A DNA stretch of 64,000 nucleotides from Octopus sinensis (lineage: Eukaryota): positions 372,001 through 436,000 of the forward strand of contig NW_021835996.1 of NCBI RefSeq assembly GCF_006345805.1. Reading direction: 5' to 3'. This document shows positions 1-64,000 of this stretch, piece after piece. The notes beneath the pieces are model-generated. The model was not told the origin of the DNA. It did no database searches and worked only from the letters and a program-made list of their open reading frames with translations. Within the stretch, counting starts at the first letter, position 1, and every line of letters begins with the position of its first letter. Position numbers and translations under genes: made by a program.

Positions 1-1291
1 TTGTAGCTACAGATGATGTTTTTGCTCAATTCAGAGAGAAGTTACGGCTGCAAATGCAAGATGTGATTTTTGGATATTTCACTGTATTTTGCCTCAGGAG
101 GTACTCTGCATTAAATCGAAGCGGTCGTCTGGACAGTAAATTTTGTCTGTGTCAGAGGTCTAAATCACCGTTTTGATTTTAACCACGGATTATCATATCA
201 CTCCGAGGTAAGGTGTATAGATTATCGCAGTCGTTCTTGAACCTTTTTTTGACTCACCTTGGCATCTAAATAATTTTTCGCCTAACCCTTATCGATGTAA
301 AAAAATATTAAATTAATGAGATGGATGGTGTTGTTTATCAATGACTAATCTTTCTATTTCTGGATTTTTTAACAAAAGACATTCTCGAACATCATGCACA
401 ACATTCAGTCTCGGACGATTAACTGATTTCAAAATGATCAATGATGAAAGTCATTGTTCGAAGAGATATTTAGTTGGAAACAACAGCACAAAATCGATTA
501 CATAAAAAATCCAAAATCCATTAGATTCGTAAGAATTTATTAATTCGATAAATTCTTTTTGAATTTTAGAAAGTAAATCATAAACTTTTACAAAAAAGGA
601 TTGACAAAAAGTTCAAGATTTATTTCATTAATTTAACCTATATTTTTCAACTTCTTTCTTCAATTCAAGTAAATGGGAAGTTATTTAATTTTTTAAATTT
701 TCTATTTGATTCAAATTTAGATAGCAGATGTAATCATTCAACTTATCAAACATAGTAAAATTAGAATTTGTTTTATTAGCAAATGCACTGCTGATGTTTC
801 ACACCGTTTTTAACCACGAAATAATATCCATAGCTGAGATAATTATCGTTTTATTTTTAAATCTAAGAATACGAAAAGTTTTCTATCCGCGGTGCGGCCA
901 CTGGCGAATCTTAATTTCCTAATATGTATTGACTGTACATAATTAATTATCTTTCAAAAAAATACGAAAAGTTCTTTGCTGTTATAACTGATGTTGTATA
1001 TAATTAAGAAATGTAAATGATTTTATGCCAATTACATGATTGAATCGATACATCTGTACTCCGCTTAAGAATTACTCTATTCTAAGTTATGTAACTTTTA
1101 TCACATACTTGAAGACTACACTTATTCTAAAATATAAATTATTTTATATTTACGCGTAAAGCATTACTAAGAAAACAAATTAGTGAATTTAAAGATTAAA
1201 AATATAAGTGAACTTTGATAAATATAATAAATTAAACATCATCAGTTGATATGATTGTAGAACTCGTGGATGTGACCTCTGTCGAATCACA

Positions 1292-2825
<1,534 letters not shown>

Positions 2826-3329
2826 TCGTTAAAACAGAAAAAGCGTATAACAACAGTTGCTATTAAAGCTTTTCCAGTCTATTACTTATTTGAAATTCAG
2901 TCTATTTTTTACTAATAAGAGAATAATTGATTACACTATTAATAAAGATAACCGAATATTAACGATTAAACATTCTTCTTAAAAATTCCATGATAACGGC
3001 TATTTTAATCAATTAGACTCAATTAAATAATTAAGAAACAAATCTGATTTAATAATGTTCATGAAAAGAGTCTGATTTATGTAATAAAAGACGCAATTAT
3101 TCAATTAATTATTATTCAACATGTAAAGTATCAAAGTTGTTGTGGTGTGTGAATGTACGTCTCCAAACAGTTAAGGAAAACGAAGCCTATGGGCTTTCTT
3201 GCAGATAAAAATAGTTTAAAAAAGACAGGACCGTCGCCTGAAGCCACCCTATATGGGTTTGGTGATGGGGGGGCGCCTGTTGAAACCTGTTACTCTTAAA
3301 GAAGGTTCTCCTAGTCTTGTTAAAAAAAT

Positions 3330-4687
3330 TTTGGTGAACTTATGACTTTGGAAATCGTAACTTCACTTGGATGAATGCGTGTGGGAGGTCTGTACTTCAA
3401 AGAAATAAAGAATTATTGTAAACTTATAAAAGACTTCTTCGCAAACCATTACAGATGAATTCTAATAGGTGACCTTAACGCAAAACAGACCTCATATGGA
3501 TGCAATCAATCAATATAGCCGTTCCGCGAGATCGCAACCTAATGTTGAAATCTCGCACTGGCCAGCCACATAAGATCAAGATAGAGAGAGAACATGTTAT
3601 TAGGAACTAACTAATCCAAACGAAGAGAATCCAAACGAAGTGTCCCCGCTGCGTCTATTTTTCTCTTGTGCTGTGGCTGATATAGACATCCGGTTCCTCA
3701 GTGAGAATGAGGATGCGGATGCAACCTCATATGGATGCGAAAATACAATTAGGGACAATCGGATACTCCTCGGATTATCGGAGAAATGCAGCTTCAGTGT
3801 CTTGACTTCACAAGAAACAAACTATTTCTCTTATCACTGGGAAGACCGGATAGTAGTTTTCCTCGTCTTGGCTAGTGTCATTTACCAATCCAACATACCA
3901 CAGATAGAGGTAAACATCGGCAGCGATCACCTACCTCATTCTTTATGCGTGCGAAAATAGACTACGATTTGTGAAAACCACTTCATCGGGTATGATATGT
4001 CCCGGAAAAACTAATCCGACTGGATGAATCTCTAGGAAAGCTTATAAAAAGGAAGGGGAACCTTGAAAAAAAGTTAAAACGATGTTTTTGACCTTTTGGA
4101 CTGCACTTGTATTCTGGAAAAAGTTCTTATGAAAACAGAAATAAATGATTTCACAAGAAAACAAACTCCGCTTGGAAGAATTAATGCCCAAAATTGAATA
4201 AGAAAAATCCTCAATTTTGGAAGATTTTCAATCGACTCAGTCGTATGGAGAGCAAAAGGAAAAGACATCTGGCTAAATCGACTAATGGACTGCCGTCTCT
4301 CTTAAAGAGATTCCCTCATGTCTGCGGAAACAACTGGCTAAAACTCAAGATGTGGACCCGATTGATACAATTCCTAGAGAATTTGTACGTGAAGCACTAA
4401 GAAATCTCCAAGCAAACTGGAGTCGTGCGGGACTTTTGTCCCATGCCATAACGTTAGAAGAAACATATAGTGCCATTATGGACTGCAAAAATAACGCACC
4501 TGGCTATGACTACATTTCGATTACTGTCTTCAAACATGCCCCGGAAATTCTCATACGATACTTGACCGCTCTATACAATCCAAGTTGGACATTTGGATAC
4601 GTACAAAACTTTTGGAAAAAGTCAATCGTGCGTATGATTCCAAGGTCTGGCAAAAACAACACAAGTATCTATGTTCTCGCTACTTAA
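3330..4687 (+). mobile_element. Decayed APE-type LINE remnant (endonuclease + start of RT)
   Basis: IGDLNAK and NIGSDHLP endonuclease motifs; KNNAPGYDYIS...WKKSIVRMIPRSGK pre-RT segment; stops and frameshifts. Boundaries approximate. Confidence 0.8.
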
Positions 4688-6784
4688 AACGATAAATATG
4701 TATTTGAAATAAACACTTAAATAAATTAATTATCTAATTTTTATCTAGAGAGATACTTCAAAATCTAAGCATGATCAACCTTTAGAAATTCTCCTAATTA
4801 ATTTTATTTAGTCACCAAGATCACGATAGAAACTAAACAAATTAGTCACGTGATCCCGATGCATTTCACAAGCGACCTCATCCTCGCACGGTGATCTTCC
4901 CATAAGTCTACACAAGATCGCACCGAGCGGCTAATCGGTTCTGGAATTCAGATTAATCAGATATTCCATAGAAGCCAGTCTAAAACATTTGTCACTATGT
5001 GCCTAACTTTCGGTTATTCTTTACGCTCTTAGTTGAGCATCCTCGATTCTCCGCCATGTGATCAAAGATAATAGCGGATTTTCTGAAAGCTGCGAGTAAT
5101 CAACAAGTCTCTAATAAAGACCCATACATAATATCTATTAAAAAAAATTTCAAACAAATCTATTCACTCTGTGTTGTTTGAGCAGAAAGAGGAATAAGAA
5201 GGGAAGAACATTTATGGAGTGTCATCACTTGTTCACTCCGAAGACTTAATACTTAGTTAGGCAATAAATAGTTAATTAGTTTTTTTATTAATAAAGGATG
5301 AATCGGTTTAGTATAAAAATCATGTAACTTTCATCACCGTACATGATTATTTTCATTATAATTATCTTCATAAAAGCGGTCGTCTAAATAGAAATTGTGT
5401 TTCTCTATCTTACTTTGAGGTCCTTGTCTGAAGATAAATTCTGACTCTAACAATAGAAAAATTAATAAATACTAAGTGGGTTTAAATTAGGAAATATAAT
5501 TTCATGTTCTACCTATAAAATTAATAATTAATTTTCCGACTATCTGATTTGACGCATCATCCGATGATATTGGAGACTGGTAGCCTTTAAAAACAAAAAC
5601 ACAAATGAATATGGCGAATAAACACATAATTTATTATTTGATCGAAAATTTACTTAAATAATCCAATGTTCGTACTAAATTTTGTACTTTAGTTATAATT
5701 TATTGACAAATTATTGAATTCTTCAATGTCATTAGTCAATGGTTACAAAACCCAGATTACTGTTTTTATCAAATTTTAGATTTTGGAGCGAATTTCTAAA
5801 TTTTAATAATAAAATGGTATGATGTGTTTACGCACTAACTTCAAACTAGCAAAATACAAATGAATTGTAAAAATCCTAACAGATTTTAAAGTATTCAAAT
5901 TAGCAAATAATAGAGTACAAGCTAAAAAATGGTTAGGTCTTCCAAGAACCTTTCACCTAAAAATCTAACATATCAAGAATATCCTTGATGATGAGGTCTT
6001 TGATAATATTTTCTGTATTTTGGTTAAAATAAACAACGTGAATGTCCACGACTCTTATTATGAGATACATTAAAACTTTACAGGAAAAAAATTAAAGAAT
6101 TATTTTCAACATGTTAATAAAAACGACAGCAAGAATACTCCCAATAGTGTGCACCCAATTATTGGTGGCAAAGAAATTCAATTCATCCTAGGATTTTCAC
6201 TTTCAAAACAAATGCCAGCAATTAATCAACATTAAGACTATTATCATAGTCCACCTCGACAGTGTAATTAGCACATTTTAAAGTACCTATTTAAATAAAA
6301 AAACATTCATCTAAAATAAATTATTAATATGCGAGTAGGGTTAAAGGGTATCCAGTTTATACAGCGGATTCGACCAGTTTTCATGTCTGATTAGCAGATT
6401 TCAAAATACCACTTGATAGTGCAGTTAGCAGATTTTAAAGTGCAGTCAAACCTATATTGCAAGGTTTCCCAAACCTTTTCTTTCTCGACACCCCTAAAAA
6501 TCTAAACTTTATCCTCTGCACCCGTAAATAATATGTGACATGGGCAACGCGTTACGCATGGGCAACCGGTTACATTTTTTGACCTTGTAGATGTCAAAAT
6601 TAAATCCTTTGATTATCACAACTAATATTTTTTATGGGCCAATTATAAAGTTTAACTATGCCTTGTATTGATTTAAATTAGTTTTTGTTCATGTACTTAA
6701 ATAATTTTAAAAAGTTATTTTTTTAAATGTTGGTAAACCTAAACTTATTGGAAAATTTTTAGCGTGCTAGATTTGTTTCTTGTA

Positions 6785-9557
6785 ATGGCTTCATATAGAG
6801 CAGGGGTGCGCAAGTGCGGCCGAGAGTCGATGAATGTGCGGCCGTGGGCACAATTAGGTCATCGAGCAACTAATCTTAAATATAATGCTCATAGTGTTAA
6901 TTAATCAAGAAAAACCCTAATAATAATTAAAAATATTCATATTAAATAAATTCTATTTTTAATATAATGGTTAACCTTTATTAAAAGTAATTATCATAAA
7001 CGGCTTAATTTATTTATGTCATTACCTGTTAAAAGACGACGTGCTTTGAATGAAGAAAAAAGAAAATTTAATATCAACTGGGAAAGTGAATACTTCGTAG
7101 TCGAAACAGACAACAATAGCATGCAATGCTTATTGTGCCATGAGATTGTGAAAACTATAAAACGGGACAATGCTAAACAACATTTTCAAAGACATCTAGA
7201 CCACCTATTTGTCAAGTCCATATATCAATAATTTGAATATATCCTTGCAAGACCAAACAATTTGTCGAATGTATAAAAAAATTAACAATTTTATGGATAC
7301 ATGCCGCCTACTGAAGATTCACATAGAAAAAAATTAATTATTTCATTTTCAAAAAGTCAAAAATCTCATTGATGACAAAATAATTAGTTATGACGATCTT
7401 ACACCAAATACATTTAATACTATATTCGATTATATTTTGAAACAATTTGAAGAGCGATTTAACGAATTAAAAAAAATTGAACTCAAACTTCAATTAACTG
7501 CAGCACCACATACTGTTTCGATTGAGAATGCGCCATTGGAATTTCAAATTGAATTATTGAAATTAAAAAATGATTTAATTTTGCAATGATTTAATCAGCG
7601 ACAGATTATCCAAATTTACGTGAAATGGCAATAAATATTCTCGTTTTATTCGGATGCACATATTTATGTGAGTCTACATTTTCCAAAATGAAATACTTAA
7701 AAAGTCAATATAGATCTCGGATAACGGATGCAAACTTAGAGTCATGTTTGCGCATAATGATAACTACCCTACCAGTGGATTTCAATAAGCTCGCAAAAAA
7801 TACCATAGATCCTGGCCGTCATTAGAATAACTTGTATAATACATTTCTTTTAATTAATTTTCCTTCTTTCTTATCTTTTGTCCATGAAATAATTATTTAT
7901 TTTAATAATATGATGTCCCTGATGAACGAGAGCATTTCCTGTCCAAGAACTCATTCGGTCTCGATGACAATGGGCAACTTATGCGGTCACTTTTAATAAT
8001 TAAAAAAATTACTATATTAATATCGAAAAAATAATGCAGAAAATGTGCGGCCGTGGAAGAAAAGGAAAAAAACATGCTATGCGGCCGCAAACCCAAAAAG
8101 CTTGCGCACCCCTGATATAGAGGTTATGTCAAAGATTCTTCAGAGTATCGAATTTTAAAAGATGCTTTGGAAAATAAATTCCCGGAAGATTTTTCTAGGC
8201 AAGCAAAATATAGACTTATAAAAAAGATCGAGAATTTTACAATAATCAATGAAAGGTACTCTAGATTCACGATTAAAGCGCAGATTGTATCTCAAATCTG
8301 ATGATCCAAAGCTCGTCATTACTTTGGACAATGAAACTGAAATGGAGCATGTAGCTAAATCTCTACACGAATATTCACACGGAGGAGTAAACAATATTGA
8401 GTATGAGTGTCGACAAAGATACTTCATTGTTAAAAATGACATAATCAGAAAAGTCATTCGAAATTGTGAAGCATGTAAATTTGCCTGTCTATTGAAAGTT
8501 TTAATTCTTTTTAATTTTTAATGTAGGTTGGTGATATGAATCATCATATTTTTGCTTCTTCTCCGAATGAAAGGTTTCAGCTAGATCTTGTAGATCTAAA
8601 AAAGTTTTCAGTCGTAAATAATAATAACAAATGGATTTTAACAGTCATCGATGTTTATAGTAGGTTGGTAGTAGGTCTCTCAACAATTTATTCAGATTTG
8701 CTTTTGTTAGACCACTTTTTCATAAATCTTCAAAAGAAGTATGCAGCAACCTGAGATCACTTTTCTACCTTCATGGACCTTGCAAAATTTTGCAATCGGA
8801 TAATGGTTCAGAATTCAAGAATGTGTCTCTGAGAGATCTATGCGAAGAGTTCAATGTAGTTCAGATACATGGAAGACCAAACAATCCCCGTACACAAGGG
8901 ATTGTTGAGCGTTTTAATCAAACCATCACCCGAAAACTCTCCAAAATGATGGACACGGATGAAAAAAAGTGGCTGGAAATTCTCGAAAAAGCAGTGTACT
9001 GTTATAACAAGGCTGTACATTCATTTTCAAATCAGAGTCCTTTTCAAAGATATCGAGGGATAAGCGGAATAAACACTAATGTTGCAGGTTATAATTATAA
9101 AATTATGTTTTAGAAAATATTAAAAATCAATTTGAAAATTCAGAGATTTGTTCAAATTTAGACTCAATTGAAAATTCAAGTATTTTAACTTTGAATTTAT
9201 ATTTAGGCGATTCTAATTGTCCAAAAAATTTAAATTTAATTTAAATCCGATTGATGGAAACTCAGCCTACTATAAGGCAATGAATAGAAAAATGAATGTA
9301 CACAATAGTAAATACGAATTTAGTGTCGGAGATAAAGTTTAGATAAATAATTATAGATAGGTTCGAGTTAAAAAAGATTATGGAACAAACCCTTCGTTGC
9401 GGTTGGATAAATTCGAGTCTCCATTCTATCCGACGGCTGAAATAATTAACATTTTATCAAATAATCGAGTCGAGGTAAATCAATCATTTTTATTTAATAG
9501 ATAAAATATGCTAAAGGAGAGATATGGACGGTACCAATGACAAGACTAAAAAAATGA
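6785..9557 (+). pseudogene. Ginger integrase/transposase gene, 7 micro-introns, disrupted by nested hAT and one homopolymer frameshift
   Basis: Removing the hAT plus one TSD restores MASYRGYVKDSSEY. The spliced frame gives an H-x3-H/C-x2-C zinc motif, the DDE core (QLDLVD, QSDNGSEF, QGIVERFN) and a C-terminal FSVGDKVRV...TRLKK*. GT-AG introns at 8256-8283, 8498-8526, 8664-8695, 9088-9113, 9180-9206, 9337-9360 and 9475-9500; 1-nt shift in the A-run near 9222-9228. Confidence 0.85.
6801..8114 (+). mobile_element. Internally deleted Buster-type hAT transposon nested in the Ginger element
   Basis: Perfect 14-bp TIR CAGGGGTGCGCAAG; 8-bp TSD ATATAGAG (6793-6800, 8115-8122) with central TA; retains N-terminal CLLCHE..RH zinc finger and C-terminal FGCTYLCESTFSKMK dimerisation motif. 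Confidence 0.95.
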
Positions 9558-10089
9558 TTAATTTTAATTTTTTTTGTTAAAATGCATTATTCTCTAAAGT
9601 TATTCAATGATTAATAATTGACATCTACAAGGTCAAAAAATGTAACCGGTTGCCCATACGTAACGTGTTGCCCATGTCACATAATATCGATGCATGTTGT
9701 TATACATGACCATTAAAGTTTTACCATCTATTTATTTAGATACTTTTATATCACCAGAAATCATATAATGAGCGGTATCTGAAATTAATAGATAAAAATT
9801 CTCACGAACAATCTCAATCTCTCTAATGACGTTATCTATTATTTGGTAGATGATACCAGCATTGGCATGATTTTCCAGTGGAATGATTCGGACGGATTAA
9901 TAATTTTAAATGTTTCAAACATTTTTTTGATCGAATCATTATTTAATTTGTATAGCGGGATGTTTGCTTGCACAAAAACTTCCGTGATCGTTTCATTAAC
10001 CGAATCTACTTTGATTGATTCAGTTAATGCTGTTTGAACTGAATTACATGAATGATCTATAATATTATAACAAATTTATACGCATATTG

Positions 10090-10420
10090 TTATGGTCGAG
10101 CGTGGTCTTTAATACTATTCTTTGTCAGTACCAATGTGTTGTTTTGTATGGTAAGCCGAAGAAAGAGTCGATGGCCTAATTCGTCTGACGTCATTTGCGA
10201 TGGTCGTAGGACATGTCCAAAAAGCAGCCGCTTTTCCTGGACATCAAATGGGCTGTGACATTTGAATGTCCTGATCAGGACTGTGCAGATCAACTCAACC
10301 ACTTTGCTTGGCGCGAATTTTAAAAATTCTGCATTCACGTTGTCCGGTCCCGAAGCCCTATCATTTTCAGCTTGCTCAAGGCTGAAATGACTTCATAGCG
10401 GGTGATGTTTTTATTGAATC
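10090..10420 (-). mobile_element. RTE-like LINE remnant with large internal deletion
   Basis: NAEFLKFAP pre-RT segment joined almost directly to LLFGHVLR (post-RT motif). Confidence 0.55.
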
Positions 10421-10479
10421 CTCTGGGAGTTCCTTTGAATGGCTCCAGCTAGTAATTAAGATTTAGGCTGCTGATTCTT

Positions 10480-10801
10480 GGCCTTTCCCACTTTTGGAAT
10501 CTTTTATGAAATTACTGTTTCTAATCAAAAATTTTATAAAATTGACTAAGTAACTCAAAATAGTTAGTTACCCCGGCTTCTCTAGCATGTAGAAAGCCGA
10601 CTGCAATCAGGTAGGGAGAGGCAGAGATTGGGCGCTTCCAGAGATCCCGAATTCCAATAGGTGGCGACAGGTCAGGCGGTCCAGGACGGGAAAAAAGTCA
10701 TCAGGGGTGAGGAAAGCGGTATTGGAGGTACCTGTCGAGTGATTGCTCTGAAGGATGTACCGGTGGCGGGGAGAATTAAGAAGTTCGTTATTTTTAAACA
10801 T
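10480..10801 (-). CDS. Unidentified small coding-like segment
   Basis: GC-richer ORF (NSPRHRYILQSNHS...DFFPVLDRLTCRHLLEFG) followed by an intron-like GT..AG and a short terminal frame; no family recognised. Confidence 0.3.
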
Positions 10802-11134
10802 CCTGATAGCATGAGATGAGATTTAATCATGAATTAGTTTCTTGCCAGTTTTCCCATTGTTCGTTAAGAGTATTTTTGAGAGATATCTGCAATGATCGAC
10901 TAAAGTAGTAATAATATGTCTTTTGTTTTCTGAAATAGAAATTTTGTGACATGACAGGCCTAAGTCATTAAATTTTCAAATTGGCCTCAGATTTAAGTGA
11001 ATCGCAATTTTTAAAGAAAACAGTTCACTAAAATAAACGTTACATCAAGTTTTCCGTTTTTAGAAATAACAAGTTTTAAAGAGAATTAAAAGATATGAAA
11101 GAAAAGATATGAACAGAACATGATTATAAAAAAA

Positions 11135-14100
11135 TCAAGTTTTAAAAAGACGAGAAAAAATTTCGGCCAGATCAACGTTAGAATATGCGCTATGACTCAA
11201 TATATTGTCTACGCGAGAGAGAAGACGTGCATAACCACTCCGACAGATTTCCAACTGAACAGATAGATTACCTTACTCAATTATCACACGAACTCAACTG
11301 GAGTGCCGCAGGTTATTGGGAACAGTATTTATGGCCTTTTCAATGTCAAAAAGAGAACGGAAATAGTTCAGTTGGCCATACAACGTTGAGGCCGAATACT
11401 AAAAATGATAAATGCACGAGGGACAACCTCCTCAGTTAAACTAGTCTTAGAGCATTCTGGACAACGCATTTTCCCCCTCTCGACATTAATTCCACCGATT
11501 CGAGTCCGATGAAGACAGTCATCGCAAACCATCCATCCCTGATAGTGAGAACTTATAAGAAGCGTACCTCGTAGTACAACGATATATATTTCCTGGCAGA
11601 TAACACCAATTGGTTTTCGATGAAGGGAACATACGAAATTGGCGAATGTTGACACATTTCATTTGCGCATTTGCTAAGTACAACTTGCAGAGTTCTCTGG
11701 TTAGGAATAATTAAAAAAAATTACTGTTATAGGCGGTCCATCCAGCTTGAAAGGGGTGTTACAAAAAGGACAGTCCCATTTGAGTCCATTGAATTTTTGA
11801 ACGAATGACGTTGGGTTATAAACTGGAATGTTGGCATCAATTCCCAATGATTGTGCAATGTGAGCTGAGGATATTCCATGGATTGGGAGACATAAACGAG
11901 CCACTACTGGGTGTACTTGGTGGGACAAATAGTAGTCCATATCAACAGTACAAGTATCATCCAATTCAGACGGATGATATACACGTTGCGTAGGTGGTCG
12001 ATTAGTCCCATCCTAATAAGGTGATCTTCTCACTTTACATTGCAGATAATATATTCCACTGTATCTCCTGCCCGTATCGTTTTACCAGCCTGAATCCGAC
12101 GAAGAGCCACTTGTACGTGGGGGAGAGATTGTGCATAATCCTGCGGAGCTTTTGCCAATTGCTGAAAAGTGGGAAATCACAGCTTTACCTTAGTTATGAC
12201 ATATTGAGAGAGCGGATATGATGATTGGCGAACATTAAGCGCAACAGACGCAAGAAGAGAATGAATTAACTCAAGGACTAATTCTCTTGGTGAACCAGAA
12301 AGAATAAGTTCGACAACCTCACTGAAGTAAACCAAAAACAACATACTTCCCAGCCTGTCTGGCAAGAAGACACCAGTCTCGACGTACACTGTCAATTCCC
12401 CTCAAATGCTTTGTTTCAACTCCATCCTCGGCTATCTGCAGTGCTGCGTATTTTTTCTTTCGTAGAAGAAGTAATGTCTTGAAGACACCATCGATATCCA
12501 ATTCCAAATTTTTGTATAGTTTATTAACACTTGTCTTAATCTGAACATTGCTACTTATCAAAACAACCCGGCAGCCAAGTTTCAATGCTTGTTGTAAATC
12601 TCTACAGTTGCTGTTAATCATCAGCGAATCAGTATCGCCGTATACCACTTCCAACCCCATCCCTTCCACCAATTCTTTAGATCTCAACAATAACTGGAAT
12701 GGCTGAAATACCAAACCTGTCTCCCTTGGAATGTTATAAACGCCGCAAGATCTTTTGCGTAAAAACGACTGTTCGAAAATCCAAGACAACCATACATCGA
12801 GTTTGCCGTCAACTTGAGAGCTTGTTGGCGAATATTGTACTATATATCAAAGAATATACTATACTTGTGCCTTCATATCCAGGTTGCTGTTCGGTTGCTT
12901 CATTAGAGCCTTTACCTCTCTTCTACTGTCAACCAACTTTTTTATTTGTGCAGGTAATATTCCAGGAGATGACGAAAACTCAATTCCATCTCCACAGGCA
13001 ACTTTGCTGGTAAAACAGACGTTAAATTCAATTATTATGGACGGGTATAGACTGTTAAAGTCCAACAACAAGATCATTGTGTCATAAAAACCTAAAAGTC
13101 ATAGAGAAAAATGTGCCTATCTTAGGATCTAGTACAAGTCCCCCAGAATATGTCTCCTTTTCGTGCGTAGTTTTTTCAAATGCAAGGTAGCCAGCTTCGT
13201 GGAATGCATGAAGAAGCAAGTACTCATTCCTCTCTGCACGTCCACCCAAAAGCGTATGTGACTATGAAATTAAATGTCCACAAGACCATCAAATTGCCAC
13301 AAATCTGAGTAATTTGAATTGCTAAAGGAAGAATGTTGAGTTTCTCCATTACTCGCAGTCCTTGTTGGCATCCCATCAACATTGCCCCCAACAAATCGAA
13401 TATCCCTGATGAAGACTGCTCCCAAACACCCTCTCTGTATTCCTCATTGAGAACTGTTTTCACAATCTCCTCCATTTCATATGTCCTCAGCTTCAACAAT
13501 TCTTTCGAGGACACTTTAAGGTCGCACAACATCCTCCCGCCCAAAAAATTAACATCTCTAAGCCCACCATTCTACAATATTTTAATCTGTCAACCAATTT
13601 GGGCAAAGTGAAACGTCTCAGTCTCCCCACCTTGGACCAATGCTGAACTTTGTTTTTCCTAAGTCGGTTAAGAAGCACGTCCAATCCGAAACCAAGAAGA
13701 CCGTGGCCCTACACCTTCTTTGACAAATACGCACCACAATCACGTCTGGGTCAACTTTATGTATCTTTGCTAGTAATAGGCCCAACAAGGCTCTTTCACT
13801 AGCCACGACCTCCACCTTGATTGAGGAGTCCTTCCGGTTACAATACTGCTTAAAGTCCAATGGAATTGTATGATTGGAAGTACGAGTCAGCACTAGTTGT
13901 ATTAAATGAAAAGACCACGGCAAAAATGATCTGTAAACACACGTTTGTTGATCTTGTTAAGATAGAGGTTAGAATTAACTAGACAAGCCACTCCCACGAT
14001 TACGTTTTCTTTTTTATTGGGGCTGACGAACAGGTTAATGTACAAAACGGTAAGACTTGGCGGAGGCTTATTATTATCCACTGGAACGAGACATTGAGGA

Positions 14101-15473
14101 GAATCAACCTTCAGTTCTGAATCACACCAACACAATGAACTTGTCATAGACACTATCCATATTACATAATGATTCACCGACTCGTTCTAATCTCAGCCAG
14201 CATGGCCCACGCAATCTCCTTTCCAAAAGCAAATTTTCTAAAGGAGGGCTTCCCGTCCCCAAAACTCTTCCAAAAGTACTCCCTGTAGTACTTGGTTGTA
14301 GGGCAGGGTACTTTGCCTTGACATAGAATGATAAGAATACATTATAGCGCACTTCCAAGTATTCTGTTTCCTTAGGAAGGTCGTCCTGTGCACATTTGAG
14401 TCGAATGACCTAAACTCACTAAAAATAGTGAAATTCACTTTCATTCTATATTCCTGAACTTTATTCTGCCTCAACGTCGTTTCAATTTCTTTGTAAAATG
14501 CTGAATCAAATTCTCCGTAAGGAAGTACGTGAATTACTCTCTCGGTGTTTTGTACATGGACACATGCGTTCTTCCCGTTAATCTTGCCAAACAGGTAAAT
14601 TTGTCCCGATGACAGGTCTTCTTGTGCGTCCATCCAGAATATAAGCAGGTCGTCCCCTGTCTGTGCCATTTTTTCAGGACTTGGTGGGAATTCCTCCATC
14701 GGTTGCGATTCAAAGGAGAGGGGGAAATCCTCCATAGAAAATTGGAGAATCGACTGAGACTGTTCATTTGAGAGCGGTTGAGAATCCTTTACGGGGCTCA
14801 CAATTTTCAGCGGGGAAATCGACTCGAAATTAATTTCAGGAGAGTGAGGCATTATATTTTCGGGGATGAATGTTGGTTTTTCTTTGACGGGTAATTTGTG
14901 GTGAGAAATAGAAGGTGAGTTTTCTGTTTTGGCGATAACCCTCTGAGACTTTAGCTCTGCCATGATATCATTGAGGATATGATCGTCTTCAAGATTGGGT
15001 GCCAGTATATAGATAAATAAATACCTTTTTAGTCTTTTTCGAGGAAGATTGGAGTAGTGACACAATATCTCTTTTCTTAGGATTGACAATATTTTTGTTC
15101 TTCAATGTTTTTGGGGGGACTATTTCATGGTCTTGGTCGAATATTTCTCGGCCGTCATCAACAAAACTCGGGTCTATATTTGGATTATGACTAGTGAACC
15201 ATCGCATATAACAAAATTTGATTGTTGTCTCTCTCTAACAATTTCGGAATATTCGTCCTCGTCCACATATCGGTATATTGGTGCCTCTTCGAAATCCATA
15301 GAAATCTTATTTCCTGCTTTTCTTGCATTTGATAGTTGTTCTAAAGCTGTCACTACTCGGTTATTCTGTCGCGATTGTCTTTTAGCCCTTCTGTCGTTGT
15401 TTGTGCTGTCCTCTGATCGATTATCATATTTAATGAGACAAACACCACAAACCCATAATTTTTTAGTCGCCAA
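11135..15473 (-). CDS. POLA1: DNA polymerase alpha catalytic subunit, multi-exon
   Basis: B-family motifs [44 protein letters not shown]; [15 protein letters not shown]; C-terminal Cys clusters; end [13 protein letters not shown]; N-terminal [17 protein letters not shown]. Confidence 0.97.
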
Positions 15474-15611
15474 TTTGTAATTTTATTAAATAAAATGAGA
15501 ATTTAATTAAGTATCAATTTTTCATTAATTAAATAATTTGATTAAATTAATTTAGTTAATATAAATTATTTAAAACTAATATAATATTCACAAATAATTT
15601 AATTTTATAAA

Positions 15612-15625
15612 ATCCCCATGGAAAT
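15612..15625 (+). promoter_or_regulatory. X-box-like (RFX) motif upstream of IFT46
   Basis: ATCCCCATGGAAAT matches the 12 inner positions of GTHNYY-AT-RRNAAC; 26 nt before the inferred ATG at 15652. Confidence 0.4.
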
Positions 15626-15651
15626 CAAAAATGAATTCTCAGAGTGATGAC

Positions 15652-16711
15652 ATGTCTTACACCCCAAGTGACGATAACGGAGTTGAATTTATATAAAAAT
15701 AGTGTTAAAGGTCAAACGAAGTGTGTTCGAACATTTAGAAGACTACGATTCTAACGAAGAAACTTTCAAAGTGAAGAATGACTCATCAGAGTATACAGGC
15801 CCTGAGATAAACATAAATACTCTGTACTGACTAATATAATAACAAAAAGTCCTTACAATCGATCGGACTATGATCATTTGATTGTTGATGAGAAACTTAA
15901 ACAGTTGTTTTTACAGATCGACAGGTTTAATCATTTTTCATCAAATTCAAGTTACCATTCAATTGATGTTGATATGCCTTCGTACCTCAGACCCTTCATA
16001 CCAGATTATCTACCAGCAGTAGGTCACGTCCCAGACTTTATCAAAGTCACATATAACTACTTAATGTATAGGTTCCACGTCCAGATGGACAAAAAGATGA
16101 GTTAGGGTTGACTGTGGTTGATGAACCTTCTTCCAACCAGTCAGATCCTGCAGTTTTGAATTTAAAATTACGCGCTCTATCAAAAAAGTCTAATTTTGAA
16201 TCTCAGGTTTTGTTTTTATATATTCCCAGGTTGTTAAAAAACTAACTAACCCCGAAACTCGAGAAAAAGAAATTGAGAAATGGATCTATGACATATCTGA
16301 CCTTCACATGAATAATCCTCCGCCAGTAGTTTTATACAAAAAGTAATTTTTAAATGTATATTATAGAAATATGCCCGACATTGAACAACTGATGCAACAA
16401 TGGCCTCCGGAATTGGAAGAAATAATTAGCTCGGTCTTTCTGTATATTGATTTTTTAGGGTGAGCTGCCACTTGACGAACTAAATGTATCTTTGGAAGAA
16501 TTCGTGGCTATAATTTGTGGCCTGTTGGATATTCCTATTTATGAGTCAAAGATCAAATCTCTTCATCACTTTTTTACTTTGTTTAGTGAGATTAGAAGTT
16601 CGCAAGTTTTTTGTTTTTTTTACTTTTTAGCACTTTCGAAATATTATGTCAAACAATCAACAATCCGATTCAAATGAAAAGCTAGAAGAAACGGATCGTT
16701 TAATATTATGA
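15652..16711 (+). CDS. IFT46: Intraflagellar transport protein 46, multi-exon
   Basis: YNRSDYDHL, LRPFIPDYLPAVG, VPRPDG, LGLTVVDEPSSNQSDPAVL, NMPDIEQLMQQWP, ICGLLDIPIY, KSLHHFFTLFSE all follow the IFT46 C-terminal domain. Confidence 0.93.
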
Positions 16712-17179
16712 TTTTGTTAAATTTTATTAATTTTTCATTCCAATAAGAGCTAATTTCTTTCACTTCTGACTTGTTTTTTTGCGACAGAGATCTATTATTC
16801 CTTACCAGGGTACATTTTCACTTTCTATGAATATCGATATTCGTAAAGAAACATGATAACTTCCTTGTCCCAAAATAAAAGTAATTTGTCAGTTTAAAAG
16901 AGAGGTTCCTGAGCTTTATTCTCTCTGGATCTCTCTGTGCTTCTTTTTTAATAGGAATGAGTCTCTTTGAACTGTGTCTATAACAGCCATGACTTCACGG
17001 AATGTGATATTTACTGTACTGACTATAAGATCTTGAATCAAACCATTCTCAAAACTTGCTGAGTGTAGAGAGTTTTTATTTTATATTTTAATTGTCTTTC
17101 CATTATATACATTTAGTTTTTATGCTGTTACTTTTTTTATCAGGGGCTTAGCATTTGGGTGAAAAGTTGTTATAGAATG

Positions 17180-17913
17180 TCACGCGTTAGATAACTCGCT
17201 AGATACGTATATATCACTAACACTCCTTTTGCTGCTGTAGAACATTTCTAATTTTCTCAATTTGTCCAAATCCTTCTTCCTGGCTATTGTTTATTTTCTC
17301 GTCACCAATGTAGAAATTTTAGGGGAACTTGAACAGATCTATATACTATGAATGTACGGCTATTTTAGAAAAAGTGAAAACTCGAGGTGGTCAAGCATTA
17401 ACTTTTCACTTACTTGCGAATCTAATGGACCCAACATGTTGTGGGAAATCTTTTTCAACTGTAGAGATTGACATCGCTTTGGAGTATTGTGCTGAACATT
17501 ATGAATATGCTCTCCCGATCCTGATTAATTTCTAATCAAGTTCAAGCTTATTGAGTAAAGTATCACCTATAGCTTGATAGGAGTCGAATTCTTACCAGTT
17601 ACCTGCTGAAACAATTTCAATCTTCAAAAAATACTTGAAGCAGCCGCTTTAACAGGTGGTATAGAACGAATTTTTTCGACTTTTGGGTTCCTACATTCGA
17701 ATGTACGAAATAGGCTTGGAATTGAAAAGGCTGTCAAACTTGACTTTGTTTACAAGCTTGTAAATAAATACGATTTATTTTATTTATTTTGTTTTTAAAC
17801 AAAGATCATTTATTTCACAAAAATCTGATTTAAATCAAAAAAATTTTGTTTAAATTAAACAAATCAGATTTTTTTGATTTCTTTAATAAAAATCATGATT
17901 TTTAACAACCCTG
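17180..17913 (+). mobile_element. Deleted hAT transposase remnant with right terminus
   Basis: LARYVYITNTPFAAVEH, LLANLMDP, IERIFSTFGFLHSNVRNRLG motifs; terminal ...AATCATGATTTTTAACAACCCTG (CAGGGTTG-type TIR). Left end not found. Confidence 0.75.
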
Positions 17914-17989
17914 TTTAATTTTAATAAGTTTTTAAAAGGGAGATTATTAAACGAAGTATTATCCACCCTATGTTATAGAATTTAAAATA

Positions 17990-20240
17990 TGAATAATGAC
18001 TCAGTGAGCTGACAGCTATAAGTCTCTATAGACTGTTTAACTAGAAGACTGATCAATATGTACATTCCTCCAAATTCGTCCTGTCCTCACAATTGAACCT
18101 CTTCAATTCAAAACCTCCAGTCATTCACCAATGTTATTATTTGTGGTGATATGAACGCAGAATTCGATTTGGCTAAAAATTAATGTCTCAACTCAAGATG
18201 ACTTAAAAAAACTCTCTCAATGATTTCAATATCAACAGTTAGACAGATGCAGCAGTCAATCACCTAAATGCTTTCATCATTTCTAACCCCAAAAAATTCA
18301 TTCCTCAAGGAACAATTAAAAATTCCCGCCAAAGTTACAGCCACGAAATAAACTCTCTCATGAAGACTCGCTACAAACTAAAACAGACAACAAGGCACTC
18401 TGCCGAGTGCTCTATTGACCTGAGGAACCTAAACAAACAAATCACCGCTGCCATAAATCTGCATGTAGAATCCAAGTGGACTTAATTTATCGCCTCAATC
18501 CACTACAGATCAAACAGCTTCAAAATCTCGAAGACCCTCAAAAACAGGAATGGTTAATTTATGAATAGCCAAAATCCTACAAATCTGGTACTTCTCATTT
18601 AAATACTTTACTCAATTAACAACACTTTCCCAATTCGTGCAGGACAACTTTAATGAGAAGAGACTGTAAAAGTGAACAGTCCTAGCTTACATTGACATCT
18701 CTAAGACTTTCGACAAGGTTCCTCGTTGTGAACTCACCAACAAAATCCTGAAGACCGACCTAAACTCAAACTAAAATCCTGGCTTGCAAGCTTTTTATTG
18801 GGCAGAATGGGTTACGTCTCCCTTATAGACAATTGTTTTAAACAACGTTATCTTCCAAACGTGGTACCATAAGGTTCCGTGCTGTCTCCGGCCTTGTTCA
18901 ACCTTTATTTGCACGACTCAAACAACTTGACACTGTCTTATGCAGACGACATTATTATTGCCTAAAAACAGGAAGACTACTACTAAACTGCCTCCTTCAA
19001 TTACACTCCTCGACAAAAAAAATGATTCAAAATTCATATTTAGTTTTTCTTTGAAAATCTTATAAATATTCTAATTTCAAAAAACTTAGTAGATTAGTTG
19101 TAATTATTATTACTTAATTTTAATAAAATATTTGTTAATTACATTAATTTGGAAAAATTAAAAGCATGACACACAATATGTTAGTATATGTCAGTGACAA
19201 AAAAATGATTCAAAATTAACCCATTCCTAATTAATATCTGGTATGCTCTCCTTTTGCTGTAAAAATTTCCCAGCATCGTTTTTTAACTGATAGAATGAGT
19301 TTTCAATAAAATGTTTTGGAATATTTTCCCAAATATGGAGAAGTTCCTGCTTTAGTTCTTTGACATTTTTTACATCGACTTTGCGTAATTCAGCCTTCAT
19401 ATGAGCCCATATATGCTCAATTGGGTTCAGATCGAGGAGTGTATACTCCGTTAAGGACAGGCTTGAACCTTCGTCCTCAAGTCCTCGGTCACCCTATTAT
19501 CTACCGACAAAAGACAATCAAACAAACATCCCATGCTATCTCTTTTGGATTCTGACCTTCCGCTATCCAAACACTCCATTGTTCTCAGATTTACCTTTAA
19601 CAAACAAACCATGTCCTTTAACAAAGACATCTCAAACATCTCAGACAAAGCAAACAAACGTACAAACATTCTAAAAGCAATAAGTGGTCGCATCACTGGT
19701 GCCCAGAAGCTATTCATACAACGAGTCTACAAACAATTAATCCGCTTTACGTAAATCCTACCTTCCTTGCACTGCTCTAAACATGCTAAATGACAATGTC
19801 CGTGCACTGAGAAATACGCCTGCTAGACAATACTCCCAGGTCCTTGCTAAAATCAACAACCTGAACCATTGTTCACAGCTAATAAAAAATCAACGATTTT
19901 ATTTCCACGTCGTCAATTCTAGCTGACTCCTGACTCCATTCTCAAAAAACTTTAACCGAAGTTCACCCCTCCGAAATGATTCTGGAGCGTTTATCACCAC
20001 TCATTAAACTTCTACACCCACACAATGGACGACTCGATCTTTCCTTTTTGTAACTTTGGATGTGTCGACAACCACTCAACCGATCACCCTTTCCGCTGAC
20101 CTTGTCTTTTCCTTATCCGCAGAAAACTTGCCGTTCACTCCTCGAGGTCCTTTTGAAGGATCCCGTAAAGTCGCTCTTGTTCCTGCCAGCCACTGGTCTC
20201 ATATTCTTATGTGTTGACCGAGGTTATGCAACAACAATTA
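17990..20240 (+). mobile_element. Decayed Jockey/I-like LINE remnant
   Basis: ICGDMNA (APE), YIDISKTFDKV, GSVLSPALFNLYLHD, SYADDII, ISDKANKRTNILKAISG; many stops and deletions; unrelated AT-rich stretch at about 18990-19500. Confidence 0.8.
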
Positions 20241-20291
20241 AAAATATCCTTCAAAATAAACTTATATTCTGAAGGATTTTTAGCAGAACTT

Positions 20292-20749
20292 CTATATCAG
20301 TATCAAATGAAAGGAAAGATTAAACTTCAATTTTGAGTATTTTTTAGCGTAGGAAATCCATTTGATTATAGAAAATGAATTAGTTCGTTTCTTAGAGGTC
20401 CCACGTAATACTATCATCTGATACAGTAAATATATACAATTAATGAAAACCATCCAAACAACATTCAATCCGAAACTGGTTCTAAAATGTTTCAGACAAA
20501 AACTCAGTACTGATGCAATAAACATTATCTACCCAGACTTTAGTTACAGACATAAAAAAACATATATGAGGAGGTATTGTCGGAATTATTAAATATCAAT
20601 ATTACAAAATAGAATATATATAAAGACACGATTTTCAAAAAACATGAGACCCGGGGACACACAAACAAGCTAGGCTTATTGCTTAGGAATGAAAACATAA
20701 ATAACTCAATTAAAAAAACGCAAGAGTAGCCTTTTATTGTGTCTGACAT
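20292..20749 (-). CDS. Small multi-pass membrane protein, possibly TMEM138-like
   Basis: Two hydrophobic ORFs (20540-20749, 20292-20525) begin at ATG 20749; loose resemblance to TMEM138 (YSCVFLIELFMFSF; LKHFRTSF; TNSFSI). The family call is weak. Confidence 0.35.
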
Positions 20750-20843
20750 TTTAAAATTTTATCTAAATATTATACAATGAAAATCCTTGTTAATTTGTTT
20801 AAATAAATACAATAAATTATCAAATTAAATAATTTTGTCGTGA

Positions 20844-21558
20844 ATGGGGTTAGATGATGATTTTGTGTCCGACAAAGGTTTACAACAAATTTATTTATCC
20901 GAGGACTATATCAAGAAAAAGTACCTGGAAATTTTTCAAAGAAAAATGCACATATTATGTCAGAGCAACGTCGTCGAGATTCGATCAAAGTAGAATTTCT
21001 TAATTTAATTAGAACGGATACTTTGACCTGGCTAATTTGTTAGCAAGTCTTGCAGGTCAGAAGTGTAATTCCGATATTCCCAAAATGAGTAAATCGACAA
21101 TTTTGCAAGCTGGTAAATATTTACGGAGATTTTCTACCAATTAGCAACTGAGCATATAAAACTCCAGAATGAACGTAAAAAGGCGTTGATTGCGGAGGTC
21201 GATCAAATGGAAAAGGAACTTTACGCTGTAAATATAATGCTTGAGTATTAGAGGTATATTTAGAAATTTTAGACACTATGAAAATATTCTTGAGCAATTC
21301 CAGTTAGTTGGGAGATTCTCTGATTCAAAATTGAGTGGTGACCAAAAGAGACGTATTGTTGGGATTATTGAATAATTAATTTTCTAGTTTCAGAAATTGT
21401 TAGATGATATGTTTACATCATTTGACTCTGCAGTCACTACGAATAGTTTTAATGAGATGGCTTCGTCGACTTTGCGCTGGGTAGAAGATTTTTTTATCCG
21501 TGACAATATCCAGAAATTTGTTAAATCATCTCTCGAGAAAATGGATGTAATTTTATAA
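20844..21558 (+). CDS. MLX: Max-like protein X (bHLH-ZIP-DCD), not in the ORF track
   Basis: Spliced basic region NAHIMSEQRRRDSIK|NGYFDL, helix 2 KMSKSTILQA, C-terminal DCD-like FTSFDSAVTTNSFNEMASSTLRWVED; includes 26-nt and 23-nt introns. Confidence 0.85.
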
Positions 21559-21779
21559 GGATATCTAATCATTACTAACATTTATTACACCGTGTCACCG
21601 CATTTCTTCATTATTTTAATGTCCTTAGTTAAAGAATATGAGTGTCATGAAATAGAAATATTAGTGACTAGCTCGGCAGCTCGCTTCGCTCACCGCGACC
21701 TAGCTCCTGCGGAGGGCCTGTTTCATCAAACAACTATAAGTTTATGTAGATGTATAAAACTACCTGGTTTAATGTAACC

Positions 21780-22100
21780 CTATTCTATCGCCTGTTGATA
21801 AACGATGTTTGTCGTCCGTCCTTCCTTGGCATATATGAATAAATTTTCTCTTCTGCCTACCCTCGAGCATCCCACATACAGCTGTCCATGTGAAAAGCAC
21901 TCACTCTCTAAAAATAACCCAACTACCTTTAATGACTGTCCCTGGGCCTTGTTTATTGTCATTGCAAAACTCATCCTCAAAGGAAATTGCAGCCTTTTAA
22001 ATCTAAATGGTAATTCATCAGAAATTATCGGAATTCGTGGAATATAAACATCCTCACCTCAATACTTACCTGTTAATATCGTCGCCTCTATTACGTTAGC
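21780..22100 (-). pseudogene. Helitron PIF1 helicase C-terminal remnant
   Basis: FKRLQFPLRMSFAMTINKAQGQSLKVVGL..HGQLYVGCSRVG; in-frame stop upstream. Confidence 0.92.
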
Positions 22101-23529
22101 CATCTTTCTTCAGCTTCATTTTTCCTCCTTCGGTTATCTATTTAAAAAATTATTTTTGAATAATAAAAAATATTAGGAAAAAAGAGGCATACAGAAAATA
22201 AATTCTATCTTTACGAAAAACTTCTTTTCTTAAGGTCGTCTTCCCTCTTTCGGTTATCTATTGAAAAAATTATTTTTGAATAATAAAAAAATTTAGGAAA
22301 AGAGGCATACCGAAAATAAATTCTATCTTCACGAAAAACTTAACTAAATAGCTAATATTTTTACGCAAATTCTTCTGATTGCGCTGTCAATTGGTGGTAA
22401 ATTGTGTTAATGATTGTGCTAATGTGGTTTCAACTATCAAAGTGTTTTTCAAAATCAGTTAATTGCACACTCTATTCAAGGTCGTGCGTCAATTGGTGGT
22501 AAATTGTGTTAATGATTGTGCTAATCTGGTTTCAACTATCAAAGTGGTTTTTCAAAATCTGTTAATTGCACACTCTATTCAAAGTCGTGCAATCTGTGAT
22601 TGCACATTCTGTCAAAGTCAAATATGATAATAGCTTTAATTTTGATTCATGGTCGATAATGATATATGCATTTAAGGTACTTTTGTCGAAGTGGTCGCAG
22701 TTTTTTTAGAAGATAATTAAAATTAATTAATTTTTTTAGTGAAAAATAGATTATTTAATTTATAACCCTCTATCAATAATTTAAATGGTTATTAAAATTA
22801 TTTAAAAATTTATTTAACCAATTTAGTCATTTTTAGTACGCGGCATCCAAATTCCAGGACTGTAGAAGGAATTTATGTCTTTTACAATCTGTGCAAAACA
22901 TTCCTTATAGTTCTGTATTTGTTTTCGCCACATAAATTCTGAAAAAATAACGGTACTTTTGTCGAAGTGGTCGCAGTTTTTTTAGAAGATAATTAAAATT
23001 AATTAATTTTTTTAGTGAAAAATAGATTATTTAATTTATAACCCTCTATCAATAATTTAAATGGTTATTAAAATTATTTAAAAATTTATTTAACCAATTT
23101 AGTCATTTTTAGTACGCGGCATCCAAATTCCAGGACTGTAGAAGGAATTTATTTTGAAAGGATATCCACATTTTGCAGAAAATGCACTGCATCCTCCTTA
23201 CTTATTGGGAGCTGTCGGAATATAAATTAGTAAAAAATTTAATAATATTTTAAATTATTGATAGAGCGACTTAAATAAAATATAATATATTCCACCTCAA
23301 AAATTATTAGATTTTTTAAAAGGCCTAAAAAAACTGCGACCACTTAGAAGATAATTAAAATTAAGGCCTAAAAAAACTGCGACCACTTCGACAAAAGTAC
23401 CGCATTAATTTTAAAGAGAAAAACATAGGATGAATTGAATTTCTTTATCGCGAATAATTGGGAGTTCATCATTGTTAATATTCTCGCTGTCGTTTTCATC
23501 AGGATATTCTTAATACGTGAGATTTTTGC

Positions 23530-24530
23530 CTTGAAGGTTTTAATGGACCTCATCATGAATGTCGAGGACATTCGCGTTGTTCATTTTAATCAAAATGCAG
23601 AAAATAATTTTTTGATTTTTTGGGGGGGAAGGTTTTAAGGACTTCATCATGTAAGTCGAGGACATTGTAGTTGTTCATTTTAACCAAAATGCAGAAAATT
23701 TTTTTTTAATTTTTTTTGGGGGGGAAGGTTTTAAGGACTTCATCATGTAAGTTGAGGACATTGTAGTTGTTCATTTTAACCAAAATGCAGAATTTTTTTT
23801 TTAATTTTTTTGGGGGGGAAGGTTTTAAGGACTTCATCATGTAAGTCGAGGACATTGTAGTTGTTCATTTTAACCAAAATGCAGAAAATTTTTTTTTTAA
23901 TTTTTTTTGGGGGGGAAGGTTTTAAGGACTTCATCATGTAAGTCGAGGACATTGTAGTTGTTCATTTTAACCAAAATGCAGAAAATTTTTTTTTAATTTT
24001 TTTTGGGGGGGAAGGTTTTAAGGACTTCATCATGTAAGTCGAGGACATTGTAGTTGTTCATTTTAACCAAAATGCAGAAAATTTTTTTTTAATTTTTTTT
24101 GGGGGGGAAGGTTTTAAGGACTTCATCATGTAAGTCGAGGACATTGTAGTTGTTCATTTTAACCAAAATGCAGAAAATTTTTTTTTAATTTTTTTTGGGG
24201 GGGAAGGTTTTAAGGACCTCATCATGTAAGTCGAGGACATTGTAGTTGTTCATTTTAACCAAAATGCAGAAAATTTTTTTTTAATTTTTTTTGGGGGGGA
24301 AGGTTTTAAGGACTTCATCATGTAAGTCGAGGACATTGTAGTTGTTCATTTTAACCAAAATGCAGAAAATTTTTTTTTAATTTTTTTGGGGGGGAAGGTT
24401 TTAAGGACTTCATCATGTAAGTCGAGGACATTGTAGTTGTTCATTTTAACCAAAATGCAGAAAATTTTTTTTTAATTTTTTTGGGGGGGAAGGTTTTAAG
24501 GACCTCATCATGTAAGTCGAGGACATCGTA
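23530..24530. repeat. Tandem satellite, ~96-bp unit, about 11 copies
   Basis: ACTTCATCATGTAAGTCGAGGAC starts at 23641, 23737, 23831, 23928, 24024, 24120, 24216, 24312, 24407 and 24502, plus one diverged copy near 23545. Confidence 0.97.
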
Positions 24531-24552
24531 TTGCCAATTTGAAGTTGGTGTG

Positions 24553-24617
24553 CACACACAGACAGACAGACAGACAGACAGACACACAGACAGACAGACA
24601 CACAGACAGACACACAC
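24553..24617. repeat. (GACA)n/(CTGT)n microsatellite at Helitron 5' end
   Basis: Direct reading; about 20 nt from the TC terminus. Confidence 0.95.
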
Positions 24618-24779
24618 CATACCATTTTATTATTAAGATTAAAAAATAGGGGGAACCGATATCGACTAATAAACACTTTGTACAAAAATAACTTGAAACC
24701 AATAAGGTCAAGAGGGACGAACCAAAAGCTCATAAATCATCTTAATTAATTTAAAGTCGCTTGTAGTGACGCGACCAAC

Positions 24780-26023
24780 ACCTACACGCCTGCTTGAGCA
24801 ATGTAGAGCAATTCTCCATCAAAGATTGCTTGAACAGTACGTCGAAGAAGTTGAACAGGTCAATTATGGTCCAAAAATATTTTGAGCTATTCAATTGCTA
24901 AACAGAATAAACAGACCCAAAAAGTTAATTCTAATAAATGAAGAATGTTTGATAAAAAAAGCTGGGCGAAAAAATTTCTGTATAGTTTGAATGTCTCTTT
25001 AGAAATGACAATGAGCACATACCTCAGTTTTTAGGCAACTGTTCCAATTACTATCACAGAGATGCAAACTGCTCTGCAGAATTTGAATAATGATAGGAGT
25101 CAGGATATTGATGGCATTAATGAAGAATTTTTAAAATACTCGCGAAGCTCACTCGTTCATCAGTTATGCGGCATACTAAATAACATGTTTATGACACATG
25201 CAGACGTTCACTTGGACAAGGAGTGCTATTTTTTGTTCAGAAACCAGGGAAGCCGGTTGAACCGGTTGAAAATTTCAGACCTATAATTTTCTTAACATCT
25301 CTACGAAAACTAAGAGAAGGAGATTAAGGCTGATAGTGTCTGGACACACAGATGGGTGTGTGCCATGACATAGAGGTCAGAAAAGCAGTTCATGTACTGG
25401 GGATAGATTTATCCAGAGCGTTTGACACTTCGCCGAGAAAAGCTTATTCATCTATTAGGAACATTGTTAGATGAGAACAGTTTGAGAATGATACGTGTCC
25501 TATTCGCAAACACTGAATTGAAAATGTGGCTATCTTACTGTGTAACTCGGGAACATGAGGACTGAATCAAAAATATGTTGAAAATATCAGTGCTTTTCAC
25601 AGGAAACAACTCAGGTCACTACTGGATATACACTATCCGATGAAGATCAAGAACCAAGACCTATACTCCATTTCCAAGGCAGAACACTTAGAGACAATTA
25701 TTACTAAGACCCGATGGGGACACTTCGGCCGCATACTACGGATGGATCTCTCTGTTTTAAGCCAATGACAATATAGAAGCATACTTTCAATGCTCTGAGC
25801 CTTTTCGATGAAGGCCACGGACGACACTACCACTGATCATAAATAATGACCTAAAGAATGCTGGATTGCTGCTAGAAGATGAAGACAATTTAGACAGCTT
25901 TCGGTAAATCACAATCTCAAAAAGAGTGTGGAGGTGTCTAACATACAAAATTTTCCAGAGTATGGCACAAGCGACAAGAGGATTATGACTTTCTTATTGT
26001 CGCGGATATGCTAATAATAATAA
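24780..26023 (+). mobile_element. RTE-like LINE remnant with internal deletions and (TAA)n tail
   Basis: IDGINEEFLKY, GIDLSRAFD, WGHFGRILRMD, GRPRTTLP motifs; ends in CTAATAATAATAAT. Confidence 0.8.
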
Positions 26024-26236
26024 TTTTACAGGACCAAAAAACGTTATGTTGACTAAAATCCTGTTTGTGCTATTCACATATTTATTTTAACAAGAGAAAA
26101 AAAACAAATGACTATTCATTCTAATTAATCCAAAATGAGGTTCAATTAATTCGTTTCCGATTGGTATAATTTAAGGAAAAATTTTCATGCATTCGTGATT
26201 TAGTAATTATAAATTCGAATTCCGCTAGTTGTTACA

Positions 26237-28518
26237 ATGTTAATCATCACGTTACTATTTTTTCAATCCTTTTCTGAAGAATGTTTGGCGTTCAAAAACC
26301 CGAACTGTGGCTTCTCTTTAATCGGAAATTATTTTGGAATCAGGATTAAGGATTTTGTAAATTATCAATCAAGCTCTGATCATGAAAATACCTTTAAAGA
26401 GTTATTAATAAGCATTCAAAATTACATAAATCAAAAAATCAGCATAAACCTAACTATAAACGTTGTTTATACCTGTAAAAATTCATTTGTACGAGCCGAA
26501 ATTTTAAATTACTTTAACAGTCAGAAAAATAGATCATTTAATATAGCAGATCAAAATTTATTTAGCAAGTCAAACTGTGGAAAAAATGCAGATATATTTG
26601 CTATCGAACGAGTTGAAAACACAGTGGCAATAAAAAGCCTATTTATAGAAGTATTTCAAAATTCTACAAATTTTTTCAAACAAATCTCAATGAAACTTTC
26701 TTTGTCGTTGACTTCTGATGAGCTAGTTTCATCTATAGCTGAACTATTTCGCAGAACCGATCCGAATATAGTGAGATTTATTGTTGAAAATGAATTTGAT
26801 TTTCAAGTAGACATTATTAAACAAAAATTGAAAAGCCAAAAAATATGTATACTGGAAAAATACAATATTAACAAGCAAAAGCATTATAATATTCTTATTA
26901 TCGGCACAACAGACTTTATTAACAAAAATTTTGAAACATATAAAAACAGAACAAACTTTGTCGTGGCCCTAGCAAACGAGTCTGTTGTTATTTCCAAGTT
27001 CCACTTATTGACAAAAAATCAATTCATATTTGGATATTTTTTCCCTGAGTCTAACTATAATCTTCTTAAAACTTCAATTGAAAATTTCCGGAAAGTAATT
27101 AGTGAGGATGATTTTAGCACTGACCTGTTAAATAAAGTAATCTCCGCATTACTTATAACCTCTGACATTATTTCAAGATGTAAAGAAGGAAATAACTTAA
27201 CAAATTTTTGTAAATCAAAAAATATTATTCATGAAATCCTAAAAGGAACTAACTTAACAAATCCGCCTATAAACTTTACAAATTCATTCACAATGTCGGG
27301 AAAACCAATAATTTTTATTCCCGTTATTAGCGGTGAAAAAGAGTTCACTATAGAGGCTCATGGTCTAGATGATGACCAATGGCACAACTACGTTCATCAT
27401 GATAACATATTCCACGGGAAAATTGACAAGAACTGTAAATTCGGCTATACTACGTTCAGAAATGATGTCGGTTGTCATTACGAATGCCACAAATGTGATA
27501 CATTAGAATTTGTTAACGAATCGGAAAAATCATGCCAAAAATGTTCTGAAGATTCTATTCCTTTGCATCCCTTTTTGAATTCGTATTTTAAAGAGTAACT
27601 TTTAGATGTGTTACAATAGACTACACAAGAAATCTTCTTATAGAAAATCAGAAAAAAAACATATATTACATAATTATTGCTGATTTCTGCATATTTCTGT
27701 TATCGCTGATATTGTTTGCTTACAAAATCAACTCTAAAATAATTACTTATACAGACATTAGTCTCCACATATATATCATACTGTCAAAATTTGTTGCATT
27801 TTTCACCACGTTAGTAATAGCCAATTATTTGACACCTGAGCTATGCGAGGTATTTTAAGTATATTTGTATTTTAGTTATACTACATTCTGCCTTTCATGT
27901 CGGTGACGCTAATATTTGTACCTCTCATAATCAGATTGACTAAAATATACCGCAACAAATTATACGTGGACCTTAATGACGGGAAGAAAAAAGAACAAAT
28001 TTTCAACAAGGATTCTATTAATACTTTTATCATTACTTCTTTGGCCGTGTTCATACAGGTCAGTTCATATTTATGACTAACAGGTGGTTGTCGACTATTT
28101 AATTGTGGCTGGAGATATTCCAGATTTTTATATTTCAATAGACGAGAATAAAATAAAGAGAAAATATACCTTGTGTCTGAGAAGCAAAATCCGTTCAAAT
28201 ATGTTGTTAGTAGTGACGTTCTTTCCAATAATACCGATAATAGTAATAACGTACCTAAAACGAAAAAATAACCGAAACTACAACGAAACCAAGATATTGT
28301 TGGCTGCAGAACTAACAATGGTCTTAATTTGGATAATGTACTTGCCGAGTATTGGTCGATCCGATCCAATATACGGCGTTTTCATTGACCATCTAATTGT
28401 GACGCTGCATAACACTTCAGGCTATGCAATCATTGTGGGTACAAAGTTATATGCAGCTTTTTTTGTGAAGGTGGATGAACTCAATTTGAATAAATATTTC
28501 CTTTTCAGTTTAACCTAA
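26237..28518 (+). CDS. Divergent class C GPCR (mGluR/CaSR-type architecture)
   Basis: Signal peptide, long ectodomain, Cys-rich CHYECHKC...CQKC module, then 7 hydrophobic segments with RLTKIYR (TM3), RKNNRNYNETK (TM5-6 loop) and TKLYAAFF (TM7); three short introns. Confidence 0.88.
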
Positions 28519-28639
28519 TACTAACACCTATTAATGATATTAACATTAAATTTATATAGATAGGAATAAAGATTATTTAAAACTTTTGTATCATACTGAA
28601 GTTTATTTTTTTTATATTCTTTAGGTTCGCAATAATTAA

Positions 28640-30110
28640 AAAATGCCTCGCGAAAGCCCACTGACACTCAGTGTCGATGTGGGTGGATGTGAAGAAGGCA
28701 TATGACTCGGTTGATCATGCCTACCTCGTTGAGTGTCTGCGAAGGCTCAAGTTGCCTTCGTGGTTTATCAAATTTGTTGCAACTGTGATGGACAGGTGGA
28801 ACGTGCATTTACACTATAACAAATGCGATATGGGCAAGGTCAAGCTAGAGAGGGGCATATTACAGATCGACGGTATGTCTCCGCTGCTGTTTGTCCTCTG
28901 CCTAGAACCGCTGAGTAGAGTCCAATTCGAATAAATGTCGATCGAACATGAAGGAGGGTGTTTTAGCACCAACCATCTCATCTTCATAGACGACATTAAA
29001 CTGTTCGCTCGGTCTTGAGAGATTCTCCACTCGATGGGCAAAGTCTTGGAAGGTTTCATGAAGGCCGTGGGTCTGGAGCTCAACTACAACAAGTCGGCCA
29101 CTAACTTAGTCAAAGTCTCGGAGGAGAACCAAGGGTATAAGTATCTTTGCGTGGTTGAGACCCCAGCCTCATTAATCACACCCGAAACGAGAAAGTATGT
29201 ACTGGAGGATGTGCGTAGTAGGGCAGCAATGTTATGTAAAACTCGCCTCAATGCACGGAACTTATTTCATGTCTTGAACGAGTACGCCATCTCATTGCTA
29301 AACTACTATGTTGGCCTGATCGAATTCGAGCCGAGTGAGTACGACGAAATGGACCTTATTGTCCGAAGAGTACTCCGAGAGAATCACGTCCATGTTTTGG
29401 CAAGCAATAAGGAGAGATTATACTTGACTCGCGGGCAGCTAGGACGTGGACTGAATGCATCGTACACTTAAGTGAGCGAATTCTTACTAAGATGCACGAC
29501 ACCTTGTGGAGTGGGTTAGTGTATCCCAAAGGAAGGCTGCAATCTTTGCTGCTGAAAAAGCGCGTGGTACACACATAGGGACTATAAAAGGCTAAGTGTC
29601 GGCTAAGTATGGTCTGAGTATTACTCAAGTTAATGTGAAGGAGCTGATCAAACTTCAGAGATCAACTTAAAAGTCCTTAACAAGACTCTCTTTAGCAGCC
29701 TGGACAACCCGCACATTGACGCATCGTCATCAACGTGGCTGAAATATAGGAATAACTCTCCCTGATCAGAAGGGTTGTTCTCATATTTGCAGAATAGAAA
29801 CTTTTTTAATGGTCAACGGAAAGAGTGTAACCACTGTAAAAGTAAGGCGGTGACCGTTGACATTTAGCCACGAAATGTGGGAGTATGCTTTACCATTATT
29901 ACACATGGAGGCATAAAGAGGTGGTGAGGTCCCTGCTCTACAATAAGTATGGCTTGAGGGGGGCCAGAAAGTTGCGAACCCATCGAGTTCAATTGGTGTG
30001 TGAGAACTCGAAGGTGTGCATTAAGGTGGATACCCCATACGCAAAAAAACTCGTCACTCTGATTTCTACCACAGCAAAACAAATTTTTTTGCTAAGGCGG
30101 TAGCTATATT
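28640..30110 (+). mobile_element. Decayed RLE-type (R2/NeSL-like) non-LTR retrotransposon
   Basis: VDVKKAYDSVDH, RGILQ..MSPLLFVLCLEPLSR, NHLIFIDDIKLF, CNHC..HLATKC knuckle, RHKEVVR; truncated before the endonuclease. Confidence 0.85.
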
Positions 30111-30273
30111 TTATGAACGACGAGTGTTAGCACGTGAGTTTCGATTCATGATTTTTGTAGTCGTCTAAAAACAATCTACCTCTGCTCAAAATTGAATTTT
30201 ATTTTGTTATTTTATTAAGAATTAAAGTTTTACATCAATTTATTTATTAACAATACTTTTTACCAATTCAAAA

Positions 30274-31227
30274 ATGTCGTCGTGTAACAATAATACGAGT
30301 GAGCCTAATTTTGGACAGGCTGTTATTGGAGCTCCAGGATCTGGAAAATCAACATACTGTTCAGCCATGTCAGACTTCCTGAGGACAATAAAACGCTTAG
30401 TTGCAGTTGTAAATCTCGACCCGGCGAATGACTATACAAATTTTGAGCCCCAAATAGATATCCGAGAACTTATAACGATTGAAGATGCAATGGAATTTAA
30501 AATACTTGGCCCAAATGGAGCCCTTCTCTATTGTATCGAATATTTGGAGCAAAACATTGATTGGCTCTGTGAAAAATTAAACAATTTTATTACTCAAGGA
30601 TATAAATACTATATATTCGATTTTCCAGGACAAATCGAGCTTTTCACTCACCACAGATCAGTTTATTCAATTTTAAATCATTTGGAGAAGAGTTTAAACT
30701 TTCGTTTAACGGCGGTCAACCTTGTCGACTCTTTTTATTGTTCTGATAGTTCAAAATATATCGCGGCTCTTTTAACGTCATTGTCAACAATGCTTAAAGT
30801 AGAGAACTTATTTGACCAAGTTTAGATTGCTCTTCCACACGTGAATCTCCTTTCTAAGATCGATTTGGCAGAACAATATGGAAAACTTCACTTTGGGTTA
30901 GACTTCTACACGGATGTACAGAATCTTGAATATCTCACATCAATTAATGAACATGGAAGAAAATATACAAAATTGACTCGCGAGATTTCAGAAGTTGTGG
31001 AAGACTATTCTCTCGTATCGTTTCTTCCCTTAACCGTACATGATCAGAATACCATGCTGAGAGTACTTAAGGTGGTGGATAGGGCAAATGGATGCACATA
31101 TGAAAGCATGGAAGCTCATGACTATCGCAGTCTTATTGCACATAGTACTGGCGAACAAATTGATGCACATGACTTTATTGGTGTGATTACTGAAAAGTAT
31201 CTAGACCACGAAAGTGGTGAGAACTAA
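30274..31227 (+). CDS. GPN2: GPN-loop GTPase 2
   Basis: GAPGSGKSTYC, VVNLDPAND, LGPNG, FDFPGQIELFTHH; one 27-nt intron gives MLK|IALPHVNLLSKID. Confidence 0.92.
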
Positions 31228-33270
31228 GCTTATTTTAGTTTTTTTAAATATTTTTGAGTCTCAAAATATTTTTTTTTAGCTAGTAATTTGAACATATGAT
31301 TTTAATTTTATTTTCGGAACTCGGAGTTTAGAATGTCACGATGACCTAATCTGGATAATCTGCCGGTCTGTAAAAATAGAAGGCTTCCATTAACAGTTGC
31401 AGTCTGTTGGCATCTTCAGTGATTGGGTACCAGGAGCATCTTCTAAACTTACTGAGAAGGATAAAATTAAGAAGGACGATGGTGTCCGTGATATAAAAAT
31501 TTGTTCCATGTTGAATTTAACCCGTTTGGAGTTCAGGGACATGCTGTACGGTTTTTCATTACTTGATGTAATAAAGTCACTAAAAATCTCCTGGTACGAT
31601 ACTGTGAACTATTAATCAGAAAATAGAATTATTAGCGACAATCCTCCGTCATGCTACAAATTGGATTATAACAATAGTGTTAAATTTATACGTGGTCTGC
31701 CTCGAAAGGAGCTGTTGCTTGAAAATACAATTTCATAATACCATTAGTAGAAGCAGCCGGATCCATGGCGATGTGCGCTTCCCCTGAAAAAGAAAATAAC
31801 AACGATATTAATAATAACATACATAGAGCAGGGTAGACAACCGCATCGGAGAGGCAGACATCCGGTAATAGAATTTGTTCTTGTTATCACAGAAGAGACT
31901 GCATGTACGACCAGGAAGACTGGGTTAAATCCGCTCTCCCAGAAGTGTTGGGGAAAGCTCCCAGGATGCCCAGGAATAGGCAACTTGCCTTTTTGATGTG
32001 GTTCAATCGACTCTTTAGCATGAAATTGTCTGTAAATACAATGAAGAAGCTGGCTAAGACTCCTCCTCCTGGCTCGCAAAAGAGAAATTGTTCAGCGGTT
32101 ACTCCGTGAGAATGCCCTCTGTGATCTGAACAACATGAGGAGCAGGGTAATGAGTTATCGCTACTTTTGCAGCCTTATAAGATTTTAGTAGGCATATCTT
32201 TGCTAATCGTGTCTTCCCCTTTGCAGGTCGCAGAATTACTTTTAAAGATACCTCGGTAGCAATTCAGGAGCGACGTTATGAGTTGCATCAATCGTGCCAT
32301 ATCTTATGCGATCATGAGTAAGCCTATAGAGACAATGGAAAAGATTTCTCTATATTTGTATTCAGCACAGACAAACTATAGAGAAGCCTAGGCCAAAGAG
32401 TATGTGGAAAAAAAACTTAGCTGCAAAGACACCCGCGAGAAAGAGCGAGCTGGATGCTCAAGCTAGGAACATTAATGATGTGAGCAATGGAGCCAAAGGA
32501 AGACTCTCCCTTAGTGAGTGCTGTACATGTCGAAGACGAGTTGCTAAATAAGACCTTAGTGAGTTGAGGTGTGTCCGGACAGAGAGAGAAGCTCTCAACC
32601 CACGAATCTCGATGTCAGCGCAGGGGAGAGAACAACCTGTGTGAGTTTAATCGCAGCATGTTCATTGGGAGCTGCACGGAAAGATGAAGAAGAGTACCCA
32701 GCATTAGGCCGAAATGCTTGAAATACACCTTCGAAAGTCTGCGTCGTTTCTGTTTTGCTGATCAGATGTTCCCTTAATGACGAATCTTCTGATGTCTTTG
32801 ATGACGAACTAACCCTCGTCTCTGACTGGAAGATCTGGGTGCATAACTTCTTTATGAAAAAACTGCAAAATACTACATGATTGCATGTATCGAACAGTTT
32901 ACATTTGACCCAAATTGAATTCAGAGTAGTTATGCACTAAGATCACTTATGTGATTTCTAAAGTAGGTAACCTGGGATCGCTTTGAATCAGCTCAGACTT
33001 CTATTTCAGCGTTTGGAGGTCAAACTTGCTTCATTCTTGCCCAGCATGGTCCCAAGTAGACCTATTAACTTTCTTCTGCATACAGCATGGAATACTCAGA
33101 GATACCCACAAATCAGGGTATTAACTTCAAAGACGACCATGAGATGTGGAATGTATTACATATTTGATATTATATTTTGGTAGATGACTGTTTATTATCG
33201 TTTATTAATTAAAAAATCAAGATTAAAAATAAATTATTATTTAAATTAAATAGTTTTATACTAGTTTAAC

Positions 33271-36200
33271 ATGGCGGATGAGGCTGCTCGTAAGCAACAA
33301 TATGAATATAAAAATGTAAGAATAATTTACCATTATTCACACTAAAAATCATTACAACTTGATTAATACTAAATAGAATTCCAATCTTGTTTTGCAACCA
33401 GATACCCATTTAATTGACCGACGCCCGAGAGACGAGCCAACTGGAGAGGTTCAATCTCTTTCAGGGAGGATTTCTAACATAAAAATGGGTGATAAGGCTG
33501 TCCGCGAAGCACCATTCTCTTCTCTCAACAAGCCACAGTTACTAAAATGCGAATTATTTTCCAGAAAGAGAATGGCAGACATAGAAAATGACTCGTTTCA
33601 TTCCAAAAAGCCAGTTATTATTGACGACTTTGAAGATGAGCCTTCAAGAATTTTATATAAGCCACAATCGAAGGAAACGGAGAGGACATACAAACTACTG
33701 CTCACTTGTATCCAAAGTTGTCTTGAAGATCAGGTTGAATATTTAATATTTACAGGGATAGCCACGGGAAGTTATATATGGCGCTGCAGATGAAATTCTT
33801 TCTGTTCTAAAGAATGTTAAGACTAAGGACAAAGAAAAAAAGAAGGAGATTGAATTGTTGCTGGGTCCAATGACAGAGGAGAAGTTTTCAATTTTTATAA
33901 ATTTATCCAAAAAAATTGTGGATTGGGTTAACGAAGATAAAGAAGAAAGTGGTAAGATTTATTTATTAATTTGAACACTTTTTGTTTTAATTTCTGTAGA
34001 CGCGAATATTGATGAGACAATTGCAATCAACGTACAGTTTCACGAGGGGGAAGAAATGGTTTATTATTGATATTATTTAAATTAAAATCTAAAGATTTTA
34101 TTTTTAGGAAGAGCCAGAAATTTTAAACGTGATTAAAGAAGATGAAGAGAATGACGATGATGATCAAAACGGGGAAACGGATATTCTGAGAACTGTAGTC
34201 CATATTTGTTGATTGTAGAGCGAACCTAAAAGTGCGATATCAATTAAAGAAAATTCACTTCATTCAAGGGAAATTGACGCATATTGGCTCCAACGGAAGC
34301 TAAGCAAATATTTCACGGATCCGAATATGGCCCAATCAAAGGCAAACGAGATTCTTGACATTCTCAAAGTATTTTCTAATAATTTAAACAACTTAGAACT
34401 CTTCTGACGACGATATTGAGGGGAAACTAATTCTTCTCCTTGGTCATAAGCAGTTCGCCCTAATCACTCAACTCAAACAAAACCGTCAAATGAGTTTTAA
34501 AAAATGTGAAATTTTCAGTACTCTATTGTACAATGCTTTCCTCTGCTCAGTCAGATGATGAGAGGAACGAAATACGAGAAACTATGTCACGTGATCCATA
34601 TCTGGCCGGAATTCTCCATGATTTAGTTTCAACGGAAACTGAAGATATGGTGATTGAAGAACAGGAGCGAAGGAAGAAGGCTCGCGAATCTAGGATTGAT
34701 GCGGAACTTTATTCCGAAGTTATCGATGCCTCATTTGTAATTTTATAAATTTATAATCAGAATGCTGCTCAATTAGTTAATTTGGATTTCACTGCTCTCA
34801 CATCAGCTCAGCTTGCTACCAAAAAACGTTGTAAGCTTCCAGAGGGCTCTTTCAAAAAGGCGGGAAATGGTTCCAATAATTGCCAATTTTACGCTAAATA
34901 GGTTTTGAAGAAGTTCAAGTTCCTGCCTTTCAACCCAATGCAGAAGATGATCAGGTTTATATTCAAGTTTTGACACTACTAGCTCATATCAATAACTAGA
35001 CTCCCAAAATATGCTCAGCCAGCTTTTGGAAACGTACAACACCTGAATCGAATTCAAAGCAAATTATTTCATGTTGCACTCGAATCAGAAGAAAATATTT
35101 TGTTGTGTGCTCCCACTGTATGCCTATATTTCATTACTTTGTCAGGGTGCCGGTAAAACAAATGTTGCCTTGATGACAATACTTCATGAAATTGGGAAAC
35201 ATGTGAACCAAGATACAACTATCAATGTCGACGAGTTTAAAATTGTGTATATTGCACCAATGAAATCACTTGTTCAAGAAATGGTGGGGAATTTCTCTGC
35301 GGTTTTCTCTAAGTATACGAGTAAATAGAGACTCAAACCTTACGCAATTAAAGTCGACGAACTCACCGGCGATCACCAGCTAAACAAAGAACAAATTCAC
35401 TCAACTCAGGTGATAGTCTGCACTCCAGAAAAATGGGACGTCATTACTCGAAAAAGCGGCGAAAGAACATTTGTTCATCTCGTCCGTCTTGTTATTATCG
35501 ATGAAATACATTTATTGCACGATGAGAGGGGCCCTGTACTCGAATCTGTGATTGCTAGGTTGTTCTATTTTTATCACTACGACAGGACTGTCCGTTCCAT
35601 CGAAAAGTCTGGAGAAAATGTTCGTTTGGTTGGACTCAGTGCTACTCTTCCAAACTATGAGGACGTGGCAACACTTCTTCGTGTCAAAGACACTGGACTG
35701 TTTTATTTCGACAATAGTTTTCGTCCCGTACCACTGCAACAAGTGTATATCGGGATAAACGAGAAGGCTGCCCGACGTTATCAGTTAATGAATGAAATTG
35801 TATACAACAAAGTTGTCGAACATGCCGTTTCTAACCAGGTTAGACTTTCACTTTTACAATAGGTGTTAATTTTTGTTCATTCTCGTAAAGAAACTGCTAA
35901 AACAGCTCGTTGTATTAAGGATATGTGTCTTGCTAATGACACTCTCGGAATGTTTTTAAAGGAAAGTAACAAGTCAATCGAAATTTTGAGAAGTGAGGCA
36001 GAACATGTCAAGAATCTTGATTTAAAAGATCTTTTGCCCTTCGGATTCGCAATTCATCATGCAGGAATGAATAAGTTACGTCTTGTTCGTATTAATTTTT
36101 AGAGTGGATAGGACTTTAGTTGAGGATTTATTCAGTGACCGACATATTCCAGTTCTTGTTTCAACTGCAACCCTTGCTTGGGGTGTCAACCTTCCCGCAC

Positions 36201-39200
36201 ACACGGTCATAATAAAAGGAACCCAAGTCTACAATCCTGAGAAGAGTCGTTGGGTGGAGTTGGGATGTCTTGATGTAATGCAAATGATGGGGCGTGCTGG
36301 TCGTCCACAGTACGACACGCGAGGAGTCGGGATTCTCATAACTAATCATACAGAAATGTCATATTATCTTTCGTTGATGAATCAGCAATTGCCTATTGAG
36401 AGTCAGTTATTACATAGTTTGGCTGATCATCTCAATGCTGAAATTGTCTTGGGAACTGTTCAAAATATTTCTGACGGTGCTGAATGGCTAAGTGAGTGAA
36501 TGCATGTCATATATTAGAATATACTTATTTGTACATCAGAATGATTAAATCTCCCACTCTCTATGGAATTAATGCTGAAGATATAGAAAAAGATCCCACC
36601 TTGGAATATAGGCGTAGAAATCTAATCCATTCTGCTGCCATTATTCTTGACAAGAGTTCGCTGATTAAATACGATCGAAAATCCGGAGTTTTTATATCAA
36701 CGAACCTTGGGCGTATTGCATGTGATTATTATTGCAAACATGAGACCCTGACAGTATTTAATCAATACTTAACTCCGACTATGAATTCTGTAGAGCTATT
36801 TAGAGTATTCTCATTATCATCTGAATTCAAACGTATTTCCGTCAGGGAGGTTTATGATGATTTCATTAATTTTTTCAGGAAGAAAAATTGGAGTTACAGA
36901 AGCTAGTTGAGAGAGTGCCGATCCCCGTAAAAAAGAGCATAGATGATCCCTCTGCCAAAGTAATGTTTGTTTGGAAATAATAGGTGAATGTGTTATTACA
37001 AGCATATGTATCTAATTTAAGACTTGATGGGTTTGTATTAATGTCCGACATGGTTTTTATCACACAAAGTGCCTCCCGTCTAGTCCGGGCTATCTTTGAA
37101 ATTGTGATGCATCGAGGATGGGCAAGAATAGCTGAACGTGCTCTGACTTTAGCGAAGATGATTGATCAGAGAATGTAATTTTATTTACTATTTTGTTATA
37201 GGTGGTCTTCTCTATGTCCGTTAAAGCAATTCAAAAAACTTCCAGTTGATATTGTTAAAAAGATTGATAAAAGAGGCTTTGAAATTCATCGACTGTATGA
37301 ACTGGGTCCAGAGGAACTGACTGAACTGATTAATGTACCACGTTCGGGGCAGGTTATAATCAAATATCTGAGACAATTCCCTAAAATGGAATTAAAAGTT
37401 CACGTGCTGCCGATCACATGCTCAACACTTCGAATTGATCTAACAATTACACCCAATTTTCGATGGGATGAAAAAGTACATGGGAATGCTCAGGTTTATT
37501 TTATAAACATTTTGTAATTAGGGGTTTTGGATATTTGTCGAAGATTCTGACAGCGAATTAATACTCCATTCTGAATTTTTCATTCTGAGGAAAAAGTTCG
37601 CCGAAATGGAACATTTCCTTAAGTTTTTTGTTTCTGTCTTTGAGCCACGACCTCCTCATTATTTTGTTAAAATAATTTCAGACAAATGGATAGGTTATTT
37701 TATTTTTAATATTGTTAGGTTCTTCTACAGTTTTGGCAGTTTCTTTCCGGCAACTAATAATGCCCACTAAGTGCCCTCCACCTACGGAACTTTTGGATTT
37801 ACAGCCGCTTTCTATTTCTGCTCTCAAAAATTCCAAATATGAGAGTTTCTTTACTCAACGTCATTTTAATCCGATTCAAACTCAGGGTAGGACCATTGCA
37901 TATTTTAGTATTTAATTCTGTATATAACACCGACACTAATATTTTCGTCGGAGCCCCTGCAGGATCTGGGGAGGATGTCATTGCCCAATTTTCATTGTTT
38001 AGATTATTTTCCCAAAATCCAGATGGTCGATGTGTTTACATATCGCCTAAATACGCAAATGCTTCTTTGGTTTGTTCATTATCCATTATAAAAAATATTT
38101 AGATTTTTGACTCTTTGGAAAAATTCAGTTCGATCCTGAATAAATCAGTAGTATTGTTAACAGGAGATACTCCTACTGATCTTAAACTTCTTCAAAAAGT
38201 TCGTCGTTCAATTCTTACATTAAAGGCCAATATAATCGTCTCAACTTCTGAACATTGGGATATTCTCTCTCGACGCTGGAAGCAGAGGAAGGTTATTCAA
38301 AACGTCGATTTATTTATCGCAGCTCATCTAGAACTTGTTGATGACGAGGATGGGGTTATAATTTGACTCTAACATTTTTCAGGCAATTTATGAAGCCGTC
38401 TGTACTCGCATGCAATACATGTCATCGCAAACACAGCGTAGTTTACGAGTGTTGGGATTATCTATTCCATTACTAAATGCGAATGATGTGGCTCATTGGT
38501 TGGGATGTGGTGTTAATTCAACTTTTAATTTCCATCCTAATATTCGTCCACTGGCACTACATATTCAAGGATTTAATATGAGTCATTACCAAACTCGATT
38601 TCTTTCCATGCTCAGACCCGCTTATCAGACTATTGTTTCTTCCGCAAAAGACAAACCTGTTGTTGTTTTTGTTGCTACTCGAAAACAAACAAGAACAACT
38701 GCTTTTCATTTAATAAATTATGCAGCAGAAACTGATTCACATAAATTCCTGCACATAGGTCCTGAAGATGATTTAAAGCCATTCATCGATAGATTGATTG
38801 ATAAGGTTATAAAATCTCACATTCTTTTAGAATTTGGCATGTGTTGTAGAAAAGGGTGTTGCTTTTCTACATGAAGGACTCTCTCAATCCGATCGTCAGA
38901 TTGTCACACAGCTATATCATTTCAAAGCTATTCAAATTGTTGTTATTGCCCGTAATTTGGCATGGGGCCTTGATTTGCCAGCTTCACTTGTTATTGTGCT
39001 TGATACACAGTCCTACAATGGAAGATATCACACGTTTGAATGAATTTTTATATTCCCTATAGCTTTGAAGATTATCCGATTGCTGATATTATACACATGA
39101 CCGGTTTTTGTTCTCAGTATTCCTCCACCGAACAGGGAGAGGGGCAGGGGAAAGTACTCATTTGTTGTCAGACCTCCAAAAAGGAATATTATAAAAAGTT

Positions 39201-40658
39201 TTTATGTGAGCAACTGCCTATCGAGGTTTTATTATTATTTTTTAATTACATATGTTGAATCGAGTTTTAATTAATAATATTCTTAGTCTCATTTTGACCA
39301 AAACTTGCATGATAATTTTAACTCTGAAATTTTTTCGAAAATAATGGAAACAAAACAAGATGTTGTCGACTATCTCACGTGGACGTTGATGTACCGCCGA
39401 ATGACTCAGAATTCCAATTACTACAACCTCCGAGGTTAATTATAGAATATATTTATAACTAGGTGTTACTCATCACCACTTGTCAGATCATTTATCATCA
39501 TTAGTAGAGACAACTCTCGAAGATTTAGAATCCGCCAAAGTATTGATAATCTGTTGACAATTAGTGTATCGGTATCGAAGATGACATGAATCTATCCTCC
39601 CTTAATTTTGGAATTATCTCCTCATATTATTACATATCTTATAATACTATAGGTAGATTTACTTCCTGGTTGATTAATAGAATTATTTAATATTTCACTG
39701 TCATCGAAGACTCGTCTCAGAGGAATATTAGAAATTGTCTCGAATGCCGGAGAATTTTCCAATGTAGTAATCAGAGAAGGTGACGAAGATATTTTAAAGC
39801 AATTGGCTGCAAGACTCCCGAATAAAATAATCGATCCAGATTTTACGGATCCACACGTAAAGACAAATTTGTTGCTGCAATCATATCTTTCCAGAGTTCA
39901 ACTGTCAGTTGAAATGCAGGCTGATATTGTTGACATAGTTATAAAGGTAAGAAATTTGTCTATATTTAAAGTCGGTGAGATTGATTCAGGCGTGCGTTGA
40001 TGTCCTTAGTAGTAATGGGTGGCTATCGCCTGCTCTTGCTGCCATGGAATTGTCACAGATGATTATTCAGGCTGTTGGAACCAAGGAGTCTAATTTGAAG
40101 CAAATTCCACATTTTACCAGTACTTTAATAGAAAAATGCGCAGCTCAAGTAATGAGTACTTTATTATCAATTTCAGTCTATCGAGGGTGTTTTTGATCTT
40201 TTAGAAATTGATTCTGACAAACGGACAGATATATTAAGTTCCCTTACTGATTTGGAACGAAACGACGTTGCAAGATTTTGTAATTCATATCCAAATGTCG
40301 ATTGTGAGTTTTCCGTTGCCAGTCAAGATATTTCTAGCGGCTCTCTTGTTAACGTTAACGTGTCTCTTACTAGAGAGGATGATGTTTCTAAGGTTATAGC
40401 TCCTTTTTTCCCAAAGGTTTTAATCTCACTGGTAATTTTCCTTAGAAAAAGGATGAAGCATGGTGGTTAGTTATTGGAGATCCTGTTTCGAATAGTCTCA
40501 TTTCTATTAAAAGAGTCAGTTTTGCCAAATCAACTGTGGTCAAACTAGATTTTATTGCGCCGGACGAAGGGGAGCATAAGTACTATCTGTATTTCATGAG
40601 TGATTCGTACATGGGCTGTGATCAGGAATATACTTTTTCCATTAAAGTTGGCCCGTGA
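33271..40658 (+). CDS. SNRNP200: U5 snRNP 200-kDa helicase Brr2, more than 25 exons
   Basis: [14 protein letters not shown]|[19 protein letters not shown]; [34 protein letters not shown]; two Sec63 units; end [14 protein letters not shown]. Confidence 0.98.
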
Positions 40659-41069
40659 TTTTTGATTTCCTTTCATTTCCCTGGAATAAATTTTTTTCAA
40701 GTTAATATATTTAAGTGGCTAAGAAACTTTAAAGATATCATTAACTTCCGTCTAGTAACAAAATTTATATATATTTCAAACAAAAAAGAAAATTTTAATC
40801 TAAATCGTTAAGTAAGTGTCAATTTAATAGATAATCTAAAATTAAATTTTTCAAAAATATAGTTTCTTAAGTTCACAAATAATTCAATCAAATATTCGGA
40901 CAAGCAAGTGATGATAAAGACGACAAGCAATACAGCAAAGGGACTTGGAGTCGACAGGAAATGCAGAGTAACAAGCTAAAAATTCATAACACATAATTGA
41001 TTCCAAATTAAATGGAACTTTCAACTAATAAATATCTAAATGTAAAATCTCAAAAATAGTTTAAATATT

Positions 41070-41082
41070 GTTTCTAAGCAAC
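41070..41082 (+). promoter_or_regulatory. X-box (RFX) motif upstream of IFT52
   Basis: GTTTCT-A-AGCAAC, 32 nt before the ATG at 41115. Confidence 0.6.
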
Positions 41083-41114
41083 ATTTTTACAGTGCTAAAA
41101 AATTAGGTCTCAAA

Positions 41115-42667
41115 ATGGTTCAGATTGAAAAAAATACAATTTTATTTGATTTATCTAAAAATGAATCGATGTCCCCGACAAACGGACTTAACAATCTAAC
41201 TAAAAAATTGAAAAATGATCACAAAATAGAATAGTTAAGCCTCAATAATCCGTGCTCATTTTTAGTAATCATAAACTCATCACTTCGAATGTTTTAGAAA
41301 ATGTCAAGCTTTTTGTGATTTCAGGTCCAAAGGAAATGTTCACAAACGACGAAGTTTTTATAATTTTTTTCATATTTTCAGTTTGAAGCAATAACAAATT
41401 TTGTTAGCAACAATGGAAATCTTTTGATTTCACTGGGAGAAGGTGGTGAGCCTATTTTCCAGACAAACATTAATTTTTTTCTTGAAGAATATGGTGTAGT
41501 TATTAACAGCGGTTGATCTGGTAATATCAAATTTAGATTCGGTTTTAAGATTGAATTATCATAAATATTTTGATCCCAAAGAGGCTATAATATCTAATGG
41601 AATCCTTAACCGTTCACTGTGTCAACAAAACGGCAGCAATTTGAATAGAAAATTTGAAGAAGATGATAACCCCTCAAAGTTGACAATAATTATAAATAAG
41701 AAAACTATATTTAGAATGGGATTCGTATACCCCTACGGAGCTTCGCTTTCTGTGCAAAAACCATCAATAGCGTTACTTTCAACTGGATTAGTATCTCTTC
41801 CGCTCAATAGGCCGATTTGCTCGTATTATGAAAAAAATGTTGAATTAAAATAATGAAATAATTTTTGTTTAGCTAAAAGGTGGGAAAATCGTCGTTATAG
41901 GATCCTCACTTTTATTCAATGATAAATATTATTATAGTGAAGAAAACGAAAAGCTAATTGTAACAAAATATCTAAATTATATTAGAACGGTATATTTAAA
42001 ATGTTGACTGAAAGCAGCAATAATTTGAATAAAATTGATAAAGATAATTTTGAGGTATTAAATTTAAAGTACTACAACGTATAGCTAAATGATTACAACA
42101 ACATACCCAGCATGAGCCATTTTACTGAAAACATAAAATCATGTCTTCAAGACAGCGACGATTTTTTTGTTGATATTTCTAGTATTTTTGATTCAAATTT
42201 GTATTGGATCGGAACAGAAATGGTCCCATTAGTTCAAAAGTAAAATTATTTCATTTATGCAATTCCAGAACATATAAGCAATTGAAGATTGAGGATCAAC
42301 AGCTTTCTTTGATTAAACCACATTTTGAATGTCCTTTACCAAATCTACAACTCTGTGTAGATTTATATAAAAACTTAATACTTGGAAGGTTTTTGAACCA
42401 CGTTTTGGATCTCTTACATCTCCAACTCTGGAATTGTATGATTTGGACCAAGAATTTTACACCGAAAAATCCAAACTTGCGTTGATCGCTAATAAATGCT
42501 TGAATGAGTTAAATTATTGTTTAGGTTCTGACGAAGATTTGGAATATTACGTAAGAGAGTGCTCAAATGTTCTTATGAACAGTAATGAGCAACCTTTCTT
42601 CACAGACCCCAAAAAAATACTTAATTATTTCTTTAATTTGATTGTTCAATTCAAGAAAAAATTTTGA
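41115..42667 (+). CDS. IFT52: Intraflagellar transport protein 52, multi-exon
   Basis: NTILFD, ISGPKEMFT, LGEGGE..TNINFFLEEYG, YHKYFDPKEAIISNGILNR, SVQKPSIALLSTG..PLNRPI, YDLDQEF..LANKC..DLEYYVREC. Confidence 0.95.
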
Positions 42668-42750
42668 ACTTATTATTAAAACTAATTAATAGCATCACGT
42701 TTATATTAATAAAACTAGTGCTTTGTTACGTGTATCCTCCAACCAAACAA

Positions 42751-44829
42751 ATGGAACAAATAGGAAATCTATATCTACAATATTACAAAGTATCTCTATC
42801 TTATATTTATCAAGTCCCAAAACATCATAAAAGAAAATGAACTCCAGGAATTTACAGAGTGCATCAAAACTGAACTACCGACAGCTATATGGATTTGCTG
42901 TCCAAAACCGTATTAACTTTCCATAGTTTTTGTTAGTTATTTGGTTTACTATCGAGAATTTATCATCAGAACGTTGAACCGCTTTATGACAGAGAATAAT
43001 ACCCTGAAGCCCCTCAAATGGTAAATTAGAACCAGCGTGTATAAAAAGGTTTCCCGATAAAAGGGCCTTCCAATTCAATCTTTCAAGGCACGAAATTAAA
43101 AAAGACAAGCAACTTAAAGAACTCAAAGACATTCTTTTCGCAGAGATGGAAGCTGTTGTATTTTCATGTCATATGTTTAGGGGTTTATTCGCAGACAGGA
43201 GACGGTTAGCATGATTCCCCCACTTCTAATGGACATTAAACCACACCACAAGGCAAATCTTCGTATCTAATAGCAGATTTTGGATCTCTGTTCTGCTCCA
43301 GGATCAAAGACGGCCCAAATAATCAGCAGCCTGGCAGATTCTGTTGAAGGGGGATTCGTTGTTGCAAATGATAATAATCCTGACCGATGTTTTGTTATGC
43401 TCCACCAACTTTCTCCTCTAAACTCTTCGTCGTTGGCTGTCACGTGTAATGATGCACAGAGATTCCCGGATTTGCTTGTTTTTGTGCCTAAATACTTATT
43501 TTAATAGGACTCTGATGGAAAGCCGTTTTTCTTTGATAGGATTTTGGCTGATGTACCTTGCTCCAGTGATGGCACTGTTAGAAAGACTCCTGAAATACTA
43601 AAATCGTGGAAATCTACCAATGCATTTTCACTACACGTGTAAGTATAGCGATAGATAAATAAATTATACTTATTTTTAGAATAATATATTCCATTATAAT
43701 TTTATAGACTTCAAAAGAAAATTCTTTTGCGTGGGGTACAACTATTAAAAAAGGGTGGCAGAATAGTATATTCCACATGTTCTCTTAATCCTCTGGAAGA
43801 CGAAGCCGTGGTATCTGCAGTGCTCGAACAGGATGATACAGTGCAACTTGTCTCAGTACAATTGGATGACATAGGACTACTTGCTAGACCAGGGCTTGAG
43901 AATTGGAAAGTTTTTACTCAGGAGGGAGAGTGTGATAGCTGGGATAATTTACCCATAAAATTAAAAAAAGACATGTACAAAAGTTTATTTCCTTCTGAAT
44001 ATGTTGGACACCATAATCTTAATTTTTGTCGACGCGTTCTTCCTCATTTACAGGATACCGGAGGGTTTTTTTATGCTGTACTGGAAAAGATAAAAGAGAC
44101 TGATCCGGTACATTTTGCGTATAATAAAATTGATTGGTTTTTAGTAATAAATAATTCTTAGGCGAGGGGATAAGAGATCAAAAAGTTTCAAACGAATTAA
44201 TGAGCTTGAAAAAGAATACTTTCCAGTTTCTCCAACTATAAGCATGGATTTGATGTTCTATTTTATTTTTTGATTTTTTCAAGAAATTGCTACGGACTTA
44301 ATGCGATAAGTCCAAACATGTTCAGATTCCGAGGGAAGTCTTGTCGCAATATTGTTATCATCAACGAATCCTTATCGTCGCTCATGGAAGCCAACCAGAC
44401 GAGATTGAATGTACTTTAATTTTTTAACTTAAGGTTGTAAGTATGGGGGCTAAAGCTTTTAAATCAAAGGGAAATTTGACAAATGACTTTCGTTTTTTAA
44501 GTGCTTTTGCATGCAACCAGTTTTTCGTTCACATAGAATCGACGAATAGAAAACTGATTTGGATGACTATACGACATATAAAAGAGATCTTGAGTAATGA
44601 ATCTGTGTCTTTTTGCCAAATGAGTTGTGATTTGTCTGCAAGATTGAAGAATCAGAATCCTAATGACTACATTGTTTCCTGTTGTGGGGATAGCTACGAT
44701 GAAATTTCTGACTTCAAGACAATTCCTTCGTTTGTTGTGCAGATTACTGCAAATATTATAATACATATGGTCGATACCACCAGGAGACTTTCTATTCTTC
44801 GTTTTTGCGACGATTTGCTTGGAAATTAA
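42751..44829 (+). CDS. NSUN2: tRNA/RNA m5C methyltransferase NSUN2/Trm4, multi-exon
   Basis: RQETVSMIPP, ILDLCSAPGSKT, DRILADVPCSSDG (PC), YSTCSLNP (TC), RVLPHLQDTGGFF. Confidence 0.92.
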
Positions 44830-45083
44830 TCATTTGTTGATGAACTGTTGCTTTTTCTTATAATTAACTTATAATATCATATCAAAAAAGAATTGTTAGT
44901 TTATTATTACCATCATTTTAAATTATTATTATATTTTTATTTACTTTCGTTGTAGTTTTATAGGTCATTAATTTCATATTTTTTTCATAAGGTCATATTT
45001 TTTCCATAAAGTTATATTTTTTTCATTTAGTCATATAATTAAATTTATAAATTAATAATTAAGCACGCTTAAATATATTTGTT

Positions 45084-45560
45084 GTGATGGCTAAACCTAA
45101 AAAATCAAATAAAAAGAAAATATATAATATAATTGACAAATTTCCTAACGAATTCGAAGAGGATGATCACGGGAGACTTTATTGCTTAAAATGCTGTGTT
45201 CCTTTTAAATATGGAAAAAGTTTCAACGTTGAACAACATCGCCAAACGTTGAAACACAAAAAGAGATTAGAATCAGGAAAATTTAATATACAAATGAAGT
45301 TGATTTCTAAAGATGTGGTTTCCGAAGAGTCTTTCGCAATTAGCTTGGTCGAAATGATGAATAAAACAAATATTCCGTTGTTCAAATTAAGGGATGTCTA
45401 TTTTCAAACTTTTTTGAAACTTTGGGATTTAAACTGCCTAGTGAGACACATTCTAGAAATCTTGTTTCCACTATTTTTGTGAAAAAGGTTGAAAAACTTA
45501 AAGAATATTTCAAAGGGAGTCAAATATTTTTAGTAATAGACGAAACCCAACATTCTTTAA
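45084..45560 (+). mobile_element. CGGBP1-like hAT transposase 5' fragment
   Basis: C2H2 motif (LYCLKC..QHRQTLKH), NIPLFKLR, then IFLVIDET (first catalytic Asp) before truncation. Confidence 0.7.
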
Positions 45561-45849
45561 GAAATAAATAAAACAAATTCTATGAAACCCTGCCGAAAGG
45601 AAATTGTCCCTAGATTATTCTGCTGCTTGTAGCCGGTAGGAAGCTCGGTTTGGCTGGAAATTTTCCGATTCTGCATCTATCCAGTGTTAGTGGGACGAAA
45701 TCTCTTATCAGTCAACTAGCTCAGCAGTTCGCTTCGCTCACTGCGAGCTAGCTCCTGCGGAGGCCCTGCTCGCTACGCTCGCAGTTTCCTTAAATAACTA
45801 TAAATTTATGTAGATATATAAATGCGACCTGCTTTGATATAACCTTATT

Positions 45850-46660
45850 CTAAGGCCTGTGGATAAACGATGTTTGCAGTCCGTCCATCCTTGGCAAATA
45901 TAAATAAATTTCTCTTCTACCTACCCTTGAGCACCCCACATACAGCTGGCCATGTGAAAAGCACTCGTTCTCTAAAAATAAGCCTACTACCTTTAAAGAC
46001 TGTCCCTGGGCCTTGTTTATTGTCATAGCAAAACTTATCTTCAGCGGAAATTGTAGTCTCTTAAATCTATCGCAGGCCCTTTCATGGTCCATAATAACGT
46101 CGACCGATTTATATATTCTTTCTCTGCCAGGGATTTTCATTAATAAATCTAAATTTATATTAAGTACCTCATCATTAAGTGGAGCTAATATAGCTCGTTC
46201 ACGCAGCCAGTCGAAATTCACGTAGTGTTCAGATAGTTCGGAATAGACGGCATTCAATAATTCTTCTGCTGTTTCTACGAAAATACATAATTCTTCCGGT
46301 AGCCTAATTTTCTGGTCGTGCATTTCTGAAGTGATTGCCCCATTTCCAATATCTAGAAGGATTTGTGGGAATATGCTATTAACGCCTTGTAAATGTGCAT
46401 GTACATTTACATCTAAGCTTACCTTTTTCACGTGTGTCCACAAATATGACGATTTGAGGCAGGCATTCAATTCATCCGCAGGCGTCCCTCTTTGAATAAT
46501 TGGCAGCGTCTGTCTAAAATCACCTGCCAATACAACTAATGCTCCCCCAAACAAATGGTCGCTACAATTCTTGATATCTCTATATGTTCGGTCAACTGCT
46601 TGAATGCGCCTTTATGAGCCATCGTACATTCATCCCAAACAATTAACCTAGAATGCATAA
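45850..46660 (-). pseudogene. Helitron PIF1 helicase C-terminal remnant with in-frame internal deletion
   Basis: LIVWDECTMAH, FGGALVVLAGDFRQTLP, RAILAPLN, AMTINKAQGQSL, HGQLYVGCSRV; the segment between SVD and FKRLQFP that copy 1 partly retains is missing. Confidence 0.92.
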
Positions 46661-47367
46661 TTCTATTACCCGTAGTTGAGTCTAACAGCAGTCCTGACCT
46701 TGTTCAGCTGTTGTCTAAGTTCCCTCACCATTTAAGCACATCTTCCCTCGTTTCTCTTTTTTTGTTATATGGTTCATATTCTCTTGTTTGTTAACATTCT
46801 CAGATCTCTCTTTATAGGACATTCTTATGATTTTGTAAACGCGAATCAGTAATTTATATTAAATTTTCTACGTAAATTTATTTAGTGAAATTTATGTAAA
46901 GTGTATTATCCAATCAAAGCCATTATACTTAATTGCCTCTATGTTTAAAGGAATTGAAACTTTAGCATAATCGAACTTGTCTGTTTCGGTAAAGAAAATG
47001 ATAATCAGCTTCATCTTTGTAGTATTATAAGGAAAAAAATTAAAGCCTGTTAAATCAAGGAGATTTAAATATAGGCAAATTGAAATTTACATGACTAATT
47101 TAAATTTTATTTGCCTCTATCTTTTAAGAAATCTAAACAGTAGCATAATCGAATTTGTCAGTTTCGGCAGTTAAAAAGAATCAATTATGTAAATCTCTAA
47201 TAATTTTTGCTTTTTCCTTTTTAGTGGTTTTCAAAATCTGATAATTGCACAGTCTATTCATGGTCGATAACAATTAGAGCTTTTATTTTATTTTTTTAAC
47301 GAAAATTTAACAAAAAAGAATTTATGTCATCGAAAAAAGATAGCTAAGCTAATTAATGGCCTCACGA

Positions 47368-48525
47368 GGCTTGAAGGTTGTGGAGGACCTCATCATGTGA
47401 GTCGAGGACTTTCTTGTCGTTCATTTTAACAAAAACGCAGAAAATAATTTTTTTAATTTTTTGGCTTGAAGGTTTTGGGGGACCACATCATGTGAGTCGA
47501 GGACTTCTTGTTGTTCATTTTAACAAAAACGCAGAAAATAATTTTTTTTAATTTTTTGGCTTGAAGGTTTTGAGGGACCACATCATGTGAGTCGAGGACT
47601 TTCTTGTTGTTCATTTTAACAAAAACGCAGAAAATAATTTTTTTAATTTTTTGGCTTGAAGGTTTTGAGGGACCACATCATGTGAGTCGAGGACTTTCTT
47701 GTTGTTCATTTTAACAAAAACGCAGAAAATAATTTTTTATAATTTTTTGGCTTGAAGGTTTTGGGGGACCACATCATGTGAGTCGAGGACTTTCTTGTTG
47801 TTTATTTTAACAAAAACGCAGAAAATAATTTTTTTAATTTTTTGGCTTGAAAGTTTTGGGGGACCACATCATGTGAGTCGAGGACTTCTTGTTGTTCATT
47901 TTAACAAAAACGCAGAAAATAATTTTTTTAATTTTTTACCTTGAAGGTTTTGGGGGACCACATCATGTGAGTCGAGGACTTCTTGTTGTTCATTTTAACA
48001 AAAACGCAGAAAATAATTTTTTTAATTTTTTACCTTGAAGGTTTTGGGGGACCACATCATGTGAGTCGAGGACTTTCTTGTTGTTCATTTTAACAAAAAC
48101 GCAGAAAATAATTTTTTTAATTTTTTAGCTTGAAGGTTTTGGGGGACCACATCATGTGAGTCGAGGACTTTCTTGTTGTTCATTTTAACAAAAACGCAGA
48201 AAATAATTTTTTTAATTTTTTGGCTTGAAGGTTTTGGGGGACCACATCATGTGAGTCGAGGACTTTCTTGTTGTTCATTTTAACAAAAACGCAGAAAATA
48301 ATTTTTTTAATTTTTTAGCTTGAAGGTTTTGGGGGACCACATCATGTGAGTCGAGGACTTTCTTGTTGTTCATTTTAACAAAAACGCAGAAAATAATTTT
48401 TTTAATTTTTTGGCTTGAAGGTTTTGGGGGACCACATCATGTGAGTCGAGGACTTTCTTGTTGTTCATTTTAACAAAAACGCAGAAAATTGACTTGAAGG
48501 TTTTGGGGGACCTCATCGTCGAGGA
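47368..48525. repeat. Tandem satellite, ~95-bp unit, 12 copies + partial
   Basis: CATCATGTGAGTCGAGGAC starts at 47391, 47486, 47581, 47676, 47772, 47867, 47961, 48055, 48150, 48245, 48340 and 48435. Confidence 0.97.
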
Positions 48526-48664
48526 TATTCTTTCTTATTAAAATTTTTTGACAGGAAGGTTCTTAGAGGATATCAACCTTTTATTGTGCCTCATTATCGA
48601 ATAACTACAAAAGGGAAGGTTTTGACAATTTGATCTGGTTTGTAACAATTTGAATGTGGGTGTG

Positions 48665-48713
48665 CACAGACAGACAGACAGACAGACACACAGACAGACA
48701 GACAGACACACAC
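48665..48713. repeat. (GACA)n/(CTGT)n microsatellite at Helitron 5' end
   Basis: Direct reading; same position relative to the TC terminus as in copy 1. Confidence 0.95.
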
Positions 48714-48989
48714 CATACCATTTTATTATTAAGATATACGAAGACTTGGAGCAGAGACACATGACTTCGTTTGGATTAGTTAATTTTTTGGTAATCTGTT
48801 CTCTTTCTGTCTTGATCATTCTATAATTACAAAAAAGTGTAGCCGGTTTGAGCGAGATGTCGTTTACATCTTACGGCAGGGCTATTTACGATTTTTTTAC
48901 ATGAAAAAAAATAAAATGAAACTATACTTGAAAACAGTATATTCAACATTTTAAAAGGGCATTTAAAGAACTAATCCCATGTCCTCGAT

Positions 48990-49430
48990 TTATACTAGTA
49001 GAGTCTATCGACTAAAAATGATAACGAATTCAATATACAAGAAATGATCATCGCAGCCTGGGTAAGAAAGAAGTTCACTCATGTGACGTCCCAGACCAAA
49101 CACTTTCCTTTTAAAGAAAAAGGGTCGTCATCTCTTCGGGCCTTCGCCACTCTCTGAAAAGATCCCTGTAGGTTCCAGTTAAGAGTAGAATTCATCAATA
49201 CGGAGTGATCGATGGATGACCTGCTTTATTTCTGTGTGTCTCAAAGAGCGGCCAATTCCGTTACAACATGACCCTGGGTGGTAGCCGAGCTCGTCGGTCT
49301 GTGCGCCGCATCGGGATTGGTGGTTGACAGATCTCACAAGTTCATCGTCCAGAAAGAAGCCAGTTGTCACATAAAAGTAAGAATTGCTCAATGGATGGTT
49401 ACCCATACGTAAGCCGGCAAGCTGGCCTTA
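48990..49430 (-). mobile_element. CRE-like RLE non-LTR retrotransposon 3' fragment
   Basis: SRCGAQTDELGYHPGSC..GRSLRHTEIKQVIHRSL zinc knuckle and GKCLVWDVT endonuclease motif. Confidence 0.65.
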
Positions 49431-49438
49431 GTCTATGC

Positions 49439-51591
49439 CAGACGTCACCAAACTACGGCCCGCGGGCCGGATCCGGCCCGCGACAACATTTTATCCGGCC
49501 CGCGCACTATTTCGAGATATTCAATTAATACCTTAATAATTAACTTAAATAAAACTATTTTGCAAGATTTAATTCGAAAAAAAACTTATCAGCATTAACG
49601 TTAAATTTTTCTTTGTTGCTATGTCTAATATGAAAAGAAAGGTTGACCGCGAATGCCGTGTATTCAATAAATTATGGGAATTGAAGTATTTTTTTGCGAA
49701 AGATGAATTAAAGCAGAAAGCTTATTGTTTAATATGCCACGAACATCTCTCTGTTATGAAGGAGTATAACATTCGACGTCATTATGAAACGAATCATGCT
49801 CCGATATATTCCAAGTACACTGGAAAGCTACGTGAGGATAAAGTTGAATCACTGAAACGCACTTTACAAATTCAACAAGGCCTTATAAAAAAAAATTTTG
49901 AAAATAATGAAAATGTAACAAGAGCTGGATACGAGATAACGAAAATTATTTCACAACACGGGAAACCCTTTAGTGATGGGATGTATATCAAAAATTGCAT
50001 TATTGAAGCAGTTAATTGTTTGTGCCCACTAAATTCTTCCTTATTTGATGGAATAAGTTTGTCGGCGAGTTCTGTATCACGGAGAACTGAAGAGCTTGGA
50101 AAAAATATATATTTACAAATTTGTGAAAAGACAAGTAATATGTTGTGGTATTCTCTTGCATTGGATGAGTCAGTTGACATTTCGGGAACATCGCAACTTC
50201 TTATTTTTATTCGTGGAGTTGATGAGAATATTTCCATAACTGAAGAACTGGCATCTGTTTGTTCTATTCATGGAACAACCACTGGAAAAGATATTTTTGA
50301 TGAATTGGAACAAACTATAAGTGACTATAACCTTGAATGGGAGAAACTGAGTTGTGTTACGATTGACGGGGCAAAGAATATGGCTGGTTCTAAAAAGGGT
50401 CTAGTTGGGCAAATAACTAATAAATTGGAGGAATTACATATTTCAAACACTTTGTTCATTCATTGCATCCTTCATCAGCACGCACTATGTGCGAAGGCTC
50501 TTAATATTTCATGTGTGTTGAATCCAGTTATTCGCATAATAAACTTTGTTCGAGGGAGCTCACTTAATCACCGTCAGTTTAAAGTTTTACTTGACGATTT
50601 TGGATCTGAATATTTTGACTTACCATATTACACTGCAGTTAGATGGCTTAGCTGTGGTAATGTATTAAATAGATTTTATAAACTCCGAAGTGAGATTGAT
50701 ATTTTTCTAACCAGTAAAAATAACTATTATCCCGAATTATCAGATCTTGCTTGGCTATCAAAATTATCATTTTTGGTTGATGTTACAACTCACATGAATG
50801 AGCTAAATCTGAAATTACAAGGAAAGGAAAACTTAATTTGTGATTTCTACAGGATAATTAAAGCATTTCGACAAAAATTGATGTTATTCGAGTCACAACT
50901 TGGAGTACGTCAGTTTTCACACTTTTCTTGTTTTAAAAGTTTTTGTGAGGCAAACTGTAATGAGATCGACATTACTTTCCAAATTGGAATTATCAAAGAA
51001 TTAAAACATCATTTTTTACATAAGTTTTCTGAACTTGACAAAATTGAAAGCGATATAATTTTGTTCGAAAATCCATTTTCTTGTAATGTTGAAAATGTTC
51101 AACATGAATTACAATTAGAAGTTATTGACTTACAATCAAATGAACAGCTCAAAGATTGTCACAGACGGACCAAACTCGCTGAGTTCTACGAATATCTCAA
51201 GGATGATGAGTTTCCGAGACTAAAGAATTTTGCGATAAAGATGATTTCTATATTGGCACAACTTACCAATGTGAGCAAACGTTTTCGAGGATGAAATATG
51301 TTAAGTCTGCCCATCGTGCAAGATTGACTGACGGACACTTAAAATCAATTCTCATGATAGGATGCAGCAATTTAAAACCAAATATTGATGAACTTATCAA
51401 AAAAAGATCACAGTTCCATAGCTCTCATTAAAATTTTTGTTTACTTTATTTTTGTTTAAATTAGTTTTTATTGTAAAAAAACACACTTATGAATTTCTAG
51501 TAAAATTATAATCCTATGCACGTGCTCCGGCCCGCGTTCATTGTGTTGGGGTCAATCCGGCCCGCGAGTGCAAAAAGTTTGGTGACCCCTG
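49439..51591 (+). mobile_element. Near full-length Buster-type hAT transposon (2153 bp)
   Basis: 16-bp TIR CAG(AC/GG)GTCACCAAACT; 8-bp TSD GTCTATGC (49431-49438, 51592-51599); subterminal GGCCCGC repeats. Confidence 0.96.
49621..51431 (+). CDS. hAT (GTF2IRD2/SPIN-like) transposase with a single 1-nt frameshift near the C-terminus
   Basis: 557-aa ORF with zinc finger, SLALDES, TIDGAKNM, CILHQH, WLSCG; adding one base near 51254 continues into GTTYQCEQTFSRMKYVKS..SSH* at 51431. Confidence 0.92.
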
Positions 51592-51999
51592 GTCTATGCG
51601 GTTGTTCAAAATGAATTGAAACTTAGGAAATATTTAAAATAATAAATAACTCAGTTATAAACTAATTAAAAATATGTGTATATCGAAGTCAGTCTTTAGG
51701 TAATTTTTTTAGTTGAGTACTTGCATGGCGGAATAAAGTACGTACAAAAAAAGAAGTCTACCACATAATTACATTGCTGCACCTAAAACTAAAAAAGCTA
51801 GGTGTGGGTACCAATAAGGTACAGTATTTTGTTTTAGATTAGTATATTCCAACGACATAACTTCAGTACTAAAAATCATGTTTGTGAACGCAAGGACGAC
51901 ACTACGATTTGGCTGAGAAGGTAAACAGTGCTTTCCTGACTTAATCGTCATTAGCGAGTTGAAGCTTAGGAAACATAAATTTCTTGATATATGTGGAAA

Positions 52000-52830
52000 C
52001 TGATTTTTGGATATCAAATATACCGATAATTATATTTTTAAACTTACTAAACTATACAGTATCTCGCAAAATGGTTTTTGTGTTTTGAGATAAAAAACAG
52101 AACCTGGCTTTCTTGTGATCTTTTTGTTCATACCCCTCAATCATTTCAAATCTGTCCACAACAGCCTCAAGATCTATGGAATAATCACGGAAAAGACATA
52201 AGATCTATGGCATAATTCAGGGATGTTCGAACAAATTGTTTCTAAACGGTTAGTCAATTTTGGTTTGCTTGACCAACGATTGACCCGATATGACTTTAAA
52301 GCGTTTAGTTTACGTTTGACTTTACTACATGTGAAATCAATGTGCTCGGAAAGGAATTGGTCAAAGATGACCACCAAAATTCAGTGGGGTTTGAGGAATG
52401 GTAGTTTTTCGTTGTGTTTATATAAATCAGGGCTGATGTTGAACTGTCGTCGGTCGGCTGTGAATAAAGTCACAAATGATTTTAACGGAGAAGGCATCAT
52501 GTGGTTAAGTCCTAGCCAATTGGTGAGACAGTCCAGGTATGTTTAGAGCCTGACTGTGGCTTAGTTGATTTCCCGATGTTTTGAGGCAATCAAAATGTCG
52601 TCTGCGTAATTTTTGTTCGCGCATTTTGTACAACTGAGTTTTCTTGATAGGACGCTGGTTAGTCATATTTTGTTTTTATCGGGAATGTTCGATTCACAAA
52701 TTTTTGTGCCAGTGGCATGACGCGATCTTCGGTCAAATGCCTTACTGATGTACACTAATGCCAGGATGGCTTCTTGGAGTGGAGTTGTTAAATCCGTCTG
52801 GTTTCCCAAATAATGTACACCATCGACGTA
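52000..52830 (-). mobile_element. Decayed Jockey/I-like LINE RT remnant
   Basis: ISKAFDR and NYADDILI motifs on the minus strand; multiple stops. Confidence 0.7.
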
Positions 52831-52856
52831 TATTTATTTGTAATGAGGAAGAATAA

Positions 52857-55800
52857 TTAGTTAATTAAATTAACAATGTCAAGTGCACATTCAATAATTG
52901 GAGAAGACTTGACGGTGCTCAAAACTTGGACCAGTTCCACTAGCTGGGGACATAGCCGAACAGTGCGATAGTGACATAAATTACGGAGAATGCTCAAAAC
53001 TCGGTGAGTGACTCCGTCCACATTGGCTGCCAAAGCACTTATCAATCTCCCCTCCCAGTGACTCACCTATAGAAAAGCTCGGTAATCTCTCATACATTGC
53101 AAATAAGCTTACAAATCGCTTCATCGGCGGATAGTATAGCCAATGCACCAGAAGCTGCCGAAACCAAATCTAAGATGAGATCGCTAGACCCCTCTTCTTC
53201 CAAAAAACCAACAAAGATGACCAATAACTTGACTCTATCATTCCCCGGGGCAGCAAATAATGCCACCACGTCGTCGAGCATTGCCATATTACACATACAT
53301 TGAGTAGCAGCCAACCGAATTCGAGGATTCTCTGAGAACATACACGTTTCTACAGAGTAGAATCCTTTATGGCGCATTATGCAGCGACTATCAAATAAAC
53401 CCAGCAAACCTACCGGACGTCGTCGTCCACGGAGGCGAGATTCCCGAGTGCTAAAAGACCTTCATAGTTTTGCAACGGAGTCATCGATATGCACAAAAGT
53501 CGAACAAACGGACCCACTACTTGGAATATCTATTGAAATGTGTATTAGAATGCCACAGTTTGATCGGGGAAGATTATAGTGGGGTTGGACGTAATGCCTA
53601 ATCTGGCCAGTGCTTGAGCAGCTAAAATGAATTCCCTACTCAAATCGAGCAGACTGCGAATGCAGCCCATTTGAGCACACAATCCTCGATGTCTCTTCTG
53701 TCGCAAAACACGCAGGAACACCCTACAAAACGGCTGTGATTTTCATTCAAAACCTCGACACATTCTCACAAACTTTGTCACTTTTAGCAGAGGAAAGCAA
53801 GCGCAGTGACTTGAAGACATTTACTTTGACCAACTTGTCCACTCGTCTGTCCACGTATTCTTCACTATCCTGCATATTTAACATAAAATAGACTTTAGGG
53901 TGTTTCTCAGGAATCTTTTCTCTAGCGAATTGTGCAAGCTTCTTCATGTTCTCATCCATTTCCGTCTGGTCGTACGAGTTTGTCAAATTTACCAAAATCT
54001 GAGACACCAAGTAAGAGTATTTATTCGCCGACTAAATCGAATTAACATGATCTACTTTAACAAGCGCTTCAAGAGCGGATTCATCCTCACATAGCAATTC
54101 TTTAGAATCGGCAGATAATGAAAGGAATAGCAGTGCCTGCAGTGAGTAATTAATCAAGTCCGAGTCATCCACAGAGTGTCCTCGTCCACTCAAAACACTA
54201 AAAATAGAGTATTCAGAACTAATAACTCAAGCACACATTTCGTAATTCCCTGATAGTTCAAACTATATTTAGTATCCTCACTCAGCGAATTCGAGAATCC
54301 CTCAATGGACAGTGCCTTGCAGAGTCCCTAATTCGACAAATGAATTAATCAACCACTAAAGCCCGTATCCGTACAGAATCAGATTTATTGGACTCAAAAT
54401 GTTTTCTAAAACACAAATAAATCGAGTCGGAGTGAGCTAAGGCCAGTTTTTTAATGGAAATACAGCCAATGAGACAATCCAATATTGAAATCTAAATAAA
54501 TATTTACAATTCAAACAATTTCTGTTATTAAAGGGTCATCCTCAGAAAGTATAAGAATGGCATCGACCAGACTATCTTTGGTGGAAAGGATCTCGGAAGC
54601 CACGTCAGGGACACTCTGAATTTCAGACTTATAAACTTCAAAAACCTGGAAAAGAGCGGAAATCAGATCAACTGAGGCCACATGAGAACAATCAAGTTCA
54701 TTGATAGTATTCAAGAAAGAACTAAAGTCAGAATATCTCATAACTACTTTGTGTACTCCACACACTGTTTTTTGAAGATTTTTGTTTGGTTTTCATTACG
54801 AAGGCCTTCGTACACTGTAGAAAGGAGTGACTTTACTAGATCAGGTGTGGTATTATCGACCAAAACAAGATTGTTGGTTTTATTAACCCCCAACAATGTA
54901 AGGATTTTCTCCACCACTACGACTATCAAAAATAATCAAACTCTCAGTCTGATCGATCAGTTCGAATGTTGGGGAACCCTTCAAATGCTTCATTAGAAAT
55001 AGTAAAAGTCTGTTCCGGCAAAATACTCCCAATCGGTTAGAATCAATATACTGTGTCACCACCTTTGTGAATTGGGTGACTAACTCTGACGAGTTTTGGA
55101 ACAACGAGTCACATAATCCCCAAATCGAGTCAACCATATCATTTGAAATGTCTGCCTTTACCAGAAAACTAAGCTTAACTAGCAGCCAATCAAATGTAAG
55201 CTTTAGAATTCAAATATGTGATTTACCCGTGAAATCTCGACGGATTTGAGACACAAGTCTCTTAGACAATGACATGCTGCGATACGGATGTCCTCCCCAT
55301 AGTTAGCCGATTTGATGAGAGAAAAGAGAACTTCCACTCCGCCCGATAAGACAATTTTCCTACAATTCTGACTGCATGACCCAAGGTAGTGCAATTTTTT
55401 GATGTTCTGAAATATTTTGAATAGAAAAAACTACAATAAATAGGTCACTGCCATCCTTCATCATTTGGACTACATCAGTCAATTTATCTACAGAAACAGC
55501 ATTTTCTTGATTCTGACAGTACAAGTATATATAAAACCTTACTGATGACTTCTTTCATAAGATTATTGACTAGTTTGTTGTTCCCCTGCACTTTCAGCAG
55601 AGTTTTTAGTGTGGAAGCAGAGTCTTCGTAGCGACCAACTTTATTAAGGCAGCAGGCATATCTGTAGAGGGTTTTTGGGTCAAGGGGAGTTTTTGCCAGA
55701 ACTAATCGAAATTGACAGAATTGAATGACTTGATTGACACTGTTTGATTGCTTCTTCATATTTTTCCATTTTGACGAGGCAGGCTGTTATGTTTTTGGAT

Positions 55801-55919
55801 AATGTTAAAAGTTCTTCTTTGTTTTGAGCCAATTCCTGACATTTCTGGTATGTTTCCAGTGCCAATAGATACTTCCCTTCGTCGTATAGTGTTTTGGCAG
55901 ATGACTTTAAAAACTCCAT
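52857..55919 (-). CDS. UNC45: UNC-45 myosin chaperone (TPR + ARM + UCS), multi-exon
   Basis: N-terminal TPRs (YLLALETYQKC, KNITACLVKMEKYEEAIKQC, KTLYRYACC), ARM-type centre, UCS end (IRLAATQCMCNM, GNDRVKLLVIF, AASGALAILS, HRVLSILRNL). Confidence 0.88.
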
Positions 55920-56013
55920 TAAAGTATTTTAGACAACACAGCAGAAAATTTAAAATGTATTTAGTAATTTTTATTATGACTTAATTATGTAAATTTCATC
56001 TTAAATTATTTAA

Positions 56014-57540
56014 TTAAAAATCCAGATTGTCAGTGATTTCTCTTATTCGCTTGGAAGAAGAAGAGTTTGCCACAAAATTCTCTTCATTTTTCATTCCCAC
56101 GTCAAAGTAATTGTTCAGCTGAGTTTCCTCGCAGCATGCCAACCCCACAAGTTGATTGGCAGCAGCGGCGTACTCTTTTATGTCTACCTTCACTATGTGT
56201 CTTTGTTCAATGACCATACTCTCCAGCGTCCTCTTCAGCACAACCGACTGGATGTGTATAATAGTTTTTACTTTTGTTTCATAGAGGATCGACAATTGGT
56301 TTGCAAGCATATCGTATTTGTGAAATTTCTCCACTTCAACTTGCTTTAAAGTTTAAACGATCTTGCCTTTAAGAAGGTAATTCCACTTTGATCAAATTTA
56401 TTTCTTTTTTTTCTCTGGTCATAGACAAAAATGTCAGGTTTATTGAATTGGACTTTCGTCTCAGTAATTTATTTACAGCTAATTCGGTAAAGCAAAAGTT
56501 TTCTTCGAGCGTCTTTGAGTGAATCAATGTTCAGATTTTCCCAGCCAACAGCTGCATATTTGGATGCAAGAAATTCCGCGATTGTGGCCAAGTGCCATTT
56601 TTTGTTTTAATTACTCGCAGAATACAGATAGTCGATTGTTTTGGCAAATTTTTAAGAAACTGAATGAGTATTAATTCGCTTTTGAAAGAAATGAAAGCAA
56701 ATCTTCTTCCAAGCGTTTGCGATCTAAATACAACCTCTCATTATTTGCAGGCTGGAGATGTAACTTGAGAGTCTTAAGCAATCGGCGTATTTGTTGTTCA
56801 ATTTTGTCAAATTCGTGTGGTTCGATATTGATCAAGTACCGATATCCGTGGATTCCATCCACAGTCTCACAGCATGATAATGATCCCACATTAAATGCTG
56901 ATTTTTCGGAATTCATTTCTAAGCCAACACATTCAAAGAATCCATTAACAGTCTCCATCATGTTGACTATCACATCTTTTTTGAGAGGAACTATTTTCAA
57001 ATTGTCAATAAAAAAGAAATGATTTGTGGAATATGTCAACATATTGGGATTTTCCCGACTAATTTGGAGTTTAGGAAACATGAAGTTAAGCATCCTGCTT
57101 AAGGGATCCATCGCCATAACGAATAGCAACTGAAATAATGAATCTCCTTGGAGTATTCCCCGGCCTAACTTTACCTTTCAAATTCTTTTTCCATAAATAT
57201 ATAAGTTTGCTGTCCACTTCTTGGCTATGCTCTTCACAAAGTTGACGATCCAATGTGGTATTCTAGAGCAATCCAATACATGGAACAAGAAATCGTGATA
57301 ACTGAGTTAAATGCCTTCTTGACATTGACTCAAGCGGAATAGAGGGCATTTGCGTACTCCTTATTTAACCATTGGTTAATGAGGCCTGCTCTTTGGCGCC
57401 TTGAATTGCTTCCTTGATCAAAGCTGATTATCTGAGATTAAGCCAAATGCCAAATGTTGGAGTGAATGTGGGTTACAGTTAGCGAATAAAGTAACCCTGA
57501 ACGAGTATACGAGATGGTCAGTTTTGTCTTATATTCAGAG
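56014..57540 (-). mobile_element. Decayed RLE-type (R2/NeSL-like) non-LTR retrotransposon, 3' half
   Basis: GILQGDSL, LFVMAMDPLSR, NHFFFIDNLK, ANNERLYL, NKPDIFVYD (PD..D nuclease), KYDMLANQL, IQSVVLKRTLES; internal deletions. Confidence 0.85.
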
Positions 57541-58302
57541 TTCGAATTGACTTTTCTTTGTAAATAAATAATTTTATTTATTTAAAATTTAATTTTTGAC
57601 AATTTTATAGTGTCCCAAAATTTCCGTAATTTTGTATCGATTTTTGCATGTTACTATATTAAAATGAAGGTCAAAAATTAAAATGCCACAAAGCCGAGCT
57701 TTACTTTGTGTCTCCGACCTTGTTCTTGACAATCTTTAAACTTTTCAAACTTCAAATGAATAGCAAACAAGCCATACTAGCGAAACTCTATTTCTATCTC
57801 CCAAAATTTACTGTACTACTTAAAAGTATCTTAACCAGTCAGTAATAATCGTTTCAGTAACACAGTCAGTTTTTTTAATTCTTTCAAACCCTGCGAATAT
57901 TGAAAACCATCTGCTCCAATTGAATGAAGAAAATAGTGCCTATGTCGAGAAGCATGCTCTAATATCTGCTTTATTTGTCATTTATTTTAGAAAAAAACGT
58001 AGAGTATATTAATCAGAATTAAAGTGGTGCTTTATACTCAATGGAATGCTGAAATTTGACAAGAAAAAGTGAGAACTCTCATTTTGCGTTGAATGAAAAT
58101 GAATGTCTTTTATTTTGGAAAATCTCATAAAGAAATCAATCCGGTTTATAAAATTGTATCCAACTATGGTAGCTATGCCTAATAAACCCTTATTTCAACA
58201 TTTCCATTTGATACAATGAATACAGGTTATTAAAATAATATATTAATATATTTTGGTTTAAAATATTTTAATAATTAAAAAAATCGTGAATTGTTTAAGC
58301 AC

Positions 58303-60107
58303 ATGGAAGTTAAAACTACATTAGTAGTGACTAATTAATAACAACTGTAGGGAAAAAATAAGGAAAATGGCTCAAAATCACAGAAAAAACAGACGAAATT
58401 GGGAATGGAGTACGGAAGAATCGAAAACTTCTCGAAATGGTACCGAGAGGTAATTCTTATATATTCTACTCTACTCGTGTAGGTCATCGTAAAGGCAGAG
58501 ATGATTGACTATTATGATGTTTCTGGCTGCTACATTCTTATGCCATATGCTTACTCAATCTGGGAGAGAATCGTAGAATTCTTTGACCAAGAAATTAAAA
58601 AGCTTGGGGTAAAAAATGCTTATTTCCCAATTTTTGTTTCCAAGACTTCCCTCACTAAAGAAAAAGAACACATTGATGATTTTTCTCCTGAGGTATTGGG
58701 GACAAAACATTTTTAAGGTTGCTTGGGTGACTCATTCGGGCGATACTAAGTTGTCTGAGCCAATTGCTATCAGACCTACGAGTGAAACTGTTATGTACCC
58801 GGCATTTGCTCGGTGGATTCAATCTTACCGTGATTTGCCACTTAAACTAAATCAATGGAACAATGTTGTGGTATGAAAAGTATATTTATTTTTAGAGATG
58901 GGAATTCAAGGATCCAATGCCTTTTATTAGGACAAGAGAATTTCTTTGGCAGGAAGGTCATTCAGCCTTTGCAAATCAAGAAGAAGCCGCGGATGAAGTC
59001 GATATTATTCTCGCCCTCTATAGACGAGTTCACGAAGAATTATTAGCCGTCCCAGTCATTCCAGGTCGGAAAACTGTAAAAGAAAAATTTGCCGGCGCAG
59101 ATTATACCAAAACTATCGAAACATATATTTCTGCCAGCGGAAGAGGAATTCAAGTTTATCTTTATCAATTTCACGGTTAAGTGTGCTACTGCACATCATC
59201 TTGGTCAAAATTTTTCGAAAATGTTTAAAATTGATTTTCAAGATCCGGTTGATGGCTCTTCCAAGTTTGTCTACCAAAATTCGTGGGGACTCACAACGAG
59301 AACTATCGGAGTAATGGTTATGGTCCACAGTGACGACCATGGGCTTATTTTGCCTCCGCGAGTAGCTCCAGTTCAAGTCGTGATTATGTCCTGCGGTCTA
59401 ACGTCGAGTACAAGTCAGGAAGTGGTTAATGTCGTCACGTTGCAAAAAAAATATATATACGATCAACTCATTGGAGGAGGTATCAGAGTGGAGTGTGATG
59501 ACCGCGAAAATCGTACCAGTGGTTGGAAGTTTAGTTACCATGAATTGAGAGTATCTTTATATTCTTACAATCAAGGGAGTTCCACTTAGGATTGAAATCG
59601 GGCCCAATAACGCTCCTGACGAAAATTTTGACTATGTGAGGAGGGATAATTTGTATCGGGGGAAAATATGCGCAAGAGAAAATGTCCAGTGGGTTGAACA
59701 AGTTGTGGAAATTTTGAATAATATACAAAACGAGCTATTATCAAAGTGATATTTATTCATATTTTTAGAGCATCGAATAAATTGGAGGAAACGATAGTCA
59801 CCACAAATGATTGGAATACATTTAAGAATTCGTTTGATGACAAAAAAATGGTTGTTTCCCCTTTTTGTGGAGAAGATGTATGTGAAACCTACATTAAAGC
59901 CAATACTGAGTTTGTGGAGTTATTATTTATTTAAGGACAACACAAATAATTGACGAGCATCTTAAATCAACTGGAATGGGTGCAAAGTCTTTGTGTATTC
60001 CTTTTGATCAAGCAAAATATGGGGAAATAATGGATGATACGGTATGTATCAACACTGACTGCACTCGCAAGCCGCAATATTTTGTTCTTTTTGGTCGAAG
60101 CTATTAG
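58303..60107 (+). CDS. EPRS1: Cytosolic prolyl-tRNA synthetase; only the ProRS half of EPRS1 is present
   Basis: [77 protein letters not shown]. Confidence 0.95.
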
Positions 60108-60267
60108 CTAAGTATCAATTATTTACTTTTATTTGGTTTCTTTTATTGATTTTATTTAAGGCTGCCTTTATAAATAAGAGATTTTACTTTTTCACAACAA
60201 GTCCATGTTTTGACTAGAGCTTAGATAGCCCATTTAGACCCCTACATCATTCGCGTTAAATTCTGTT

Positions 60268-60900
60268 TTAAAACTGACGAAAATCTAGCAGAGAAAAGAT
60301 TTCTTTTGTCAATTTTGTAGCATTTTCTGCTAAAAGTTTAAATACCAACAGAGTAATAAGAATCTGGTTGAGAAAGGTAATAAAACCATCACGAACTGAA
60401 GAATTTTCTGGTGGAATCTTGTCAGTTTCACTTTTAATTAAATTCAACAAGGAAAACCGTACTATTTAATAAAAACGATTCACATAATCCCATCTTATTC
60501 ACCCAAGCATCTTTTTTATATTCTAAGTATGAAAAACAACAATAGCGTTCTTCAGTTTTGTCTGGATGGCGATAATCCATGAACTAACTGCTCGTTCACA
60601 AATTTCTGAGTGACTACAACAATATGGCACAGTTTTTTTATTTTGTTAATTTGCCAGTGATAGGTCTGAAAAGTTGTACCAATATAATTCCATGGGTTCC
60701 CGTTCTTTAGTTGAAGTAATAACATGTCATCTCTCTTGTGTTGAGAAAAACATTGTCTTGGATGGTTGCCTTTTTAAAGTAGTAAAGATGTCTCTTTTTT
60801 GGTTCCATCATCAAATACAAAACCACACGCGACAACATCCTCATCGAGATTAAGGCGGTAGAAAATTTTCGGAGAATGTTAGATGGCCTTCTAGACGACG
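60268..60900 (-). other. Unassigned coding-like segment between ProRS and CCDC13
   Basis: Several short open frames bounded by intron-like GT..AG pieces; no family recognised. Confidence 0.25.
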
Positions 60901-60973
60901 TTTACGTTTTTAAATACCAAAAAGAGTTTAAAAATGCGCTGAGGAGATCCCAACAGCTCTAGGGAAAATAGAA

Positions 60974-62668
60974 TCAACAAATTTTATTTGCAATGTCATT
61001 AACGGCTTTACGCATTTCATTCCTTCCATTTTCCGTTATTTCAAGAAATTCCCTTACATCACGCTCCCGAAGTTGTTCTAGTTCCCTCACAGTTTCTGCA
61101 AGTATGGCATTCCTTTCTTTCAATGCCTGCACTTTTCCTTCGCCGGGACCTATTTCGTTAGATTTTGATTCCCCCGATAACACTAATTCAGCGTTTCTAC
61201 GGTTCAGATTATGGCAATAACTTTTTTTGAAGATGAATCACTTGTTCGGCTAATTTAGCCCGTTCTGCAGAAAGAGTCGAGTTGAGAACACTTAGTTCAG
61301 TCATCTTCCAATCTCTGTTGGAGTGAAAATCGGTTTACAACGGGACTTCAACTTGCTTTTTAAGAATTACGTTCTCTGTAGTCAAGGTCTCCAGTGAATT
61401 TTGAAGCTGTACGATTGTGGAGTGTAGACGGGACGACTCTGCTTGGGTCATTGCCACTTGCCTCGTCTCATCTCCAATCGAATTTTTCAGCTTATCCTGA
61501 TTGTTCTAACGTCATAATCTAATCTCTCTTACAATCAAAGCCTCAATCAACTCATCGTCGTGTTTGCTCTTTGTTAGCACGTGAGCCATCTGTTCACGCA
61601 TAACTTTTAATTCTTTGACTAAAATTTCTTTTCTTTACACTCAAGACTACAAGCTCACCTCAAATTGACTCCCTCTAGTTTCTCCTTCTTTTCACGAACT
61701 GATTTGTTTAGTGTATCCACCTGCAGCTGAAGGTTCTAACTTCCTCTCAGATCTGTGTTACCTCAATTTGTTTAGATTTATTCTCCTCCATATTAACAAT
61801 ATGTTTTTGAGCCTTTGAAGTCCCGCCTGGAGGATCCCTTTTTCGAGAAATTCCTTTCTCATTCGCCAACTCCTGTTTGGTCTCTTCCAACTAATAAGAC
61901 TTAATTTTGATTGGGATACTTTTCTTTGGAGGATTGCTATTTGTTCTGCACGGCCTTTCCAGTTAGAGTTACCAGAAAGAATGGACTTGATATCCACGGA
62001 ATGACCGACTTCGAGACCGAGAACCTTTGATAGTCCAAACGAACAGAACTTTAGTCAGCACTTTATTTTCTCGCCCAATTGCATCGCACTCATTCCTAAG
62101 TCCCACAACTTTCCCCTCCGCCTTTTTCAACTTTTCAGAGAGTATTAACATGTCCATTTGCAACTGTATAGTTAGAGGAAGACATAGCTACTTGAGGTTT
62201 GTATTCCGCACTAATGCTTTCGCTGTGCTGAGTTAGCATGTCCTTTTCAAGTTGTTTGACTTTGCTAGCCAGTTGTGAACTCCGAGTCTTCTCACTGTGC
62301 AGTTGAGACGTTAGACTCCGGACGGTTTTTGATAACTCCAGAATTTTTGAGGCAGCAGCGTCTTTTTCCAAAAGGCCTATATTTCATGGGAGAGGATTTG
62401 CCATTTCCGGTGAAAAGGTCCTTTTCCTCTGCGTGTCTAATCTTGTTTTTTTGGATCTCAAAAGTGAGGTCGTCAATGTTTTTGAGTAATCTGCTTTTCT
62501 CGTTTGTTAGTTGCTATATCAATGAAATAACTGAATCCAACCCTGATCTGCTCGTTCAGATGAATCACAAGACCATTCGATTCTGCATTTATCTCCTTTC
62601 AGGAAGTTAGAATATTTTACTTTCAATAGCATATCTTCTTCCACTCCATACACGTTTTCCTTAGGCAT
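60974..62668 (-). CDS. CCDC13: Coiled-coil domain-containing protein 13 (centriolar satellite), multi-exon
   Basis: DAAASKILELSKTVRSL, LRNECDAIGRENKVLTKVL, SILSGNSNWKGRAEQIAILQRKV match the CCDC13 pattern. The start may be the second Met at 62632. Confidence 0.75.
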
Positions 62669-62669
62669 T

Positions 62670-62682
62670 GTTACTTAGATAC
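62670..62682 (-). promoter_or_regulatory. X-box (RFX) motif upstream of CCDC13
   Basis: GTATCT-A-AGTAAC on the minus strand, 37 nt before the Met at 62632. Confidence 0.55.
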
Positions 62683-63530
62683 TATTCACTTTTAACCAAT
62701 ATTAGTTTATCATACACTTATGTCTATTTAAAAAAAAATGTCGAAAATAATATTTTTTATGATCTAACTCGAGAGAAGCTCTTTTAAACTGGCATAGTGT
62801 AAATCATTGTTCTAACCCAGTCGGCACACGAACTTTTTACTTCTTTTAACAATTTCCTGACCTGTCCAAAACTAGCAGCTGTCGTTTACTGCGAAGAGCT
62901 GATCCATTTTTTGAAAAATAGTTTATTCTCTTCAGTTTGTCTTTGCATTCAACTACACAGTTAAGCCAGCGTCATTGGCAACGAATGCAAAGTCATATCC
63001 TCACTCAGCATTAAAGTTTTAATTTTCTACTCACGTTTTTGAGATCTTTCCGTTTTTCCAGTGTTAAAAGTTCCCTAGAGTTGTTACAGTATTTTTCTTA
63101 CTAATTCAGTAATACCGTACTTTCTTTATTGGATAGTTTGTAATGTGAGACCCGTTTTGTGTCGATCGATCTGGAAAAGGTGTCATTTGGGAAGTTTGGC
63201 TGAGACGGTACATCTGGTAAAAGATAACGAAAATGTCCAAATGAGAGCTCAAGTGGAACAAAAATCTACCATAGTGCAAACGCAAAGATGGTGGTGTTAA
63301 ATGGATATTTAACATCTTTATTAAAAAAAACTGATTAACTAAGTAATTTTCGAACTAAGTCCAGAGGCTTCGAAGTGAGCAGAAAATGGCACTCCACGCA
63401 CCTCCTCCCATTTTTCCTCCTCCTCTCTGGCACTGTAGAACTCCGAGAAGGTGCAGTCCAGCATCTCTGGGAGTCTAAATGTCAGAAAGAGGCTAGATCG
63501 GCAAGCATCAAACTAGACACTCTCTATACC

Positions 63531-63622
63531 TTTCCAAGTTTAATATGGGAATTTCTAAATTCAATATGGGATTTCCAAGTTCAAAGTGGGATTTTCCAAA
63601 TTCAATATGGGATTTCCAAGTT
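63531..63622. repeat. ~20-bp tandem repeat (TTCAATATGGGATTTCCAAG), about 4 copies
   Basis: Direct reading; just 3' of the Tc1-like ORF, probably subterminal repeats. Confidence 0.8.
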
Positions 63623-63675
63623 AATTTTAAAATATTTGAAAAAAAATCATGACTCATTTATATCAAACGAAAAAA

Positions 63676-64000
63676 TTAAAATGTTACGTCCTTGTAATTT
63701 AATAAAGAAGGCAATAGTCCTTGGATTCTGGCTATTAACTTAGCACAAATCTTTGGAGTAACTTCGTCCATAGATTGTTTAATTAAATCCTCAAATCTCT
63801 GTTTCCGAAATTCTGTTTTTGACAAGTCAGGTTCATTTCCATCTAAGATATTTCCAAGATTTTCAGCCATTTTTCTTTTTACAAAAGCTTTCATTTTAGA
63901 CCATATTTGTTCGATTGGATTTAACATTGGACTGTAAGGTGCAAGTCGAAGTATTTTGTTTTCTGTGAATTCATTTTCTTCAAGTATTTTTTCAATGTCT
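63676..64000 (-). mobile_element. IS630/Tc1-like DDE transposase C-terminus (runs off the window)
   Basis: RLAPYSPMLNPIEQIWSKMK motif containing the third catalytic Glu. Confidence 0.85.

What the first reader, a model, noticed from the sequence alone, without database searches (positions are those of the whole stretch)
6534..9681. A bona fide DNA transposon whose integrase gene carries seven host-style micro-introns
Seen: near-identical TIRs (62/64), an intact 5-bp TSD, and an integrase frame that opens only after removing seven GT-AG introns of 24-32 nt, the same size class as the host genes. Known: Ginger/TDD elements use Gypsy-like integrases and some carry introns. Inference: seven introns in about 1.3 kb of coding sequence, all of host size, suggest long vertical residence, with the transposase gaining or shrinking introns under the host micro-intron spliceosome while staying mobile. 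Splicing could then act as a tissue- or germline-specific switch, as with the P element. The other transposases in the window are intronless. This is the most unusual object here, and the ORF track misses it.
Basis: partly seen in the sequence, partly recalled or inferred. Interest (0 to 1): 0.82.

Follow-up and report, generated by a model that had tools for sequence, protein, structure and literature searches.

The report
Dead Ginger2-like transposon with micro-introns
This is a real cut-and-paste DNA transposon of the Ginger2/TDD type whose integrase gene is split by tiny host-sized introns, but this copy is dead and almost certainly sits in a dicyemid parasite's genome, not the octopus's.

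Summary
Window 6534-9681 has 62/64 terminal inverted repeats (TGTGAC...GTCACA), a 5-bp TAATA target duplication, and a retroviral-type H2C2 + DD35E integrase gene split by seven GT-AG segments of 24-32 nt.

A 1,314-bp hAT deletion derivative with its own 8-bp duplication sits in codon 6. A frameshift in the linker still blocks the frame. This copy is therefore not autonomous.

Five introns are well supported: removing them gives gap-free colinearity with intronless homologues. In size and composition the seven match 12 homology-verified introns of the neighbouring Brr2 gene (median 27 nt in both).

The window comes from a contig deposited as Octopus sinensis. Its compact, micro-intron genes point to a dicyemid contaminant.

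The closest relatives (46-47% identity) are intronless, TIR-bounded 1.8-kb elements in the microsporidian Dictyocoela, with the same 5-bp target. By structure and profile score the family fits Ginger2/TDD. Its placement against Polinton integrases is unresolved.

A second contig carries at least five diverged relatives. Their micro-introns lie mostly at family-specific positions, and one position is shared. This supports long residence and intron turnover. Splicing as a regulatory switch remains pure speculation.

The parts
6529..6533 (.). Left target-site duplication TAATA
   Evidence: The same pentamer flanks copy A2 and copy C in L001. Its reverse complement TATTA flanks the Dictyocoela muelleri element.
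6534..6597 (+). Left terminal inverted repeat, TGTGAC terminus. It holds two 17-nt direct subrepeats (6539-6555 and 6557-6573, CATGGGCAAC...GTTAC) followed by a T-run.
   Evidence: The subrepeats are family D14.
6598..6784 (+). 5' non-coding region of the element (presumed promoter and 5' UTR)
   Evidence: Conserved at about 97% in copy A2. The function is inferred.
6785..6800 (+). Start of integrase exon 1 (ATG, codons 1-5 plus 1 nt: MASYR G..)
   Evidence: The N-terminus MASYRGYVKD matches P0005 MSYKGYVKD and reads continuously in copy A2.
6801..8114 (+). Nested hAT-type internal-deletion derivative. It has perfect 14-bp TIRs CAGGGGTGCGCAAG (6801-6814 and 8101-8114). Remnants of a Spin-doc/BED zinc finger lie at 7016-7228 and of the hAT dimerisation domain at 7625-7822.
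   Evidence: The insertion is absent from the otherwise colinear copy A2.
8115..8122 (.). Second copy of the 8-bp hAT target duplication ATATAGAG (the first copy is 6793-6800, inside exon 1)
8123..8255 (+). Rest of integrase exon 1
8256..8283 (+). Intron 1, 28 nt, GT-AG, phase 2, after residue 49
   Evidence: Present with GT and AG conserved in copy A2.
8284..8497 (+). Exon 2 (H2C2 zinc-binding region)
8498..8526 (+). Intron 2, 29 nt, GT-AG, phase 0, after residue 121
8527..8663 (+). Exon 3 (first catalytic Asp, D141)
8664..8695 (+). Intron 3, 32 nt, GT-AG, phase 2, after residue 166
   Evidence: Identical in copy A2.
8696..9087 (+). Exon 4 (D202 and E238 of the DD35E triad, rest of the catalytic core)
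9088..9113 (+). Intron 4, 26 nt, GT-AG, phase 1. It is needed for the frame and lies at the start of the variable linker.
   Evidence: Present in copy A2.
9114..9179 (+). Exon 5 (linker)
   Evidence: The equivalent region of the AF2 model of P0002 has pLDDT below 50.
9180..9206 (+). Candidate intron 5, 27 nt, GT-AG, in frame and without a stop codon, so optional
   Evidence: Host Brr2 has an analogous in-frame 27-nt intron.
9207..9336 (+). Exon 6 with an unresolved frame break. Both frames are open only in 9217-9242 (A- and T-runs). The alternative is a 47-nt GT-AG segment at 9219-9265.
9337..9360 (+). Intron 6, 24 nt, GT-AG, phase 0. The position and phase are shared with diverged families B and E.
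9361..9474 (+). Exon 7 (C-terminal beta-strand domain)
9475..9500 (+). Intron 7, 26 nt, GT-AG, phase 0
9501..9557 (+). Exon 8 and stop codon TGA (9555-9557)
9618..9681 (-). Right terminal inverted repeat (2 mismatches to the left TIR), with subrepeats at 9642-9657 and 9660-9675
9682..9686 (.). Right target-site duplication TAATA

Best explanation
Window 6534-9681 is a non-autonomous, mutationally inactivated copy of a compact cut-and-paste DNA transposon. Without its passenger the element is about 1.83 kb. It belongs to the Ginger2/TDD kind.

Anatomy:
- 64-bp TIRs with TGTNR termini and paired subterminal repeats. I infer these repeats are integrase-binding sites.
- A sequence-specific 5-bp target, TAATA.
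- A single gene for a roughly 415-aa retroviral-type integrase: N-terminal H2C2 zinc finger, DD35E core (D141, D202, E238), a disordered linker, and a small C-terminal beta domain.

The gene is split by six obligatory GT-AG micro-introns and one optional one, all 24-32 nt. They cannot be told apart from the host's own introns, so transposase can only be made from spliced mRNA. This step is inferred, not shown.

After inserting at a TAATA site, this copy took a 1.3-kb hAT deletion derivative into codon 6. It also carries a frame break in the linker. It could now move only if an intact relative supplied integrase in trans.

The host is most likely a dicyemid mesozoan (Dicyema, a renal parasite of Octopus sinensis) whose DNA was co-assembled into the octopus genome record.

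The lineage has diversified in that genome into several families. Their micro-introns lie mostly at different positions, which implies long residence with intron gain and/or loss.
For: Ends and target:
- TIR, TSD and termini.
- The TAATA target recurs at four independent insertions, counting the D. muelleri TATTA as the same site on the other strand.

Integrase:
- Pfam rve 1.8e-16; Integrase_H2C2 at 24.9 bits, E 2.3e-5, just under the 25.5-bit cutoff.
- D-61-D-35-E spacing.
- PDB profile hits to PFV integrase (2e-14) and Ty3 integrase.

Introns:
- Gap-free colinearity with intronless homologues across introns 1, 2, 3, 6 and 7.
- Unbiased recovery of those introns with guide P0002.
- Shuffle and other-stretch controls.
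- GT and AG retained in the 93.5%-identical copy A2.
- Host Brr2 has 12 introns of 22-33 nt, median 27, AT 0.76. The element's seven have median 27, AT 0.78.

Defects:
- hAT TIRs, TSD and domain remnants.
- Empty site in A2.
- Frameshift.

The family is a true transposon:
- In D. muelleri a 450-aa intronless ORF lies between 213-nt TIRs (98% complementary) with TGTCG termini and a 5-bp TSD TATTA, about 1.8 kb in all.
- The ends of contig L004 are inverted repeats.
- Copy C in L001 has TIRs and a TAATA TSD.

Classification:
- All 7 family members score best against a Ginger2 HMM built from the Bao et al. alignment: 155-197 bits, against 117-136 for Polinton, 103-132 for Gypsy and 100-130 for Ginger1.
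- A leave-one-out control assigned 37 of 38 references correctly.

Past selection on the spliced frame:
- Substitutions between WIN and A2 fall 11/13/27 by codon position.

Host:
- The window maps to GCA_006345805.1 contig VCDQ01002078.1.
- Its Brr2 matches human BRR2 at 1,532 bits using the standard genetic code.
- Among animals, introns this short are reported only from dicyemids and myxobolids (PMC13644364).
- D. japonicum was collected from O. sinensis. Its genome has GC 36.7% and 49% repeats (PMC6736024). The window's GC is 29-41%.

Diversification.
Against: - No transcript evidence. The protein database holds no spliced product of this family, so splicing is inferred from comparative data only.
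- I saw no intact copy of this family, so current activity is unknown.
- Phylogenetic placement is not robust. In NJ bootstraps the sister group is Polinton-only in 90/200 replicates and Ginger2-only in 77/200. Part of the HMM margin reflects the zinc finger that Polinton integrases lack.
- Metazoan Ginger2 elements make 4-bp TSDs. Only the Dictyostelium TDD-4 and TDD-5 elements make 5-bp TSDs (PMC2836005).
- Dicyemid origin rests on gene structure and host biology, not on a match to a named dicyemid sequence.
Confidence: 0.85

Rival explanations
1. The copy is an intact, autonomous and currently mobile transposon whose ORF opens fully after splicing seven micro-introns.
For: TIRs are 97% identical, the TSD is intact, and all catalytic residues are present.
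Against: A 1,314-bp hAT with its own TSD splits codon 6, and reading on from the ATG gives a short truncated peptide. A frameshift remains in the linker. Copy A2 shows the uninterrupted ancestral state.
Confidence: 0.03
2. The linker frame break is not a mutation but an eighth, longer GT-AG intron (47 nt, 9219-9265). In that case the hAT insertion is the only lesion.
For: Every open solution found by enumeration uses donor 9219 with acceptor 9265 or 9276. The published mean intron length in D. japonicum is 38 bp, so introns longer than 33 nt exist (PMC6736024).
Against: It lies outside the 22-33-nt range of all 12 verified host introns and all other introns of the element. Removing it deletes the residues NSA, which align with NSAYYK in D. 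muelleri. The overlap zone holds A- and T-runs that are prone to 1-nt indels. The region is missing from copy A2, so there is no second witness.
Confidence: 0.3
3. The family is not Ginger2/TDD. It is a separate integrase-transposon lineage closer to Polinton/Maverick integrases, or a new superfamily.
For: NJ bootstraps give Polinton-only as sister in 90/200 replicates against 77/200 for Ginger2-only. Identity of the core to either group is about equal (27% against 26% mean). The next-best database hits are rve + chromodomain proteins that score as Polinton.
Against: The family has the N-terminal H2C2 finger that Polinton integrases lack (PMC2836005). The element has only TIRs and one gene in 1.8 kb, with no polymerase or capsid genes. 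TGTNR termini, a 5-bp AT-rich TSD as in TDD-4/5, and the best HMM score by 38-60 bits all point to Ginger2. The point-estimate NJ trees nest it with Ginger2.
Confidence: 0.2
4. The GT-AG segments are not spliced introns but debris (small insertions) in a dead pseudogene.
For: There is no transcript evidence, and both copies of this family seen here are defective.
Against: Every segment begins with GT and ends with AG. All fall in the narrow host size class and match the host's GT(T/A)...(T/C)AG pattern and AT content. Removing them restores exact colinearity at five sites. They are inherited by a second copy. Related families carry the same kind of segment at other sites, and one site is shared. 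Third-position excess among substitutions indicates past selection on the spliced frame. Shuffles never allow read-through.
Confidence: 0.03
5. The element and its neighbours are true octopus nuclear DNA, or the element is a domesticated single-copy host gene.
For: The record is labelled Octopus sinensis, and NCBI annotated 'octopus' genes on these contigs.
Against: Housekeeping genes here are tightly packed. Brr2 has 12 introns of 22-33 nt, a structure reported among animals only for dicyemids and myxobolids (PMC13644364). The TIRs, the TSD, a non-syntenic second copy and decayed ORFs exclude domestication.
Confidence: 0.06

Closest known systems
[quoted passage not shown]
   Same: - TIR-bounded single-gene elements with TGTNR termini and an AT-rich target.
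- A 5-bp TSD, as in TDD-4 and TDD-5.
- An integrase with H2C2 + DDE and no YPYY or canonical GPY/F motif.
- Best profile score of all groups tested.
- Signature IHGRPxxPxxQGxVER, as in Ginger2-1_BF.
   Different: - At most 32% identity to any reference core.
- Forms its own clade in 199/200 bootstraps.
- Much smaller than the listed Ginger2 elements: 1.8 kb against 2.8-6.7 kb.
- Metazoan Ginger2 elements make 4-bp TSDs.
- The target here is the specific pentamer TAATA, not RTATAY.
- The gene carries 6-7 micro-introns.
- The sister relation to Ginger2 as against Polinton integrases is unresolved.
Dictyocoela (Microsporidia) 'Gag-Pol polyprotein' genes P0001, P0002 and P0003
   Same: - 46-47% identity over 99% of the protein (P0001, P0002) and the same domain order.
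- The D. muelleri copy is a 1.8-kb element with TIRs, a TGT terminus, a 5-bp TSD TATTA (the reverse complement of TAATA), and two GCAAC-containing subrepeats 18 bp apart followed by a T-run.
   Different: - The ORFs are intronless.
- The TIRs are 213 nt, not 64 nt.
- The host is in a different kingdom.
- They are annotated as retroelement proteins although no RT or gag gene is present between the TIRs.
Ginger1 transposons and CACTA transposases (DNA-transposon genes with introns)
   Same: Transposase genes interrupted by spliceosomal introns: 1-4 in Ginger1 (PMC2836005) and 1-6 exons in CACTA, with intron positions differing between families (PMC4158355).
   Different: Ginger1 has CCGG/CCGT 4-bp TSDs and YPYY and GPY/F motifs, and scores lower here. 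CACTA belongs to an unrelated DDE superfamily. Neither has introns of 22-33 nt at this density (about 5-6 per kb of CDS).
Polinton/Maverick integrases
   Same: The DDE core is about as similar to these as to Ginger2. Tier-2 database hits are rve + chromodomain proteins that score as Polinton.
   Different: - Polintons are 15-20-kb self-synthesising elements.
- They make 6-bp TSDs.
- Their integrases have no N-terminal zinc finger (PMC2836005, PMC6839031).
- None of their other genes is present here.
hAT superfamily (for the nested insert)
   Same: An 8-bp TSD, short TIRs beginning CAGGGGTG, and remnants of a BED/Spin-doc zinc finger and the hAT dimerisation domain. Its TIR resembles that of the 557-aa hAT at 49621-51294.
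   Different: It is an internally deleted, non-coding derivative. It belongs to a different family from the full-length hAT in the window.

Membership tests
Ginger2/TDD | Terminal inverted repeats of roughly 50-300 bp flanking a single transposase gene | tested here: met
   64-bp TIRs at 62/64. The relative in D. muelleri has 213-nt TIRs.
Ginger2/TDD | Termini follow TGTNR ... YNACA | tested here: met
   TGTGA...TCACA. D. muelleri has TGTCG. Copy C has TGTCA.
Ginger2/TDD | Short AT-rich TSD: 4 bp in metazoan Ginger2, 5 bp in TDD-4/5 | tested here: met
   5-bp TAATA, seen at 4 independent insertions. The length matches TDD-4/5, not the metazoan 4 bp (PMC2836005).
Ginger2/TDD | Transposase with an N-terminal H2C2 zinc finger plus a DDE integrase core | tested here: met
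   Pfam rve 1.8e-16; Integrase_H2C2 at 24.9 bits, just under the 25.5-bit cutoff. An H..H..C..C motif and D141/D202/E238 with 35-residue D-E spacing.
Ginger2/TDD | Lacks the YPYY and GPY/F motifs of Ginger1/Gypsy integrases | tested here: met
   By inspection of the alignment. There is no YPYY upstream of the finger. At the GPY/F position the C-terminal domain has KF[ED]SxF/Y, with G-P not conserved.
Ginger2/TDD | Phylogenetic grouping with TDD-4/5 and Ginger2 integrases | tested here: inconclusive
   Best HMM score is to Ginger2 for 7 of 7 members, and the point-estimate NJ trees nest it with Ginger2. An exclusive family + Ginger2 clade appears in only 13/200 bootstraps, and the sister is Polinton-only in 90/200.
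Ginger1 | CCGG/CCGT-specific 4-bp TSD; YPYY and GPY/F motifs; about 400 aa highly similar to Gypsy integrase | tested here: not met
   The TSD is TAATA. The motifs are absent. The Ginger1 HMM scores 100-130 bits against 155-197 for Ginger2.
Polinton/Maverick | Large element with protein-primed DNA polymerase and capsid genes; 6-bp TSD; integrase without an N-terminal zinc finger | tested here: not met
   A 1.8-kb element with a single gene, a 5-bp TSD, and a zinc finger present.
GingerRoot | 6-bp (rarely 7-8) GC-rich TSD, 100-150-bp TIRs, mostly TA...TA termini (PMC6839031) | tested here: not met
   A 5-bp AT-only TSD, 64-bp TIRs and TG...CA termini. No GingerRoot sequences were available for a sequence comparison.
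LTR retrotransposon (Gypsy) fragment | Integrase as part of a pol gene with RT/RNase H, flanked by direct LTRs | tested here: not met
   The repeats are inverted and directly flank the integrase gene. There is no RT or RNase H between them. Introns are retained, which is not expected after passage through spliced RNA.
Spliceosomal (U2-type) introns of the host | GT-AG boundaries, host size class and composition, and removal restores the coding frame | tested here: met
Spliceosomal (U2-type) introns of the host | Actually removed from the transcript | not testable with these tools
   No RNA-seq access. No spliced product of this family appears in the protein database.
hAT (nested insert 6801-8114) | 8-bp TSD, short TIRs, BED-type zinc finger and C-terminal hAT dimerisation domain | tested here: met
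   TSD ATATAGAG and 14-bp TIRs. zf-C2H2_12 at 8.4e-8. Dimer_Tnp_hAT at 4.4e-4, 20.4 bits against a 21.4-bit cutoff. The catalytic middle is deleted.

The most novel reading that the evidence does not exclude
The integrase genes of these elements record de novo creation of minimal (22-33 nt) spliceosomal introns.

For:
- Every non-dicyemid relative is intronless.
- The dicyemid families carry micro-introns at mostly family-specific positions. In WIN numbering these are residues 44, 49, 121, 146, 157, 166, 279 and 400.
- Only one position (362) is shared by the sister families WIN, B and E.

If these are gains and not differential losses, transposon genes in this genome are a rare, datable series of recent intron births. 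They would have arisen in a lineage whose host-gene introns are thought to be ancestral ones that merely shrank.

A corollary is that the dicyemid-microsporidian distribution reflects old horizontal spread between parasites of marine invertebrates.
Probability: 0.4. Interest if true: 0.7.

Novelty: new member of a known kind. Interest (0 to 1): 0.5.

Why it matters
1. It adds a distinct, compact lineage to the integrase-encoding Ginger2/TDD DNA transposons. The lineage has a 5-bp TSD and a TAATA-specific target, and it is shared by a dicyemid and by microsporidia. It also shows that the Dictyocoela 'Gag-Pol' annotations are really DNA transposons.
2. It shows that transposon genes in the animal lineage with nearly the shortest known introns have the same dense micro-intron structure as host genes, and that intron positions differ between co-resident families. 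This gives a tractable system for asking how very short introns arise or are lost, and whether a transposon must adapt its gene structure to its host's spliceosome.
3. There is a practical point. At least two contigs of about 0.5 Mb in the public Octopus sinensis assembly look like dicyemid DNA. NCBI's pipeline built chimeric 'octopus' gene models on them, for example a 'ZBED5-like' protein that contains an integrase exon.
4. The element itself is a dead copy, and introns in transposase genes have precedents. The finding is interesting but not extraordinary.

Tried and rejected
- The 40-nt TIR (up to 3 mismatches) and the hAT TIR have no further copies in the window.
- A homologue search with a Brr2 exon returned only short exon-sized fragments and no named dicyemid protein. 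It could not name the host directly. It still served to verify three host introns.
- A shortest-path intron finder without homology mis-called several host introns (16, 20, 53 and 110 nt). These were replaced by calls guided by human BRR2.
The intronless homologue P0002 was modelled instead.
- The first HMM scoring failed because gapped sequences had been read in. It was repeated correctly.
- The D. muelleri locus L006 (P0003) showed no recognisable TIRs.
- P0015's contig L007 looks like a polinton-like virus or element, but I did not characterise it.
- Literature searches found no report of Ginger elements in dicyemids or microsporidia, and none of dicyemid contamination of the octopus assembly.
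- Other WWTWTGTGAC sites in the window (10941, 16046, 49366, 55108) do not show the TIR architecture.
- I considered a ciliate or apicomplexan host and rejected it. The genes use the standard genetic code, and Brr2 is very similar to human BRR2.

Full report
**1. What is at 6534-9681**

The outermost feature is an inverted repeat.
- Positions 6534-6597 pair with 9618-9681 at 62 of 64 positions. Weaker, gapped similarity continues for about 20 nt further.
- The ends read TGTGAC...GTCACA.
- The five bases outside each end are TAATA (6529-6533 and 9682-9686).
- A 40-nt TIR probe finds only these two sites in the window, against zero expected.
- Each TIR contains two 17-nt direct subrepeats (CATGGGCAAC..GTTAC) spaced 18 nt apart and followed by a T-run (families D14 and D17).

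**2.

Inside the element, 6801-8114 is bounded by perfect 14-bp inverted repeats CAGGGGTGCGCAAG. It is flanked by a direct 8-bp duplication ATATAGAG (6793-6800 and 8115-8122).
- Its ORF remnants hit a Spin-doc/BED-type zinc finger at 8.4e-8. They also hit the hAT dimerisation domain at 4.4e-4, just under Pfam's cutoff.
- It is therefore an internally deleted hAT.
- Removing it together with one TSD copy joins ATG GCT TCA TAT AGA G|GT TAT GTC, giving MASYRGYVKD. This N-terminus matches the homologue P0005, MSYKGYVKD.
- The hAT therefore sits in codon 6 of the integrase gene.
- A second copy of the element on another contig of the same assembly (L001 10422-11694, about 93.5% identical, called A2 here) runs straight through the site without the hAT. 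This proves the insertion is secondary.
- Without the passenger the element is 1,826 bp.

**3. The integrase gene and its introns**

With the hAT removed, the reading frame is restored by taking out GT-AG segments at these positions.

| Intron | Coordinates | Length (nt) | Phase |
|---|---|---|---|
| 1 | 8256-8283 | 28 | 2 |
| 2 | 8498-8526 | 29 | 0 |
| 3 | 8664-8695 | 32 | 2 |
| 4 | 9088-9113 | 26 | 1 |
| 5 | 9180-9206 | 27 | 1 |
| 6 | 9337-9360 | 24 | 0 |
| 7 | 9475-9500 | 26 | 0 |

The product has these features:
- rve at 1.8e-16. Integrase_H2C2 scores 24.9 bits, E 2.3e-5, just under its 25.5-bit cutoff.
- An H-H-C-C motif, and D141, D202 and E238 with D-35-E spacing.
- A family profile matches PFV integrase (2e-14) and Ty3 integrase across positions 41-374.

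Evidence that the segments are real introns:
- In an alignment with five intronless homologues there is no gap at introns 1, 2, 3, 6 or 7.
- A protein-to-genome dynamic programme that I wrote was guided only by the intronless D. muelleri protein. It recovers exactly these five introns, with the same coordinates and phases.
- The real sequence can be read through with 4 + 2 obligatory 24-32-nt GT-AG removals. None of 40 shuffles, the reverse strand or six other window stretches can be read through at all.
- Copy A2 keeps introns 1, 3 and 4 with GT and AG intact.
- Substitutions between the two copies fall 11/13/27 on codon positions 1/2/3. Part of their divergence therefore accrued under selection on the spliced frame.

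Introns 4 and 5 lie in a variable linker. In an AlphaFold model of the homologue P0002 this linker is disordered, with pLDDT below 50 at residues 292-385.
- Intron 4 is needed for the frame.
- Intron 5 is in frame and has no stop codon, so it is optional.

**4. The frame does not fully open**

After the seven removals the frame still breaks between 9207 and 9336.
- Exhaustive enumeration of one to three GT-AG segments of 15-79 nt finds open solutions only with a 47-nt (9219-9265) or 58-nt (9219-9276) segment.
- The two frames overlap as open frames only in 9217-9242, a stretch of A- and T-runs.
- The downstream frame reads NSAYYKAMNRKM, which matches NSAYYKRMDKKM in D. muelleri. The 47-nt option would delete NSA.
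- I favour a 1-nt indel (about 0.65) over an eighth, atypically long intron (about 0.3).
- Copy A2 is truncated at the equivalent of window 9187, so it cannot arbitrate.

Either way this copy is non-autonomous because of the hAT.

**5. Host introns**

The neighbouring Brr2 gene (about 33.4-40.7 kb, + strand) was used as a yardstick.
- Exon fragments from a homologue search verified three introns.
- A residue-level alignment to human BRR2 (1,532 bits), followed by guided enumeration, extended this to 12 introns.
- Their lengths are 27, 24, 28, 26, 29, 24, 27, 28, 25, 22, 33 and 28 nt. The median is 27, AT content is 0.76, and the boundaries read GT(T/A)...(T/C)AG.
- The element's seven have median 27, AT 0.78, and the same boundary pattern.
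- Brr2 also has an in-frame, stop-free 27-nt intron, a parallel to the element's intron 5.

**6. Whose genome is this?**

An exact-protein look-up places the window on NCBI GCA_006345805.1 (Octopus sinensis), contig VCDQ01002078.1, at about 372,001-436,000.

The window does not look like octopus DNA.
- It packs kinesin-light-chain-like, DNA-polymerase, GPN-GTPase, Brr2, NSUN-like and ProRS genes, plus several transposons, into 64 kb.
- Its introns are 22-33 nt.

The literature points to a dicyemid.
- Among animals, introns this short are reported only for the dicyemid Dicyema japonicum and for myxobolid myxozoans (PMC13644364).
- D. japonicum lives in the renal sac of O. sinensis. Its genome has GC 36.7%, 49% repeats and a mean intron length of 38 bp. 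Its authors could not fully separate parasite from host cells (PMC6736024).
- The standard genetic code and the very high similarity of Brr2 to human BRR2 argue for a metazoan, not a ciliate or apicomplexan parasite.

I infer, at about 0.85-0.9 confidence, that this contig and VCDQ01002209.1 are dicyemid contaminants. This is an inference, because no named dicyemid sequence was available to match.

**7. Relatives elsewhere**

The best database hits are 'Gag-Pol polyprotein' of the microsporidia Dictyocoela roeselum and D. muelleri (458 and 450 aa), at 46-47% identity over 99% of the query.
- Three environmental proteins follow: P0005, P0004 and P0162.
- All are uninterrupted ORFs.

The D. muelleri gene lies between 213-nt inverted repeats that are 98% complementary.
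- The ends read TGTCG...CGACA.
- The flanking TSD is TATTA, the reverse complement of TAATA.
- The element is about 1.8 kb.
- Its TIR shares the architecture seen here: two GCAAC-containing motifs 18 bp apart and then a T-run (sequences).

Contig L004 (P0005) also ends in inverted repeats.

The family is therefore a genuine TIR transposon across very distant hosts. The 'Gag-Pol' label is an annotation artefact.

**8. Classification**

I transcribed 38 aligned integrase rows from Additional file 1 of Bao et al. 2010: Ginger2/TDD, Polinton, Ginger1, Gypsy, Copia and BEL. I did not transcribe the retroviral rows of that file.

| Group HMM | Score of the 7 family members (bits) |
|---|---|
| Ginger2 | 155-197 |
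| Polinton | 117-136 |
| Gypsy | 103-132 |
| Ginger1 | 100-130 |

- All seven members score best against Ginger2.
- A leave-one-out control assigns 37 of 38 references correctly.
- The rve + chromodomain proteins that form the next tier of database hits score as Polinton, at 195-211 bits.
- NJ trees nest the family with Ginger2.
- Bootstraps support only the family itself (199/200) and WIN + Dictyocoela (200/200).
- The immediate sister is Polinton-only in 90/200 replicates and Ginger2-only in 77/200.

By its defining structural features the element meets Ginger2/TDD: TIRs, TGTNR ends, a short AT-rich TSD of 5 bp as in TDD-4/5, H2C2 + DDE, and no YPYY or GPY/F motif. The phylogenetic criterion is inconclusive. 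It fails the tests for Ginger1, Polinton, GingerRoot and LTR elements (see the membership table).

**9. More families in the same genome, with different introns**

tblastn shows at least five further, diverged integrase copies in the 24.6 kb of L001. The validated protein-to-genome alignment gives the following. Residue numbers are WIN numbering.

| Copy | Location in L001 | Introns found | Absent or other notes |
|---|---|---|---|
| B | about 2690-1470, minus strand | 29 nt phase 2 after residue 146; 26 nt phase 1 after about 279; 27 nt phase 0 after 362 | The residue-362 intron has the same position and phase as intron 6 here. None at the sites of introns 1, 2 or 3. |
| C | 33-1295 | 33 nt after residue 157 | Has TIRs and TAATA on both sides. 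|
| D | about 3760-2917, minus strand | 26 nt after residue 157 | None at the intron-3 site. |
| E | about 6257-5557, minus strand | 22 nt after residue 44; 26 nt after residue 362 | An internal-deletion derivative. |
| F | about 22307-22969 | Only a doubtful 46-nt candidate | More distant. |

All of these copies carry stops or frameshifts.

In a tree of the conceptual proteins:
- WIN + A2 + B form a clade in 184/200 bootstraps.
- That clade is sister to the Dictyocoela/JGI group, and together they form a clade in 197/200.
- C + D + F form a second dicyemid lineage in 186/200.

Micro-introns in integrase genes are therefore general in this genome.
- One intron predates the WIN/B split. WIN and B are 55% identical over the trimmed alignment columns.
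- The other introns are lineage-specific.
- The data cannot separate repeated gain from differential loss. The intronless outgroups include microsporidia, which are intron-poor. In plant CACTA transposases loss was inferred to dominate (PMC4158355).
- Both scenarios imply long residence and intron turnover.

**10. Mechanism**

Shown:
- The anatomy of a TIR/TSD element.
- A complete catalytic triad.
- Comparative proof of the introns.
- The lesions in this copy.
- The recurrence of the TAATA target.

Inferred from knowledge of retroviral-type DDE integrases and Ginger elements (PMC2836005):
- The integrase binds the paired subterminal repeats, cleaves at the conserved CA-3' ends, and joins them to staggered positions 5 bp apart in TAATA.
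- Expression requires the host spliceosome to remove all obligatory micro-introns.
- Because the element moves as DNA, the introns travel with it.

Not supported by any data here: regulation by stage-specific splicing.

**11. Surroundings**

Joining the flanks shows that the element landed in old transposon debris. Hypothetical ORFs resembling hAT/ZBED and LINE reverse-transcriptase fragments lie on the minus strand at about 9.7-10.4 kb. I identified these by eye only.

It has a frameshift just before its dimerisation domain, and a TIR related to that of the nested hAT.

**12. Verdict**

This is a real and well-characterisable object: a dead copy of a new, compact Ginger2/TDD-like family with host-type micro-introns, in what is almost certainly dicyemid DNA filed under an octopus name.
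- It is a new member of a known kind.
- Introns in transposase genes, and variation of intron position between families, both have precedents.
- The extreme intron size and density, the cross-kingdom relatives and the family-specific intron positions make it moderately interesting (0.5).
- The most novel admissible reading is recent birth of minimal introns, at about 0.4 probability.

Noticed in passing
whole window (= GCA_006345805.1 contig VCDQ01002078.1, about 372001-436000) and L001 (contig VCDQ01002209.1): Contigs deposited as Octopus sinensis carry tightly packed housekeeping genes with 22-33-nt introns. They are most likely dicyemid (Dicyema) contamination of the octopus assembly, amounting to at least two contigs of about 0.5 Mb.
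   Followed up: partly
L001 10001-14629 (protein P0034): NCBI's 'zinc finger BED domain-containing protein 5-like [Octopus sinensis]' is a chimeric gene model. It splices hAT-derived exons to one exon of the integrase (VGDMNHHIFASSPNERFQLDLVDLKKFSV).
   Followed up: partly
L001 1-6400 and 22000-23500: A cluster of at least five diverged Ginger2-like integrase copies (B-F), nested or adjacent. All are pseudogenised. Their micro-introns lie at family-specific positions. Copy C (33-1295) has TIRs and a TAATA TSD.
   Followed up: yes
L002 4756-6571 (Dictyocoela muelleri SDVU01000034.1); L005; L006: Microsporidian genes annotated 'Gag-Pol polyprotein' are intronless integrases of TIR-bounded 1.8-kb DNA transposons (213-nt TIRs, TSD TATTA), not retroelement genes.
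   Followed up: yes
window 49621-51294, with its right end near 51590: A near-full-length hAT (557-aa ORF) has a frameshift just upstream of its dimerisation domain. Its right TIR, read on the reverse strand (CAGGGGTCACCAAAC...), resembles that of the nested hAT (CAGGGGTGCGCAAGC...).
   Followed up: partly
window 35559-35585: Host Brr2 contains an in-frame, stop-free 27-nt intron. If retained it would add nine residues (LFYFYHYD..). ORF-based annotation would read through it.
   Followed up: partly
window 9690-10400, minus strand: The element inserted into older transposon debris. Hypothetical ORFs there resemble hAT/ZBED transposase and LINE reverse-transcriptase fragments, judged by eye only.
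   Followed up: no
L007 (ENA ERZ12293637 scaffold_16303_c1), 831-11465: The rve + chromodomain integrase P0015 sits at the end of a 13.5-kb contig of co-oriented small genes plus a 1,449-aa protein. It looks like a polinton-like virus or element, and the integrase scores as Polinton by HMM.
   Followed up: no
window 45850-46554 (-), 29034-29471 (+), 56671-57129 (-): There is a Pif1/Helitron-like helicase ORF and two reverse-transcriptase fragments. The window is transposon-rich, in line with the 49% repeats reported for D. japonicum.
   Followed up: no
L001 about 11695-11780: Copy A2 is truncated inside intron 5. It abuts sequence encoding another integrase motif (RGRPHAPRIQEQVERF), which suggests a further nested integrase element.
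   Followed up: no
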